In this document: one piece after another, positions 1-64,000 of the stretch | Layout of the letters: each line of letters opens with the position of its first letter | How positions within the stretch are numbered: position 1 is the first letter of the stretch | DNA from: an uncultured cyanobacterium | GTDB lineage: Bacteria; Cyanobacteriota; Cyanobacteriia; Phormidesmidales; Phormidesmidaceae | DNA: 64,000 nt | NCBI GenBank assembly: GCA_963793265.1 | Contig: CAWBZI010000004.1 | Span: forward strand, 160,001-224,000 | Reading direction: 5' to 3' | Made by a program: the position numbers and the translations under genes | Notes under the pieces: generated by a model | Database searches by the model: none | The model's input: the letters and a program-made list of their open reading frames with translations, nothing else | Told to the model about the DNA's origin: nothing

Positions 1-1583
1 CAGGCGGCTTCGCTCCATGCCAAAATCTCTTGAATTTCATCCACAGTGAGATCTTTTCTTTCTTCTAAGGCTTTTTGCCAGCCGGGTTTATCCCAAAGCG
101 TTTCTAGCTCTGAGATGTCCGGTAGATCGGAAGGGTGAGGCAGCGATTTCAAGCCGCTGCTGATAATATGTGTGAGGTCTTTTGCTATCTGTACGGGATG
201 AAAAGCGGCTTTGTTTTGTTTTTGTAGGTAGCAGGCAATCTGAGCCTTAAGCTTTTCTGTTAGGGTTTGAGCTTCGTGAACGGAGGGTATTAAGATTTCT
301 TGCCATTCAATAGACTGTACGGACGCTTCTAAGGCGTGCTGAACTTTCTTAGGATATGATTCTGCTGCGCTTTCTGTCGGTGCGTGCTCTGGTTGCTGTT
401 CCTGCTGCTCGTTTTGCTGTTCTTTGGGCCATGTCGACTCTAGAACATCTATGAGTTCCTGTTTTTTCTCTTCTGCTAAGTTTTGCCGTTTGGATAAGAC
501 TGCTTCGATAGCGCCTACGTCTATTTGAATGTCGCTGAGCGTATCGACACTATGTTCTTCTTTTTGAGATTCTATTTTATCGACTAAGTTAGCGGGTGTG
601 AGCAAGTCTGTGTTGGTGTAGCGGCAGTAAGACAGTAGCTTTCTCTGCATCGCTTTGGCCGCGACTGTTTGTTTGGCTGGTTGTTTTGAATGCTGTGCTA
701 GATGGTTTTGCTGGTGTTCCTCATCTGTGCTCTCTTCGTGTGTGTTCTGGTCACTTTCACTTTGTAGAAACGAAGGTAGCTGCTGATATACCAAATCTTC
801 TACTTCTGAGAGATCTACCTGTTCGAGAACTTGCTGTGAAAGCTGCTGCCAGCTCGGCAAGTCAAGAGCTGACTCAAGCTTTGAGATCATGCTAGATGAG
901 TATATGGCAGGTGAATAGGACGGTGCTGAGGGCTTATCAGGTTCTTTGGTAGGGGCGATGTCGGTGAGGATGGTTTCTGTTTGATTAGGGGATAGGCGGG
1001 TGCGATCGCTAATTTCTGCAACCAGCGCTTCCCTTTGGCTAGCTAGTAGCGCAGGCAGTGCCTGCTGAGCATCTGTAACCTGTGATAGCTCTGCGGCTAA
1101 TGCTTGCAGCATAGACTGCTCTGATGGTTCGTTCTCAGGCGCGTTGGATGATGGTTTAAGCGCTGAGAATACTTGTTTGATGCTGGCGATCGCGCCGCCC
1201 AAAAGTGAATCTACAATACCTGCGATTGTCGTGGTGCCGAGCCAGGTGAGCAACAGCCAATAGGTCGCCCAGTAGATAAGGCCAAAGATAATGCCCTGTC
1301 GGGGGCTGATGATGAGGCTGAAGTCTGTGGAGAGAAAAGCCGTGATGAAAATGATGCTGGAAAGACCTAAGGCTATGCCGAAGCCAATCAGGTGGGTGAT
1401 GGGTAGCGAAAATTTTGACTGAGAGGGTTTGGTGGCTGCTGCGTTTGAAGCTTGGCCGGTGTTACCTTTGGCGGGTGATAGATCAAGGACGGTGAGGCCA
1501 AGGGCGATGCCTAAGCTGGCGAGCAGGAGTTGGAGGATGAGTGCGATCACGAGTCCGCCGACCAAAGAAAAAACGAATATCAT
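1..1583 (-). CDS. Large cyanobacterial membrane-anchored, helical-repeat hypothetical protein; 3' end runs off the window; missing from the ORF track
   Basis: ATG at 1583 reads MIFVFSLVGGLVIALILQLLLASLGIALGLTVLD, followed by further hydrophobic segments. The same frame near base 1 reads ELETLWDKPGWQKALEERKDLTVDEIQEILAWSEAA. I checked both ends but not every codon in between. Confidence 0.8.
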   Translation of the reverse strand, partial: MIFVFSLVGGLVIALILQLLLASLGIALGLTVLDLSPAKGNTGQASNAAATKPSQSKFSLPITHLIGFGIALGLSSIIFITAFLSTDFSLIISPRQGIIFGLIYWATYWLLLTWLGTTTIAGIVDSLLGGAIASIKQVFSALKPSSNAPENEPSEQSMLQALAAELSQVTDAQQALPALLASQREALVAEISDRTRLSPNQTETILTDIAPTKEPDKPSAPSYSPAIYSSSMISKLESALDLPSWQQLSQQVLEQVDLSEVEDLVYQQLPSFLQSESDQNTHEESTDEEHQQNHLAQHSKQPAKQTVAAKAMQRKLLSYCRYTNTDLLTPANLVDKIESQKEEHSVDTLSDIQIDVGAIEAVLSKRQNLAEEKKQELIDVLESTWPKEQQNEQQEQQPEHAPTESAAESYPKKVQHALEASVQSIEWQEILIPSVHEAQTLTEKLKAQIACYLQKQNKAAFHPVQIAKDLTHIISSGLKSLPHPSDLPDISELETLWDKPGWQKALEERKDLTVDEIQEILAWSEAA

Positions 1584-1715
1584 CTTTCGCCCAGCTCACA
1601 TCCTACTTAGAATAGAGAGCTACGGGCGGGCCAGTCATCTATCAGGAGGACTGTTTTGCGATTGTGTATGGGCTAGATAGGTAGCACGTTTCAACTATGA
1701 GTATAGAGATGAACT

Positions 1716-2204
1716 ATGAACAGATACTATGCGTGGATTGCAGGTGGATTATCAATTGCTTTAGCGCTATGCGGACAAGCCAATGCGCAAGTGTCAGACA
1801 TTCCGTCTGCTGATAGGCATGGTAATTTTAACTCGGCAATTATAAGGGGTAATCGTGGGCTGCTTGGTAACCATCATTGGCTATTGATGGCCCAGCCAGA
1901 CGGCTTTCTGAACTGTCGCACTACCCCAAACGGTACAGTTAGATCGGTGATTGTGCCGGGTGCTATTATTACCGCTAAGTTTAGTGGCCCACTTAAGCTA
2001 GACGGCGGGCAAACGCCTAACCCTGCTGCCGATGCGATCGCCACTCATAACGGCAGGCCCTGGCTACGCATTACCGGAACACAAAGCGCCCTGATTCTTC
2101 CACCTCCAAGGAACCGCTATCGTCAGAACTATATAGGAGAGTGCTATGTAAGAGCAAATTCCCAATATATTGTTCCAGTCAACAACGATGTGGAACTGCA
2201 ATAG
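1716..2204 (+). CDS. Secreted hypothetical protein, possibly SH3b-like
   Basis: Signal peptide ending in ANA; LNCRTTPNG motif; 162-aa ORF. Confidence 0.7.
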   Translation: MNRYYAWIAGGLSIALALCGQANAQVSDIPSADRHGNFNSAIIRGNRGLLGNHHWLLMAQPDGFLNCRTTPNGTVRSVIVPGAIITAKFSGPLKLDGGQTPNPAADAIATHNGRPWLRITGTQSALILPPPRNRYRQNYIGECYVRANSQYIVPVNNDVELQ

Positions 2205-2275
2205 TTAAACAAAACGACAGTTCGCTATAGTAGGCAATGAGTTGTTGGGTATAGAGTGCTTGTATGGTTGACCTG

Positions 2276-2693
2276 CCGGATGGGCGTGCAAGAACGATCG
2301 TAAGTCGTGGCATAGCTAATCGACGTATGAAACGCTACGCAGAAGCGATCGTTGACTTTGATCGACTGGTAGAACTTAGTCCAGAAGATAAAAGGACAAT
2401 TGCATGTCGTGGCACAAGCTATTAAGTTTGCTCAGGAAGCTTATCAATCCGATTTTCCAGATTATCAAAATACTTGTGTCATAGCGATTTTTCATCTTAC
2501 CGCTGGCAACATCTCTCAATCCAAGCATTTATATCAGAATGCTTTAGCGAACAAACCTATAGCTGAACCTATCAAATATGCCATTGGCAACTTAAAAGAT
2601 TTGCTTACTGTGCTGCCTAATTTCCCTAATGCTGAGAACCTACGCAATTACTTACAAGCTGCTCTATTAAAGGAAACTAATGATCTGAATTGA
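2276..2693 (+). pseudogene. Remnant of a TPR-repeat protein gene (5' truncated, frame-broken)
   Basis: One frame reads RTIVSRGIANRRMKRYAEAIVDFDRLVELSPEDKRTIACRGTSY* (TPR consensus). A different frame (ORF 2400-2693) continues with a helical C-terminal cap, AIKFAQEAYQ...IAIFHLTAGNISQSKHLYQNAL. Confidence 0.65.
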
Positions 2694-2752
2694 GCATTTT
2701 GCGGCGTTAGGGAGCTGCGCTCAAATAAAGTACCGGCAAACCGACAAATATT

Positions 2753-2827
2753 GCCCTGGGCATAGCGTGCTAAGCCCCTACGTCACCGTCAATTTCTGTA
2801 GGGGCTTAGCACTGCTATGCCCGAGGC
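2753..2827. repeat. Inverted pair of GTAG-family REP-like elements (REPIN-like)
   Basis: GGGCATAGCGTGCTAAGCCCCTAC ... GTAGGGGCTTAGCACTGCTATGCCC form a long imperfect inverted repeat. Confidence 0.75.
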
Positions 2828-2923
2828 AATGAACAGCGCTATCAGCGGTACTTTATTTAGACGCATGTCCCTTATCTATTCGCGTAGGCTGAGCAGTTAT
2901 GTAATTGTGTCTGGGCTATGCCT

Positions 2924-3112
2924 ACTTTTTATAACAACTTATGCTTTTTGGTTAGGCGATCGCACTCCTCCCAAACCAACTTTCACTATTCCCTCAAGAG
3001 TAAACATACTTATCGCAGCAGCTTTCACTGATTGATTAAGCGATCGCACTCCTCCCAAACCAACTTTCACTCTCTTGCAATCAACTAACACTCCTCTCCT
3101 AACAACAAAAAC
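2924..3112. repeat. Degenerate 21-bp-period tandem array (about 9 units), including an exact 32-bp direct repeat at 2956 and 3040
   Basis: Units cut every 21 nt mostly end in CAC/CAT/AAC. The unit TCCTCCCAAACCAACTTTCAC occurs twice, 84 bp apart. Confidence 0.75.
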
Positions 3113-3311
3113 TTCTTTATTTGTTGCAAAGCAATCAATATTTAGGCGCATCCTCATCTGAGCATCCTAAAACTTCTGTACTTTCACTGAACAGCAGATG
3201 TGCTTTATGTTCATCCTTACGGGCATATTGATCACAAGAAAGATAACAGACCGCCGCAAGGCAAAGAATTCTCTTTTTTGATAATTTACAACATATGCAG
3301 AGAGGTGAATT

Positions 3312-3680
3312 GTGCCAAGAAGAAAGAAAACATCTCAAATTCTACCTAAAGCCGTTAAGCGCCTGTCCGGTGTGAAGTCCATCAACGAAAAGCTTGACCT
3401 TGGCAACGGCATTACGGCCACTTCTTTTGCCAAAGAGATTGAAATCCTTCGTCAGAAAGTAGATGCTTACAACACGCTACTTTCTAAAGTAGATGCGGCT
3501 TCTAACGAGATAAAGCAGGCCGAAAAGAAAGTGCTGCTCACCTCTAAAAACGTACTTAAAGGCGTCGCAATTAAGTACGGCGACGATAGCAACGAGTACG
3601 AAATGGTCGGAGGCACCCGCACTACTGAGCGGCGTCGGCGTCGGGTGATTCCGTCAGCGGTAGAGACGGCCATTGTGTAG
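3312..3680 (+). CDS. Conserved uncharacterised helical, basic protein
   Basis: GAGG RBS before the GTG; motifs LDLGNG, AYNTLLS and KYGDDSNEYEMVGG; Arg-rich tail; terminator follows. Confidence 0.85.
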   Translation: MPRRKKTSQILPKAVKRLSGVKSINEKLDLGNGITATSFAKEIEILRQKVDAYNTLLSKVDAASNEIKQAEKKVLLTSKNVLKGVAIKYGDDSNEYEMVGGTRTTERRRRRVIPSAVETAIV

Positions 3681-3726
3681 CGATCGCGACGGCTTTTCCT
3701 TTTATGCGTGGTAAGTAACTTTAATC

Positions 3727-3755
3727 AGGAGGTGGCAGTAGTCACCTCCTTTTTT
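3727..3755 (+). terminator. Intrinsic terminator
   Basis: AGGAGGTGGC-AGTA-GTCACCTCCT followed by a T-run. Confidence 0.75.
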
Positions 3756-4021
3756 CATGCTTTTGCCTTTACGCCAAAGTAACAGGCGGCGCAATGCCCA
3801 ATCCGAATGACCCAGGGTTGAGCGTCAGCGTTTCTCTTAAATAACCTATTCGTTGCAGGTAAAACATTTTCTGCAACCTCAAAGTTTCCGGTTTCAATAT
3901 CAATCGCTACAATGTTGCCTTTATTCCCGGCTTCAACTTTCTGCCGAATCTCAGATTCATACAGTGCTTGTCCACGTCTAGCTAGTTCTTCCTTGCTGTG
4001 GCGTCGCTGTCGAGGTTCCAT
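3755..4021 (-). CDS. Small DUF5678-like protein (putative antitoxin-type)
   Basis: Pattern ARRGQALYE...GNIVAIDIETGNFEV...WVIRIG. Confidence 0.65.
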   Translation of the reverse strand: MEPRQRRHSKEELARRGQALYESEIRQKVEAGNKGNIVAIDIETGNFEVAENVLPATNRLFKRNADAQPWVIRIGHCAACYFGVKAKA

Positions 4022-4126
4022 AACTTAAACGCAAATAGATTCTATACCTAACTTAAGCATTCTATCAGATGCATTCAGTCCCCCAGCTCCTGCCTGTGCC
4101 GCTTGCAGACTACGTGCAAGCTATCT

Positions 4127-4167
4127 AATAAAGGCGGGTTGTCCATTTTCAATCAGGATCAACCCGC
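4127..4167 (-). terminator. Probable terminator of the 4174-4479 gene
   Basis: GCGGGTT...AACCCGC stem, followed on the minus strand by CTTTATT. Confidence 0.55.
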
Positions 4168-4173
4168 ACTGTG

Positions 4174-4479
4174 CTAAATCAGTCTTCGCAACAAGCTGAT
4201 AGCCTCCCCTGGTTCAGGCGTAATGACAAGGGGCTCGGTTACGTTCAAGATGGGTGTCCACAGGACGGTTTCGGCGTAGTGCAGTGTGTGTAATAGGTGG
4301 ATGGTTTGGCGTATGACTCTGGGGGAGCCTAGTAGAATGTGTCGTAGCGGTTCTCGTGGTTGGTTGCCTTCTGGACTGCTTTCTAGTCGCTGCTGAGGTA
4401 GCGCTAAAGAGGTTGGTGAAGCACCGGGAAATAGGTCAGCAGTGAGCGGATGATTAGTCGTGAAAGTCTTTGTTTTCAT
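4174..4479 (-). CDS. Conserved cyanobacterial hypothetical protein (REPLRHILLGS family)
   Basis: Motif REPLRHILLGSPRVIRQTIHLLHTLHYAE...W; the likely start is ATG 4479, after the structured leader. Confidence 0.75.
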   Translation of the reverse strand: MKTKTFTTNHPLTADLFPGASPTSLALPQQRLESSPEGNQPREPLRHILLGSPRVIRQTIHLLHTLHYAETVLWTPILNVTEPLVITPEPGEAISLLRRLI

Positions 4480-4740
4480 GGGTTTTCCATGTTGTGGTTT
4501 AGAAAAACCTATGAAAAACTTAGCCCCCCTAACTTGCCAAAAGTCAGGGGGGCTGTGGCATGATAGCCACAACTCCTCTCACTGGTGTTGTCAGTGTTAG
4601 GGGCGAGCTGTCAGCGTTGGGCCCTAATCCAATGCTGACGGCGACTAAATTTTTCAAGGCGGTTGAGCTACTGCGTAACTTTTCAGCACGTAGTAACCGT
4701 AAAGCTAGCCTATCAGTACGGTTTCAGAACCGTCAACTAT
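4480..4740 (-). promoter_or_regulatory. Sigma70-like promoter plus a structured leader / candidate ncRNA containing an internal terminator
   Basis: Minus strand reads TTGACG-N18-TAGGCT with a palindromic spacer. Hairpins lie at about 4610-4640, 4572-4602 and 4522-4554; the last is followed by T-runs. Confidence 0.55.
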
Positions 4741-4816
4741 TTGACATGAAACCTTGATAAATACGCAGGTGACTTCGTAAAACACTTTCAGCTTACTTGC
4801 GTAGCTTTCATACTGT

Positions 4817-5821
4817 TCAAACGTCTACTCCTTCATCCATTTCTCCCTCAAACAAAGTCTCTAAAGGACTCGCCTCTATATTCATCTCTTCAGTAATATA
4901 TCGAGACAGAACATCGTTTTGACCATGCGTGACATACACGTTCTTTGCTTTGGTCTGCTTCACCGTCTTAATCAGTCCCGGCCAGTCGGCATGGTCAGAA
5001 AGAACAAAGCCGCGTTCGTAGCCGCGTCGTCTGCGGGCTCCACGTACGGCCATCCAGCCAGAGGCAAAGGCAGTTTGGGGGCGTTTGAAGCGCTTCATCC
5101 AGCTTGAGCGATGGCCGGAAGGAGGGGCAATGATCAAATCGCCTGCGAATTTGTGGGATTTTTCCATTTCGGAGACGGGGACGGTCGGTACCATTTTGAT
5201 GCCGACCTCGCGGTAGATTTCGGTGAGGTGGTGAACTGCGCCGTGGAGGTAGACGGTTTTATCAGTGAACTTGGTGAGTTCGGCTAAGACGCGCTGGGAT
5301 TTGCCAAAGGCGTAGCAAAATAGCAAGGAAGGTCGGGTGAGGTCGCCCTGCCACCAGCTGTAGATTTCTTCGGCGGTGATTTCGCCGCTGTCCCAGTGGT
5401 AGATGGGCAGGCCAAAGGTGGCTTCGGTGATGAAGCTGTCGCATTCAACCACTTCAAAGGGCTCGCACGAAGGATCGAGATCGCGCTTGTAGTCGCCTGA
5501 GACGGCCCACACTTCGCCCTTGTGCTCTACGCGAATTTGGGCTGAGCCGAGGACGTGACCGGCTGAGTGAAAGGATATCCAGGTGTCGCCGAGCTTAATT
5601 TTTTCGCCGTAGGTGACGCCGTTAAGATCAATGTCTTGACCGAGGCGGCGGCGTAAAATGCCTTCGGAGATGGCGGTGGCGTAGTAGTGCTGGTGGCCGC
5701 TGTAGGCGTGGTCGGCATGGGCGTGGGTGATGAGGGCTGTTTCTACGGGTTTCCAAGGGTCGATGTAGAAGTTGCCGACTTCGCAGTAAAGACCTTCGGG
5801 GCGGACGGTGATGAGTGGCAT
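4817..5821 (-). CDS. Ligase-associated DNA damage response exonuclease (metallo-beta-lactamase/beta-CASP)
   Basis: Motifs THAHADH, AGHVLGSA, SGDYK, TEATFG, SDHADW and VTHG. Confidence 0.9.
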   Translation of the reverse strand: MPLITVRPEGLYCEVGNFYIDPWKPVETALITHAHADHAYSGHQHYYATAISEGILRRRLGQDIDLNGVTYGEKIKLGDTWISFHSAGHVLGSAQIRVEHKGEVWAVSGDYKRDLDPSCEPFEVVECDSFITEATFGLPIYHWDSGEITAEEIYSWWQGDLTRPSLLFCYAFGKSQRVLAELTKFTDKTVYLHGAVHHLTEIYREVGIKMVPTVPVSEMEKSHKFAGDLIIAPPSGHRSSWMKRFKRPQTAFASGWMAVRGARRRRGYERGFVLSDHADWPGLIKTVKQTKAKNVYVTHGQNDVLSRYITEEMNIEASPLETLFEGEMDEGVDV

Positions 5822-5959
5822 TTAGAGACGATGTGTGAGCGGTAAGGGGGCGACGGCTGGAACGCAGTTGTGAAGTCAACTTTGGTTGATTTCACCAAAT
5901 GAATAGCGGGAATGATGAACGTGGCTCTTTGCTTACTTTAACAACTTTTAATAACGGCT

Positions 5960-8092
5960 ATGCACCCTTCTTTGTCTACTGAGATAGACCCGCTCTGTGT
6001 CTTTCAAGCGCTTTGGCAAAATGAAATGGTGGGCTACGCTGTTTTAGAAGTGATAGAGACGCCGCCTGAAGACTTGCCGCCTGAAGGCTTGCCGCCTGAA
6101 GACTTGCCGCCTGAAGAATTTCGCTTTTTGAGCTTGAATGAGGCGATCGCGCATTCCGGCCTATTAAATGGCTCTTGCTCAATAGACCAACCGCTCTCTG
6201 CTGCGCTCTTACCACAAATTTCACAGCCGTTTTATCACTACTGTCATCAATGCCTCGAGACTCAAAAAACTGTTCAATTTGAAGTTTGTCTACCGGCATC
6301 ATCGGAGACGGCACTCTCAAGAGCAGTAACAAAGTGGTGGCAAATAAACGCTCATCCAATCGTTCGAGAGCGCCAGCTTGACTTAGATCCAGAATTAAAA
6401 TCTAAGCAGGTGGTTGATCAAATCGTCTTAACGGCTACAGATATCAGCGAGCATAAGCAGAGCCGCCTGCTGGCTATTATCGAATCAACACCAGATTTGG
6501 TCGGGATTGCAGACGCACAGGGCAACTGCGTTTATCTTAATAAGGCAGGTCGAGAGATTGTTGGATTCTCTGAGCACGAGGCAGTTAGATTTCAGATTGG
6601 TCAAACAATGCCGCCTGAGCAAAGAGAGACTTTTGCAACGACCGTTTTGCCACAGGCGATCGCCCAAGGAAGCTATTCTAGTGAGTCTATTTTATTGACT
6701 CGCACAGGCAAAGAACTGCCGGTTTCTCAGGTCTTTATGATACATAAAGATGAGTCGGGCGCGATTGCGTATATGTCTGTGATTATGAGAGATATTCGTG
6801 AGCTTAAGGCGGTTGAGGCGAGATTGCGCGATCGCGAACAGTTCTTAAGCAGCGTTTATGCCGGTGCAGATATTGCCATTTTTTCTTGGGACTTAGTAAG
6901 AGAACGACCCGGTAAGCTGAGATGCTCTGGCTGGAATCCAACCTGTGAAGCCTCTACAGGCTTAAGTGCCGACTTTGTTCTAGGTAAAGCCCCCTACGAA
7001 GTATTCGGCCCAGAGCAAGGGGCGATTATTGCGAAAAACAATCTTCAATGTGCCGCACAAAAACAATCAATGTGCTACGAGGAAGAAATTATTATCAACG
7101 ACTCTCCTACCTGGTGGGCAACTAAGCTAAATCCTATTCAAGATAGCGATGGGCAGATTTATCGCGTGGTTGGAACCACCACTAATATTACCGAACTCAA
7201 ACTGAATACTATCGAGCTTGAAGCGTACAGCCAGCGACAAACCCAGCAGACTGAAGAATTAACAACTGCGCTGTTACAGCTTAAGCGCACGCAGGCGCAG
7301 ATGATTCACAGCGAGAAAATGTCGAGCTTAGGTCAAATGGTCGCAGGCGTCGCCCACGAGATTAACAATCCAGTGAACTTTATTCACGCCAATATTAAGC
7401 CTGCTAGAACCTACGCTGCTGAGCTGATAGAACTCATCGAGAGCTACCAGCAAGCCTATCCTCAGCCTACGCCTGCACTAGCAGACCTGCTGGAGAACCT
7501 GGACTTTGAATTTATTAAAAAAGACTTTTTAGACCTGCTGGGCTCTATGAAAAGTGGCACTCAGCGAATCAGAGAAATTGTGCTCTCGCTGCGTAATTTT
7601 TCCAGGCTAGACGAGGCTGATATTAAAGCGGTTAATTTGCATGAAGGCATTGACAGTACGCTGGTAATTTTGGCCCATAAGCTTAAAGAAAATGCGACGC
7701 ATAGCATGGTTAAAATTGAAAAAGACTACCAGCCAATGCCGCTAGTGGAGTGCTACCCTAGCCAGCTCAATCAGGTGGTGATGAATATTGTGTCCAACTC
7801 GATTGACGCTTTGCAAGATGCGCGCGATCCGAAGATTACGATTTCAGTTTGTGCGCGTGATGACCAAGCATTCATTACCATTTCAGATAACGGAGCAGGA
7901 ATGCCTGAGTCTGTACGAGCCCGAATCTTTGATCCTTTTTTTACAACAAAGCCGGTTGGCCAGGGTACGGGTATGGGGCTTTCTATTTGCTATCAAATCG
8001 TGACGGAAAAACACGGTGGTAAACTTTTGGTGAATTCCGATCCAGAGCGAGGTACGCAGTTTATCATTCAGATTCCACTAAAGCAGTCCTGA
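5960..8092 (+). CDS. Multi-PAS sensor histidine kinase
   Basis: PAS/PAC repeats; H-box [10 protein letters not shown]1, F and G2 boxes. Confidence 0.93.
6061..6120 (+). repeat. 15-bp in-frame tandem repeat x4 ([10 protein letters not shown])
   Basis: GCCGCCTGAAGACTT-type unit repeated four times. Confidence 0.9.
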
Positions 8093-8192
8093 CGATACGC
8101 GATGGCACTTTAAATGACATTTTAGTACGGCTGCTTTTGGGTTTGCTCATCTGGTTTGTCTGCACGGGAAATTTCCCTGTATTATCGGTCTT

Positions 8193-9110
8193 ATGGCGGA
8201 GATTAATGTCAATCGAATTAAGCTGTCTCAGCTGCGGGCGCTAGTGGCGATCGCACGCACGGGCACATTCAGCGATGCGGCGGCAAAGCTAGAGCTTTCG
8301 CAGTCGGCAGTCAGTCATGCGATCGCAACGCTCGAAGATGAACTGGGCGTGAGCCTGCTGAGCCGAGGCCGTCAGGGCGCGGTGCTGACGCCGGTAGGGC
8401 AAGAGATTACCGCTGAAGCGACGAAGATGCTTTCTTTGCTTAAGGTAATTGGGCGTAGGGCTCAAGATGCCAAGGGTTTGCAGGCCGGGCTGGTGCGCGT
8501 GGTCGGCTTTCGCAGCGTTGCGACACACGTGCTGCCAGTGGTGATTGAGGAGTTTCGTAAACAGTATCCGGGGATTAGCGTTTCGATTGGCGAGGGCAAT
8601 GATGTCCGGGGGGCCGAGGAGATTTTGCGCCGGGGCGAGGCGGATGTGGGCTTTACCTATTTGCCAGTGAACGATGCGTTTGATGCGTGGGAGCTGTTTC
8701 GTGACGACTATGTGGCGCTGCTGCCTAAAGACAAAGCGCCTGAGGGCGAGGGGCCTTTGACGTGGGATGAGCTGATGGCGCTGCCGCTGATTTTGCCACT
8801 GCCGGACGATGGCTGTCGGTATAATGTGGATCAGTATTTGATGAAGCATGACCGGGCGATCGCACCTGCCTATGAAGTCAAAGAAGACTCCACGGTGGTG
8901 AGCATGGTGCGCCGGGGGTTGGGCGCGACAATTATTGCCCAGCTCGCTGCCGAACCGATTCCTGATGATGTGGTGGTGCGATCGCTGCCCGAGCCTTTGC
9001 AGCGAGTGATCGGAGTGATCACACTGGCCGACGCCCTGCAAACGCCGCCCGTGTTTGCCTTTTTAGATACGCTCAAAGAGACATGGAAGCAGAAACCTGC
9101 GATTATCTAA
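8193..9110 (+). CDS. LysR-family transcriptional regulator
   Basis: N-terminal HTH FSDAAAKLELSQSAVSHAIATLEDELG plus substrate-binding domain. Confidence 0.95.
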   Translation: MAEINVNRIKLSQLRALVAIARTGTFSDAAAKLELSQSAVSHAIATLEDELGVSLLSRGRQGAVLTPVGQEITAEATKMLSLLKVIGRRAQDAKGLQAGLVRVVGFRSVATHVLPVVIEEFRKQYPGISVSIGEGNDVRGAEEILRRGEADVGFTYLPVNDAFDAWELFRDDYVALLPKDKAPEGEGPLTWDELMALPLILPLPDDGCRYNVDQYLMKHDRAIAPAYEVKEDSTVVSMVRRGLGATIIAQLAAEPIPDDVVVRSLPEPLQRVIGVITLADALQTPPVFAFLDTLKETWKQKPAII

Positions 9111-9144
9111 TACTGGTAAGACGTTGATTTTTGAAGGAACCCCC

Positions 9145-9798
9145 ATGCCCGAAAACATTCCTAGTTCTTCACAACTGGTTGACTATTGGGATAGCATTGC
9201 TTCGCTCAAGAAGTTTCGCCACCCTTTGCCGCCTGCTGTGGTTGACAAGTATTTTCCCAAAGGGGCAAAGGTGCTCGATATCGGCTGTGGCTATGGACGG
9301 CTAGTAGAGCGGCTGTTGGCGCAAGGCTTTTCGGTTGCTGGCACCGATACGTCTACAGCAATGCTAAAAGAAGCGCGTAAAAATGCGCCGGAAGCTGAGT
9401 TTCAAGAGTGTCGGAGCGACTTACCTTGGGATGATAAAACCTATGATGTTGTTCTTTTAGTAACGCTGCTAACTTCTGTTCCTTTTGACCTGGAGCAACG
9501 GCAGATTATGAGTGAAGTCAGGCGGGTGCTAAAGCCAGGCGGCCATGTGTTTGTAAGCGACTTGCCCTTGCAGTGGTCGGCGCAATATTTAGAAAGATAT
9601 CGCGACGGGCAAAAGCGCTATGGCCAGTACGGCGTATTCGACCTGGCTGACGGCGGCACGGTGCGCCATCACGAGCAGGGCTACTTTATGCAGCTTATGA
9701 ATGGGTTTGACCATTTGGAGATGGAAACTCATGACGTTGAAACCATGAACGGTAATCAGGCGCAGGCTGTGCGCTATGTCGGGCGGCTACCGGTTTAA
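9145..9798 (+). CDS. Class I SAM-dependent methyltransferase
   Basis: Motifs VLDIGCGYGR and RVLKPGG. Confidence 0.9.
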   Translation: MPENIPSSSQLVDYWDSIASLKKFRHPLPPAVVDKYFPKGAKVLDIGCGYGRLVERLLAQGFSVAGTDTSTAMLKEARKNAPEAEFQECRSDLPWDDKTYDVVLLVTLLTSVPFDLEQRQIMSEVRRVLKPGGHVFVSDLPLQWSAQYLERYRDGQKRYGQYGVFDLADGGTVRHHEQGYFMQLMNGFDHLEMETHDVETMNGNQAQAVRYVGRLPV

Positions 9799-10791
9799 AT
9801 TTGATCGGCTTACGGCTGCTGTTGGGCTACAGGCCACCAGTCCTTTGCCTTCTCTTTTAGCACTGTATAGCGCGGTGTCGGCGCGTTTCATCAGGCTATG
9901 AGTACTTTCATCAGGGCGGAGCTGAGCGACGCCGCTGCTGGTTGTTACATTAAAGTCAGCTAAAACCTGACAGCCTTGAACCACACTGGTGACGCGCTCA
10001 GCAAAAGAAAGTCCAGCGTCTAGATCTGCGTTCGACATAATCACACTGAATTCATCACCCCCGAGTCTTCCGGCCAGATCTTCTTTGCGTATTTCAGTGG
10101 CTAATATTGCCCCGAATGCGCGCAGCACATCATCTCCAGCATCGTGACCAGCGGTGTCGTTTACCGGCTTTAATCCATCGAGATCGAAGCTGACAACGGT
10201 CAGTGGCGTATTGTGGCGACGTGCCGCTGAGGTAGAACGATCTAGGGCCTCATAAAAGTGATGGCGCGAGGCCAGCGCTGTGAGGCTATCGGTGGCGGCG
10301 ATGCGAGAAATGGTTGCGTAGGCTTCTTGAAGGGCGGCGGCTTCTTCTGTGAGCTTTTGGTTGAGCGCAACGAGTTCTTGTTCCCGGCGGCGCAGTTCAG
10401 CTTCGGTGTGCTTGCGATAGGTCACGTCTTGAACAATACCGCACCAGGTTGCTAGTTCTCCGGGATCGCTAGACAGGGGCCGAGACGTGATATGAATCCA
10501 TTTGAGCGCTCCCGATTTCGTAATAATACGGCAGTCTTCACTAAACAATGTGCCTGCGCTATTAGCGATCCGGTCGGCTTCGCAGAGCGCTTCAATATCG
10601 TCGGGATGCACCATTTGCCAAAACAGCATGGAGTTACCCATTAAGTCAGCTTCTTTTAGCTCTAGCACCTCTTCTGAACCTGGCCCAACATAGAGATATT
10701 GATTGCTACCGTCAGGACGCAGTACATACTGATACAGTACGCCTGGAATCGTCGCGGAGAAAACTTCAAAGTTGCTCTGTGGGAGGCTCAT
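9787..10791 (-). CDS. PAS-GGDEF diguanylate cyclase
   Basis: PAS_3 signature VHPDD; coiled coil; intact GGDEF with an RxxD I-site (RKED). Confidence 0.92.
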   Translation of the reverse strand: MSLPQSNFEVFSATIPGVLYQYVLRPDGSNQYLYVGPGSEEVLELKEADLMGNSMLFWQMVHPDDIEALCEADRIANSAGTLFSEDCRIITKSGALKWIHITSRPLSSDPGELATWCGIVQDVTYRKHTEAELRRREQELVALNQKLTEEAAALQEAYATISRIAATDSLTALASRHHFYEALDRSTSAARRHNTPLTVVSFDLDGLKPVNDTAGHDAGDDVLRAFGAILATEIRKEDLAGRLGGDEFSVIMSNADLDAGLSFAERVTSVVQGCQVLADFNVTTSSGVAQLRPDESTHSLMKRADTALYSAKREGKGLVACSPTAAVSRSNLNR

Positions 10792-11045
10792 GCGATCTGC
10801 TTACGGCATATTGACTAAATTGTATAGTTGCTATTGTTTGCCATGGTGGTACCGTCTGTCCAACATCTGTGACTAACTCGTTCAATTCAGGTGTGCTGAA
10901 CGCGTCGTTTTTACAAAGCTTCTACTAAAGCGCAGATTGATGGGTCTTGTGACATTTGGGTGTGCGATCGCTAACATCTTGCTTCATCGGCACACTGTTA
11001 TTTTCATTCTTTAAAGAGATTGTTAAGGTTTGACCAATCGGTCTT

Positions 11046-12746
11046 GTGATCGTTGAGAAGCCCCGAAAAATGAGCCCGATGACTATGTTTTATAGCTTGC
11101 TAAAGCGACCCAAAATAGCCCGCTGGGTTTGGATAGCCGCTTTAATTTCAGTTTGTCTACTTTGGTATGCCAGTTCAGATGCCGTCGCGGCAACTTTGCC
11201 TACCTCGCTATCTGAAAAAGCCGATATTGTTATCGATGGCCGTCCTATTTTTCAGGTCGAGAATTCTGGTTTGTTTAGCGCCCAGCAGCGGGCGATGCAG
11301 ACGAATCAGCAGCTTGCAATGCTGGCTCAAAAGCAAGAAGATCCTCAAGTGAGAGTGGCTCTCCACAATCAGCAGCCGATTATTTTGGCCGGTGAGCACT
11401 ATTTATTAACGGTGACGCACCCAGATGCGAAGCTCAACGACGATCCTTCGGTGCTAGCTCAGGTGTGGGCAGGCCAGTTGGAGCGATCGCTACAGAGCGC
11501 TAAGCTAGAGCGATCGCCTGGCCATATCAGAGAGATGGTGCTGTTGAGCGGGCTAACTTTGCTGATGGCGATCGCGCTTCACATCAGCCTGGGCTACCTC
11601 TGGCGGCGAGTGCCACAGTATGCGCTTGGAGAGGCTGTCTCTGATGCTGGAGCCGCTAGCGGACAGGATTTTTATCGCTCTGTCAGCCTTAAGCTGTTGC
11701 TAGCGAGGCTAGGGCTTTGGACGGTTGCACTGAGCCACATTTCATCACTTTTTCCAACCTTAAGACAGCGGCGCTACAGCCTTTTCAACAACGTGATGAC
11801 GGGCATTCACTCGCCTGTTTTCAGCTTGGGCGGCAGACCTTACACATTAGTAGATGTTTTCATTTTGCTGGGGCTCATGGTGGGCCTGTTCACTTTAGTA
11901 AGGCTCTCTACCAGGCTGCTGTCTACGCATGTGCTCAGGCGAACGCCGCTGGCGAGAGGTTCAAGAGAAGTGATTACTCAATCGTTTCGCTACGGTGCGT
12001 TTTCGCTGGGTATGCTCGTATTGCTTAAGGTTTGGGGCATCGACCTGCGCTCTGTTGCGCTTTTAGGCAGTGCTCTGGGGATCGGCATTGGATTTGGCCT
12101 GCAAGATATTGCCAAGAATTTTGGTAGCGGGCTGGTGCTGCTGTTTGAGCGGTCTGTGCAGGTAGGAGACTTTATTGAAGTCGATGCGCATACGGGCGTT
12201 GTTGAGCGCATTGGCGCTCGCAGCATTACTTTAAGAACGCTGGATAATATTTCTGTGCTGGTGCCTAACGCTCACCTGCTGGATTCACAGGTGGTTAATT
12301 GGAATCACGATCATCCGGTGTCTCGGCTACATCTGACGATTGGTACGGCCTATGAGGCTGATTCTAAGCTGGTAAAGTCGCTGCTGTTAGAGGCAGCGCA
12401 TGACCATAGAGAAGTGCTGTCAGTGCCGCCTCCCGATGTGTTTTTGAAAAACTTTGGCGATAGTTCAATAGAGTTTGACCTGATGGTATGGATTCGTAAC
12501 CCCGAGCGCCACGCTGCGATTCGCAGTGCGCTCAACTTTCGGATAGAAGAGATTTTGAACTATCACGAAATTTCAATTCCGTTTCCTCAGCGCGACGTGA
12601 ATTTGCGCACGGGTCAGGTACCGATAGAATTTTCACCGGATGTCAAGGCGGCTTTGCTCAAAGCGTTTGGCGCGACTGAAGACTCGGCTGCTACGAAATC
12701 AGACAAGATTAGGCAGAACAGATACAAAGTATCGTCTCGCCCATAG
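11046..12746 (+). CDS. MscS-family mechanosensitive channel with N-terminal extension (start uncertain)
   Basis: Motifs GIGIGFGLQDIAKNFGSG, VGDFIEV and IPFPQRDV. Confidence 0.92.
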   Translation: MIVEKPRKMSPMTMFYSLLKRPKIARWVWIAALISVCLLWYASSDAVAATLPTSLSEKADIVIDGRPIFQVENSGLFSAQQRAMQTNQQLAMLAQKQEDPQVRVALHNQQPIILAGEHYLLTVTHPDAKLNDDPSVLAQVWAGQLERSLQSAKLERSPGHIREMVLLSGLTLLMAIALHISLGYLWRRVPQYALGEAVSDAGAASGQDFYRSVSLKLLLARLGLWTVALSHISSLFPTLRQRRYSLFNNVMTGIHSPVFSLGGRPYTLVDVFILLGLMVGLFTLVRLSTRLLSTHVLRRTPLARGSREVITQSFRYGAFSLGMLVLLKVWGIDLRSVALLGSALGIGIGFGLQDIAKNFGSGLVLLFERSVQVGDFIEVDAHTGVVERIGARSITLRTLDNISVLVPNAHLLDSQVVNWNHDHPVSRLHLTIGTAYEADSKLVKSLLLEAAHDHREVLSVPPPDVFLKNFGDSSIEFDLMVWIRNPERHAAIRSALNFRIEEILNYHEISIPFPQRDVNLRTGQVPIEFSPDVKAALLKAFGATEDSAATKSDKIRQNRYKVSSRP

Positions 12747-12820
12747 TTATTGTTGCTTGCGTTCTAGCGAGCGGAACCTCTAGCTATCGATACTGAGCGG
12801 AATTAGCCTATCATTGTTGA

Positions 12821-12956
12821 TCAGTGACCATAGAACTGAACAGACAGGTCGCTTAAGTGCTCGAATAGCTGATTGGCTTTTTCAATAAGCGAGATCGTCA
12901 ATGAATTGTTTGACAACAATATTGGCGTCGATGACGCATTTAAAGGTCGAGGTCAT
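12821..12956 (-). pseudogene. vapC: Frameshifted, truncated VapC/PIN toxin remnant
   Basis: ATG overlaps the antitoxin stop (ATGA). It reads MTSTFKCVIDANIVVKQFIDD, then in a shifted frame SLIEKANQLFEHLSDLSVQFYGH*. Confidence 0.7.
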
Positions 12957-13216
12957 CGATCTCTATCTTCTCTGATTAGAAGCGTGCTATCAGGTAGGCC
13001 AGAATCTGCTGGGTTCTTCCGGGGAAAGTTTCTGATCTTGGCTAACGCCTCCTTTGTCCTCTCTAATTCTGTGAGTTGTTGAACGGGCTCAGCGCTGCTA
13101 GCCCAAGCAAGCATCTGAATCACAGCATCGTTTAGGCTAACGTTCTTAGTTTCAGCTAGCTTTTGAATTGATTGATAGAGAGGCTCGGGTAGATTTTGTA
13201 TTTGTAAATTAGCCAT
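12953..13216 (-). CDS. FitA/VapB-like ribbon-helix-helix antitoxin
   Basis: N-terminus MANLQIQNLPEPLY...A...SLN; C-terminal DSTLLIREDRDR. Confidence 0.8.
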   Translation of the reverse strand: MANLQIQNLPEPLYQSIQKLAETKNVSLNDAVIQMLAWASSAEPVQQLTELERTKEALAKIRNFPRKNPADSGLPDSTLLIREDRDR

Positions 13217-13224
13217 CGTATTTT

Positions 13225-14259
13225 CTACAATCTGTTGTTTGATATCTCAGTTCGTGGATCTGTTGATCGGCTATCGCGGATTTGTTCGTAAAGAGACTTT
13301 TCTTTGTCGCTGATGTTCTTGGGCGGTGTAATCACAACTTTAACAAGCTGATCGCCGCGAGCTGTTCCTTTTTTGCTCGGCCAGCCCTTGCCACGTAGCC
13401 TCAAAGATTGACCAGACTTTACACCTGCTGGAATGCTTACCGTAACGCTCCCGTCCGGCGTGGGCACGTCAACTTTTGCGCCCAGCACAGCTTCATCGGG
13501 CGCGATGGGTACTTCGCACACCAAGTTATCGCCATCGAGTTCAAAGAATCCGTGGGATAGAAGTTCGACGGTGAGGTACACATCGCCGCGCTGTTTGGTT
13601 TGTGGATTGGTTGCGCCTTTTCCTTTAATCCGAATTTTGCTACCTGGCTTTACGCCTGCCGGAATGCGGACTTTTACAGACTCGCTGCCGATGGTGAAAC
13701 GCTTTTCGGTGCCGCGAAAGGCTTCAGACAGGCTGAGCTTGAGGTCTGCTTCTTGGTCAAAAGCCGTGCGGCCCGAAGCCGATCTACTGCTGGTGCGGCT
13801 GTTTGATCCAGCGGCAGCGCGGGGGTCAAAGCCGAAGCCGCCAGGGCCACCGGGGCTCTGCTGATAGCTATACGTTTGGCGTCGGCCACCGCCGCTAGCA
13901 CTGCGACCCATGAGTTCGTTAATGAAGTCTTCAAAGCTACCGTATGAGCCAAAGTCGAAGCCGCCGACACCGCCGGGGCCACCGAAGCCGCCCGGTGCAC
14001 CACCGCCCGCGCCAGCCCGATCTGCCTGCTGCCAGTATTGGCCGTATTGGTCATACTTTTGGCGCTTGTCCGCATCAGAAAGGACTTCGTAGGCTTCGCT
14101 GACCTCCTTGAACTTCGCTTCAGCTTTCTTGTTGTTGGGGTTTACATCTGGGTGATACTTTCGCGCTAGCTTGCGAAATGATTTTTTGATGTCGCTGGCA
14201 TCGGCTGTTTTGCTAACCCCTAAAATTGCGTAGTAGTCTTTGAAGTCAGTCGCAGCCAT
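13225..14259 (-). CDS. DnaJ-class (CbpA-like, type II) co-chaperone
   Basis: J-domain with HPD; G/F-rich linker; DnaJ_C domain; no zinc finger. Confidence 0.93.
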
Positions 14260-14395
14260 GCTTAGCCTCCCTCCTCATAATGTTTTTTACTGTTTCGCTA
14301 GCACTAGATTTCAGCGTAGCAAAGCGCGCCTGGCTAGGAGGTTCGGTTGAGGGGTTCGGTTAGCCGGTTTCTGATGGGCGGATCGATTGGGTGTC

Positions 14396-15904
14396 CTACT
14401 GGGCGTCTCTGGCTCGTCCGTATAGCTCAGTCATTTGTCTGAGATGTTCGCAGAGGGTGGGGGTGAGCATGGCTTCTGCGTAGCGCCAGCCCCAGTTGCC
14501 TTCGCCGACGCCGGGTGTGTTCATGCGGGCCTGGGAGCCTAAGCCGAGTAGATCTTGTAGGGGAGTGACGGCCTGGTTGGCGGTAGAACTCATGGCGAGG
14601 CGAATCATTGACCAGTGAACGTTGTCAGGATTGAATGCGCCGACATAGGCAGCGAGGCGCTGCTTTTCGTAGTCTGTGCCCTGGTTAAACCAGCCGACGG
14701 TGGTGTCGTTGTCGTGGGTGCCGGTGTAGACGACGAAGTTGGGGGCGATGTTGAAGGGGAGATAGGGGTTTTTGTGGTCGCCGCCGAAGGCAAACTGAAG
14801 AATTTTCATGCCGGGGAAGTCGAACTTATCGCGGAGGGTTTCGACAGCTTCGTCAATTTCTCCTAAGTCTTCGGCTAGAAAGGGAAGCTGGCCTAGTTTT
14901 TCTTCGACTGTCTCGAAGAAGGCGACGCCGGGGGCTTCGATCCATTCGCCGTTGATGGCGGTTTCGTGGCCTGCGGGGATGGCCCAGTAGGCGGCAAAGG
15001 CTCTGAAGTGGTCAATGCGGATGATGTCTACTTGCTCTAGTAGGGCCTGAAGGCGCTGTATCCACCAGCTAAAGCCGCTGGCCTGGACGACTTCCCAGTT
15101 GTAGGTGGGGTTGCCCCAAAGCTGGCCGGTGCTGCTGAAGTAGTCAGGTGGGACGCCTGCCATTTGGGAGGGCTCTAGGGTTTCAGGGTCAAGCATGAAG
15201 TTTTCGGGGCGAGCCCATACGTCGGCGCTGTCGTGGGCGACGTAGATGGGCATGTCTCCGACGATTTTGATGCCGCGCTCGTTGGCGTAGCCTTTGACGG
15301 CTGACCACTGCCGGTAAAACTCGAACTGCATGTATTCATGGAAGAAGATTTCGGCGGCGAGATCTACTCTGGCCTGGTTGAGCGCGAAGGCGTCGCGTTT
15401 GGCGATCGCACTATCCCACTGCGACCAGGGCACCCCGCCATTGGCATCCTTAAGCGCCATGAATAGCCCGTAGTCTTCTAGCCACTCGCGGCAGACTCTG
15501 CGGAAGTTATCAAAGGCTTTGCGATCGCCCTCATTTGCCGTCTCCTTAAACCGCCCTGCTGCCTTGCGCAATAGCGATAGCTTAAACTCATACACCGCAT
15601 CGTAATCGACGGTTTGAGCAGAGAACCCTTGACCTAAGGTAAAGTCGTCTGCGTCTAGCAGTCCTTGGGCCTGAAGCGTCTCCAGGCTGATGAGTAAGGG
15701 ATTGCCTGCCATGGCAGAATAGGCCATGTAGGGCGAGTTACCGTGGCCGGTGGGGCCGAGCGGTAAAATCTGCCAGAGTGACTGCTGAGAGTCTTCTAAA
15801 AATTCTACAAATCGGTAAGCGTGAGCACCTAAGTCGCCAATGCCGAAGCGGCCCGGTAGCGAGGTGGGATGTAGCAAAATGCCGCTGGCTCTAGGAAAAG
15901 ACAT
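14396..15904 (-). CDS. malQ: 4-alpha-glucanotransferase (amylomaltase, GH77)
   Basis: Motifs RASGILLHPTSLP, RIDHFR, AEDLG and YTGTHDNDT. Confidence 0.96.
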   Translation of the reverse strand: MSFPRASGILLHPTSLPGRFGIGDLGAHAYRFVEFLEDSQQSLWQILPLGPTGHGNSPYMAYSAMAGNPLLISLETLQAQGLLDADDFTLGQGFSAQTVDYDAVYEFKLSLLRKAAGRFKETANEGDRKAFDNFRRVCREWLEDYGLFMALKDANGGVPWSQWDSAIAKRDAFALNQARVDLAAEIFFHEYMQFEFYRQWSAVKGYANERGIKIVGDMPIYVAHDSADVWARPENFMLDPETLEPSQMAGVPPDYFSSTGQLWGNPTYNWEVVQASGFSWWIQRLQALLEQVDIIRIDHFRAFAAYWAIPAGHETAINGEWIEAPGVAFFETVEEKLGQLPFLAEDLGEIDEAVETLRDKFDFPGMKILQFAFGGDHKNPYLPFNIAPNFVVYTGTHDNDTTVGWFNQGTDYEKQRLAAYVGAFNPDNVHWSMIRLAMSSTANQAVTPLQDLLGLGSQARMNTPGVGEGNWGWRYAEAMLTPTLCEHLRQMTELYGRARDAQ

Positions 15905-16039
15905 AAATACTTCTATGGCGCTTTTGATTGCAATGCCAAGCACTCTATCACGGGCAAGCGAGCCCTAAACTCTGCTTTTTGAGAGAACAGTGGGAGAATG
16001 TCAAAACTTGAACATGCTTCATGCAAGGTTGGCATTGTT

Positions 16040-16480
16040 ATGGCTTCGCAAGACACCCCCAGAAATCCTGCGCCGACGGTGGATTTGATTATTGAAATGG
16101 TAGATCGGCCCCATCGGCCTATTGTGCTGATTGAGCGGCTAAATGTGCCCTATGGATGGGCGCTGCCAGGCGGCTTTGTAGACTATGGTGAGTCGGTGGA
16201 GACGGCGGCGGTGAGGGAGGCCCAAGAAGAGACAAGTTTGGCGGTGAGGCTGATAGAGCAGTTCTATGTGTATTCTGATCCGGCTAGAGACGAGCGGCAG
16301 CACACGCTGAGCATTGTTTTTATTGCGACGGCAACGGGCGAGGCAGCGGCACAAGATGACGCCAAAAGCTTAGAAATTTTGAACCCCTGGGAAATGCCTG
16401 AGGTGCTGTGCTTTGATCATGACAAAATTTTGCAGGACTACTGGCGCTATCGCCAGTACGGGCATCGACCGACGCTCTAG
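16040..16480 (+). CDS. NUDIX hydrolase (alternative start 15998)
   Basis: Nudix box [24 protein letters not shown]. Confidence 0.92.
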
Positions 16481-16628
16481 GCAACCACTCAGGGGATGAT
16501 CGGCAAAAGTTGAAGCCGTACTCATACTTATCAAAGACGCCTGTGTAAACATAATGTAGTAGGCGTACTTAGAATCGCAATCGAAACTACATTGATGCTT
16601 TTTATGAAGTCGGGCTGCACCCTTTTTT

Positions 16629-17699
16629 ATGTTAACTACGTCATCGCTCGATCTCAACAGTTTGAAAGCAGGGCTGAAAGAAAGCTTGAAAGAACAGTTA
16701 AAAGAGAACTTTCAGGATAATTCAGCCGCCGCAAGATATGCTACAGAGCTGAGTTTTTTGGCGCATGGTGAGGCGAATGCTATTTTTCGGTTGAGCGATC
16801 AGCAGCTTGTAAGGGTGGCAGTGAATACGCCTAATCAGCGCTTTGATGGGGAGGTGAGTCGGCTAACCGAGTTTGAGCAGGCGGTTTTGCTCTATATAAA
16901 AGGAACGGGCATTGGGCACGAGCTAGCAGCGGCAAAGCTGAGTCCTGATGCCTTATTTCCATATACTTATTTAATTACTAACTATCTGATTGGCCAACCG
17001 CTAGACTACAGCCGTACCCATTTAAGAAAGTGTGCTCATACGCTAGCTCATCTGCATAGGTTGCCACTGGCCGCAGATTATGACGTTGCTCAGCTTGTGC
17101 CGCCGCTGGTGTCTGTCGAGCAGCCGTTACAGCTTTTTTATCAGGAGTCAAAAGATTACGCTCAGCCTTATATTGAATCGACGGGGGCGGATTTGCGGAT
17201 TGTTGAGATGATTGAGGCTTTGTTGGTAAAGGCGCGATCGCACCTACCTGATGCCCAAAGGCTAATCGACTATCCTTATCGCTGCCTGGTGCATAGCGAT
17301 CACACTTACGACAACTGGGTGATCAATCAGCAAAGTGCCTACTTGATTGATTGGGAGTGGGCTGAGGTGGGCTCTCCGGCTGGTGATTTGGGCCACTTTT
17401 TATCGCCTGTGACGATTTGCAGGCGTGAGGGCTATCAGATGCCCGCCGAAGACCGAGCGTTTTTTTTGCGGTGTTATTACGAGGCTTTGGGCGATAGAGA
17501 CTTGGAGATTGCTATCAAACATCATTTTGCTGCGTTTGGCGCGTTTCCGGCGGTGCGATCGCTCTGCTGGACGGCGGGCTACTGGATTACTGCCAATCGC
17601 TGGTACGACGATGGCGAACAGGTCGATCCGAGCGATCGCTATGAACAGTTCAAAAGTCTGTGGCTTTCTGTGATGGACTGGTTAGATGAAGATATTTAA
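16629..17699 (+). CDS. APH/choline-kinase-like phosphotransferase
   Basis: LAHGEAN loop; HSDHTYDNW (HxDxxxxN); IDWEW; overlaps the next gene. Confidence 0.85.
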   Translation: MLTTSSLDLNSLKAGLKESLKEQLKENFQDNSAAARYATELSFLAHGEANAIFRLSDQQLVRVAVNTPNQRFDGEVSRLTEFEQAVLLYIKGTGIGHELAAAKLSPDALFPYTYLITNYLIGQPLDYSRTHLRKCAHTLAHLHRLPLAADYDVAQLVPPLVSVEQPLQLFYQESKDYAQPYIESTGADLRIVEMIEALLVKARSHLPDAQRLIDYPYRCLVHSDHTYDNWVINQQSAYLIDWEWAEVGSPAGDLGHFLSPVTICRREGYQMPAEDRAFFLRCYYEALGDRDLEIAIKHHFAAFGAFPAVRSLCWTAGYWITANRWYDDGEQVDPSDRYEQFKSLWLSVMDWLDEDI

Positions 17700-18588
17700 T
17701 CGGATGCTAGATGAGCGGTGGCGGGCTTATTTGTTACTGCTGCCTGCGCTGAGCTTAGTCGGTCTGTTGTTTGGCGGCGGGCTGGCGCTGGCGTTTTTGC
17801 AGAGCTTGGGTTTGTGGGGGCTGACAGGAGACGGCGTGCTTTCGCTGGCGGCTTATGGCTCGGCGCTAGGGCGTGAGGGATTTTGGCGATCGCTTACCCT
17901 CAGCCTTTACATAGCACTCGTCTCGACTGGACTCTCGACGGTTCTAAGCATTGGCCTGGCGCTGTTGCTGCGCTCGGCGGGGCGGTGGGCGAGTTTTGCC
18001 TGTCAGCTCACGCTGCCGATTCCGCATCTGGTCGGGATTGCAGGGATGTTACTGCTGCTGTCGCCTAGCGGGCTGCTGTCGCGACTGCTGTTTGATTTGG
18101 GGTTAATTCAATCGGATCAGGGCTTTCCGCTGCTGGTGAATGACGGCGCTAATTTGGGTGTGATAATTCTCTTTTTGTGGAAGGAGATTCCGTTTATGAC
18201 GCTGATTTTGCTGGCGGTGCTGCGCGGAATTCGGCCTGAGTATGAGCGTCAGGCGAGAGCGTTGGGGGCGAGCCGGTGGCAGTGCTTTTGGTCGGTGACG
18301 CTGCCGCTGATGAAGCCGGGGATTGTGTCGGCAAGTTTGATTGTGTTTGGCTATGTGTTTGGCTCGTTTGAGGTGCCGTTTTTGCTAGGGGCGACCTATC
18401 CGCAAGCGCTGCCGGTGCTGGTGTATCAGGCGTTTACAAATGTGGACTTGGCGCAGCGGACGACGGCGATCGCCTTAGGTTTATTACTCTCATTTGTCTC
18501 GTTAGCACTTAGCGGGCTTTATTTGTGGCTAGGATCTAAAGATGCGAGTAAACCGTTAAAAAATTCTCTCTTTCAGCAACCATCATGA
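17686..18588 (+). CDS. ABC transporter permease (YnjC/PotB-like)
   Basis: Multiple TM segments; WKEIPF; EAA-like YERQARALGAS. Confidence 0.9.
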   Translation: MKIFNRMLDERWRAYLLLLPALSLVGLLFGGGLALAFLQSLGLWGLTGDGVLSLAAYGSALGREGFWRSLTLSLYIALVSTGLSTVLSIGLALLLRSAGRWASFACQLTLPIPHLVGIAGMLLLLSPSGLLSRLLFDLGLIQSDQGFPLLVNDGANLGVIILFLWKEIPFMTLILLAVLRGIRPEYERQARALGASRWQCFWSVTLPLMKPGIVSASLIVFGYVFGSFEVPFLLGATYPQALPVLVYQAFTNVDLAQRTTAIALGLLLSFVSLALSGLYLWLGSKDASKPLKNSLFQQPS

Positions 18589-19376
18589 CCAAAAATGCGC
18601 TGCTGGGCCTGATCATTAGCGTGCTGTTTCTGCCGTTCTTGCCGCTGCTGATTAGCTCGTTTGCAAACGGCTGGTATTTTCCGCAGCTATGGCCGCAAGA
18701 CTGGACGATGGTGCACTGGCAGGCGGTTTTTTCGACGACTTCTAAGGTGGGAGAGGGATTTTTGCAGAGTTTGGTGATTGCAGCGATCGCAACCGGCCTA
18801 GCCCTAGTCGTAGGGCTACCTGCGGGGCGGGCTTTGGGGCTGATGGATTTTCCTGGTAAGGCTGGGATTAAGCTGTTTTTGCTAATGCCGATTATTGTCT
18901 CGCCGCTGGCGACGCTGATGGGAATTCAGTCGGTGCTGATTCGGTTGGGGCTTAGCGGCACGGTGACGGGCGTGGTGCTGGTGCATTTGCTGCCGATCAT
19001 TCCTTATATGACTTTGGTGTTGAGCAGCGTGTTTGCTAATTTTGATCCAGGGTATGAGGTACAGGCGCGATCGCTCGGCGCATCCCCCTGGCAGGTGCTC
19101 ACTAACATCACGCTACCAATCATTTTGCCGGGCGTAGTAGTAGGCTCACTGTTTGCCTTTTTAATCTCGTGGAATGAGTTTTTGCTGACGTTTTTTGTCG
19201 GTGGCGGTCGGGTGTTTACGCTGCCGATGGTGCTGTTTACGTCGCTTCAAGGGGGGAACAGCGGGCTGACGGCGGCGATCGCGATTACTTCAGTCATACC
19301 CGCGCTGGTTTTTCTGTTGTTCTCTAGCCGGGCGCTGCAAAATGAGGCGGCAATTGGTGGGCTAGGAGACGTGTGA
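18585..19376 (+). CDS. ABC transporter permease (PotC-like)
   Basis: Motifs YEVQARSLGASP and FLISWNEF. Confidence 0.9.
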   Translation: MTKNALLGLIISVLFLPFLPLLISSFANGWYFPQLWPQDWTMVHWQAVFSTTSKVGEGFLQSLVIAAIATGLALVVGLPAGRALGLMDFPGKAGIKLFLLMPIIVSPLATLMGIQSVLIRLGLSGTVTGVVLVHLLPIIPYMTLVLSSVFANFDPGYEVQARSLGASPWQVLTNITLPIILPGVVVGSLFAFLISWNEFLLTFFVGGGRVFTLPMVLFTSLQGGNSGLTAAIAITSVIPALVFLLFSSRALQNEAAIGGLGDV

Positions 19377-20428
19377 TGCAGCTAGCGCTAAAGAATTTAA
19401 GCAAATCTTTTCGGGGTGTGCCTGCAGTTGAGCATCTGTGGCTAGAGATTAAGGCGGGTGAGATTGTCTCTTTGTTGGGGCCTTCGGGCTGCGGTAAGTC
19501 TACGACGTTGCAGCTAATTGCGGGGATTTTGCGGCCTGATGCGGGTCAGGTGGAGCTGGGTGATCGCGTACTTAATCGGGTGCCTCCTGAGCGGCGAAAT
19601 GTGGCTTTGATTTTGCAAAAGGGTCTGTTGTTCCCACATTTAAGCGTGGGAGAGAATGTGGCGTTTGGGCTGAAAATGCGGGGGGTGAATCGGGCGGAAC
19701 GGGAGGAGCAGGCGATCGCAATGCTCAAAAGGGTGCAGCTAGGCGGATTTGCGCACCGGCAGCCGTCTGAGCTTTCGGGCGGGCAGGCGCAGCGGGTGGC
19801 ACTGGCGCGGTCGCTGGTGATTCAGCCAAAGGTTTTGCTATTAGATGAGCCGCTGTCTGCTTTAGATGCTAATTTGCGGGAGGAAATGCAGGGCTTGATT
19901 CTTCAGCTTCAGGCGGAGACGGGCGTGACGCTGGTGATTGTGACGCACGATCAGGCGGAGGCGGTGGTGATGTCTCAGCGGATTGCGCTGATGTTTGAGG
20001 GGCGACTGCGGCAGGTGGCGACGCCCGAGGCGCTTTATCGGTATCCATGCGATGAGGAAACGGCGCGATTTTTTGGCGGGGTGAACTTTTTTACGACTAA
20101 AGCCAAGCAGCGCGAGTGGTGGCTAAATGAACAGACAATGCTGATGAGCGATCAGTCGCTCGAAGGTGATATTCAGGTCACGATTCGCCCGGAACACGTT
20201 CAAGTTTATGCGGCGCGTCCGAGTGAGGCTGACAATGTGCTGATGGCAACGGTCACAGCTAATCGATTCGTGGGCACTCAGCGGAAGCTAACGCTACAGC
20301 TTGCGACCGGGCCACCTTTGCAGGCATGGATCGCGCCTAATCAAACTTTTGCGGTTGGTCAGTCTGTATGGGTGCGCTTACCTGCTGATGGGCTTTGGGG
20401 CTTTCCTGTGACCGAAGGGCTAGAGTAG
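19373..20428 (+). CDS. ABC transporter ATP-binding protein (PotA-like, TOBE domain)
   Basis: Motifs GPSGCGKS, LSGGQ and LLLDEP. Confidence 0.95.
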   Translation: MMQLALKNLSKSFRGVPAVEHLWLEIKAGEIVSLLGPSGCGKSTTLQLIAGILRPDAGQVELGDRVLNRVPPERRNVALILQKGLLFPHLSVGENVAFGLKMRGVNRAEREEQAIAMLKRVQLGGFAHRQPSELSGGQAQRVALARSLVIQPKVLLLDEPLSALDANLREEMQGLILQLQAETGVTLVIVTHDQAEAVVMSQRIALMFEGRLRQVATPEALYRYPCDEETARFFGGVNFFTTKAKQREWWLNEQTMLMSDQSLEGDIQVTIRPEHVQVYAARPSEADNVLMATVTANRFVGTQRKLTLQLATGPPLQAWIAPNQTFAVGQSVWVRLPADGLWGFPVTEGLE

Positions 20429-20474
20429 ATCTCTTCTAACCCTATTTCATCTGTCCATTTTCTTTTAAAGCCTA

Positions 20475-21761
20475 ATGTCAAATATTTCTAAACATCGCTA
20501 TCCAATTACGCTACCTCGTCGCCAGTTTGTTGCGCTTTCAACAGCGGCTTTTTTAGGTGCGATCGCCACAAGCTGCACCAACCGTTCCACCTCATCTACT
20601 TCAGAAGATCTAGATCTTAGCACCGCAAGCTGGGACGAGATTGTTGCACAAGCCCAAGGAACCACCGTCAACTGGGCCATGTGGGGCGGCAGTGACAACA
20701 TTAATGCCTACGCCGACGAATGGGTTGCTGAGCAGCTCAAGAGCCAGTACGATGTGACGCTCAATCGTGTGCCGATTAACGACACGGTAGAAGCGGTGAA
20801 CAAAGTTGTAGGCGAAGTTCAGGCCGGGCTTAATAGCGGCGGCAGCATCGATCTCATTTGGATCAACGGAGAGAACTTTCGCACGCTAAAGCAGGGCAAT
20901 TTACTCTTTGGGCCTTTTACCGACAAGCTCCCGGCGATGGCCGCTTATGATCTGGATAATCCGGCGGTGCTCTCGGACTTTGGCTTGCCCACGGACGGCT
21001 ACGAAGCGCCTTATACCGGGGCCTACTATCTGATGGTGAAAGACAGCGCTAAGGTTCAGCAAACGCCTGAGACGTTTGATGCGCTGCTGGAATGGGCGAA
21101 AGAGAATCCGGGCCGATTTACCTATGCCGCGCCGCCTGCTTTTGACGGCAGCCGCTTCTTGCTGACGGTGCTCTATGGGGTGACAGGTGGCTATGAGCAG
21201 TATGCGGGCGCGGAATTTGATGAGGCGCTGTGGGCTGAGAAGTCGCCGCTGGTGGTGGACTATTTGGAGTCGCTAGAGCCCTATCTGTGGCGCAGGGGTA
21301 GAACGTATCCACCCTCGCAGGCACGGCTGAATGAGCTGTTTGCAAACGGTGAAATTTGGATGATGCCCGCGTTTGTTTCACAGATTGTAGAGGCCAAAAC
21401 GAACGGACAGTTTCCAGATACGGCTGAGGCGTTTGCAATGCCGGGTGCTTCTTTGAACGATCCTTCGTTCACGGCGATTCCGGTGAATGCGAGCAATCCG
21501 GCAGGGGCAATGGTGCTGGCCAATGTGCTCTCTAGTCCTGAAGGGCAGCTTGAGAAGTTTAAGCCGCAGGTGTGGGGCGATCCGCCGCTGCTGGCGGTGA
21601 GTAAGGTGCCGCCTGATTTGCAAAAGGAATTTGCGCAGGTGGAGGCTGATTATGGGGTGCCGCTGAAGGATCTGGTGGCGGATGTGGTACCGGTTGCCAA
21701 TGCCGAATATACGACTCGGCTAGAAACGCTTTGGAAAGAGAAAATTGCTACAACCAGTTAG
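20475..21761 (+). CDS. ABC substrate-binding lipoprotein, YnjB-like, with Tat signal
   Basis: RRQF twin-Arg and lipobox ATSC; motifs WGG..NINAY, DLIWINGENF, AKENPGRFTY and NASNPAGAMVLAN. Confidence 0.88.
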   Translation: MSNISKHRYPITLPRRQFVALSTAAFLGAIATSCTNRSTSSTSEDLDLSTASWDEIVAQAQGTTVNWAMWGGSDNINAYADEWVAEQLKSQYDVTLNRVPINDTVEAVNKVVGEVQAGLNSGGSIDLIWINGENFRTLKQGNLLFGPFTDKLPAMAAYDLDNPAVLSDFGLPTDGYEAPYTGAYYLMVKDSAKVQQTPETFDALLEWAKENPGRFTYAAPPAFDGSRFLLTVLYGVTGGYEQYAGAEFDEALWAEKSPLVVDYLESLEPYLWRRGRTYPPSQARLNELFANGEIWMMPAFVSQIVEAKTNGQFPDTAEAFAMPGASLNDPSFTAIPVNASNPAGAMVLANVLSSPEGQLEKFKPQVWGDPPLLAVSKVPPDLQKEFAQVEADYGVPLKDLVADVVPVANAEYTTRLETLWKEKIATTS

Positions 21762-21801
21762 AAAATCTTAGAATTAAAGACCACTGGAGATACCTGTCTA
21801 T

Positions 21802-22632
21802 ATGGCTTTTAAAGAACGTGAGAGTCGCGATCGCGGCGTCATTGAGAACAACCGTTTGATGGAACTGCATCTTTATCCTGGCAACCGATGCAATCGAGAC
21901 TGTGATTTTTGTACGGTGTTTGGTACGCCAAAGGGTGACTATATTGCTTATGAGGCGGCGCATTTAGACGCGGCTTTGCGCTCTGTGATACTGAATGATC
22001 AAGGGGCGATTAAGTTTTATGGGGGTGAGCCGACGCTGGATCATCAGAATGTGATTTGGGCGATTTCTTATTTGCGCGATCACGATTTCACAGGCGCAAT
22101 TGTGATCTACTCCAACGGCATTCGCGCTGAGCAGCTAATTGAGGTTCTAGAATCTGATTCGCTAGGGAAAACAACCGCCTCACTTAATTACTCAATTGCC
22201 ACAGGAGACGGCGCGCCGCAGATGCCGCTAAAGGCTTTGAAGCGACTGGAAGACTATGAGGAAATGCACGAGGGAGCGATCGCAATCGGTCACCCTGACA
22301 TCGTGGACTCAGGTCGCGGCGTCGATCCGTTTACCGGCGAAGAAACCCGCCCCAAAGTTAACTCCACCTGCCCCCACTGCTACCCCGTACTCAAAAGCGA
22401 CGGCCAGTTTCACGCCTGCCCGTTTGCCATCGAAAACGACTCCCCCCACTTCCAGCTAGGCGACATCAACACGCCGCCTGCTGAAGTCGCCCAAAACTTT
22501 GACGCCTTCTTCGAGTGGCTTGACACTGTTCATCAGCCCTACGCCGAAGCCCACGAACTGCCCGCCTGCACGGTCTGCTGGAAACATTTACACGAACTAC
22601 CTGTGCCCAGAGGAATTCCTGTAAATGCTTAA
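21802..22632 (+). CDS. Small radical SAM enzyme with a C-terminal Cys cluster (twitch/SPASM-like)
   Basis: CNRDCDFC (CxxxCxxC); YGGEP; C-terminal CPHC...GQFHACP...CTVC. Confidence 0.88.
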   Translation: MAFKERESRDRGVIENNRLMELHLYPGNRCNRDCDFCTVFGTPKGDYIAYEAAHLDAALRSVILNDQGAIKFYGGEPTLDHQNVIWAISYLRDHDFTGAIVIYSNGIRAEQLIEVLESDSLGKTTASLNYSIATGDGAPQMPLKALKRLEDYEEMHEGAIAIGHPDIVDSGRGVDPFTGEETRPKVNSTCPHCYPVLKSDGQFHACPFAIENDSPHFQLGDINTPPAEVAQNFDAFFEWLDTVHQPYAEAHELPACTVCWKHLHELPVPRGIPVNA

Positions 22633-22708
22633 CGCCGCCTAAAAGATGAGAACGGGGTCTAAAAATCGTCTAAATTAGACATTGATTTGTCGATGACAAG
22701 GAAACCCC

Positions 22709-23098
22709 GTGCGCAAAATTATTCAGACCGACCAGGCTCCCGCTCCCGTAGGCCCATACAACCAGGGCGTCGTTGCTTCGGGCGCGATGCTGTTTGTCGC
22801 CGGGCAAATTCCTTTAGATGCGACGACTGGCGAACTGGTCGGCACAACGGTGGCCGAGCAAACCGAAAAATCGCTACAAAATTTAGCAGCAGTAATCAAG
22901 GCGGCGGGCTCAGACATGTCTCAGGTCGTCAAAACATCAGTCTTTCTCAAAGACATGAACGACTTTGCTGAGATGAACAAGGTCTATGCTCAGCACTTCG
23001 GTGACGAAAGCGCTCCCGCTCGTGCCTGCGTAGAAGTCGCCCGCCTCCCCAAAGATGTTTTAGTCGAAATTGAATGCATCGCCATGGTACCGATCTAA
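22709..23098 (+). CDS. ridA: RidA/YjgF family enamine deaminase
   Basis: Motifs APAPVGPYNQ and PARACVEVARLPKDVLVEIECIA. Confidence 0.93.
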   Translation: MRKIIQTDQAPAPVGPYNQGVVASGAMLFVAGQIPLDATTGELVGTTVAEQTEKSLQNLAAVIKAAGSDMSQVVKTSVFLKDMNDFAEMNKVYAQHFGDESAPARACVEVARLPKDVLVEIECIAMVPI

Positions 23099-23109
23099 CG
23101 GCAACCTCC

Positions 23110-23136
23110 GTAGGGGCGCAAGACCTTGCGCCCTCC
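23110..23136 (+). repeat. Single GTAG-family REP-like hairpin
   Basis: GTAG-GGGCGCAA-GACC-TTGCGCCC. Confidence 0.65.
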
Positions 23137-23190
23137 GTCTGAGACAACACCCCCCACCCTTCACCCAACAGCAAATTCTCCCGAGGCACT

Positions 23191-24561
23191 ATGGCGGACT
23201 CACTCGCGATCGCAATCCTAGCAGCAGGCAAAGGCACCCGCATGAGGTCATCTTTACCCAAAGTCCTGCATCGCCTCAGCGGCCTTACGCTGGTTGAAAA
23301 CGTCCTGGCTAGCACCGCGCTTGTGAACCCTACCCGCAAACTTGCCATCATCGGCTACGAAGCCGATCAGGTGAAAGCAGCACTCTCTAAAGTGCCAGAT
23401 TTAGAGTTTGTTGAGCAGACCGAACAGCTCGGTACCGGCCACGCCGTACAGCAAGTAATTCCAGCGCTAGAAGGCTTTGAAGGAAATCTGTTAGTACTCA
23501 ATGGCGACGTGCCCTTACTACGGCCCGAAACGATTGAACAGATGTTGAAAACCCATACTGAGAACGATAACGCGGCGACTATCTTGACGGCGCAGATGGA
23601 CGATCCAACCGGCTATGGCCGCGTTTTCTGTGATGACAATTTAATTGTCGAAGAAATTGTCGAGCATCGTGACTGTAGTGAAGAGCAGCGAAACAACAAC
23701 AGAACAAACGCAGGTATTTATTGCTTTAAATGGTCGGCGCTGATGACGATTCTGCCTCACCTGAAGTCAGATAACGATCAGAATGAGTACTACTTAACAG
23801 ATGTGATCAAAGAACTCTCGCCTGTGATGGCGATGGACGTTTCACCTTCAGAAGTGGCGGGCATCAACAATCGCAAACAGCTTTCAGAAGCCGAAGCCGT
23901 GATGCAGAAGAGACTCAAAGATGAACTGTTACTTTCTGGCGTTACGTTGATTAATGCAGCTAGTATCACGATTGATTCGACGGTGACGGTAGAGCCTGAC
24001 GTCATTATTGAACCGCAGACGAACTTGCGCGGTAATTCTGTGATTAAGTCGGGCTGTCGGATTGGCCCCGGTTCTTTTGTTGAAAATAGTACGATTGGAG
24101 AAAATACGCTGCTGGTTCACTCAATGGTGACTGATAGCGAAGTTGCCGCAGGTGGCCGGATTGGGCCGTTTGCCCATATTCGCGGTAAGGCGCAGGTAGG
24201 AGAGAACTGCCGGATTGGTAACTTTGTTGAGATCAAGAAGTCGGTGATTGGTGCGAACTCAAATATGGCGCATCTTTCTTACTTGGGAGACGCTGAGCTA
24301 GGTGAGCAGGTGAATGTGGGAGCCGGGACGATTACGGCGAACTACGACGGTAAGTATAAGCATAAGACGGTGATTGGCGATCGCGCAAAAACTGGCGCAA
24401 ATACTACACTTGTCGCCCCTATTATCGTTGGTGAAGACGTAACGATTGCCGCAGGCTCCACGCTTACCAAAGACGTTGACCCTGACTGTTTAGCTTTGAC
24501 GCGATCGCCACAAAAGACGATTCCTGGATGGAAGCCTAAGTATCTAAGAGAGAAGCAGTAG
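23191..24561 (+). CDS. glmU: Bifunctional UDP-GlcNAc pyrophosphorylase / glucosamine-1-P acetyltransferase
   Basis: LAAGKGTRM; hexapeptide repeats; [13 protein letters not shown]. Confidence 0.97.
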
Positions 24562-24595
24562 TCTCTATGAGCCTTTGCGGCATGTATGCAATCTT

Positions 24596-25252
24596 TTAGA
24601 CGTACATTTCTAGTTCTCGTACAGTCTGAATGGTTTCACCGCTGGCTTCATCATTGGTCTTAGGGGGTATTGGTGCGCTATCTGAGCCAGTGCTAACAGA
24701 ATCTACTGCCTGAAGGGTAGGCGAAGCGAGTCGTTTGCCGCCTAACACCGCCGGTATATCTAGCAATAGAAGCGTGTGAGAATTACCGTGTAAATGGTAC
24801 GTGACCACATGAGAGATCCATCGCAGCGCCCGAGCCAATCGCTTTTCGTGTGGCACGGGTTTAAGCGCGTAGTTAGGCATATCAATCAAGTCTGGAGGCT
24901 CGTTTAAGGCAATTCCCCAGAATTCCCCATCAGTGTCGCGCAGCACCAGCAAAAAGGGCGGATTTTGATCGCCCGTTTGCCCTTCAGACTGCGAGGGGCG
25001 ACTGGCTGGCGGAAGTAGCTTATGTAACTCAATTATCTGAATGCTGTACGGCCCTAGCTGTACTAATCCCATGCTAACTAATCCCCCCTGATTGGGCGGT
25101 GGGGTGGCCACTACTTTCAAAATACCTGCGCTGGGCAGTGCTAACAGATGCCCTGACACCTTGAAGGTGATGTACTGCTTTACTTCAGCAGATTTGCGGG
25201 CGGCAGCTTCAAATTCTTGTTGAGAAATGCTCTGGGTGGCGATATTATTCAT
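24596..25252 (-). CDS. CheW-like protein (second CheW of the taxis operon)
   Basis: YITFKVSGHLLALP; overlaps the cheA stop. Confidence 0.75.
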   Translation of the reverse strand: MNNIATQSISQQEFEAAARKSAEVKQYITFKVSGHLLALPSAGILKVVATPPPNQGGLVSMGLVQLGPYSIQIIELHKLLPPASRPSQSEGQTGDQNPPFLLVLRDTDGEFWGIALNEPPDLIDMPNYALKPVPHEKRLARALRWISHVVTYHLHGNSHTLLLLDIPAVLGGKRLASPTLQAVDSVSTGSDSAPIPPKTNDEASGETIQTVRELEMYV

Positions 25253-28200
25253 AAGGGCGCTCCCGCTGTACTGGCTCTTACTGCACTCGCTCTTACTGCA
25301 CTGGCTCCTACTGTATTGGCTCCTACTGTACTTAGAGAAGCTTGAGGAGAGACTTGAGGCAATGTTTGGAACTGACTTTCGATAGCCTCAGCAACGGTTT
25401 GAAGAAGCTGGGGCGTGAGGTAGGGTTTGGTGAGGTAGGCTGTAGCGCCAAGATTTTCGGTGAGCGAGCGATGCTTCGTACCGGCTCTTGATGTCAGCAT
25501 AATCGTTGGAATTGAGGCAATTTCTGGTCGCTGCTGGCGTACTTTTAAAAATTCAAAGCCGTTCATCCCAGGCATCTCAATATCACATAAAATAGCTTGA
25601 ACATCCGGGTATCGCGCTAGCTGCTGAAGAGCTTCTGCGCCGTCTTTGGCTTGAATAACCTGATAGTTAACGCGCTGTAGCGCATCTGCCAAAGCATCGC
25701 GCACTGTGATCGAATCGTCTACCGTCAAAATCAGCTTTTTAGCAAAAACGGGTTTCTGCGAAGCGCTGGCGATTTGAGATGAATGGCGATTTGAAGCATT
25801 TGCACTCGCGTCATCTCCTTTTTGCTGACGGTGCTGCGTTGAGACTACTTTTGCAAGTACTGTGCTATCGAGCACTAGGGTCAGTTGTCCATTTGGCAAA
25901 ACGCTGCTGCCGTATAGATAATCAGGCGGTGAGAGAGTTGTGCTCAATGGGCTGATGACTAGCTCCTGTTCGCCTAGCAGCTCATCGACTTCTAGGCCAA
26001 CTAGCGTATCGCCATGGCGCAGTAGCACGAGCGGAGATGAGATGCCTGAGTGAGTATCAGCAGTGAGAGGGGTTCGATGCTCAGGTAAAGACGAGGTATG
26101 AGGCAAGACCCGATCTAGCGTGCTAACAGGAATAAGATACTCCTGCTCGCTAGTTTGCCAGGTCAAGGTCTTGCCGCCCTCCCACACCCACATCTGCTCT
26201 AGTGTGGGCCTCAAAATATGCTCAATAGCTTCTGTCATCAGCGCATAAGTGCGATCTTTTACCCGACACAGCAGCATTTTAGCGATGCTCGTGTGGGTAG
26301 GAATTTTAAGCGTAAAGCAGGTGCTAACGGCAGGAACATAGCTGACGGCGGTTTCTCCTTGCAGCGATCGCACCCTGGCTCTAACGGCATCTAGCCCCAC
26401 CCCTCGGCCCGATATGCTATCAATATCGCCAGCCGTCGAAAACCCTGCTTCAAACAGCAAATCAGTCGTTTGCGAAAGCGTTAAGGTAGCCGCCTCAGCA
26501 ACGGTGATAAGCTGACTTTCGATGGCCTTAGTGCGAATGATCTCAAGGTCTAGCCCCTGCCCATCGTCTTTGATCGTAATGACGACATAGCGACCTTGCT
26601 GAGCGCCCGCGATGGTAATACGGCCAGCGGCAGGCTTGTTCTGGTCAATTCGTTCTTCAGGAAATTCTATGCCATGGTCAAACGCATTCCGTACAAGGTG
26701 TAGCAGTGGCTCATAGAGCTGATCGACAATCGCTCTATCTACCAAAAATTCGCCGCCTTCTATCACGACTTCAACCTGCTTACCATACTCGCCACAAAAC
26801 TGTGCCTGGAGCCGCGATACCGCAGCAGGCAGCCGCTGAAAGACCTGTCTTAAAGGCACCATTCTGGCAGTGAGCAGGGTTTCACGAGTATTTGCTAACA
26901 GCCGCTTTTGTCTGTCTAATGCTTGCTCCGAGCGCTTGACAAACAGTTCAATGGCATCGACACTTTCTGATTGCTGAATGCTCTCTTCTAAGCAAGACTG
27001 CACCAATAGCTGAATATCGTTGTACTGGTCTAGCTCCAAGGTATCAAATTGAGCATACGAGATGGCATTTGAGCTTGCAGCAGGCGTTGGTTTTGCTTGG
27101 AGATGGTCTGATGATGCTCGCGCAAACGATGCTTGGATGACGGTGCGATCGCGATACTGATTGAGCTGCCGCTGCTGCTGCAAAATGCGGTTTGACAGCT
27201 TTTTAACGAGCGCTGATAGCTGTTCGTTGTAGAGGGTTTGACGATTCTGCTGGGTGAGTAATTCACCCATTGCCTGAGAGAGCTGCTGCAGATGTTGGGC
27301 GCTCACGCGCGTTGTTATACGACGACTGCTTGAGGCTGAGGTATCTGCTGGGATATTGCCCGGCTGGCGAGGCTGCTTTTGCCGACTAGAACTGTTCCTT
27401 TCTGAAGCAGGCAGATTTAAAGCAGGCAGATCGTCTGTAAAAAGAGACGGATCGCCTGCAAACGGTGATGAGTCCTCCATTTCGCTATCTTCTAGCTGGA
27501 TAGCTGAAGATTCTACTTCAGCAATTACTGGCTCTGTAGAGGTAGCAACGTTTTCATGCTCATCGCTGTCGGCGGCGTCCTCTACAGATGCGATGGGTTG
27601 AGATAGCTGACCTACAGAGTGATCGCGCGGCTGTTCGCTTTGAGCGGATTTCCCAATGGGGTGAGTCAGTAGCTGCCACGGACGTTTAATCCAGCTACCT
27701 TTACGCTTTTTTCTAGCTTGAGCGTCTGCTTTTTCAAGTAGCGCCTGGCGAGAAGAAAAGCCGCAAAGCTGTTGCAGTGCAGCCGAAGGCACTCCACCTT
27801 GGGTGCGATCGCCCCCCAGCACGTCTGCTTTAGCCGCACAAAAGTTCTCTAGCGCGGCTTGGGCAATTGCCAAAGTCCGCTCTGGATGCTCTGTTAGTCC
27901 GTCTAACGTAATCTGGGCGATCTCTTGAAAGCCAGGCAAATCCAAAGATTCAGCTAGGCCAATAAAGACTTCTGCCTGACTCTTTAAAAGATCGCTCAGC
28001 GCAGCTAAATCGGGTTCTTCTAGCGCTTCTGAGAGTAACGTTAGTCGCTGGCTGACGCCTACTTCAAAGATAGATTGAGTCAGATCAAACCCTAGCTCGC
28101 TAGATGTTGGTATATGCCCCTCTTGGCCAAAGCGAGCGCCTAGCATCGCTTGGAGCTGACTGACCACCGCTGCCATCCGGTCTAGAATGTCCGACTCATC

Positions 28201-28539
28201 TACTTTTGATCCTTCTAGCTGCGCGGACATCAATAGCTGCAAGCAGTCATACCCATCGAAAATAAGCCGCTCCATCTCTACGCTCACATCTGTGTCCTGA
28301 TGACACAGCGCCTTAAAAATACTCTCTAAGGAGTGCGTTGTTTTGGTCACCGCATCTAGGCCGACGCTGGCAGATGCACCTTTTAAGGTGTGTGCCGCAC
28401 GCATGAGCGTATGCACCTTTTGAGGGCTAAAGTCTGATCTGAGATCTTGCAGTTCATCCCCCATCGTTTGTAGAAGCTCAGTTGCTTCTTGTTCAAAGTA
28501 CCGATAGGTTTGTTCAGAAACACGGCTGTCTGTCATCAT
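25249..28539 (-). CDS. cheA: CheA-like hybrid kinase (Hpt-HATPase-CheW-REC), PixL-like
   Basis: Motifs RAAHTLKG, HLVRNAFDHGIE and GRGVGLD; C-terminal receiver domain. Confidence 0.93.
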   Translation of the reverse strand: MMTDSRVSEQTYRYFEQEATELLQTMGDELQDLRSDFSPQKVHTLMRAAHTLKGASASVGLDAVTKTTHSLESIFKALCHQDTDVSVEMERLIFDGYDCLQLLMSAQLEGSKVDESDILDRMAAVVSQLQAMLGARFGQEGHIPTSSELGFDLTQSIFEVGVSQRLTLLSEALEEPDLAALSDLLKSQAEVFIGLAESLDLPGFQEIAQITLDGLTEHPERTLAIAQAALENFCAAKADVLGGDRTQGGVPSAALQQLCGFSSRQALLEKADAQARKKRKGSWIKRPWQLLTHPIGKSAQSEQPRDHSVGQLSQPIASVEDAADSDEHENVATSTEPVIAEVESSAIQLEDSEMEDSSPFAGDPSLFTDDLPALNLPASERNSSSRQKQPRQPGNIPADTSASSSRRITTRVSAQHLQQLSQAMGELLTQQNRQTLYNEQLSALVKKLSNRILQQQRQLNQYRDRTVIQASFARASSDHLQAKPTPAASSNAISYAQFDTLELDQYNDIQLLVQSCLEESIQQSESVDAIELFVKRSEQALDRQKRLLANTRETLLTARMVPLRQVFQRLPAAVSRLQAQFCGEYGKQVEVVIEGGEFLVDRAIVDQLYEPLLHLVRNAFDHGIEFPEERIDQNKPAAGRITIAGAQQGRYVVITIKDDGQGLDLEIIRTKAIESQLITVAEAATLTLSQTTDLLFEAGFSTAGDIDSISGRGVGLDAVRARVRSLQGETAVSYVPAVSTCFTLKIPTHTSIAKMLLCRVKDRTYALMTEAIEHILRPTLEQMWVWEGGKTLTWQTSEQEYLIPVSTLDRVLPHTSSLPEHRTPLTADTHSGISSPLVLLRHGDTLVGLEVDELLGEQELVISPLSTTLSPPDYLYGSSVLPNGQLTLVLDSTVLAKVVSTQHRQQKGDDASANASNRHSSQIASASQKPVFAKKLILTVDDSITVRDALADALQRVNYQVIQAKDGAEALQQLARYPDVQAILCDIEMPGMNGFEFLKVRQQRPEIASIPTIMLTSRAGTKHRSLTENLGATAYLTKPYLTPQLLQTVAEAIESQFQTLPQVSPQASLSTVGANTVGASAVRASAVRASTAGAPL

Positions 28540-28577
28540 ACGAGGGGCTAACGCTAGGTGATTTGAGATAAAAGAGG

Positions 28578-31463
28578 CTAAACCTTGAACTGGGTTGTGC
28601 TAGTCTGAAGCGCCTCGGCGGTTTCTAGCACCTGCTGAATAGATCCTGCGAGATGATGAGAACTATCAGAGGTTTGATTGGCAATCTCTGTCGCTTCAGT
28701 CATAGCCCGCGTTACGACCTTAAACTCACTGGCCTGCTGGTGAGTGGTTTGGGTAATATGGCCAATGAGCTGGCTGATCTCTTCAGTGGCTTTGACAATA
28801 GCCGTCAGATTTTGGCGAGCGTCGCTGACGAGCGTTGTTCCGGCTGCGACCTGCTGAATGCCAGTCTCCATTGCCGTCGAGACTTCAGCCGTACCCGTCT
28901 GAATTTCTTGCACAAACTGTTCAATCTCAGTGGCGGCTGCCGCCGACTGTCGGGCGAGCGATCGCACTTCATCGGCGACAACAGCAAATCCTCTGCCATA
29001 CTCTCCGGCCCGCGTTGCCTCAATTGAGGCATTTAGCGCCAGAAGCTGCGTTTGAGTCGTAAAGTGACTGATCAAACTCACGATTTTAGAAACCTTTTGC
29101 GAAGACTCGCTCAGTCGCTTAATGCGCTGGTTAGTTTCAGCGACCGTTGAGCGAATAGCCACAATCCCGTCTACTGTTCGGTTCATCGCACCGTCTCCTT
29201 TCTGCATGGTGCGGCTAGCCTGTCGCGCTGCGGTTTCTACCCGCTGCGCATCTCGGGCCACCGTTTCAGTCGAAACCACCATTTTTTGAATGAGAATTAG
29301 CGCCTGCTCTAGCGCCTGCGCCTGCTGCTGCGCCTGCTGAGTAACCGACTGGGCAGAGGTTTCGCTCAGCCGAGACGTTTCACCCACCTGGTCTGCGGCT
29401 ACCTGCACCTGGCTGACAATTTTTTGCAGGCTTTGTAGGGTGTTGTTGTAGGCACTAGCGACCGTACCGACTTCTGTTTCAGTGACTTGCGCCCGTACGG
29501 TCAGATCGCCTTTTAAGGCGGGGCCAACCGCTTTCAAAAGCTGAATGACCTGCTGCTGGAGTAGCTCTTTAGAGGCTTTTTCGCGGTTAGCTAGCTCTGT
29601 GAGCTTAGTCGTTTTGTCCTGCACCTGCTCTAAATATTCAGCCTGCTGCAGCGCCAGGTTTAGCTGAGCGCCAATGCGGTGTGCAAACTGTACGTCTGCT
29701 TCTGTCCACTCGCGAGGGCCGGTGCATTGATGAATAGCAAACAGACCCCACAGCACGTCGCCTACTAGCAGGGGCACCACAATACTGGCTTTTACCTGTA
29801 GCTCGCCCAGCAGCTCAATAAGACAGTAGCTGACATCTAGTTCGGCGATGTCATTGACAACCCAGTAGCGACCTTTGCGGTAGTTCTCGGCTTGCTCCTC
29901 AGCAAAGCAGTGATCTTGTACCTTAGCAGCCATCGCTGAGCGAACACCGACCGCCACATCTTCAACGACAAACTCACCCACGCTGTAGTTTTTCGTGGCG
30001 TCCATCTGAAACAGCCCTACTCGGTCGGCGGCTAGCAGGTGGCGAATATCTTGCACCGTTGCTCTGAGCGCTCTGGGTAATTCTTTGGTGCTACGCAGTC
30101 GTTCGGCAACTTTCGTAATCAGTTGCTCTCTGGCTACAGCGTCTTCAAGCTGCTGGTTAGTCGCTTGGATTTGGCCCAGATAGTCTGCCTGCTGCATGGC
30201 CAAATCAAGCTGGGCCGCAACCCGCCGCACAAAGGCTATTTCTAAGGCTTGCCACTGACGCGGCTCGGCGCACTGGTGAATACAAAACAGGCCCCATAGC
30301 TGATTGTCTTTCAGCATAGGAACGACAAGATTAGCTTTCACCTGAAACTGATCGAGCAAGTCAACGTAGCACTCAGGAATGCCTGCGTTGTGAACGTCAT
30401 CGATTGTCGAAATCCTGCCCTGCCGGTAGGCTTCAGCCATCGAATTGCTAAAGCAGTGATCTTCAACAACAATTTCTTTGGCTGAGACAAAGGCAGGGTT
30501 GACGCTTTCGGCAACCACTTCGCCCTGGGTATAGCCGCTCTCTGGCAAGAACTGAAAGACGGCGACGCGATCGCTCTTTAAAAAGTTCCTGAGCTTTCTT
30601 GCCGTTGACTCAAACACCTCAGAAAGATTCGAGAGTTCGCGAACGTTTTGAATGACGGTTGCGAGGGTTTCTCCACGGGCAATTTCTTGCTGGCTCTGCT
30701 GTTCTAGCCTGTATGTTTGCTGCCTGAGCGCAATATCTGAGGCGACTTGATGGAGAAAGGCAACTGTTTGCTCATCCCAAGATCTGCTCTTATCACACTG
30801 CTGAACCACGAGCAGTCCCCATGGCTGGCCGACTGTAACAATGGGCAGGCTCAAGCTGGCCTGTACCTGAAAACGCTGTAAAATCTGCATCTGATGAGGA
30901 GAAACAGCCTCCTCGCTAGCATTTGAGAGCGCGATAGGTTGCCCCTGATAGTCACTGGCGTTAGCAGCACCGAAAGCGATCGCATCGAAACTCTCTCCTA
31001 GCGTGGGCGTATAGCCTGCTGTGACAGACTCAGCGATGACGCTACCGGCTGATGGCATTGCGAACTGATAGACAAGAGCGCGATCGCATCGAAACTGCTT
31101 GCGAAGCGCAGAAACTGCAATTTGATAGAGATTTTCTGGCGTAGTCGCCTGATCCATCTGCCCGGCAATATCGAACGTCTCAAAGAGCGATCCTGGCTGC
31201 GTTCTATGCGCAGCAGTCATAGGCTCGTAGGCTGAGGCTGAGGCTATATCTGGTTCGCGTAATGGCTCATCGGATATCTCTTCTGGCAGGTGCGGAGCCT
31301 TTCCACTATCATCACCGCTGTCACCGTCGCCGCTGTCGTCGCTATCTCTCTCTAGAACGCTCGTGGCAATATTTCCATTGAGAGAGTGTTGCGCTAAGTC
31401 ATCAGCATCAACAAGATCGTTTGTAGCGTCGTAATCGTTTGTAGCGTCGTAGTTCATAGTCAT
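28578..31463 (-). CDS. pixJ: GAF-containing methyl-accepting photoreceptor (PixJ-like cyanobacteriochrome)
   Basis: Three GAF domains, two with DHCF; MCP hairpin [31 protein letters not shown]. Confidence 0.88.
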
Positions 31464-31554
31464 AGTGAATGTCTAAATACGTTGGGATCGGGAATATAAA
31501 AAAGATAGAAACTTACTATTTTGTTCGCTGCTATCTGCCAGCTTATCTGCCAGC

Positions 31555-32238
31555 TTATTTGTCAGCTAAGGTGCGATCTTGCCGAAGTGACGATTCGAAA
31601 ATAGCGGCAACACTCAGAACCGTTCCTCCCTGCTGGGGGCAATATCCCAGCACAAAAGGCTCCAGGCTAGGCGGACACAAGCCGGTTTCCATATAAATTT
31701 GCTGCTCGTCAAATAAATCAATATCGCCAACCTGTTCTACAACGAGTCCTAACGCGTGACCCGAAAACTGAACCACAATGCTGATAGGCGGCTTCGCAAT
31801 CTGAGAGGGTTGAAATAAGGGCTCGTAGCCAACTAAATGATTGAGATCTACCAGCCAAAGAGTTTCGCCCTCCCATCCACATACGCCCAATACGCAATCA
31901 GGCATATCAGGCACTGGAAAAATATCTTCTAGTGATAGCTGGACAACTTCTGTAATTTGATCGAGTGGTAGTAACGCACTGCTCTTTTGCGAAAGCATAA
32001 ACCGCAGATATTTTTGACGAGTATCTGCTGCAATAGGAGCTAGCCCGAGAGGGTCTAACTGATAATGACCTGGCTGATTGTGATCTAACTGGTTGCTAGA
32101 TAGGCCAAGTGGCAGCATTGCGAAGTCGGCGTCAAGCTTTGTATGTGTCTTTGTCTCAATAGCCTTTGTTTCAATAGTCTTTGTCTTAGTCACAGTCACG
32201 TTCACTCTTTCTTCTGGCTTTTGTCTGTTCTGCTGCAT
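31555..32238 (-). CDS. CheW protein (PixI-like; start uncertain)
   Basis: Motif IFPVPDMPDCVLGVCGWEGETLWLVDL. Confidence 0.88.
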   Translation of the reverse strand: MQQNRQKPEERVNVTVTKTKTIETKAIETKTHTKLDADFAMLPLGLSSNQLDHNQPGHYQLDPLGLAPIAADTRQKYLRFMLSQKSSALLPLDQITEVVQLSLEDIFPVPDMPDCVLGVCGWEGETLWLVDLNHLVGYEPLFQPSQIAKPPISIVVQFSGHALGLVVEQVGDIDLFDEQQIYMETGLCPPSLEPFVLGYCPQQGGTVLSVAAIFESSLRQDRTLADK

Positions 32239-32306
32239 CTGTTCTGCACTCCATCTACTTTTATAGGCGTTTTATAAACGACGACTCTCTATATGCAATG
32301 GGTTTT

Positions 32307-32669
32307 CTAAGTAATAATCTGTGCAACCGTTTGCTCAATTTGCTGCAGGTTAATGGGTTTAGTGATGTAGGCATCTGCACCTAGCATTGAGCCCCACAGC
32401 CGGTCAGCCTCGGTACTCTTAGTTGAACAAATCACAATGGGAATATTCTGAGTGCTCTTATTTGTCTTTAAACTATGACAAAACTCAAAGCCACTTTGTC
32501 CGGGCAAAACAACGTCTAAGAAAACCATGTCTGGATGCCTTTCTTGCAGCATTTGCTGAGCTTCTTCGCTACTTTGGGCGCTCGTGACAATGATGCCTGC
32601 CTGCCTCAAATAGCCAGTTAAAATCTCTCTGTCAATCAGACTATCTTCTACAATTAAGGCAGTTGGCAT
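32307..32669 (-). CDS. Single-domain CheY-like response regulator (PixH/PilH-like)
   Basis: Motifs LIVEDS, FLDVVLP and YITKP. Confidence 0.92.
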   Translation of the reverse strand: MPTALIVEDSLIDREILTGYLRQAGIIVTSAQSSEEAQQMLQERHPDMVFLDVVLPGQSGFEFCHSLKTNKSTQNIPIVICSTKSTEADRLWGSMLGADAYITKPINLQQIEQTVAQIIT

Positions 32670-32761
32670 AGTTACTATCGGTGCTGTGAATGTAGTGTTA
32701 CGAAGCGAAAGAATCTGCTTAGGTTTAATTGCGAACCCCAAACGATGAAGTTTTGGACTCG

Positions 32762-33973
32762 TTAGGTACCTCTTGACAGGTGTTTTTTGACGACTTTTTC
32801 AACCTTCTCTGACCTGATTGGCTTGCCGATAAAACCAGAAGCACCCGCAATCTTTGCTCTGACGCGATCGGCAATACCATCATTACTCGTGACAATAACG
32901 ACTGGCGTATTCTTTAAAGCAGAAACGCGGCGAATTTGAGCGCAAACCTCATAGCCGTTAGCTGTTGGCATGACCAAATCTAAGAAGATTAGCTTGGGTT
33001 TAGACTCGATTAGTGCAGGCAGCGCCTGTATAGGATTAGGAATATTGGTATACCGATAGCCTAAGTCTTTTACAATCTCAGACATTGCTCTGCTGTCTGT
33101 TAGGCTGTCGTCAATGTAGGCAATTCCAGGGGCTTGGCGATATACTTTGGTCGGCAAATTAATCTCACCTGAGCCTACATTTGCCGGTTTGGTCTTCGCA
33201 GCTCCAGTTTCTGATGAGAACGCTAGTAGCTGTCGGGAGACATAGGGTAATATTGACTTTGTAAAAGGGATGAGCGGCACTCGAAACTTAGCAGATAGAT
33301 CCCTGAGCGTATTTTCACCATTTACATGCCCAATCAGAGCTTGAAAGCTTTGGGCTGATACCTGCGTTCTCAAAGCTTCGAGCTGAATGATGGATAGCAC
33401 ATCGTTCGGAGAATATTCAGAGAGATTAGCCTGGTTCCAGTCCTGCCATTCCCGCTGCGCGTACTGCCAGGCTTGCCCATCTTGAAGCATGATTAAAGAT
33501 GGACTAAGACGTTCGCTAGACTGAACTTGGCAAGTAAGCGGACAAGTAGAACGCCCGGATGTTTGCCCATGCTGCGCCGCGCTAGCTTGCAACATATCGA
33601 AGAGATCTTCAGCAATGCAGCTCTTAACAATCTGATAGAACCGATCGCGGCGAAACTGTCCTAGCCTAACTAGGCGAGACAATGCGTCGTAGTTCCATGA
33701 TGCGTAAGGCCGCTCTCCTTTTTGAGCGACTTGACTAAAAAAAATAGGATTATACGCTGCTAGATGCCTTTGCCATCGCCGTCGAGACTGTGCTTTAGAC
33801 TGTGCTTGCGACTGTATCCATGCGATTTGGCCCAGTAAGTATAGAACGTACCACTCATTATCCGAGGCTTCACTACCCTGGCAACTGACCCTTACAGAGC
33901 CCGTAAACCTTTGTTGGTAGCAAGCTTGTATGTTGTCTGCTAAATCAAAAAATGTGGTGCTACTATCAAGCAT
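32762..33973 (-). CDS. PatA-family response regulator (PixG-like)
   Basis: PATAN-like N-terminus plus C-terminal receiver (IDDS, FLDLVMP, KP); first gene of the taxis operon. Confidence 0.88.
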   Translation of the reverse strand: MLDSSTTFFDLADNIQACYQQRFTGSVRVSCQGSEASDNEWYVLYLLGQIAWIQSQAQSKAQSRRRWQRHLAAYNPIFFSQVAQKGERPYASWNYDALSRLVRLGQFRRDRFYQIVKSCIAEDLFDMLQASAAQHGQTSGRSTCPLTCQVQSSERLSPSLIMLQDGQAWQYAQREWQDWNQANLSEYSPNDVLSIIQLEALRTQVSAQSFQALIGHVNGENTLRDLSAKFRVPLIPFTKSILPYVSRQLLAFSSETGAAKTKPANVGSGEINLPTKVYRQAPGIAYIDDSLTDSRAMSEIVKDLGYRYTNIPNPIQALPALIESKPKLIFLDLVMPTANGYEVCAQIRRVSALKNTPVVIVTSNDGIADRVRAKIAGASGFIGKPIRSEKVEKVVKKHLSRGT

Positions 33974-34180
33974 AGACAAACGTTTGTTGGTTCGTAAGAG
34001 CAACCGTGCGGCCTCTTTATTAAGAAACAATTTCTAAGGAACAGTTCTCAATAGAAATAGTTGCAGATGCGCAACACTTCTATGGAGAGTTGTGGAGAGT
34101 CGGTTAAAGATATTGATAGTTAATGGGAAAATACTAATCGGAAGGGGATAGTCGAAAGGTTTTGCAGCGCTGCTGACTAT

Positions 34181-34272
34181 TGAGATTCAACACCTGTGAG
34201 ATTCAACACCTGTGAGATTCAACACCTGTGAGATTCAACACCTGTGAGATTCAACACGTGAGACTTAGCACG
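34181..34272. repeat. 16-bp tandem repeat: four exact copies plus decaying copies
   Basis: TGAGATTCAACACCTG x4, then TGAGATTCAACACG and TGAGACTTAGCACG. Confidence 0.93.
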
Positions 34273-34713
34273 GAGATTCTACGATAGAAATCCGTGCTCC
34301 AAAAATCATTACAACAGAATTCTGTTGCGATAGATGTCAAGAGAGCAGTCTCTAATTACTATGCTCTAAACTCCTATGCTTCAAACTTATTGCAATGGTT
34401 AGTAGATGTATCACCCTATACACCGAAAACAGCAACGCACATTTAAGTAAAATTTTGTGTGATTTAAATCAATTTATAACCTTACTCAGATCACTGCTAC
34501 TGCAAATGTAATGCCTTTCTGCGCTCCCTACTGATAGAAATTGTTCCTTTTATCATAACTTTACATACGGGCGGGATTGTAACCTGCTTCTACGGCACGA
34601 TGCTAAGTAAAAGTACTTATTGCTTCAATCTTGATGTATCTGACAAGGGCTGGGCAATTTCTGGCAGCTTAGGCTTGAAGCTTTCTGTTAAATAAGCCTG
34701 TTAAATAGGCCTG

Positions 34714-35016
34714 CTAAATAAGCGCAGAGTCAGCCGGAGCGATGTGCAGCCCTGCTGTTGCTTGCAAAGCGATCACTCTTTCTTTTAAAGACTGTTCATC
34801 AGTTTGTACGGTTTCTAAGGCTGGGTCAAAAACAATCGTGTACTGAGCTACTGGCATCAACTGACACAATGCTCGAAGATGTTCGTCGGCGTCGTTACGG
34901 CGGCGAAACCTTGCTATTTCCTGGTTTTTCATGCCGGGCAGGTGTTGAACAAGGCACCAAGGCTGGAGCTGCTGTCGGTAAGCCTTGGTCACATTGTTCT
35001 GTTGCTGGGGAGCCAT
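34714..35016 (-). CDS. Conserved small cyanobacterial hypothetical protein
   Basis: Motif YRQQLQPWCLV...IARFRRRNDADEHL...IVFD. Confidence 0.75.
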   Translation of the reverse strand: MAPQQQNNVTKAYRQQLQPWCLVQHLPGMKNQEIARFRRRNDADEHLRALCQLMPVAQYTIVFDPALETVQTDEQSLKERVIALQATAGLHIAPADSALI

Positions 35017-35133
35017 TGTGATTTCCTTATAAATAGGGGCGAGATCTGCCTTCGACAGATTGCCGCCACCTTATCGAGAGAATACTCACAAAATCAGAGC
35101 AGGGTGATATTGACTTTTTGGAACGCATGTGGG

Positions 35134-35436
35134 TCAGTCTTCAGGTTCTTTAGGGCAAAGTACGTTCTTTAGAGTTTCAGGAATTTGATCAAAGTTATCA
35201 AGCAAAAAATCCATAATCGCTAGATGACGGAGATCAGAAGGACTAGGAGAACGATAGCTATGGTCTTTGCTAAACCAGCGACGAACGGTGGAGACAGAGC
35301 GATCGCAAATAGCCGCCATGGCCTCTTGGCTAACCTGCCATTTTGCATAAAAAGCTTGAGGTGTCATGCCGAGCTGACAATAGCTATACCGATCAATTAA
35401 CTGTTGCTCGTGAGCCGTTAGAGGACGAGGATTCAT
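35134..35436 (-). CDS. Helix-turn-helix domain protein
   Basis: MTPQAFYAKWQVSQEAMAAICDRSVSTVRRWF. Confidence 0.8.
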   Translation of the reverse strand: MNPRPLTAHEQQLIDRYSYCQLGMTPQAFYAKWQVSQEAMAAICDRSVSTVRRWFSKDHSYRSPSPSDLRHLAIMDFLLDNFDQIPETLKNVLCPKEPED

Positions 35437-35440
35437 CAAC

Positions 35441-35776
35441 TTATGTTCCCTCAAATGTTTGAAGATCGCTTTCCCAGGCAGTATCGGCTCTCACCCAGGC
35501 GGCACTAGGTGAATTAGTATCTAGCCAGATTAAGTAGCACCATCGCCAGCGGCGACAGTGAGGCGCAAAGCTGTAAAACTTGCCAATGACAGTGCCGTGG
35601 TCAGTGTTTGTGTCGTTTGTTTTCCAGCAGAGGCGATCGCCATACGAAAAGCGGGGTGTTTCAATATCTGGAAAGTCAACGGGCAAGTCTTCGGTGGGGG
35701 GTGGAAGGTGAAGTTTGGCAATAATCGCGATGAGAGCGCTGGTAGTCTTGCTGGGAGGAGATTGTTGCAGAGGCAT
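35441..35776 (-). CDS. Hypothetical protein, DUF1392/SH3-barrel-like
   Basis: PRFSYGDRL...GTVIG...WCYLIWLD...WESDL. Confidence 0.65.
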   Translation of the reverse strand: MPLQQSPPSKTTSALIAIIAKLHLPPPTEDLPVDFPDIETPRFSYGDRLCWKTNDTNTDHGTVIGKFYSFAPHCRRWRWCYLIWLDTNSPSAAWVRADTAWESDLQTFEGT

Positions 35777-36054
35777 TATATTAAGTACTCGGTCGCTTCG
35801 CTGCGATAGTTTTGAGCTGAACTGCTTTTGAGTTAAATGTCTTGGTCAACTCAACCCTATCTACGTCTTATTAGCATGAGTTCTGGACAAGAACAGTGCT
35901 AAACGTCTATAAAAAGAGAGATTTAGATATGCTGACAATAAAAAGTGAATTAGCCTTGCTCTGCAAACAAGCGACCTCAGCCGCTTTCTAAACAGCTATT
36001 GAGCTGGTGCGGTAGCCAGCACTAGGAGCTGCAGACGTATCTTAAGAACAGCGA

Positions 36055-37413
36055 TTAGCGAGCAGTGCGCATTGGTGAAACGATCGCCTTCACCAACAGC
36101 TTAGGACTGAGCAGCTTCGCAGGAGAATCAACCATATGATTAACTTTTGCCAGGCTTACACTCAGCTCGCTATCAGTATGAGAGCGCTCCAATAGCCGCT
36201 GCATGTAGCCGCTCAGCAATCGTCCTATCAAGCTGGCTTTGGGGCGTTCGGCCTCAGGGTCAAAGCCTGAATCAGACTTGGTTGCGATGTTCCAGGCAGG
36301 CAGCGTCTTTTTGGCCAGCGCCTTTTGAAAGGCTAATGAGTTTAGAGGCTTTGATTTGCGATCGCTGCTATCTAGCCAGTCGCGCAGCACAAGAGCCGAT
36401 AGTCCGCTGACAGTTAAACCCTGGCCGTAAGCAGGACACAGCGCACAAACGGCATCGCCAATGGCAATAAAACCATCGGGCATTTGAGAGAGCTGTTCGT
36501 AGTGACGCAGTTTGTTGGCAGTTGAGCGATAGGCTTTGATCTTCGATACTGGCGTTGCCTGGGCGATCGCCTCCCCAAACTCAGCAGCAGGTAGCGCTTT
36601 AGCAAAATCAAGAAACTCTGCCTGATCCAAGCTGGGATAGTGCTTGCAATAGCCGCCCAACGTTGCAATCCACTCGTCACCTTCTATCTGAGCAAGATAT
36701 CCTAAGCGATAATTATCGGGCGGCTTATGGGATACCAACAATACTTTCCAGCGGTCTTTCCAGCCATCGGGAATGCGATATCGTCCGGTGGCATAGCCTA
36801 GCCCTGCATCTACGGTGCTTACGGTTGGTGTGGCGCAGCCGCGATCACTTAGCCACACAGCGGCATTGCTAGAACGCCCGCTCGCATCAATGACTAAATC
36901 AGCGAAAAGCGATCGCGCCTCTTCTGTTCTATTTTGCCGGTACTGAACGCCCGTTATCTTGCTTTCATCGCCTGTTAGAGCTTCTACTCTACAGGGAGAA
37001 AGCCGCTTTATATTCTCAACTTGTTCTACCTGCTGGCGAACTGCATTTTCTAACAAAGGCCGGGTACAAGAAAAAGAGCGTAGTTCTGTTGCTTGCTCTG
37101 AAGTAGCGTTCCAGCCGCCAAAAGCAAAAAAGTGAAAGTCTTGCCCCCAGTCAACCGGGACTGCGCCTGCTGCTAATAGTTCTTTATCGATACTCGGGAA
37201 AAAGTTCTTGAGAACCCGGTAGCCGCCCGTGAGCAAAATGTGCGGCTGAGGAGACTGGGGGACGCCTCTTCGCTCAGCGGCTTTTGTCTCTATGTCATCT
37301 CTTTCAAGAATGATAACTTCTTCAAAAAAAGCGGATAATACCTTTGCGCTGAGCAATCCAGCAATGCTGCCACCAATAACGATGGCGCGTTTTGAGCAGG
37401 GTTGAATAGGCAT
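36055..37413 (-). CDS. FAD-dependent monooxygenase/oxidoreductase
   Basis: Motifs IVIGGSIAG, DLVIDASGR and GDAVCALCPAYGQG. Confidence 0.9.
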   Translation of the reverse strand: MPIQPCSKRAIVIGGSIAGLLSAKVLSAFFEEVIILERDDIETKAAERRGVPQSPQPHILLTGGYRVLKNFFPSIDKELLAAGAVPVDWGQDFHFFAFGGWNATSEQATELRSFSCTRPLLENAVRQQVEQVENIKRLSPCRVEALTGDESKITGVQYRQNRTEEARSLFADLVIDASGRSSNAAVWLSDRGCATPTVSTVDAGLGYATGRYRIPDGWKDRWKVLLVSHKPPDNYRLGYLAQIEGDEWIATLGGYCKHYPSLDQAEFLDFAKALPAAEFGEAIAQATPVSKIKAYRSTANKLRHYEQLSQMPDGFIAIGDAVCALCPAYGQGLTVSGLSALVLRDWLDSSDRKSKPLNSLAFQKALAKKTLPAWNIATKSDSGFDPEAERPKASLIGRLLSGYMQRLLERSHTDSELSVSLAKVNHMVDSPAKLLSPKLLVKAIVSPMRTAR

Positions 37414-37655
37414 TTTCGGGCGATCTTTCGTGGTGGGGCGTTTGATTATGGTAGGCGATCGCTTATTTGCTCGCTATTTTGCCTTTGCTATTTTGGCGTG
37501 TTGCGATCGCCTGAGAGCCTGATGAGTTTATGAGATCAGCCATTCAAAAAAGTTTATATATCATGTACTTTCTATAGTTCGTCTAAAGGTTGATTTCTGA
37601 ACTCAAAATGCCTTTCTAAGATAAAGATTACATAGACGCACAAGAGAAATCAGAT

Positions 37656-38750
37656 ATGGTAAGCACTCATCAAGCCGCCGCAGATACTTCCCCAGATGTT
37701 GAGCTAGAAGGCTCTTTAAATCGAGATAGCATGACGCTCTCGCAGCACGTGCTTCAGCAGCTCGATAGCTATGGCCCCGAAGCGCAAGATCTAAGCGCCA
37801 TCATGAATCGAATCGCGTTCGCTGGAAAGCTCGTCTCCCGCAGGCTCACCCGAGCGGGCTTAGTCGAAGACGCTATGGGCTTTACCGGCAGGCAGAACAT
37901 ACAGGGCGAGTCTGTGAAAAAGATGGACTTGTATGCCAACGATGTTTTTATCTCTGTATTTAAGCAAAGCGGTTTGGTTTGTCGGCTGGTGTCTGAAGAA
38001 ATGGAAGACATCTACTATATGCCTGATAGCTGCTCAACAAGCCGCTATACCCTGCTATACGATCCTATTGATGGATCTTCTAACGTAGACATTAACCTCA
38101 ACGTTGGCTCGATTTTTGCTTTGCGCAGGCAAACAGGCGATGATGCCGACCAAACGGGATCGGATCTGCTGACGCCTGGTCGCGATCAGCTCGCCGCAGG
38201 TTACATCCTCTATGGCCCTAGTACCGTATTTGTTTATTCGCTTGGCAAAGGCGTCCACTCATTCACGCTCGACCCCAGCTTAGGAGAGTTCATCCTTTCT
38301 AGCGAAAACATTCAAATTCCAGAGCACGGCTCTAACTACAGTGCTAACGAAGGCAACTTTTGGCAGTGGGAAGATCCCTATCGTGATTACATTCGCTATA
38401 TGCACCGGCACGAAGGCTATTCAGGGCGCTATAGCGGCGCACTTGTGGGCGACTTCCACCGTATTTTGATGCAGGGCGGTGTGTTTTTGTATCCCGGTAC
38501 GGTTAAAAAGCCAGAAGGCAAGCTGAGATTGCTCTATGAGTCTGCGCCTTTGGCATTTTTAGCTGAGCAGGCCAACGGTAAGGCCACCATTGGCGATCAG
38601 GACGTGATGGACGTGCAGCCCACCCAAATCCACATGAGAACGCCGTTGATTATCGGTAGCTCTGAAGATGTCGATCTGGTGAAATCTTTCCTTCAAGATC
38701 GCAGGCTAGAGAATCCGCCTGCGCCAGTCGGTGCACCTGCTGGCGCATAA
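37656..38750 (+). CDS. fbp: Class 1 fructose-1,6-bisphosphatase
   Basis: Motifs [18 protein letters not shown] and GKLRLLYE. Confidence 0.96.
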
Positions 38751-38995
38751 TGCGATCTAATAGATTTTCATAAGCAGGCGATTATGCAGAAAATTAGGTA
38801 CTACAGATAACAGACAGAAGCTGTGAGATATAGATAGCCTCTGAATCTATCTGCGACTCTCTGCATAAGGCACCTCCACTGCCTACTCAGAATCGAAAGA
38901 ACGTATTAGACTTTGCTCAGCACGTCACCCCATCTAAACGTCACCCCATCTAAAACAGTTATCTAAAAACGTCAAACTATCCCGCCGCTTTGTAT

Positions 38996-40528
38996 ATGGT
39001 TTCCCTTCTCGAAAATCCGCTCCGCGTTGGCCTCCAGCACGACCGAATTCCCGCCCCTCAAATTTTGGTTATTTTTGGTGCCTCTGGCGATTTGACCCAG
39101 CGGAAGCTTGTGCCCGCGCTCTACCAAATGCGGCTAGAGCGTCGGCTACCGCCTGAGCTAACGATTGTAGGGGTGGCTCGCCGCGAGTGGAGCCATGACT
39201 ATTTTCGGCAGCATATGAAAGAAGGGGTCGAAGAGTTTGGCGGCGGTTTGGGCGCTGATACGTCTACATGGGACAAGTTCGCAGAAGGGCTGTTTTACTG
39301 CCCTGGCAATATTGACATTCCAGAAGATTACCAGAAACTCAAGCAGTTTTTAGCCGAGCTAGACGAAAAAAGAGGCACTCAGGGCAATCGGGTGTTCTAT
39401 CTCTCGGTAGCGCCTCGGTTCTTTGCTGAAGCCGCTCAACAGCTAGGCGGTGCCGGAATGCTGGCCGACCCTAGCAAACAGCGCCTAGTCATTGAGAAGC
39501 CCTTTGGCCGAGACTTGGCGTCTGCTCAAGCTTTGAACTACAAGGTGCGCAACGTTTGCGCTGAGGAGCAAATCTACCGAATAGACCACTATTTAGGCAA
39601 AGAAACGGTTCAGAACCTGCTGGTATTCCGATTTGCGAACGCTATTTTTGAGCCCTTATGGAACCGTCAGTTTGTAGACCATGTGCAAATTACGGTGGCT
39701 GAAACGGTGGGGCTAGAGGGCCGGGCGGGCTATTACGAAACGGCAGGCGCTATTCGGGATATGGTGCAAAACCACCTGATGCAGCTATTTAGCCTGACGG
39801 CGATGGAGACACCGAACTCACTGGATGCGGCCAGCATTCGGAATGAAAAAGTGAAGGTGTTGCAGGCCACGCGGCTGGCTGACGATACGGACTTATTAAA
39901 GTCTGCGGTGCGCGGGCAGTATTCTTCGGGCTGGATGAAGGGTAAAGAAGTCTCGGGCTATCGCGATGAGGAAGAAGGCATTGAGGAATCGACGAACAAC
40001 ACGTTTGCGGCCCTATCGCTTAGAGTAGATAATTGGCGCTGGCAGGGCGTACCGTTCTACCTGCGCACGGGCAAGCGCCTGCCTAAAAAAGTCTCTGAGA
40101 TTTCGATTCACTTTAAGTCTGTGCCTCACCTGATGTTCCAGTCGGCAACAAAGCAGCTCAATAACAATATCCTGGCTTTGCGCATTCAGCCCAATGAGGG
40201 TATCGCTATGCGCTTTGAGGTAAAAACACCTGGCTCTTCGCTGCGAACGCGTTCGGTAGAGATGGACTTTCGCTATGATGCGGCCTTTGGTCAGCCGAGT
40301 ACAGATGCCTATAGCCGCCTGCTGATTGATGCCATGCTGGGCGATCAGACATTATTTACCAGAGGCGATGAAGTAGAGCAGTCCTGGCGGGTGCTGACGC
40401 CTTTGCTTGAAGTGTGGGATGCGCCTGCCCCGCCAGATAGCATTCCGCTTTATGAAGCCGGAACCTGGGGGCCGATTGAGGCCGAGCTACTGCTAAACCG
40501 GACGAATCGCCGCTGGCGAAGACTGTAA
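38996..40528 (+). CDS. zwf: Glucose-6-phosphate dehydrogenase
   Basis: Motifs GASGDL and RIDHYLGKE. Confidence 0.97.
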
Positions 40529-40579
40529 AAAGATACTCTGCTGCTGTACAACTCTGCTGCTGTAAAACCCCTTGCAAAC

Positions 40580-41950
40580 ATGACCACTACTAAGTACAAG
40601 CCACCTGCTGCTACGTCTACGCTGACGCTTCAAAAGCCGAAAAATATTTCGCCTGGTGAGATTGAATCTGAGCTAGAGAATATTTGGCAAACGGATGAGG
40701 GCGATCGCAATGCCCCAAGCGTTAAGCGGGCAGACACGTTCACAATGATTATCTACGAACCAGAAGAGATTCAGCAGCTACTCGGCACGCTGAGCTTTTA
40801 TAAAAATGATATCGACGGGCTACATCGCTCAGAAACCAGAGAAGCGATTTTGATGGCCCAAAAGGCTTACAACCTGAGGCTCAGCGGGCGTGTAGATTCG
40901 ATTACGTTGGCGAAGCTGCGCGAAGAGGTGCGCAGCCTACCGCCGGAGCAGCGCCAGCTCAAAAACCCTGACATTCGTGGATTCAACTTTGATGGCCCCC
41001 TAGCTGCTCAGAACCCAGCGCGGGTAATTACGCTATGCCCTACTTTTGGCGAAGATACTGGCGTAACAGCGCAGGTGTCGGCTTATTGCCCCGTACAGAA
41101 AGCGGGTAGCGGCAAAATGGTTTGCTGTGAGTACATTACGCTGCGGGGCACTAAAGAAGCCTTAGAAGGCGTGGGCGATTTGGTGAATTCGCTAGTGGTA
41201 GAGGGTTTGCCGAAGTTTACCTGGTGGAAAGGGACGCCTAATCCAGAGCAGGCGCTGTTTCAATCGCTAGCGCTGAAGAGTAGCTGTTTGATTTTAGACT
41301 CTAGCTACTACGGCGATGCGGGTTCTGAAATCATGAAGATTCAGAAGCTGGTCGATGAGCATACGAATATTGCTGACTTGAACTGGTACCGGCTTGCACC
41401 CTGGCAAGAGCTAGCGGCAGCGGCATTCGATCCACCGGAGCGACGGATGGCGCTGAAGGATGTCGATAGAGTCGGGATTGATTATGAGAAGGGCAATCCG
41501 GCTCAGGCGCTGATGATGCTGGGCTGGCTGGCGAGCCGAATGGACTGGACGCTGAAGTCGTATGAGTACGAGGGTGGCGATTATGATGTGGAGCGGGTTT
41601 ATTTTGCTGGGGAGGGCGATCGCGTCATTGAAGCTGAGCTAGCCGGTATTCCGGTGATCGACCAGGGTGAGGTGACGGGCGACTTGACCGGCGTGCGCCT
41701 GCAGTCTACCAATCCTCAGGCTAACTGCAACACGATTTTGTGCTCTGAAACGGTGGGCTGTATGCGAATGGAGTCTGGTGGCAGCGCGCAGAGTAGCCTG
41801 GTAAAGGAAGTCACGTCGCTGTCGGATCAGCGTTCGGATTTGCTGCTGGGCCAGCAGCTGCAGCGCTGGGGCGAGGATGTGCTGTTTGAAGAGAGCCTGG
41901 CGGTGACGGCTGAGATTTTGGATTTGATGGCGAAACATCGTCAGTCGTAA
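40580..41950 (+). CDS. opcA: G6PDH assembly/activator protein OpcA
   Basis: Directly follows zwf; motifs AQVSAYCP, CCEYITLRG and DLNWYRLAPWQEL. Confidence 0.93.
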   Translation: MTTTKYKPPAATSTLTLQKPKNISPGEIESELENIWQTDEGDRNAPSVKRADTFTMIIYEPEEIQQLLGTLSFYKNDIDGLHRSETREAILMAQKAYNLRLSGRVDSITLAKLREEVRSLPPEQRQLKNPDIRGFNFDGPLAAQNPARVITLCPTFGEDTGVTAQVSAYCPVQKAGSGKMVCCEYITLRGTKEALEGVGDLVNSLVVEGLPKFTWWKGTPNPEQALFQSLALKSSCLILDSSYYGDAGSEIMKIQKLVDEHTNIADLNWYRLAPWQELAAAAFDPPERRMALKDVDRVGIDYEKGNPAQALMMLGWLASRMDWTLKSYEYEGGDYDVERVYFAGEGDRVIEAELAGIPVIDQGEVTGDLTGVRLQSTNPQANCNTILCSETVGCMRMESGGSAQSSLVKEVTSLSDQRSDLLLGQQLQRWGEDVLFEESLAVTAEILDLMAKHRQS

Positions 41951-41962
41951 AGATAATAAGAC

Positions 41963-42011
41963 AAAAAAAATGCCTACATTGTCGCTATCGAGCGATGATG
42001 TAAGGCAATTT
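41963..42011. terminator. Probable terminator hairpin after opcA
   Basis: TGCCTACATTGTCGCT...AGCGATGATGTAAGGCA flanked by A/T runs. Confidence 0.6.
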
Positions 42012-42189
42012 CTGCTTGGGAAAATCCATCTTTATAAAGCCTGGATCTATCCTTTTTAGGAGCGGAAGCGATTCTGGACGGTTGGAGCTTGTTCGGCCAG
42101 GTTTTTGCTGGGGCTTTTGAGAACTTTTTATATCTTTTCTATGATTTCTTTTTTTTAGAGGGGCCTTCTAGAGGGGGCTCTGGGGCCTT

Positions 42190-42465
42190 TCACTCGCCGT
42201 ATCCGCTGAGATAGCCTTCGAGGGCGTTGAAGCGATCGGCATTGAGACTGTAGTACATCCAACGACCCTGCTGGCGGGCGGTAACTAGCCCGGCTTCTTT
42301 GAGAGTTTTGAGGTGAAAGGACAGCTTGGACTGGGCTATGCAGAGGCGATCGCACATGTCGCCTACACAAAATTCGCCTTCCTGTAGCAGTTCAATCACC
42401 TGGATGCGAATGGGCTCTGAGAGGGCGTGAAACCCCGAGAAAACGGTATCTGATGATTTAGCCAT
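42190..42465 (-). CDS. ArsR/SmtB-family regulator
   Basis: FHALSEPIRIQVIELL..GEFCVGDMC...QSKLSFHLKTLKEAGLV. Confidence 0.92.
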   Translation of the reverse strand: MAKSSDTVFSGFHALSEPIRIQVIELLQEGEFCVGDMCDRLCIAQSKLSFHLKTLKEAGLVTARQQGRWMYYSLNADRFNALEGYLSGYGE

Positions 42466-42595
42466 TGTTGTTAAGATTTGACCTGAAATAGCTCCGAGCA
42501 TCCGCGTGATAGGAAAAACCTATGTGACGCTAGATACTGAAAGCTTAAACAAGCCAAATCGATTTGGCCATCCGAACTTATACGATGAAATCAAG

Positions 42596-43429
42596 CTATA
42601 TCAAGAGTTCTCTGGCTGCTGCCACCAGAGATAGCGCGGTAATTGGGGCAGTAACCGCGCGTAATATTACTGAGCCTAGCGCGACTGTTTTGTATTGATA
42701 TGATATGGCAACTGCAATTTCACGCTGCGTCCATCCACCCTCTGGCCCGACGGCTATGACGATGCTAGGTAGATTTTCAGGTGCGGGTTGGGCGCGTTGA
42801 TGCGTGAGCAAATGAGCCAGTAAATGAGGGCGATCGCAACTATCGGTTGCACTTATAGCAGGACTACTGAATTTATTTCGAGCAACACAAATATATTTCA
42901 AAGGGAATTGGTTACTTTTTTCGTTCTGTGCGCTGTGCTGAACTTGCTTCAAACAAGTTTCAAACTGATTGGGATCAAAGACTTCAGGCACGGTGATGCG
43001 TTCGCTTTGTTCGCTAGCTTCTTGCGCAATCCGTCGCCAGCGCGCCAGCTTATTAGCGCTAGGCTTTAGCAGGGTGCGATCGCTCAGCACCGGATAAATA
43101 TGTGTAACCCCTAGCTCTGTGGCCTGTCTGACGACCTGATCGAAGCTATTCCCTTTGGGTAGGGCCGCGATTAGCTGCACAGGCGCGGTTGAGAGCGGAT
43201 CGTTGGACAGAGACTCAATGACTTGAGCACGGTTGTTTTGTTCTGCTAAGGCCGCGAGCCACTGCTGGCCCTGGCCGTTTTGGGCAATGAAGCGATCGCC
43301 CGTCTTTAGCCTGAGCACTCGCAGCAAATAGTGAACCTGATCGCTATCTAGATGGATAAGCGCTGCTGGTGGCGAGCTATTTACAATCGGGTGGTATTGC
43401 TGCTGCTCGATTGTGATTCGTTGAACCAT
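42596..43429 (-). CDS. rsmE: 16S rRNA m3U1498 methyltransferase
   Basis: Motifs HYLLRVLRL, QATELGV, VGPEGGW and LGSVILRAVTA. Confidence 0.93.
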   Translation of the reverse strand: MVQRITIEQQQYHPIVNSSPPAALIHLDSDQVHYLLRVLRLKTGDRFIAQNGQGQQWLAALAEQNNRAQVIESLSNDPLSTAPVQLIAALPKGNSFDQVVRQATELGVTHIYPVLSDRTLLKPSANKLARWRRIAQEASEQSERITVPEVFDPNQFETCLKQVQHSAQNEKSNQFPLKYICVARNKFSSPAISATDSCDRPHLLAHLLTHQRAQPAPENLPSIVIAVGPEGGWTQREIAVAISYQYKTVALGSVILRAVTAPITALSLVAAARELLI

Positions 43430-43515
43430 CGATAAAAAGGTGTCACATCTGCACAGCAATCATCCTAGCGTGTGACGATTCAGGATAGATGCGGATCAAA
43501 GCTGTCATCTGACGG

Positions 43516-43887
43516 CTAGTTTCCCCACTGCACAATTTCTACATAAACGGTAGAGATGCCCGCACTATAAGTACCTAAGTCACGAGCGGCCTGTTCTGTA
43601 ATATCTAAGGCTCCACCAGAGCGGTCGTTGATGCGAACGGTGACCGCTGCTCCGGTATCGGGATGGGTGAGCTGAACTAAAGTGCCAAAGGGCCAGCTTG
43701 GATGTGCGGCGGTGTGGTCATATCGGGAGAAGATTTCGCCGTTAGCGGTGTAGCCGCCGTCGAAACCAGGGCCGTACCAGCTTACTCTCATCTGTTCAGC
43801 TTGGGCTACGCTCGTTAGTCCGACAGGTAGCACTAATAGCCCTGCGCTCAAACTGCTCAGAACACACAGGCGCTCGAAGAAAGACAT
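43516..43887 (-). CDS. RlpA-like double-psi beta-barrel protein, secreted
   Basis: SWYGPGF..TANGE....TAAHPSWPFGT...VRINDR; signal peptide. Confidence 0.88.
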   Translation of the reverse strand: MSFFERLCVLSSLSAGLLVLPVGLTSVAQAEQMRVSWYGPGFDGGYTANGEIFSRYDHTAAHPSWPFGTLVQLTHPDTGAAVTVRINDRSGGALDITEQAARDLGTYSAGISTVYVEIVQWGN

Positions 43888-44072
43888 TGATACATTCCTT
43901 AATGTTTTTTCGAGAGCATTATCCCAAGGGATGATGCGAAATGCAATGTTCCCTGATGGAGCACCATTTGTAGGGCGTGTTTAAGTAGATATTTGTTTGA
44001 ATTTTCAGTGACTCAATCTAGTGCGTTAGCGTATGGAAGGCTTTTGTATTGATTGGAATGACTCTGTAAACC

Positions 44073-45110
44073 ATGCATTTTCACCATTTACATTTCTACG
44101 TTGAAGATGTGGCTTTTTGGCAGGATTGGTTTATTCGTAAGCTAGCTTTTCGCCTAAGGCCAGCGGACGGATCTTCTGGTGACGGTATGCGAGTGCTGGT
44201 GCAGGGCGCGATTGAAGTGCGGCTTTCAAGTGGCGCTAAGGCTCATTCGTACTTGCAGCAGCATCCGCCAGGACTGGTAGATGTGGGCCTAGCGACGGAT
44301 CGTTTTGATCAGGTTTTGGCGCGATCGCTCTCTGCTGGTGCAAACCTGCTCAATGAAGTGAATATTAACCGCGACGGCCAGCGGCAGTGTCAGCTACAGG
44401 GCTGGGCTGATTTGCGGCATACCCTGGTAGAGGTTCCGCCGCAGTGGATAGCAGAACGAGCTATTGATACGGCTGCTGACAGGCTTTTGAGCATTGATCA
44501 TGTGGTGCTGAACGTACCGCGTGGCGAGCTAGCGGCAGCTTCATCCTGGTACCAGGCGGTTTTTGGGCTAGTGCCGGGCCAGCAGTTTGATATCACCACG
44601 GCGCGCTCAAGCCTGCGCTCTCAGGTGTTGGTACATCCTCACGGGACGCTGCAGCTGCCGATTAATGAGCCGACTTCGGATAATTCGCAGATTCAGGAGT
44701 TTCTACATCACAATCGGGGCGCTGGGATTCAGCATGTGGCGCTGCGTAGTGCGGATGCGGTGGGGGCGATCGCGCACTTTAGGCAGCAGCAACTCGCATT
44801 AATTGATGTGCCGACGACTTACTACGAAGGGTTGCATCAGCGGCTAGACTGTCCGGCAGATAGTATCTCGGCAGCTAGCCAGCAGCAGCTATTGCTCGAC
44901 TGGGCTGAAGGCGGGCGGCAGGGGACGCTTTTACAGACATTTACTAAGCCGATTTTTGCAGAGCCTACTTTCTTTTTTGAGATTATTGAGCGGGGGCTTT
45001 ATGTGGAGCACGGCCAGATTAAACAGGCTCAGGGGTTTGGTGAAGGTAATTTTCAGGCATTGTTTGAGGCGATTGAGCGGGCTCAGCTAGAACGTGGAAG
45101 CTTGAGCTGA
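44073..45110 (+). CDS. hppD: 4-hydroxyphenylpyruvate dioxygenase
   Basis: Motifs IDHVVLNV, GIQHVAL, FFEIIER and GFGEGNFQALFEAIE. Confidence 0.93.
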   Translation: MHFHHLHFYVEDVAFWQDWFIRKLAFRLRPADGSSGDGMRVLVQGAIEVRLSSGAKAHSYLQQHPPGLVDVGLATDRFDQVLARSLSAGANLLNEVNINRDGQRQCQLQGWADLRHTLVEVPPQWIAERAIDTAADRLLSIDHVVLNVPRGELAAASSWYQAVFGLVPGQQFDITTARSSLRSQVLVHPHGTLQLPINEPTSDNSQIQEFLHHNRGAGIQHVALRSADAVGAIAHFRQQQLALIDVPTTYYEGLHQRLDCPADSISAASQQQLLLDWAEGGRQGTLLQTFTKPIFAEPTFFFEIIERGLYVEHGQIKQAQGFGEGNFQALFEAIERAQLERGSLS

Positions 45111-45132
45111 GGATTTTCGATCAAAACATGAC

Positions 45133-45169
45133 AAAAAGCCCTTCGATTCAACAGCTGAATCGAAGGGCT
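45133..45169. terminator. Terminator between convergent genes
   Basis: AGCCCTTCGATTCA-ACAGC-TGAATCGAAGGGCT with an A-run (T-run on the minus strand). Confidence 0.75.
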
Positions 45170-45225
45170 CCATAATTGGCGTTTATTGATTGGCGTTTAG
45201 TTAACTTGGCACTTACTGATAGTGA

Positions 45226-45870
45226 TTAGCGTAGAAAACCTGTCTCGAACCACAGTACGACTAGCGTGATACTAGCTGCTAAAGATGATACCTGAGCTTG
45301 GGGAAGGGCGGTTCCTTGGCTAGTAAATATCTGCACGACGACAAAGCCTAGTCCTAAGCCGATGAGTAAGCCAAGACTGGTAATGCCTAGCGATCGCCAC
45401 AGCTTGCGAGTCTTTTTGTTTAAGAAGTAAATAGCCGCAATCATTCCAAGCGCTAGTGCGGTGGGTGCCCCTAAAGCCTCGCCGGATGACGGTATCCACG
45501 TGAGCCCTACGAGCAGGGCGAAAACGATGGAAGGCCAAAGCAGTTCGCTGCTGCTCTCAGGCTGATCGAGCAGGTCGGAGAACCATTGCGGCCCGCCGTT
45601 GCTGAGCGGCCCAGCGTCTGAAGAGACTGAGACTTTTGGCTTGGCCTGTTTTTCGGCAAAGCGAATTCTATCGGGCACTTTGATCTTGCCCTCTTGGCGC
45701 AGCCGCAGGCGTTCCATCAAAATGGCGTCATAGGCCGCTTCAATCGTTTCCTTTTTTTGTGGACTATCTTCGTAATCAGCGACTAAGCGTTTACGAGCAG
45801 ACTGCACCTCTTCAAAAGAAGATGCTTCTGTGAGTCCTAACGTTTCGTAGTGAACGTTTTGTTCGCTCAT
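45226..45870 (-). CDS. CPP1-like (DUF3353) J-like membrane protein
   Basis: YETLGLTEASSFEEVQ...IEAAYDAILMERLRLRQEGKIKVPDRIRFAE plus TM segments. Confidence 0.88.
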   Translation of the reverse strand: MSEQNVHYETLGLTEASSFEEVQSARKRLVADYEDSPQKKETIEAAYDAILMERLRLRQEGKIKVPDRIRFAEKQAKPKVSVSSDAGPLSNGGPQWFSDLLDQPESSSELLWPSIVFALLVGLTWIPSSGEALGAPTALALGMIAAIYFLNKKTRKLWRSLGITSLGLLIGLGLGFVVVQIFTSQGTALPQAQVSSLAASITLVVLWFETGFLR

Positions 45871-46335
45871 CCCTAACTCTCCGAATCGATTTGGCTCTTA
45901 AGCGGCTAAACCCGTAGCTAAACCACAGAAGCCCTAAAGCTCTGACGGCATAAAAACACACAGATATAGTGTAGCTGTGGATCGCCCGAAACGAAAACGG
46001 CTGAGGGCTGAGTCTTTGGAAAAATTGATACTTCAATCGTGCTCAGCGGCGGATGTCTAGCGGATGTCTATCGCAATGAGTCGCATACATCTATATAAAG
46101 GGCGGATATTCGTTATTTTTGGCGGCTAATCCCTCCGATAAAAGATGCTTTTTTTGCTAAGGTGTGAATGCCTTATTAAAAAGTTTACTGAATCTTCTAA
46201 AATATCGAGAAGTAAAGTAAAGAAACCCCACAACTGCGCTGTTTAAAGATTAGGTCATCTTGATTTAGACGATCTCAATTTCTTTGCTGCTCGCGCTACC
46301 TACATTTATTTGCTTTAGTACCAGGATTCTCAATT

Positions 46336-47049
46336 ATGGCCGCTGCCAAAATCCTCGTGGTTGATGACGAACCCGCTATCCGTAATCTTATCCATCGATT
46401 CTTAGCCAAGCAGGACTACCAAATGGAGTCGGCTGAAGATGGAAAAAGCGCGCTGACGGTTTTTGAGCAGTTCAATCCCGATTTGGTGATTTTAGATGTT
46501 AATTTGCCTGATGCGAATGGCTACGACCTCTGTAAGGAGATGCAGTCGCGCACGGGTGTGTTTGTATTGATGCTGACAAGCCGCACGGATGAGGCTGATA
46601 AAATTCGCGGCTTCAATACGGGCGCAGATGACTACATTACTAAGCCGTTTAGTCTAGGTGAGCTAGAAGTGCGCTTGGGCGCAATTCTGAAACGTCAGCG
46701 TCCGGTAACGGTGGCCGAACAGCAGTGTCTTACCTTCAACAAGCTCTCGATCGATCCGATTCGCCGTGAGGTGACGCTAGCGAGCGATTTGGTGCCGCTG
46801 ACGGCTTTGGAGTTTGATTTGCTGCACTTTTTGGCGGGCCATCCAGGGCGCGTGTGGCGGCGCTCGGAGCTAATCCAAAAGGTTTGGGACTATGAGTATG
46901 TGGGCGATCAAAGGGTGGTCGATGTGCACATTGGGCAGATCAGAAAGAAGATTGAGATTGATACGACGCAGCCGACGCTGATTCAGACGGTGCGTGGGGT
47001 GGGCTATAAGTTTGAGCCCCCTGAGGATATGCAGGCTGAGGAAGCTTAG
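46336..47049 (+). CDS. OmpR-family response regulator
   Basis: Receiver domain plus winged HTH (VDVHIGQIRKK, IQTVRGVGY). Confidence 0.95.
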   Translation: MAAAKILVVDDEPAIRNLIHRFLAKQDYQMESAEDGKSALTVFEQFNPDLVILDVNLPDANGYDLCKEMQSRTGVFVLMLTSRTDEADKIRGFNTGADDYITKPFSLGELEVRLGAILKRQRPVTVAEQQCLTFNKLSIDPIRREVTLASDLVPLTALEFDLLHFLAGHPGRVWRRSELIQKVWDYEYVGDQRVVDVHIGQIRKKIEIDTTQPTLIQTVRGVGYKFEPPEDMQAEEA

Positions 47050-47085
47050 GGTTAGCTTTTGAGGGTCGGTAGATGCAGTTGAGTG

Positions 47086-47121
47086 AGGGCCTTACTTGTA
47101 GATGTATAAGTAAGGCTCTTT
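47086..47121. terminator. Terminator hairpin between convergent genes
   Basis: AGGGCCTTACTT...TAAGTAAGGCTCT-TT. Confidence 0.65.
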
Positions 47122-47145
47122 ACGTTGACGGTGCGCTCTGGCAGT

Positions 47146-48666
47146 TCATTTTTTGTTTTTGTGATGCTGGTTACGGACTTTCCAGGCGAGGCTGATGAGC
47201 TTGCTCCAGCGGCGCTCGACGCGCTTGGGTGTCCACTTCAAAGCTTGAGCGATCGCAACATCACTCGGCCCCTGCTCAGGATTTTCTAGCTGCTTTTGTT
47301 TCAGCGCGAGCAGTTGCGTTTGCTCATCGGTAAGCTGCGCCAGATAAATGCTCCACTCGCTAGGCGACAGGCCAAAGTTTTTATCTAGGTCTGCGCCGAG
47401 CCACTGGTGCACTAGCTCCCAGCGGTGAGACTGAGCGAACTTTTCGACGTGGTACTTGAAGCGCTGCTGCAAGTAGTCACGCTGACGAGCGGTGAGCCCA
47501 AGCACTTCATCAATTTCAGAAGCGGCCATGTCTTGCAGGCGTAGCACCAGATAGTCTACGCAGCCCTGCTGGTCTTGCTCTTCTAGATAGGTAATTAGCT
47601 CTTTGATGATACGATCGCGCAGCACTGACTCAGAGGGATCGACGGTATTGGCGACCATCTTTTCTCGAATCTGCTGAATTGCAGGCGAGCGAAAGAAGCC
47701 ATCGGCATCATCCCCTTTAGGTGAGTCTACGGCCATTTCGATATCGACCGACGTTTCAGCCGGGAGCCGACGCGCGAATGCTTGGGCGCGAAGGACGACG
47801 AGCTGCTGGTTGTAGCAGCCGGGCAGTGAGATTCGGCGCTTGGCATAGTGCTCGCTAAAGGCCATGTACTCTGAGAGTTCTAGGCGAGTGCGCGGCGTGT
47901 ATTCAGCGCCGAGGTTGTTTTCACGGCGGAAGGCTTTGAGCACCTCTATATAAAAGCCTTGGAGAAAGTCTTCTAGTAGGGTGCAGCGGCCCTGGAAGCC
48001 AAGCTGGGTGCGGGCAGGGGCGATGTAGCGATAGGCAATAGCGCTCAAACGGCTGTGTAGCTCAACTCGGCCCTGGCGTGAGCCTAAGAGGTAGTAGTCA
48101 AGGTACTTTTTGACCCGGTTTTGGGCGAGCGATCGCTGCCAGGCAGTGACTTCTCCTGACGCTTGAATGCGCGCGCTTTTGCGACAGATGCGCGTAACTT
48201 CAATTGCCAAACGAGTCGCGACTGCGTTTACAACCTTTTGACTGGTAGTGATTTTCTCGTTGATTTCAACGGTAAGAAAGTCAATGAGCTTTTGATCGAC
48301 CGGGCAAAGCGCCTGTTCGTCACCAGCGGCGAGTGCAGGCGTGCTGCTGCTAATAATCTCTTCAGAAGGCGCTGGTTTTGTATTCTCGGCTGCTGGCGTA
48401 GGAGAAATCTCTTTCTCTGAAACCTTTTCCTGCGGCTTTTGAGAGGGTTGTTCTACTGTTTGTGATGGCGTCTTGTTGCTGGCAACAGGCGTTTCAGTGA
48501 CGGGGGCGTTAGAGACAGAAGCAGGGTTTTTTCGGCGTTCGTCCGGATGCTTCTTTACGGAGTCGGTAGTATAAAAAACAGCGTTGGTTGCGTGGTTGGT
48601 AGTGGCTTCGTTAGATAGGGGGTTAAACATGGCAGATGGATTTATATATTCTTTTTCGTGAGGCAC
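47146..48666 (-). CDS. HetZ-related protein (start uncertain)
   Basis: Motifs ELHSRLSAIAY, LEDFLQGFY, ELSEYMAFSEHYAKRRI and LTARQRDYLQQRFKYH. Confidence 0.82.
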   Translation of the reverse strand: MPHEKEYINPSAMFNPLSNEATTNHATNAVFYTTDSVKKHPDERRKNPASVSNAPVTETPVASNKTPSQTVEQPSQKPQEKVSEKEISPTPAAENTKPAPSEEIISSSTPALAAGDEQALCPVDQKLIDFLTVEINEKITTSQKVVNAVATRLAIEVTRICRKSARIQASGEVTAWQRSLAQNRVKKYLDYYLLGSRQGRVELHSRLSAIAYRYIAPARTQLGFQGRCTLLEDFLQGFYIEVLKAFRRENNLGAEYTPRTRLELSEYMAFSEHYAKRRISLPGCYNQQLVVLRAQAFARRLPAETSVDIEMAVDSPKGDDADGFFRSPAIQQIREKMVANTVDPSESVLRDRIIKELITYLEEQDQQGCVDYLVLRLQDMAASEIDEVLGLTARQRDYLQQRFKYHVEKFAQSHRWELVHQWLGADLDKNFGLSPSEWSIYLAQLTDEQTQLLALKQKQLENPEQGPSDVAIAQALKWTPKRVERRWSKLISLAWKVRNQHHKNKK

Positions 48667-48972
48667 AAGCGTCGTGATGGAAGGGCTTTCCCCGGTTCGA
48701 CAGTTTCACTCTAGAGAATATGAATCCAATCCATTTGAATCGGTGTGGCAGAATCACAATCAACTGTCACATGGCAACTGTCACATGCAAGCGCTGTCTC
48801 AAATTGGTTTTTCATAGATGGGCCTGAGGTCTTTGATAGATAAGGGCTGTGACGTTCAAAGTCGCAGACAATCTGATGTTCTATCAACGCTGTGAGGGGT
48901 ATGGGCCTGCTATGACAGTTGCGCGAAAGGTCTATTGCACATGCGCTCGCGCGCTTTTCAATAGGCTTGGGG

Positions 48973-49632
48973 CTAGTGGCTTAGCTGGGCTCCCCACTCT
49001 ATGGCTTTTTGCCAGTCGAGTCCCTGACGGGTGACGGTGGGAAGGTCACTCGTGAGGTCAAGAATTGTAGACACCTGATACCTGAGATCAGAATCACTAT
49101 CAAGAATTACGTCTACTTGCTTATCCATCCGGTCGAACAAATCTGCTTTTGATAAAGCTTCGATATCATCTTCCGTAGAATTACGAACAATAGATAAAGC
49201 CGATGTGGAAATTACGGGGTTGTCTAGTGATTCAATCAGCGCTTTACAGATCGGGCTTTTAGGGACGCGGATCCCGGTAGTGCGGCGTTTGGGGTTGACG
49301 ACGAGTTTAGGTACTGATTTTGTGGCAGGTAGCAAAAAGGTGTAAGGGCCAGGAATGAGGTGCTTGATAATGCGATAGGCCGGGTCGCTGACGTGGGCGT
49401 AGCTGGCGATGTTAGAGAGCGAGGAACAGAGGAATGTGAGCGGTTTGTCGTTGGCGATCTGTTTGAGCTGACGCACTCTTTTGATTGCACTTTTATCGCT
49501 CAGGTCGCAGCCGATGGCGTACACCGTGTCGGTGGGGTAGAGCATGATTGCGCCCTGGCGTAGGGCTTTTTTAACGGCCTCTATTTCTCGGGTTTGAGGC
49601 GTTTCAGGATGGATGTTATAGACCTTGGCCAT
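48973..49632 (-). CDS. Sua5/YrdC/YciO-family (threonylcarbamoyl-AMP synthase-like) protein
   Basis: Motifs YPTDTVYAIGC, PGPYTFLL and GIRVP. Confidence 0.9.
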   Translation of the reverse strand: MAKVYNIHPETPQTREIEAVKKALRQGAIMLYPTDTVYAIGCDLSDKSAIKRVRQLKQIANDKPLTFLCSSLSNIASYAHVSDPAYRIIKHLIPGPYTFLLPATKSVPKLVVNPKRRTTGIRVPKSPICKALIESLDNPVISTSALSIVRNSTEDDIEALSKADLFDRMDKQVDVILDSDSDLRYQVSTILDLTSDLPTVTRQGLDWQKAIEWGAQLSH

Positions 49633-49790
49633 GGTTGTTATTGGGGCGGTAGCGCGAATAGGGAACTGTTAGCGTCGGCCAAAGTTGGCTTTGTCTTGAC
49701 CTTTGTTAGGCTTGATAAGCTTTTGTTAGGGCTTCTTTGGCACGATCTTCCCTTAATAGATGCTGTTTATCCTCGAATGGCACCGCACTT

Positions 49791-51092
49791 ATGAAAACGT
49801 TAGCTTACTTAGACTGTCCGACAGGTATCTCGGGTGATATGTGTTTGGGCGCTTTGGTTCATGCGGGAGTACCTCTGACTTATTTACAAGCTCAGCTCGC
49901 TCGGTTAGGCATTCAAGATGAGTTTCGGCTGCGGGCTGAGTCGGTGCTGCGCAATCAGCAGGCGGCGACTAAGGTTTATGTGGATTTGCTGCACGGTGAT
50001 GATGTTTGTGATCATCACCATCACCACGAACACCATGACAAACATCATCATGACCACAGCCATAGCGGACGACGGCTGCCTGAGATTGAGGCGTTAATTC
50101 AGCAGGCTGACTTGCCAGCGCGGGCAGCAGCTTGGAGTCTGGCGGTGTTCCGTCTGTTGGCTAAAGCTGAGGCAGCGGTGCATGGGATTCCGTCGGAGCA
50201 GGTGCATTTTCATGAGGTGGGGGCGACCGATGCAATTGTAGATATTGTCGGGACGTGTTTGGGACTCGACTGGCTGAAGGTAGATGGGCTGGTGTGTTCG
50301 CCTTTGCCGACAGGGGGAGGGACGGTGCGCTGTGAGCATGGGCTGCTGCCGGTGCCTGCGCCTGCGGTGCTGAGTATGATGGCGAGTGTGAATATGCCAG
50401 TGTATAGCAATGGGATTGAGCGGGAATTGGTGACGCCGACAGGGTGTGCGATCGCTGCCACGCTAGCCGATAGTTTCGGCCCACCACCACAATTCAACTT
50501 ACAAAAGGTGGGCTTAGGGGCAGGTGGTCGTGATTTGGTACTGCCGAATATTTTGCGGCTGTGGATTGGGACAGTGGAAGGCGATCGCACTCAACCAGCA
50601 GCGCACGTAGGACATACACATGCAGAACCTACAGCTAAAGAAGTGCCTGAAACTGAGACGGTTGTAGAGCTGCAAACTCAGCTAGACGATATTTCTCCAC
50701 AGGCGATCGCCTACGTCCTCGATCTTCTTCTCAAAGCGGGTGCACTAGATGTCTTCACTCAGCCAGTGACCATGAAAAAAAGTCGCTTAGGCACGCTGCT
50801 AACGGTGCTATGCCATGAAGACAAAGCAGCGGCCTGTGAGTCGTTACTATTTCGCGAGACGACAACGTTGGGGGTGCGACGTACGCAGCAAAGTCGTTCG
50901 GTATTGGCTAGAGAAATGATGACTGTGGCGACCGACTACGGCGAGATTCCGGTAAAAGTAGCACGGGCTCAGGCAGGCGGCGAGGTGCTGAACGTGCAGC
51001 CGGAGTATGAGGACTGTGCGATCGCTGCTAGGTCGCACAACATCCCATGGCAGCAGGTACATCAGGCGGCGCTGTCCTCCTTTAGTCTCTAG
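49791..51092 (+). CDS. larC: Nickel pincer cofactor biosynthesis protein LarC
   Basis: Motifs [36 protein letters not shown] and PEYED; His-rich linker. Confidence 0.93.
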
Positions 51093-52465
51093 TCAGCCAG
51101 GCTTTGCCTTTTCTCTAGCTCAAGTTTGGCTCGTTTTTGAGCGGCTCTAAAGCTGCGAGAGAAAATCCGAAATTCATCGGCAGTCACAGGGCTGGCGTCG
51201 GTGTGCTTAGCAGATACCTGTACAAGGTTGTACTCTACGTTGTCGCTGTAGATAGCAAAGGTGACGCCGCAGATTTCTAGGAACTGAATAATGCTTCTGC
51301 ATTCGGCTTCCATGAACTGCTTGTAGTAGGCAATGAGGTTTGCCAAACGAGCCTCTAAATAGAGCAGAGAGTTGGGCGATATCAAGATAACTTTCAGCAA
51401 AACGACGACGACATTGAGTGGATTGCCGTGAGAGAGCAGCCGCGCGAATAGCATGGAAGGCATATTTTGATCTTCTGTGGTGAGATAGTCAATCAGTCGA
51501 TTGCAGGTTCTAAGGTTTAGAGACGGATCAACGGTGTCGGCATCGAACTCTTTATAGATATCAGGCAGCTTTGGGCCGAGCTGACGTTCTAATAAGCTCA
51601 AAAAATCAGGATCGCTAATTGAAAAGCACAGGTATTCAAGCAGGCTTTCTTTGTAGTCTGCGTAGTCGGCTTCGAGGGTTTGCTGCTGAAACAGGCGCGC
51701 GACGTTGCGATAGCTGTATTTGCCCCTGCGAATAAGGATGGCCTTAATCAGCATCAGCACTTCATCCCCTAGCACGGTGGGATTGATGTACTTGTGGTTG
51801 AGCCGAGAGGAGTTTTGCGAAAAGGCTGTGTACATCGCCAGATCGTGCTTGTACTTATTTTTTAGCCGCTTTGAGAGGGTGCGGGCAGCTTCGCGCTGTT
51901 CTAGTGAGTTGTTTTCATCAACGTATTGGGCGATGAGCTGATATGCAGCGTAGCGGGTGCTCCAAGTGCCGGTTTCGGTGGGGCCGATGCGCTGAATAGC
52001 AAATAGCTGAAGCTCCTCAAAGTCTTTGCTTTCAGCGAAGTTGGTCAGCCATTGTCGCAATCGCTTGAGACTAGGGGAAAGCGTGCTTTTGGTAAGGCTA
52101 GGCTGGGTAAATAGCTCCAGTAGGGTGTGCAGCATGTCGCCCTGGCGAGCGAGATCCCAGTTGTTTACAAAGATGTAGCAGGCACGTTTGAGGGTGTTGC
52201 GAAACTCGGCTTCGTCATCTGCAAACAGTATCTTGTAAAGGAAGGGCGATACGTCTGCATCAAGTGAGTTGCTGTGGCCAAAAAAGATTGATTCAAACTC
52301 TGCGAGGGCTTCGGCAGGTGAGCTTTTGCGGACGGCTTCTAGCAAATCGTCATAAATCTGCTGCTGTGCGACGTAGAAGTCCATCGACATCTGGCGATTT
52401 GAATTACTTTGGCCGCTGCCTTCAGGCGGTTGGTTTTGATATTGAAATTTGCTACCTACAACCAT
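51089..52465 (-). CDS. Conserved cyanobacterial hypothetical protein
   Basis: 458-aa ORF with normal composition; motifs [13 protein letters not shown] and [11 protein letters not shown]. Confidence 0.8.
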
Positions 52466-52586
52466 CGCAACACACTTAACTAGATAAAGAGCAAACTAAA
52501 GGGCGGAGCTACACCCGCATAGATTGCCCGCTACTAGCGATAAAAGTCGTATTTGATTGATTTAAGTTGATAAGTGAAGTTATTGA

Positions 52587-52670
52587 TGGGGGCGGGGGGA
52601 CTTGAACCCCCACGACTTTTACAGTCAACGGATTTTAAATCCGCAGCGTCTACCATTCCGCCACGCCCCC
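52587..52670 (-). tRNA. trnL: tRNA-Leu (anticodon UAA), intronless
   Basis: GGGGGCG acceptor stem; D-loop GGAATGGTAGAC; anticodon arm GCGGA-TTTAAAA-TCCGT; long variable arm; T-loop GTTCAAGT; CCA not encoded. Confidence 0.95.
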
Positions 52671-52860
52671 TAGTTGTCCGACATGAGCCGAACTCACGGC
52701 CCTTTGGGTTTTTGCCAAACTCACAGATACCTATTCCACCACCAAGCGGGCATGTACGCAACTATTTTGCAGGCCAAAAAAGATGTGTCTGCCTGAAGAT
52801 GCGCTGGAATCGGTGCTTAAGCTCTACTATATATAGAGCAAATATTTTCTTTGTATATAG

Positions 52861-53097
52861 ATGACCTTTCCTGCGCTTGAAACGTCTACTTTATTAGGCA
52901 TCGCTACCTACGCCATCGTAGCTGGACTGTATTTATTGGTTATTCCAGGAGCGCTACTGTATTACGTTAAGGCGCGGTTTAACGACACGGGCTCTATTGA
53001 GCGGCTGTGCCTCTACGGCTTGGTGCTGGTGTTTTTCCCTGGAATGCTGCTGCTAAGCCCGTTCTTGAACTTTCGACCTAAGCGCCGCGAAGTGTAA
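52861..53097 (+). CDS. ndhL: NDH-1 subunit L
   Basis: YLLVIP...YVKAR...IERL..YGLVLVFFPGMLLLSPFLNFRPKRRE; ndhL-DUF3007-trpA gene order. Confidence 0.92.
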   Translation: MTFPALETSTLLGIATYAIVAGLYLLVIPGALLYYVKARFNDTGSIERLCLYGLVLVFFPGMLLLSPFLNFRPKRREV

Positions 53098-53126
53098 AAG
53101 AAGCTGAACACGATAGGGCGGTTGTG

Positions 53127-53474
53127 ATGCGAAGAATTGATGTAATTGGCATTGGCATTGGTGTTTTTGCGGCGGGTGGTCTGCTGTATTTAGCGTTTTC
53201 GTGGGCGGGGCTAGATGGCCTGTCGGCAGGAATTTGGAGTCAGGTGGTGTTTGTCGCTGGGCTGCTGGGCTGGACGGCGACGTATATTTCACGGGCGCTG
53301 GGTAAAAAGATGACCTATTACCAGCAGCTTGAGGACTATGAGGACGCGGTGCTGCAAAAGCGACTAGAAGAGATGAGCCCAGATGAGATTGCGGCGCTTC
53401 AGGCAGAAGTAGAGGCGGAGCGGGCGGCGGCTGAGGCGATCGCGCCAGAAAAGGAACCCAGTCCGAGGGCGTAA
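53127..53474 (+). CDS. DUF3007 family protein
   Basis: MRRIDVIGIG...MTYYQQLEDYE...LQKRLEEM. Confidence 0.88.
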   Translation: MRRIDVIGIGIGVFAAGGLLYLAFSWAGLDGLSAGIWSQVVFVAGLLGWTATYISRALGKKMTYYQQLEDYEDAVLQKRLEEMSPDEIAALQAEVEAERAAAEAIAPEKEPSPRA

Positions 53475-53526
53475 GGCTTGCCAGAAGGGTATAAGATCCG
53501 GTGGTTAGGTATGCCGGAATATTTTT

Positions 53527-54321
53527 ATGGTGTCTGTTAAAGAGCAGTTCGATCGGTTGCGAGCGGCGGGGGAGTGCGCGCTAATTCCGTTTATCACAGC
53601 AGGCGATCCTGATTTGGAGACGACGGCTAAGGCTTTGCAGGTGCTCGATGAGAACGGGGCGGATTTGATTGAGCTAGGTGTGCCCTATGCCGATCCGCTG
53701 GCAGACGGGCCGACGATTCAGGCGGCGGCGACGCGATCGCTCAGGCAAGGCACCACGTTAGAAGCCGTGCTCGATTTGGTTAAAGCTGTAAGCCCAAAGC
53801 TCTCAGCTCCGATCATTTTGTTTACCTACTACAATCCGGTGCTCAACCGAGGCGTAGAAACCTTTTTAAAAGACATCTACGCGGCGGGCGCGCGAGGGCT
53901 AGTGGTGCCTGATTTGCCGCTAGAAGAAATGGACGATTTGCTAACGGCGGCGGCGGCGGTTGGCATCGCGGTGATTTTGCTGGTTGCACCTACCTCGCCT
54001 GATGAAAGGATTAAAGAAATTGTGGCGCGATCGCAAGGCTTTGTCTATTTGGTGAGTGTGACCGGCGTAACGGGTGTTCGCCAGGAAGTTGCCAACCGCG
54101 TAGAAGGGCTCTTAGCTGACTTGCACCAGGCAACCGATAAGCCAATTGGCGTCGGCTTTGGCGTGTCTGAACCAGCCCAGGCAAAGCAGCTCAAAGATTG
54201 GGGCGCAGACGGTGTAATTGTAGGAAGTGCGATAGTGAAGCGCTTGGCTGGTGGTGCGCCTGAAGAGGGGTTAGCTGCTGTCGCTGAATTTTGTGCTCAG
54301 CTTAAGACGGCTATTCAGTAG
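53527..54321 (+). CDS. trpA: Tryptophan synthase alpha chain
   Basis: Motifs [31 protein letters not shown] and GVIVGSA. Confidence 0.97.
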
Positions 54322-54350
54322 CACCTGATCTCTGAGCGCTTGATCCTTTC

Positions 54351-54518
54351 TCAATTCTCTTTCTTTTCTTCCTTGCGCGCTGCTTTGATCACGTTTTCTA
54401 GCGCAACCGCTAGGTCAGGGGGAGACTTTTGTTTCTTTTTGGGTGGGGATAAGGCGGCGTGAGTGCTGATGAAAACTAGAATGCCAGCGATTGCAAGAAT
54501 AGGCAGGATAGGTAGCAT
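54351..54518 (-). CDS. Small single-TM/signal-peptide protein (55 aa)
   Basis: MLPILPILAIAGILVFISTHAALSPP plus a Lys/Glu-rich tail; N-terminus resembles the neighbouring gene. Confidence 0.6.
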   Translation of the reverse strand: MLPILPILAIAGILVFISTHAALSPPKKKQKSPPDLAVALENVIKAARKEEKKEN

Positions 54519-54741
54519 GTTGCAGGGTTGTCTAGAGGGTAGATGTTGCTTTTTTAGCTGTGTAAGTTTTAGCTGTGTAAGTTTTTTCGAGGCACCCATA
54601 TCGGCGATTGTGCTACACAAGGTTTGATCGACGCAGTAAAGTAAGCGACCAAATGCTACACAAGTGCTTGTGTAAGACTACTGCTTTTTTCTGGCAGATA
54701 GAACAAAAATTACCTGCTCTCTAAGAAATTTCACTGACTAA

Positions 54742-54781
54742 TAAAGGCCAGCTTCACGACTAAATGTGAGGCTGGCCTTTA
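54742..54781. terminator. Strong hairpin, probable terminator of the 54869-55105 gene
   Basis: TAAAGGCCAGCTTCAC-GACTAAAT-GTGAGGCTGGCCTTTA. Confidence 0.7.
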
Positions 54782-54868
54782 CTTAAGCCATCTGAATTTG
54801 ATTTAGCTGTCTGTGGTTTCTGTTGATACAGCGTTGAGCGACGTGATTATAGAGAAACCATCTTGCGG

Positions 54869-55105
54869 CTAATAGCGATCTCTATCTCTCGGTCTATCAT
54901 AGCCGCTAGAGGATCGTCCTCTGTCTCTATCGTAATCCTGAGAGTAGCTTTTAGAGCGCGCTCTGCCTTTGGCGTTTCTGCCTCTAGAGCCCGATGAGCG
55001 ATAGTCTCTATCTTGATAGTAGCGGGGTGGCGCACTAGCAGCAGCGTGAGCGCTAATGAACATAAAGACGATGATGATTGCGACGATGGGAAAAAATGCT
55101 GGCAT
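54869..55105 (-). CDS. Small single-TM/signal-peptide protein with an R/S/D/Y-rich tail (78 aa)
   Basis: MPAFFPIVAIIIVFMFISAHAAASAPP plus RDRD/RSS low-complexity sequence. Confidence 0.6.
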   Translation of the reverse strand: MPAFFPIVAIIIVFMFISAHAAASAPPRYYQDRDYRSSGSRGRNAKGRARSKSYSQDYDRDRGRSSSGYDRPRDRDRY

Positions 55106-55308
55106 AATAGATACCGCCTAGTACAAGACTGGCTCAGTTACGATACAAGACGTATTTTTCAGATTTACCTATGGGTAAGCCTATGGAACAACACGCCTGC
55201 TAAGACACTGCCTTTAGCAGTATCTTCACTTACAAAGTAACGAAACTTTACACAGTTACCTCCGTAATACTACTGATATTGTCATCATTTGTCTATATTC
55301 TGCAGAGA

Positions 55309-57030
55309 TCATTCAGCATTTAAGTGAGATGACGGGTTGTCCGCCGAACTGACAGACGGCGTGACCTCGCTCGGCATACCGCTCCAAACCACACGCACAT
55401 CGCGCTGAGGAAATGGGATCTCGACGCCTTCTTTTCGCAGGGCTTTGCTGAGCATAAACAGCAAGTCGCTTTTAATGATGAACTGACGACTGGGCTGAGC
55501 GACCCATACTAGCAGGTCAAATTCTAGAGCGCTGTCACCAAAGTTCTTAAAAAGGACAGTTGCAGGCGGCGTGTCGAGCACGTCTGGGTGGGATTTGCCT
55601 GTTTGTAGCAGAATTTCTTTTACAATTTCAGGATCAGACTTATAGGCGACGCCTACTGGAATGCGAATGCGCGAAATTGGGTTGCGATGGCTCCAGTTAA
55701 CAACTTCGTTTTCTAGAAACTGAGAATTTGGCACGATAATAGACACCTGGTCTAGCGTGCGAATTTCAGTAGAGCGCGCGCCAATTCTTTCGACGGTACC
55801 GGCTTGATCGCTGATCTGGACAAATTCTCCGACCTGTACGGGGCGCTCAAATACAATCACCAAACCGCTGCCAATATCTTTGACGATGTTTTGCAAGCCT
55901 AAGCCTGCGCCGACGCCAAGGGCGCTAGCTAGCAGTGTGAGCGAGCTGAGGTTAATACCGGAGGCTTGCAGCACAACGATTGAGCCGATGAAGATGAGGG
56001 TGTAGCGCAAGATAATGGTGACGGCTTCTTGTACGCCTCGGTTAACGCCGGTTTCTTGTAGCACTCTGCGCTTAAGGACGTTGGAGATGATGCCTGCGAT
56101 CACCATAACCAGCAGTATCAAAATCAGGACTCGAAAAATATCTAGGATGGAAACGCTGCTGCTGCCGAGCTGAATGGTGTCGGCGGTGAAGGAGTCGGTG
56201 AGTTCGGAGACGACGCTGTAGCTGACGCTGCGCGTTTCGGGAAAGAGATTGGTGGCATAGAGCAGCGCGCCAATCCAAATGCCTGAGCGTAGGAGTAAGA
56301 GCGTGGCGTTGAGAAATAGATTGACGGCGGTGAACCCCTCCATGCTTTTTTTAGCTTTGGGGTCTTCTTTGCTGTCGGTGGTGGCTGATTTGAGGAACTG
56401 GGCGAGGTAGTTTCGCCAGAGGATGCCTGATAGCCAGTGGGCGATCGCAGCAATGAAAGGCACTACTGGAATCTGCCACAGGTTGCGGCGAATGTAGTCA
56501 CTCTGGCGCTGCTGCTTGGCAATGGCAAACGTGCTTTCTAGCTTATCAGCCCATATTTGGGCTTGCTCGGTAGGCGTGAGGCCACTTTCAGCATCGCTGG
56601 CAGTTACCGTGAAGTTGGCTCTGACAGTCGGATCTTCTAGGGTTGGTGCCCCTAGCCACACGGTCGCTAGCCTACCGGCCTCTGTGGTGAGCACCTCGGT
56701 TTCCGGCTCTAGCTGGGCTTGGGCAAATGCCTGCAGTCTGCGGCTGATGGTGTTGGCGCGAGCCGTGGCGCTGGCCGTGGTCGCGGTGTCTTTTATCCGA
56801 AAAACAGACCGACCGTCAACGACCACGGGCGCTGATTCTTCGTTGAGGGTCATGCTGGTGGGAAATAGCGCCCAGGGTGCGAAAAAGGGGAGGGCGATCG
56901 CGATGGTGAAGCTCAAAACAGCGCCGACAACAAGGCGAGCAATACGCTGCGGTCGGTGACGATCTTTGAGTTTTTTACTGAGGCTCGCTCTCGAACTCGC
57001 TGGCGGAACGGTCGGGGGGCTGTTGTTCAC
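55309..57030 (-). CDS. MscS-family mechanosensitive channel (paralog of 11046-12746)
   Basis: Motifs GVGAGLGLQNIVKDIGSG, FERPVQVGE and EIPFPQRDV. Confidence 0.92.
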   Translation of the reverse strand: MNNSPPTVPPASSRASLSKKLKDRHRPQRIARLVVGAVLSFTIAIALPFFAPWALFPTSMTLNEESAPVVVDGRSVFRIKDTATTASATARANTISRRLQAFAQAQLEPETEVLTTEAGRLATVWLGAPTLEDPTVRANFTVTASDAESGLTPTEQAQIWADKLESTFAIAKQQRQSDYIRRNLWQIPVVPFIAAIAHWLSGILWRNYLAQFLKSATTDSKEDPKAKKSMEGFTAVNLFLNATLLLLRSGIWIGALLYATNLFPETRSVSYSVVSELTDSFTADTIQLGSSSVSILDIFRVLILILLVMVIAGIISNVLKRRVLQETGVNRGVQEAVTIILRYTLIFIGSIVVLQASGINLSSLTLLASALGVGAGLGLQNIVKDIGSGLVIVFERPVQVGEFVQISDQAGTVERIGARSTEIRTLDQVSIIVPNSQFLENEVVNWSHRNPISRIRIPVGVAYKSDPEIVKEILLQTGKSHPDVLDTPPATVLFKNFGDSALEFDLLVWVAQPSRQFIIKSDLLFMLSKALRKEGVEIPFPQRDVRVVWSGMPSEVTPSVSSADNPSSHLNAE

Positions 57031-57140
57031 AGGGCGCTTGGCAAAGGGGGCTTCGGCAGGACGTTTTTAGCTTAGTTGACGGGTGTTATTTTGGTACGAT
57101 CGCGCTAAGAATTTTTGAGAAGATTTCTTGGCCTAATGCC

Positions 57141-57827
57141 TTAGTGCTTCACTGATCGCCGCTGGATCAATAGCGGCAACGCTGAAAGCAGCATGAGGAC
57201 AACCAGGCAGCAGAACAAAGGCAATAGGTCGCCGCTGCTAAGTGCTTCAGCGCCTGTGACGCCTAGCCAGGTGTATGCCAGCGTACCAGGAACGATGCCG
57301 ATGAGCGTTCCGAGCGCATAGGCTCTAATCGAGACAGGCGTAAGCCCTAAAGCAAAGTTAACGACGTTAAAAGGGGAGACGGGGGAGAAGCGAATGAGTA
57401 GTATGCAGCCTAAGCCCTGGGTGCATAGCGTTTCGTTTAGCTTTTTGAATAGGGGGCGATGGGCGAACTTTTTTTGGAAGCGATCGCGCATCAGATACCG
57501 CGCCACCCAAAACGCGCCAATAGCCCCCATCGTCGCGCCGATAGCAGAAAGCACGGTGCCCCACCAAATGCCATACACCGCGCCGCCGACGACAACCAGC
57601 AAAGTGCCAGGTACGCCAATAGTGTTGGCGATAGTGTGCGCTGCTAGAAATAGCAATACGCTGCGGACAGGCGAGGTGTCTGCGCTCGAAAAAAACTGGA
57701 TGAGCGTTTGGCGGTTGAAGATGAGAGCTAGCGATCGCCCAATAGCTGCCCAGCCAATAAGGCTCCCGCCTACGACAATAATGAATGTCAGCAGGCAGAA
57801 GCCCCAGAATTTTCGATTGAATTTCAT
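57141..57827 (-). CDS. TVP38/TMEM64 (DedA/SNARE-associated) membrane protein
   Basis: Motifs GVPGTLLVVVGGAVYG and IRFSPVSPFNVVNFALGLT. Confidence 0.9.
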   Translation of the reverse strand: MKFNRKFWGFCLLTFIIVVGGSLIGWAAIGRSLALIFNRQTLIQFFSSADTSPVRSVLLFLAAHTIANTIGVPGTLLVVVGGAVYGIWWGTVLSAIGATMGAIGAFWVARYLMRDRFQKKFAHRPLFKKLNETLCTQGLGCILLIRFSPVSPFNVVNFALGLTPVSIRAYALGTLIGIVPGTLAYTWLGVTGAEALSSGDLLPLFCCLVVLMLLSALPLLIQRRSVKH

Positions 57828-57897
57828 AAGTTAGCGATCGCGAAAGGCGCTGCGTGAAGCCGCTAGCGCCTCTGTGAAGTCTTCAGGTGTAGAGTTT

Positions 57898-58713
57898 TTA
57901 GACTACATCTGCGGGCGTTTTTTCCGCTTCTGGAACTGCCTCATTAAGCGCCTTTTTAGCAATTTTAGCGATATAGAGCGATATCGCCACAATGGTCACA
58001 AGAACCAGAATGCGGATAATCCAGCCAATAACGACTTCTTGAGGAGAGGCTGTGGTCGTTTCTTGACCGATCATAGCCACATCACCCACAAGCGAGCCTA
58101 AGTAAACGTACATGATGGTGCCGGGAATGATGCCGGTGGTTCCTAATACGTAATCTTTGAGAGAGACTTTTGTTAGGCCGAGCGCGTAGTTGAGCAGGTT
58201 GAATGGAAACGCAGGCGAAAGGCGAATTAAGAAGATGAGCTTCAGACCTTCTTCGGCAATTGAATTGTCTAGTGAGTTGAAGAAACGGTTGCCTTCTACC
58301 TTTTTAGCAATCCAGTCGCGAGCAATAAATCGTCCGATTAAGAAGGCGGCGGTTGCGCCAATCATTGCGCCAACAAATACTAGAAGCGAGCCGATATAAA
58401 CGCCAAAGATAGCGCCTGCGCCTAAGGTAATAACAGAAGCTGGTAAGAAGGCAACAGTGACAATTACATAGCCGATTAAAAAGACAATGTATTTAATCGA
58501 GCCTAAATTATCAATCCACTGAAGCGCATTGCCAAGCTGATCTTGCAGTTGAGAGAATATTGCAAAAGGCCCAGAAGCTTGAGCGGCACCTTCTTGCGCC
58601 CAGGCTGGGCCAACGGCTAAAAGTAGACTGCCCAACAGCGCGAACAACAAAATTTTAGTGACTTGCCGGACGCGTTTGGGCAAAAGAGAGAATAGAAACT
58701 CAGGAAAGCTCAT
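57898..58713 (-). CDS. TVP38/TMEM64 (DedA/SNARE-associated) membrane protein
   Basis: Motifs FLPASVITLGAGAIFG and IRLSPAFPFNLLNYALGLT. Confidence 0.9.
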   Translation of the reverse strand: MSFPEFLFSLLPKRVRQVTKILLFALLGSLLLAVGPAWAQEGAAQASGPFAIFSQLQDQLGNALQWIDNLGSIKYIVFLIGYVIVTVAFLPASVITLGAGAIFGVYIGSLLVFVGAMIGATAAFLIGRFIARDWIAKKVEGNRFFNSLDNSIAEEGLKLIFLIRLSPAFPFNLLNYALGLTKVSLKDYVLGTTGIIPGTIMYVYLGSLVGDVAMIGQETTTASPQEVVIGWIIRILVLVTIVAISLYIAKIAKKALNEAVPEAEKTPADVV

Positions 58714-58762
58714 GAGAAAATCCTTTAGAGAACAAAGAGAAGATGAACTAGGAAAAACAAAC

Positions 58763-59806
58763 CTATAACAGCGAGCCGCCACAGCTAGAACCGCTACCTG
58801 CCGTGCACCCGTAGCAGTAAGGCCGCGTTGCAATCTGTTCGATCAGATCGACAGAATTAGCCTTGAGTAGATGGCTCACGGTGAGAGCGCTGCCATCTGG
58901 GGTGCGGGCGGGCAGGCTTTCCATTTGATTAAAGTCGCAGTCATACAGGTTGCCAAGATAGTCTACAGATAGTTCGTTACGACACATCAGATGCTCTACG
59001 GTGCTGGCGTTGTGATGATTCTCTAAGAACTTTAGGTAGGGCTGGTGAATGTTGCGGTGCTGTAGATGAAACTTGGTGCGGCCAATTGGGAGGTTGGTGA
59101 TGGTGAAAAGACTGTTGAAGACAATGCCGAAGTTTTTGTTGAGGTAGGCGGTGTAGTCTTTTTGCAGTGCCCCCTGATCGGGGGTGAGTGAGAAGTCTGT
59201 CGTGCTGGGAACAAGTGGGTTGTATACCAAATCCAGTACAAGATCAGGGTCGGTGCCGTAGCCTAATGCGTTGAGCTTTTGGATAGCGCGTACAGAGTCG
59301 TTGTAAACGCCTTTGCCGCGCATGGCATCCACGTTGTCCTCTAGATAACAAGGAAGAGAGGCGACGACATGGAGCTGGTGTTTGGCAAAGTACTCAGGCA
59401 GGTCTTCGTAGCCGGGCTCAAAGAAGACGGTGAGGTTTGAGCGCACGATCACGTCTTTGCCTTTGGCTCTGGCGGCTTCTACTAGGGGCCGAAAGCCGTA
59501 GTTCATCTCGGGGGCTCCGCCTGTAAGATCAACCGTTTGGATTTGATCGAAGCGGTTGATAACAGCTAAAAGCTGGTCGCAAACTTCGGGAGATAGCTCT
59601 TCAGTGCGATGTGGGCCTGCTTCTACGTGGCAGTGGCTACAGCTCAGGTTGCAGCGACGGCCTAAGTTTATTTGCAGAACGCTGATGGCGCGTTTGGCTA
59701 GAGGCGAGCCGACTTTGGTATCAAAAGGTGTGATGGATAGGTGCTTGGCCGTCGAAGCAGGTTTGATAGCTGTTTGATCTATTTTGGGTGGAGATGTTTG
59801 AACCAT
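58763..59806 (-). CDS. arsS: Arsenosugar biosynthesis radical SAM protein ArsS (Cys-rich C-terminus)
   Basis: LQINLGRRCNLSCSHCHVEAGP; DLTGGAPE; ASLPCY; LYDCDFNQM; C-terminal CYGCTAGSGSSCGG. Confidence 0.88.
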   Translation of the reverse strand: MVQTSPPKIDQTAIKPASTAKHLSITPFDTKVGSPLAKRAISVLQINLGRRCNLSCSHCHVEAGPHRTEELSPEVCDQLLAVINRFDQIQTVDLTGGAPEMNYGFRPLVEAARAKGKDVIVRSNLTVFFEPGYEDLPEYFAKHQLHVVASLPCYLEDNVDAMRGKGVYNDSVRAIQKLNALGYGTDPDLVLDLVYNPLVPSTTDFSLTPDQGALQKDYTAYLNKNFGIVFNSLFTITNLPIGRTKFHLQHRNIHQPYLKFLENHHNASTVEHLMCRNELSVDYLGNLYDCDFNQMESLPARTPDGSALTVSHLLKANSVDLIEQIATRPYCYGCTAGSGSSCGGSLL

Positions 59807-60098
59807 AGATTTGAAGGATGGAAACTAAAAAGGAAATGCTAGGCGCGTTTTGCTAGAACGTTTTACCAGGCGCGTTAGCTTTTTAGCTTAATGGTGTTTA
59901 GGGATGAATTTGAATCGCTTAACACTCTTTCTATTAGGTGCTATTAAAGGGGGTGATTCTGAGTTTTCGATTAGAGGCTGCTGGGAAGTTACAGAAGTAT
60001 ATGCCCTCAACAAACTATGATTTGCCTATCAGCGTCCTCTCAGGCTGGGTCAGTATGGTGAAAGCAGCTCACATCAAGCTTCTTACGAAGAAAAGCGC

Positions 60099-61547
60099 AT
60101 GAAATCTGTCGTCGATCCAAATTCTATTCAGTTTAGGCTCACCGTTGGCATGGTGCTGGCGTCGGTGATTGGCATCGGCGGGCTCACTGGCTGGGTGAAC
60201 TGGCGAATGCGGGAGCTGTTAGTAGAGAACCATAAGAAAAATGCGCTGGCGATCGCAACTCGCCTCAGCGAAGACGTTGATCTCTACGAAAGAACGGCGA
60301 TGGCCCCTCAGGCGCTTTCGATGGCGATTGACTACCGCGAGCAGCCGGATGTAGCAATCTGGGTGCTGGCTCCTGACGGTAATATTTTGGCTAAATCGGA
60401 CACGCTCGGCATGGGCTCTTGGCAGGTGAACGGTTTTTCTGACGCGCTGATGACGGTTGCTCACAATAGCGCCAATGGTCTAGACGTGATGAACCTGCAG
60501 GATCGTCATTTGGTGACGTGCTCTAGCCCGCTGACAGTCGGCGGGGAGCAGATTGGGACGCTCTATGTGGTAGACGATATTACGGAGGATCAAAATAGCC
60601 TTCATGCGATTACGCGAGCGCTGGCGCTCTCTAGTTTGCTGGCGATTGGGGTGGGTGCGATCGCGACATCCCTTTACATAAACCGCTCAATGCGCCCCAT
60701 TCGCAAAATGAGCCGCCTGGCTGGGAATATCTCGGCGAGCAACTTGGCGAGCACTCAGCTAGAGTTTGACCGCGCGCCCACTGAGGTGCAAGAGCTGGCC
60801 CAAACGTGCAATATGATGATTTCTCGGCTTTCTGCCGCCTGGGATCAGCAGCGCCGGTTTGTGAGCGATGTTTCTCACGAGCTGCGGACGCCGTTAACAT
60901 TGGTTCACGGCTATTTGCAAAGTACGCTGCGCCGTAGTGACAACCTAAGCGTGCCGCAGCGAGAGGGTTTGGAGATTGCTGCTGAGGAAGCCGATAGAAC
61001 GATTAAGCTGCTGCAAGAGCTGTTGGATTTGGCTAGAGCGGACGGCGGGCACATGCGCTTTCATATGGAGTGTGAGCCCTTGGATACGGTGGTAAAAGAG
61101 GTGTTGGAGATGAGTCAGTATGCGAGCGATCGCACCGTTGCTAATCTAGAACCCGTAATGGCCTGGACGGATCGCAACCGTCTTAAGCAAGTTCTCATTA
61201 ACTTGGTAGATAATGCGATGAAGTACTCAGCAGACGATCAGCCGGTTGAGGTGTCGCTAAAAAAATTGGGCGATCGCGCCTCCATTGAGGTAAAAGATCG
61301 AGGTCGCGGCATTCCGCTGGCTGATTTGACTAAAATCTTCGACCCGTTTTTTCGGGTAGACGAAGACCGATCTCGCGCCACAGGCGGCACGGGCTTAGGC
61401 TTATCAATTGTTAAAACTCTGGTAGAAGGGATGAACGGTACTCTCAAGGTACAATCCAAGCTGGGCGAAGGCAGTGTGTTTGCTGTGAGCCTGCCATTAA
61501 AAGGAGAAACGGTGCGTAATACGTTAGGAGGCTCGTCGGATGTCTGA
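60099..61547 (+). CDS. Membrane sensor histidine kinase (2TM-HAMP-HisKA-HATPase)
   Basis: Motifs VSHELRTPL, NLVDNAMKY and GGTGLGL. Confidence 0.94.
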   Translation: MKSVVDPNSIQFRLTVGMVLASVIGIGGLTGWVNWRMRELLVENHKKNALAIATRLSEDVDLYERTAMAPQALSMAIDYREQPDVAIWVLAPDGNILAKSDTLGMGSWQVNGFSDALMTVAHNSANGLDVMNLQDRHLVTCSSPLTVGGEQIGTLYVVDDITEDQNSLHAITRALALSSLLAIGVGAIATSLYINRSMRPIRKMSRLAGNISASNLASTQLEFDRAPTEVQELAQTCNMMISRLSAAWDQQRRFVSDVSHELRTPLTLVHGYLQSTLRRSDNLSVPQREGLEIAAEEADRTIKLLQELLDLARADGGHMRFHMECEPLDTVVKEVLEMSQYASDRTVANLEPVMAWTDRNRLKQVLINLVDNAMKYSADDQPVEVSLKKLGDRASIEVKDRGRGIPLADLTKIFDPFFRVDEDRSRATGGTGLGLSIVKTLVEGMNGTLKVQSKLGEGSVFAVSLPLKGETVRNTLGGSSDV

Positions 61548-62223
61548 ACCCGCCGCGCGCATTTTGATTGTTGAAGATGAAGAAAAGCTGGCGAAGTTTG
61601 TGCAGCTAGAGCTGGGCTATGAAGGCTACGAAGTGACGGTTGCCAATGACGGCCTGAGCGGACTGATGGCGGCTCGTGATTCTGAGCCGGATTTGATTTT
61701 GCTTGACTGGATGATGCCGGGCCTAACAGGCGTGGAAGTGTGTCGGCGGCTGCGGGCAACCGGCGCGATGATGCCGGTGATTTTGCTCACGGCTAAAGAT
61801 GGCATTGAAGACCGGGTGGCGGGCCTAGATGCGGGGGCCGATGACTATGTGCTCAAGCCTTTTAGCATTGAGGAGCTGCTAGCTCGGGTGCGGGCGCACT
61901 TACGGCGCAATCAGGGGGATGATCCTGAGGCTTTTCAGTTTGCTGATTTGACGTTGAGTCGTAAGTCTCGTGAGGTGAAAAGGGGCGATCGCGCGGTGGA
62001 GCTAACGGCAAAAGAGTTCGATTTGTTGGACTATTTGATCTCGCATCCTAAACAGGTTTTGTCACGCGATCGCATTCTTGAAGAAGTGTGGGGCTACGAC
62101 TTTATGGGCGACTCAAACATTATTGAAGTGTATATTCGCTACCTGCGCCTGAAGCTAGAAGCTGAAAACGAAAGCCGCCTGATTCAGACAGTACGTGGTG
62201 TAGGCTATGTGATGCGTAGCTAA
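61540..62223 (+). CDS. OmpR-family response regulator, cognate to the upstream kinase
   Basis: Receiver plus winged HTH; overlaps the kinase stop by 8 bp. Confidence 0.94.
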   Translation: MSEPAARILIVEDEEKLAKFVQLELGYEGYEVTVANDGLSGLMAARDSEPDLILLDWMMPGLTGVEVCRRLRATGAMMPVILLTAKDGIEDRVAGLDAGADDYVLKPFSIEELLARVRAHLRRNQGDDPEAFQFADLTLSRKSREVKRGDRAVELTAKEFDLLDYLISHPKQVLSRDRILEEVWGYDFMGDSNIIEVYIRYLRLKLEAENESRLIQTVRGVGYVMRS

Positions 62224-62228
62224 GGGCT

Positions 62229-62660
62229 TTACGCTTCTATCGCTGAAATGAATGACTGTTGACCATACGCCAAAAGCTTACGATCTTTTGTTACGAGGCT
62301 TGCGCTTGTCAGTCGGCTAGTCGCTGCTAAAATCCTATCTGCTGGATCGCCGTGAATAGTTCCTGGCAAACGCGAACTTTCCACCGCGATTTCGGGTGTT
62401 ATCGGAACGAGCCCCAGCTTGGGTGCACTCAATGCCTCACGAACCCAGTCTATACAGGTTTTTTGGAGCTGTATTCTGCCTTTGGATTCCAACATGCCTA
62501 TTTCCCATACAGAGATAGCTGATACGCTCAGTTTCTCAGCAGAGACAATAGCCGATAGACAATCATCAGATAGTTTTTCTGTTTCTTTATTCAATAGCCA
62601 CAGCCAAACGTGAGTATCTAGTAAGAGATTTTGTTGCTTGCTCTTAGACGACTCGCTCAC
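62229..62660 (-). CDS. vapC: VapC/PIN-domain toxin
   Basis: Motifs LLLDTHVWLW, SAISVWEI, HGDPADRIL and LVTKD. Confidence 0.92.
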   Translation of the reverse strand: MSESSKSKQQNLLLDTHVWLWLLNKETEKLSDDCLSAIVSAEKLSVSAISVWEIGMLESKGRIQLQKTCIDWVREALSAPKLGLVPITPEIAVESSRLPGTIHGDPADRILAATSRLTSASLVTKDRKLLAYGQQSFISAIEA

Positions 62661-62887
62661 AAGCTATCTGCCTCCCAAACTTCATCCAAAGGCGCGACAA
62701 TATCACCTGTAATGACAACTGACCCCTCCATCCATCCAATGATTGAATCTTTTGGATCTGACTCTATCGGAACCAGTCGAGCGACAGGTCTACCGTGTTT
62801 TGTAATTACCACTTCTTCTTTCGTCTGCTGAACTTGATCCATCAACTTCAAACACTGCGCTTTAAACTGACCCGCTGCAATCTCCAT
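62657..62887 (-). CDS. Phd/YefM-family antitoxin
   Basis: AGQFKAQCLKLMDQV.....VVITKHGRPVARLVP; 4-bp overlap with the toxin. Confidence 0.92.
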   Translation of the reverse strand: MEIAAGQFKAQCLKLMDQVQQTKEEVVITKHGRPVARLVPIESDPKDSIIGWMEGSVVITGDIVAPLDEVWEADSL

Positions 62888-62953
62888 AAGGCAATCTCTA
62901 CAAGACGATGCTTTGCTACGCTTCCGTTGAATTCTAGAGTACTTTTTTTGAAG

Positions 62954-62973
62954 TAGTCACATATCCGTGACTA
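62954..62973. promoter_or_regulatory. Palindromic operator upstream of the TA operon
   Basis: TAGTCAC-ATATCC-GTGACTA, about 67 bp upstream of the antitoxin start. Confidence 0.55.
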
Positions 62974-63089
62974 TTCTTTATGGTGCTACATTCAAGATTG
63001 GATAAGAATCTGCTAATTTTTACCGTTAACCGCTATAGTGTTGGCGAACAAATTTTGATACATCCCTCTGCTTGACCGAGGCGAAAACT

Positions 63090-63440
63090 ATGAAGCAAGT
63101 CAATTTCGTAGTGATTTTCGTAATCTGCTTAGCCCTGGTTCTCTTTGGTATTGAGAACACGACGCCTACTGTAATTCATGTCGTCAAAGGGCTGGATTTT
63201 GAAGCGCCTTTGAGCGTGGAGCTGATTGTAGCTGCGGGCATTGGGGCGACGCTGGCGTGGGTGTTTAGCGTGTGGGTGCAGTTGCAGAGTATGGCGCAAA
63301 AGAAGCCTGAAATTGAGCAGCGCGAGCTGAGGATTCAGCAGCTAGAGGAAGATGTGGAGCGCTATAAGGTGGAGCTAGAGCAGCTACCAATGCTGCCTCA
63401 GTCTAAGGTTTCAGAAGAAGACGAGGCTTACGTATCGTAA
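63090..63440 (+). CDS. LapA/DUF1049-family membrane protein
   Basis: TM segment; FGIENT; APLSVELIVAAGIGA; coiled-coil tail. Confidence 0.8.
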   Translation: MKQVNFVVIFVICLALVLFGIENTTPTVIHVVKGLDFEAPLSVELIVAAGIGATLAWVFSVWVQLQSMAQKKPEIEQRELRIQQLEEDVERYKVELEQLPMLPQSKVSEEDEAYVS

Positions 63441-63792
63441 GCGCTTTAAGCTTGTTTGAAAATCCTTTTGGCTCGCATCTTTGCCGGATGCGGGCGCTTT
63501 TAGTAGAATGTATGTACTAAGGTGCGCAGCCGCTTTCTTGATCTATTGCTGCTTGATCCTAATTCTTAAGACAATTTTTGAGATTGGGGGTTGTGGTTTA
63601 TACCAATCACGTATACGCTTAGCGCACCATTAGGTAACTGTTTACATCCGGCAACACTTGTCAGACACCAATATTTTTCGTGGTGAGTCTTATAATTTTG
63701 TGGGGATTAAAGATTGTTTTGGGAGAAGACTTTTCTCTTTTTAAAAAACATACTCTCTTGATTGAAACTCATTTTCAGCGAATAGCTTTTCT

Positions 63793-64000
63793 ATGTCTAG
63801 TTCATTAGCTCAAGGTGCGATCGCTTTTCTTATTGATCTGGCTGAAAAAGGTGAAATCGATCCTTGGGACGTGCAGGTGATTGATGTAATCGATCGCTTT
63901 TTGAAGACGCTGCAAGACCAGCCGATTGTAAAAAAGCCGGTGGGGCAAGGGCACTCGTCTTATGAGTCGAGTTTGTCGGAGTCGGGGCAGGCTTTTTTGT
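63793..64000 (+). CDS. scpA: Segregation and condensation protein A (5' part; runs off the window; not in the ORF track)
   Basis: MSSSLAQGAIAFLIDLAEKGEIDPWDVQVIDVIDRFL...LSESGQAFL. Confidence 0.85.
   Translation, partial: MSSSLAQGAIAFLIDLAEKGEIDPWDVQVIDVIDRFLKTLQDQPIVKKPVGQGHSSYESSLSESGQAFL

Follow-up and report, generated by a model that had tools for sequence, protein, structure and literature searches.

The six-gene operon analyzed here, encoding an APH-fold kinase, a YnjBCD-type importer, and a radical SAM enzyme (rSAM), forms one conserved module. The explanation that fits it best, at odds a little better than even (roughly 55%), is that it serves as an uptake-fed way, independent of ArsS, into the TIGR04282/TIGR04283/DUF547 pathway, which NCBI annotates as arsenosugar biosynthesis. 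The original prediction, made from the nucleotide sequence, gave no pathway name and proposed import of a small molecule, trapping by phosphorylation, and radical remodeling. That scheme is still plausible, and the module is now tied to the ArsS/TIGR04282/TIGR04283/DUF547 network. Arsenic probably belongs in the pathway, as suggested by NCBIfam names and by the chemistry of ArsS described in papers.

Organization and conservation of the operon

In the window, the whole 64-kb stretch of DNA that was analyzed, six open reading frames lay co-directionally on the plus strand at positions 16629–22632. The first encodes a small-molecule kinase of 356 aa with an APH fold, belonging to an unnamed family (16629–17699, PF01636). 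It is followed by ABC permease A (17686–18588, PF00528), which corresponds to the N-terminal half of a YnjC-like permease and is syntenic in relatives, permease B (18585–19376, PF00528; 27% identity to E. coli YnjC), and an ABC ATPase with a TOBE domain (19373–20428, PF00005 and PF08402), which has Walker A, LSGGQ, and LLLDE motifs. The last two genes encode a YnjB-family substrate-binding lipoprotein with a twin-arginine signal (20475–21761) and an unnamed twitch-type rSAM of 276 aa (21802–22632). The kinase, permease A, permease B, and ATPase genes overlapped by 14, 4, and 4 bp, and the gaps between the ATPase and binding protein genes and between the binding protein and rSAM genes were 46 and 40 bp, in agreement with the predicted overlaps and gaps of less than 50 bp. 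A promoter and terminator scan gave results no better than those for shuffled sequence.

All five upstream genes were present at 33 of the 45 genome loci having at least 5.7 kb upstream of the rSAM gene, and the binding protein was present at 55 of 64 close rSAM loci; therefore, the arrangement was not due to chance. Probes for the kinase, the YnjB-family binding protein, and the rSAM identified an identical set of 27 of the 121 genomes of the cyanobacterial order, and this co-inheritance also held for split loci (G217, G248, and G258). Thus, the kinase, transporter, and rSAM co-occur in other genomes, on which the original prediction had depended. The carriers are filamentous cyanobacteria; Nodosilinea sp. 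LEGE 07298 and Leptolyngbya sp. Heron Island J are examples among cultured strains. The predicted unit held within this order, but its parts were separable elsewhere: among rSAM carriers in the bacterial class of genome G323, YnjB was found in 0/11 and the operon kinase in 0/5. The flanking Nudix (3/64 loci) and RidA (5/64 loci) genes were outside the module, and the EgtB/EgtC, Nudix, RidA, and GlmU neighbors were set aside as lineage-local.

Protein families of the operon

The kinase matched the Pfam APH model PF01636 with 41.1 bits (cut-off, 23.2) and contained the motifs HSDHTYDN and DWE. Conservation of H-x-D-x4-N and DWEWAE in all 22 aligned sequences placed it among APH/choline-kinase-like proteins. 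The model of the methylthioribose kinase MtnK was absent from its matches (NCBIfam at E ≤ 0.01; PDB sequences at E ≤ 1), and longer proteins showed no kinase fusions, a result of little weight.

The binding protein scored 456.7 bits against NF008633/PRK11622 (cut-off, 203), the YnjB model and the only one that it passed, and was 37% identical to E. coli YnjB. Its N-terminus has RRQF followed by a lipobox-like Cys, in line with the predicted Tat lipoprotein of YnjB type. Among 28 homologues with a readable N-terminus, the twin-arginine motif was present in all and a strict lipobox pattern in 18. The structural model (pLDDT 91) had a type-2 binding-protein fold; its fold matches were at most 17% identical and did not separate sugar from polyamine ligands, and no solved relative was found by sequence.

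The rSAM matched PF04055 with 34.1 bits against a cut-off of 29.5, and a partial barrel was present in its model. The CxxxCxxC (residues 30–37) and GGE motifs were invariant in 28/28 sequences, and the C-terminal C...GxxxxC...CxxC set, which would serve one auxiliary cluster and was found in 50/50 rows, indicated a SPASM/twitch-type protein. The predicted Cys motifs were all located (C190/C193, G201-C206-P207, and C256/C259), and the five invariant C-terminal Cys residues are Cys190, Cys193, Cys206, Cys256, and Cys259. In the model, five strands and four helices form a short barrel, and a twitch-like domain is attached. The best fold matches were SPASM/twitch enzymes; the neighbors EpeE (Z 10.5, rmsd 3.9, 221 aligned), ChlB, anSME, and BtrN (Z 9.5, rmsd 4.3, 185 aligned) were tied at Z 9.5–10.5, and the fold gave no function. 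Only Pfam Radical_SAM was matched and no NCBIfam model was over its cut-off, which bore out the view that the enzyme lies outside recognized families. The identification of the rSAM as ArsS was ruled out by the lack of any TIGR04167 match at E ≤ 0.01 (cut-off, 300 bits) and by an alignment confined to the SAM core: in hhalign with 15 ArsS rows, the local value was 91% over 82 core columns and the global value 6%. Judged by its sequence, the rSAM represents an unnamed twitch-type family distinct from ArsS. It was found neither in plasmids nor in a sample of 200 further genomes of the phylum, and the ESM Atlas returned only generic clusters, mostly viral. A literature search covering few subscription papers yielded neither a description of this rSAM family nor a YnjBCD substrate.

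Genomic links to the arsenosugar-annotated pathway

This genome has ArsM, ArsS, TIGR04282, TIGR04283, and DUF547, and these network genes stand apart from the operon; ArsS, the known entry enzyme of the pathway that the operon would feed, is encoded on the minus strand at 58763–59806 (TIGR04167, 417.5 bits; cut-off, 300) and is followed by two DedA/VTT-like genes (57141–58833). Across other genomes, the rSAM family belonged to the network by linkage or fusion. Distant rSAM members were fused to DUF547, and a DUF547 match occurred at 14/14 distant rSAM genome loci and at 63/80 metagenome loci; in an annotated control cluster, DUF547 separates ArsS from TIGR04283, and in this genome it adjoins TIGR04283/TIGR04282. 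TIGR04282 or TIGR04283 was present at 10 of the 80 rSAM metagenome loci, 7 of them confirmed over the HMM cut-off, against about 0.2 expected from a rough chance estimate. The same neighbors stood beside the rSAM in L040, L051, L052, G382, and G387 and occurred across all three rSAM clades. In a non-cyanobacterial clade, the rSAM and YnjBCD were followed by TIGR04283 in L188 and L192. Other phosphorylating partners stood beside the rSAM, namely an MTAP-like phosphorylase in L050 and, in L063, a dikinase of split, PEP-synthase-like type. Different transporters and a different type of kinase were also found paired with it (L046 and L063).

In the class of G323, ArsS was present in 1/11 rSAM carriers vs 92/110 non-carriers, an exclusion that spans related, partly incomplete genomes, so that the Fisher p of ~1e-6 overstates it. 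TIGR04282 was present in 11/11 of these carriers, and ArsM showed no pattern (5/11 carriers vs 43/110 non-carriers). ArsS was found in 3/17 other non-cyanobacterial rSAM carriers. The cyanobacterial carriers kept ArsS in 26/27 genomes; therefore, the operon branch would be additional there, not a replacement. As evidence, co-occurrence of ArsS with the operon in the order was uninformative, the background being 115/121, as was TIGR04282 in 16/17 non-cyanobacterial carriers against a background of 112/121 in one bacterial class.

The surroundings of YnjBCD in other bacteria also bore on the arsenosugar reading. In its favor, the YnjBCD clusters of two marine gammaproteobacteria, with a TonB receptor and a phosphatidyltransferase and no ArsS, had accessory genes in common with an ArsS cluster; in Catenovulum, the TVP38/FAD oxidoreductase, DUF547, and desaturase were 60, 45, and 44% identical, respectively, to those of the ArsS control. 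Also in its favor, among 13 YnjB neighborhoods, 8 had a CDP-alcohol phosphatidyltransferase and 2 a nucleoside hydrolase. Against it, none of the 13 listed ArsS or TIGR04283, and the S. meliloti neighborhood listed no informative gene; in the E. coli control, YnjBCD was present and ArsS, TIGR04282, and TIGR04283 were not over cut-off. The 50 TIGR04283 plasmid records did not overlap with YnjB records among those listed. Two neighbors were discarded: the GAPDH beside YnjB in Aliiroseovarius was not the type associated with ArsJ (265 vs 450 bits), and the rSAM behind YnjBCD in Chondrinema belonged to another family (hhalign 68%, core only).

ArsS makes DDMAA from DMAs(III) (PMC13598754) and, together with ArsM, carries out the first steps of the arsenosugar pathway (PMC8552651), and the later arsenosugar/arsenolipid steps are given as proposals in the literature found (PMC10456119). 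In the papers covered, only ArsM and ArsS have demonstrated roles, and "arsenosugar" is a family name for TIGR04282/TIGR04283.

In the proposed branch, YnjBCD would import either a methylarsenical precursor or an arsenic-bearing riboside that is already formed and has a free hydroxyl; the likeliest such riboside is glyceryl dimethylarsinoyl-riboside or the sugar fragment of it. The kinase would trap the import by phosphorylating it, in the simplest case to a 5-substituted ribose-1-phosphate, which TIGR04282 could activate and TIGR04283 transfer. The rSAM may supply or repair the arsenic-ribosyl unit, slightly more likely by ArsS-like C–As bond formation with a SAM-derived radical on a different arsenical, or otherwise by BtrN/EpeE-like sugar oxidation or epimerization via the fifth Cys. 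A further-reaching version, in which the rSAM is a new C–As bond-forming family displacing ArsS in several phyla and YnjBCD, present in E. coli and many other bacteria, is an arsenosugar importer, is doubtful. In that version, many bacteria unable to make arsenosugars would scavenge them into membrane lipids, via YnjF or, in these cyanobacteria, via the kinase and TIGR04282/TIGR04283. If real, the uptake-fed branch would give YnjBCD, an orphan transporter that even E. coli K-12 carries, its first candidate ligand class, and it points to a candidate new family of radical SAM enzymes where the arsenosugar/arsenolipid pathway begins. Such a salvage route would alter the view of organoarsenic cycling in mats, soils, and seawater.

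The foremost alternative, though an unlikely one, is that the compound is free of arsenic: YnjBCD would import, and TIGR04282/TIGR04283/DUF547 would process, some other riboside or lipid head group, such as a sulfur, selenium, or nitrogen analogue, and arsenosugars would be a side activity. This agrees with the wide distribution of YnjBCD in E. coli, Bacillus, Deinococcus, Sinorhizobium, and clostridia, often beside lipid enzymes, with the near-universal TIGR04282 in one class mentioned above, and with the lack of recurrent ars efflux genes beside the operon. Against an arsenic-free substrate, however, an ArsR-family gene was upstream in 11 loci and had a C-terminal Cys-Cys pair in 10 of them; such pairs serve As(III) sensing in ArsR-family proteins. 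The rSAM distribution was also complementary to that of ArsS, whose product DDMAA is established (PMC13598754).

It is improbable that the module is catabolic, importing and phosphorylating arsenosugars or organoarsenicals so that the rSAM breaks the C–As bond or rearranges the sugar for carbon or phosphorus. Import coupled to a kinase is a common catabolic layout. In L046, kinase and rSAM occurred under ArsR together with a phosphonate-type ABC transporter and a porin, the ArsR homologue in this genome is located on a Pst-like operon, and the operon was patchy among genomes already having ArsS. However, there was no recurrent aldolase, isomerase, ArsI, or efflux gene in the loci, and the rSAM adjoined the activating and transferring enzymes TIGR04282/TIGR04283 and occurred where ArsS was missing. 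That the transporter is an ordinary polyamine, thiamine, or iron-type importer with the kinase and rSAM as unrelated neighbors is scarcely credible: although the highest scores of the ATPase and permeases were to Pot/Phn/Mod models, without reaching the cut-offs, PotD was among the fold matches of the binding protein (Z 26.6), and the kinase weakly matched the thiamine kinase model (25.6 bits), all Pot and Thi models were below cut-off and the binding protein matched NF008633 only, the three probes were co-inherited, and the rSAM–YnjBCD pairing recurred in a separate, non-cyanobacterial rSAM clade (a single clade for the pairing being rejected only at p-AU 0.033).

Comparison with known systems

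The proposed uptake-fed branch shares features with four known systems. The importer resembles E. coli YnjBCD (ydjXYZ-ynjABCD-ynjE, ynjF) in having a binding protein of the same family, but differs in its split permease, TOBE-containing ATPase, and Tat lipoprotein signal, and the operon has a kinase and an rSAM where the E. coli set has DedA, AhpD, and YnjF; two queries found no YnjF homologue in this genome. In methylthioribose salvage, MtnK is an APH-fold kinase yielding a 5-substituted ribose-1-phosphate, the type of product proposed here. MTAP lies inside the ArsS control cluster, and in L050 an MTAP-like gene comes after the rSAM, but neither a methylthioribose kinase model nor its structure was among the matches of the operon kinase. 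The dehydrogenases BtrN and SpeY and the epimerase EpeE share the short barrel and twitch-like domain of the rSAM model, but are only 12–18% identical to the rSAM, whose CxxC pair gives a fifth Cys with no demonstrated match to a known H-donor position. The ArsM–ArsS pathway likewise uses a radical SAM enzyme with a Cys-rich C-terminal part, and the same companion genes adjoin or are fused with the operon rSAM family. In contrast to that pathway, an importer and a kinase accompany the operon rSAM, no ArsM lies beside it, and ArsS and the rSAM family are largely mutually exclusive in one class and coexist in cyanobacteria.

The six-gene operon and its radical SAM enzyme

Reading of the ORFs in the window recovered the six-gene layout that the original prediction had claimed, with overlaps of 14, 4, and 4 bp and gaps below 50 bp, which measured 46 and 40 bp. 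The forward-strand genes encoded an APH kinase (16629–17699), two permeases (17686–18588 and 18585–19376), an ATPase (19373–20428), a binding protein (20475–21761), and a 276-aa radical SAM enzyme (rSAM; 21802–22632). The kinase scored above the Pfam APH cut-off, and the permeases and ATPase were standard ABC components in Pfam. The binding protein passed only one model, NF008633 (YnjB family), at 456.7 versus 203 bits, in agreement with its predicted YnjB type. Its structural model had a pLDDT of 91, and maltose, glycerophosphocholine, STM0429, and polyamine binders all matched within approximately 2 Z units in the fold search, a spread of ligands that counts against the arsenosugar reading given below. 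A chemotaxis-like cluster (CheW, CheA, GAF-containing MCP, CheW, CheY, and PatA-like) was read from sequence only on the reverse strand at 24596–34030.

Among Pfam and NCBIfam HMMs, the rSAM passed only Pfam Radical_SAM, which upheld the prediction that it belongs to no recognized family. The main texts of the accessible literature searched contained neither an account of the rSAM family nor a substrate of YnjBCD, the E. coli-type ABC importer. Residues C190, C193, C206, C256, and C259 were invariant in all 28 aligned rows, as were Y25, R32, K71, N129, and E211, and the cysteine pattern was found in all 50 rows chosen for the tree. Four of the C-terminal cysteines would bind one auxiliary cluster, with one cysteine left over. 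The structural model (pLDDT 80) had five strands and four helices followed by a twitch-like domain; its top fold matches, EpeE, ChlB, anSME, and BtrN, were tied at Z 9.5–10.5, and a Foldseek search also placed SPASM/twitch enzymes at the top. Although ArsS (TIGR04167) likewise has five conserved C-terminal cysteines, the window rSAM did not match TIGR04167 and the profile alignment was confined to the SAM core, indicating that the rSAM is not ArsS. The midpoint-rooted rSAM tree, with some long branches, fell into a cyanobacterial/kinase-linked group, a DUF547-fused group, and a group of stand-alone enzymes as its main divisions.

Conservation of the kinase, transporter, and rSAM genes

A genome scan found 177 rSAM relatives, of which the best 80 were kept; 64 of these, each at least 53% identical to the window rSAM, formed the close set, and close relatives were named as Phormidesmis and other filamentous cyanobacteria. 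The binding protein was present at 55 of the 64 close loci. All five upstream genes were found at 33 of the 45 close loci with at least 5.7 kb upstream; at the other 12, the kinase, some of the transporter, or the whole transporter was missing at that place. The co-occurrence of kinase, transporter, and rSAM, a check set beforehand, was borne out by this result and by the genomes of the order, since rSAM, YnjB, and kinase each occurred in the identical 27 of 121 (window genome included). In three genomes (G217, G248, and G258) the block was split, yet all three genes were present. A sample of 200 other genomes of the phylum yielded no copy of the rSAM.

The kinase adjoined the rSAM with the transporter absent at L049 and L053, and at L046 both genes came after ArsR, a porin, and ABC transporter genes of the phosphonate type. 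At L063 the rSAM was preceded by genes for another kind of ABC system and for a split PEP-synthase-like dikinase. At L050 the rSAM was followed by an MTAP-like gene and the kinase was not found, although the upstream part of this assembly contains N gaps. These arrangements indicated that pairing of the rSAM with uptake and phosphorylation recurs using different parts.

The gene order at L046 (1533–11447, Coleofasciculus) was thioredoxin, CcdA/DsbD, thioredoxin, ArsR, porin O/P, PhnD-like, PhnE, kinase, rSAM, rhodanese, and PhnC; CcdA and thioredoxin also flank the Acinetobacter ArsS cluster that served as control. In Phormidium tenue FACHB-886 (L022:7249–8496) the binding-protein gene ran opposite to the other operon genes, and in three Leptolyngbya-like loci (L007:10074–12412, L014, and L015) the rSAM was followed immediately by a metallophosphoesterase-like gene and one for a membrane protein of 477 aa that had no Pfam match.

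Links to arsenosugar-type genes

We consider it somewhat better than an even chance (about 0.55) that the operon is an ArsS-independent import, phosphorylation, and radical branch for a putative arsenoriboside or precursor. Fusion, adjacency, complementary distribution, and YnjBCD elsewhere point the same way, to an arsenosugar-type pathway; the operon is a real and conserved form of such a system, and apparently an undescribed one.

Distant rSAM members carried an N-terminal DUF547. In the annotated Acinetobacter control cluster DUF547 lay between ArsS and TIGR04283, and in the window genome it adjoined TIGR04283 and TIGR04282. The latter genes (G000:C7:210894–213596) were ordered TIGR04283, DUF547, rhodanese-like, and TIGR04282 on alternating strands, next to a UbiG-like methylase. 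A metagenome scan was seeded with eight distant rSAM members, and 80 of 197 loci (554,696 bp) were kept. TIGR04282 or TIGR04283 occurred at 10 of these 80, whereas approximately 0.2 would be expected for genes present once per 5-Mb genome; seven loci were above the HMM cut-off, L169, L173, and L183 were found by BLAST only, and L165, L169, L173, and L178 were closely related. These four and L116 had a TIGR04282–TIGR04283 fusion protein divergent from the DUF547–rSAM fusion. With the same neighbors at L040, L051, L052, G382, and G387 added, the adjacency spanned all three tree groups. Outside cyanobacteria, rSAM occurred with YnjBCD at L183, L188, and L192, with TIGR04283 next in two of the three, and L201 had permeases only before the contig end. 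A test of these loci and the cyanobacterial group as one clade, a grouping chosen with the first tree in view, gave a rejection at p-AU 0.033 only. Burkholderia glumae and B. thailandensis plasmids also carried TIGR04283, Burkholderia accounting for 47 of 50 matches.

Among 121 genomes of Candidatus Binatia, the class of G323, TIGR04282 was found in 112, ArsS in 93, and rSAM in 11, one of the scans having scored only 20 candidates per genome. ArsS was present in 1 of the 11 rSAM carriers versus 92 of 110 non-carriers, TIGR04282 in all 11 carriers, and rSAM in 10 of the 20 genomes having TIGR04282 without ArsS; in these counts kin are non-independent, assemblies are incomplete, and G323 was picked as a carrier. 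Several distributions count against the ArsS-independent branch: ArsS was kept by 26 of 27 cyanobacterial carriers and occurred in 3 of 17 other non-cyanobacterial carriers, neither YnjB (0/11) nor the operon-type kinase (0/5) was found in the DUF547-fused carriers examined, and ArsM showed no pattern with respect to the rSAM.

ArsR lay upstream of the operon at 11 relatives' loci, with a C-terminal Cys-Cys pair in 10. It was absent from the window operon, and its closest homologue in the window genome, an ArsR with a C-terminal Cys-Cys pair, headed a PstSCAB-like operon (G000:C2:380594–384384), both of which count against the arsenoriboside branch.

Proposed route and comparison with known systems

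ArsS joins an adenosyl radical to DMAs(III), giving DDMAA (PMC13598754, PMC8552651), and for an algal lipid the later steps are proposed to run via adenine loss to free arsenoribose (PMC10456119). In the branch proposed here, the operon would import a candidate arsenoriboside or precursor, the kinase would phosphorylate it, and the rSAM would, independently of ArsS, provide the arsenic-ribosyl unit or repair it. TIGR04282 may then activate the sugar-1-phosphate and TIGR04283 transfer the activated sugar, roles that we infer from the model names (CofC-like and MftF-like). Within this reading, putative ArsS-like bond formation by the rSAM is slightly favored by its complementary distribution with ArsS, and putative sugar redox or epimerization by its fold.

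The window genome contained ArsM (576.9 versus 400 bits), ArsS, TIGR04282, TIGR04283, and DUF547, and no homologue of E. coli YnjF was found there; this fits a kinase route into TIGR04282 and not direct lipid attachment. ArsS, followed by two DedA/VTT-like genes, was on the reverse strand of the window (57141–59806), 36 kb from the operon, a contig linkage also seen in G212. An arsenosugar-type ArsM lay beside ArsR and an aquaporin-like gene (G000:C1:21569–23716).

Thirteen YnjB neighborhoods were read, those of E. coli K-12 and 12 chosen for diversity from 78 plasmid records. They contained CDP-alcohol phosphatidyltransferase in eight, DedA/TVP38 in five, nucleoside hydrolase and DUF547 in two each, and DUF2064 (TIGR04282 below cut-off) with a different orphan rSAM in one; neither ArsS nor TIGR04283 was found in the 13. 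A Chondrinema plasmid (L209:2945–11806) carried DUF2064, a TonB receptor, and YnjBCD, together with an rSAM of a second, likewise unnamed and cysteine-rich family (315 aa), which matched no NCBIfam model. A DedA/FAD oxidoreductase/YnjBCD/phosphatidyltransferase block occurred on many enterobacterial plasmids (CP063738.1 and related records), several from cattle or milk. E. coli, examined as a control, carries YnjBCD but lacks the arsenosugar set, which counts against the proposed branch. Three accessory genes of the Catenovulum YnjBCD cluster were 44–60% identical to those of the ArsS control cluster. In place of the ArsS, methyltransferase, and two transferases of that control, the Catenovulum cluster has a TonB receptor, YnjBCD, and a phosphatidyltransferase, a layout that salvage versus synthesis would predict.
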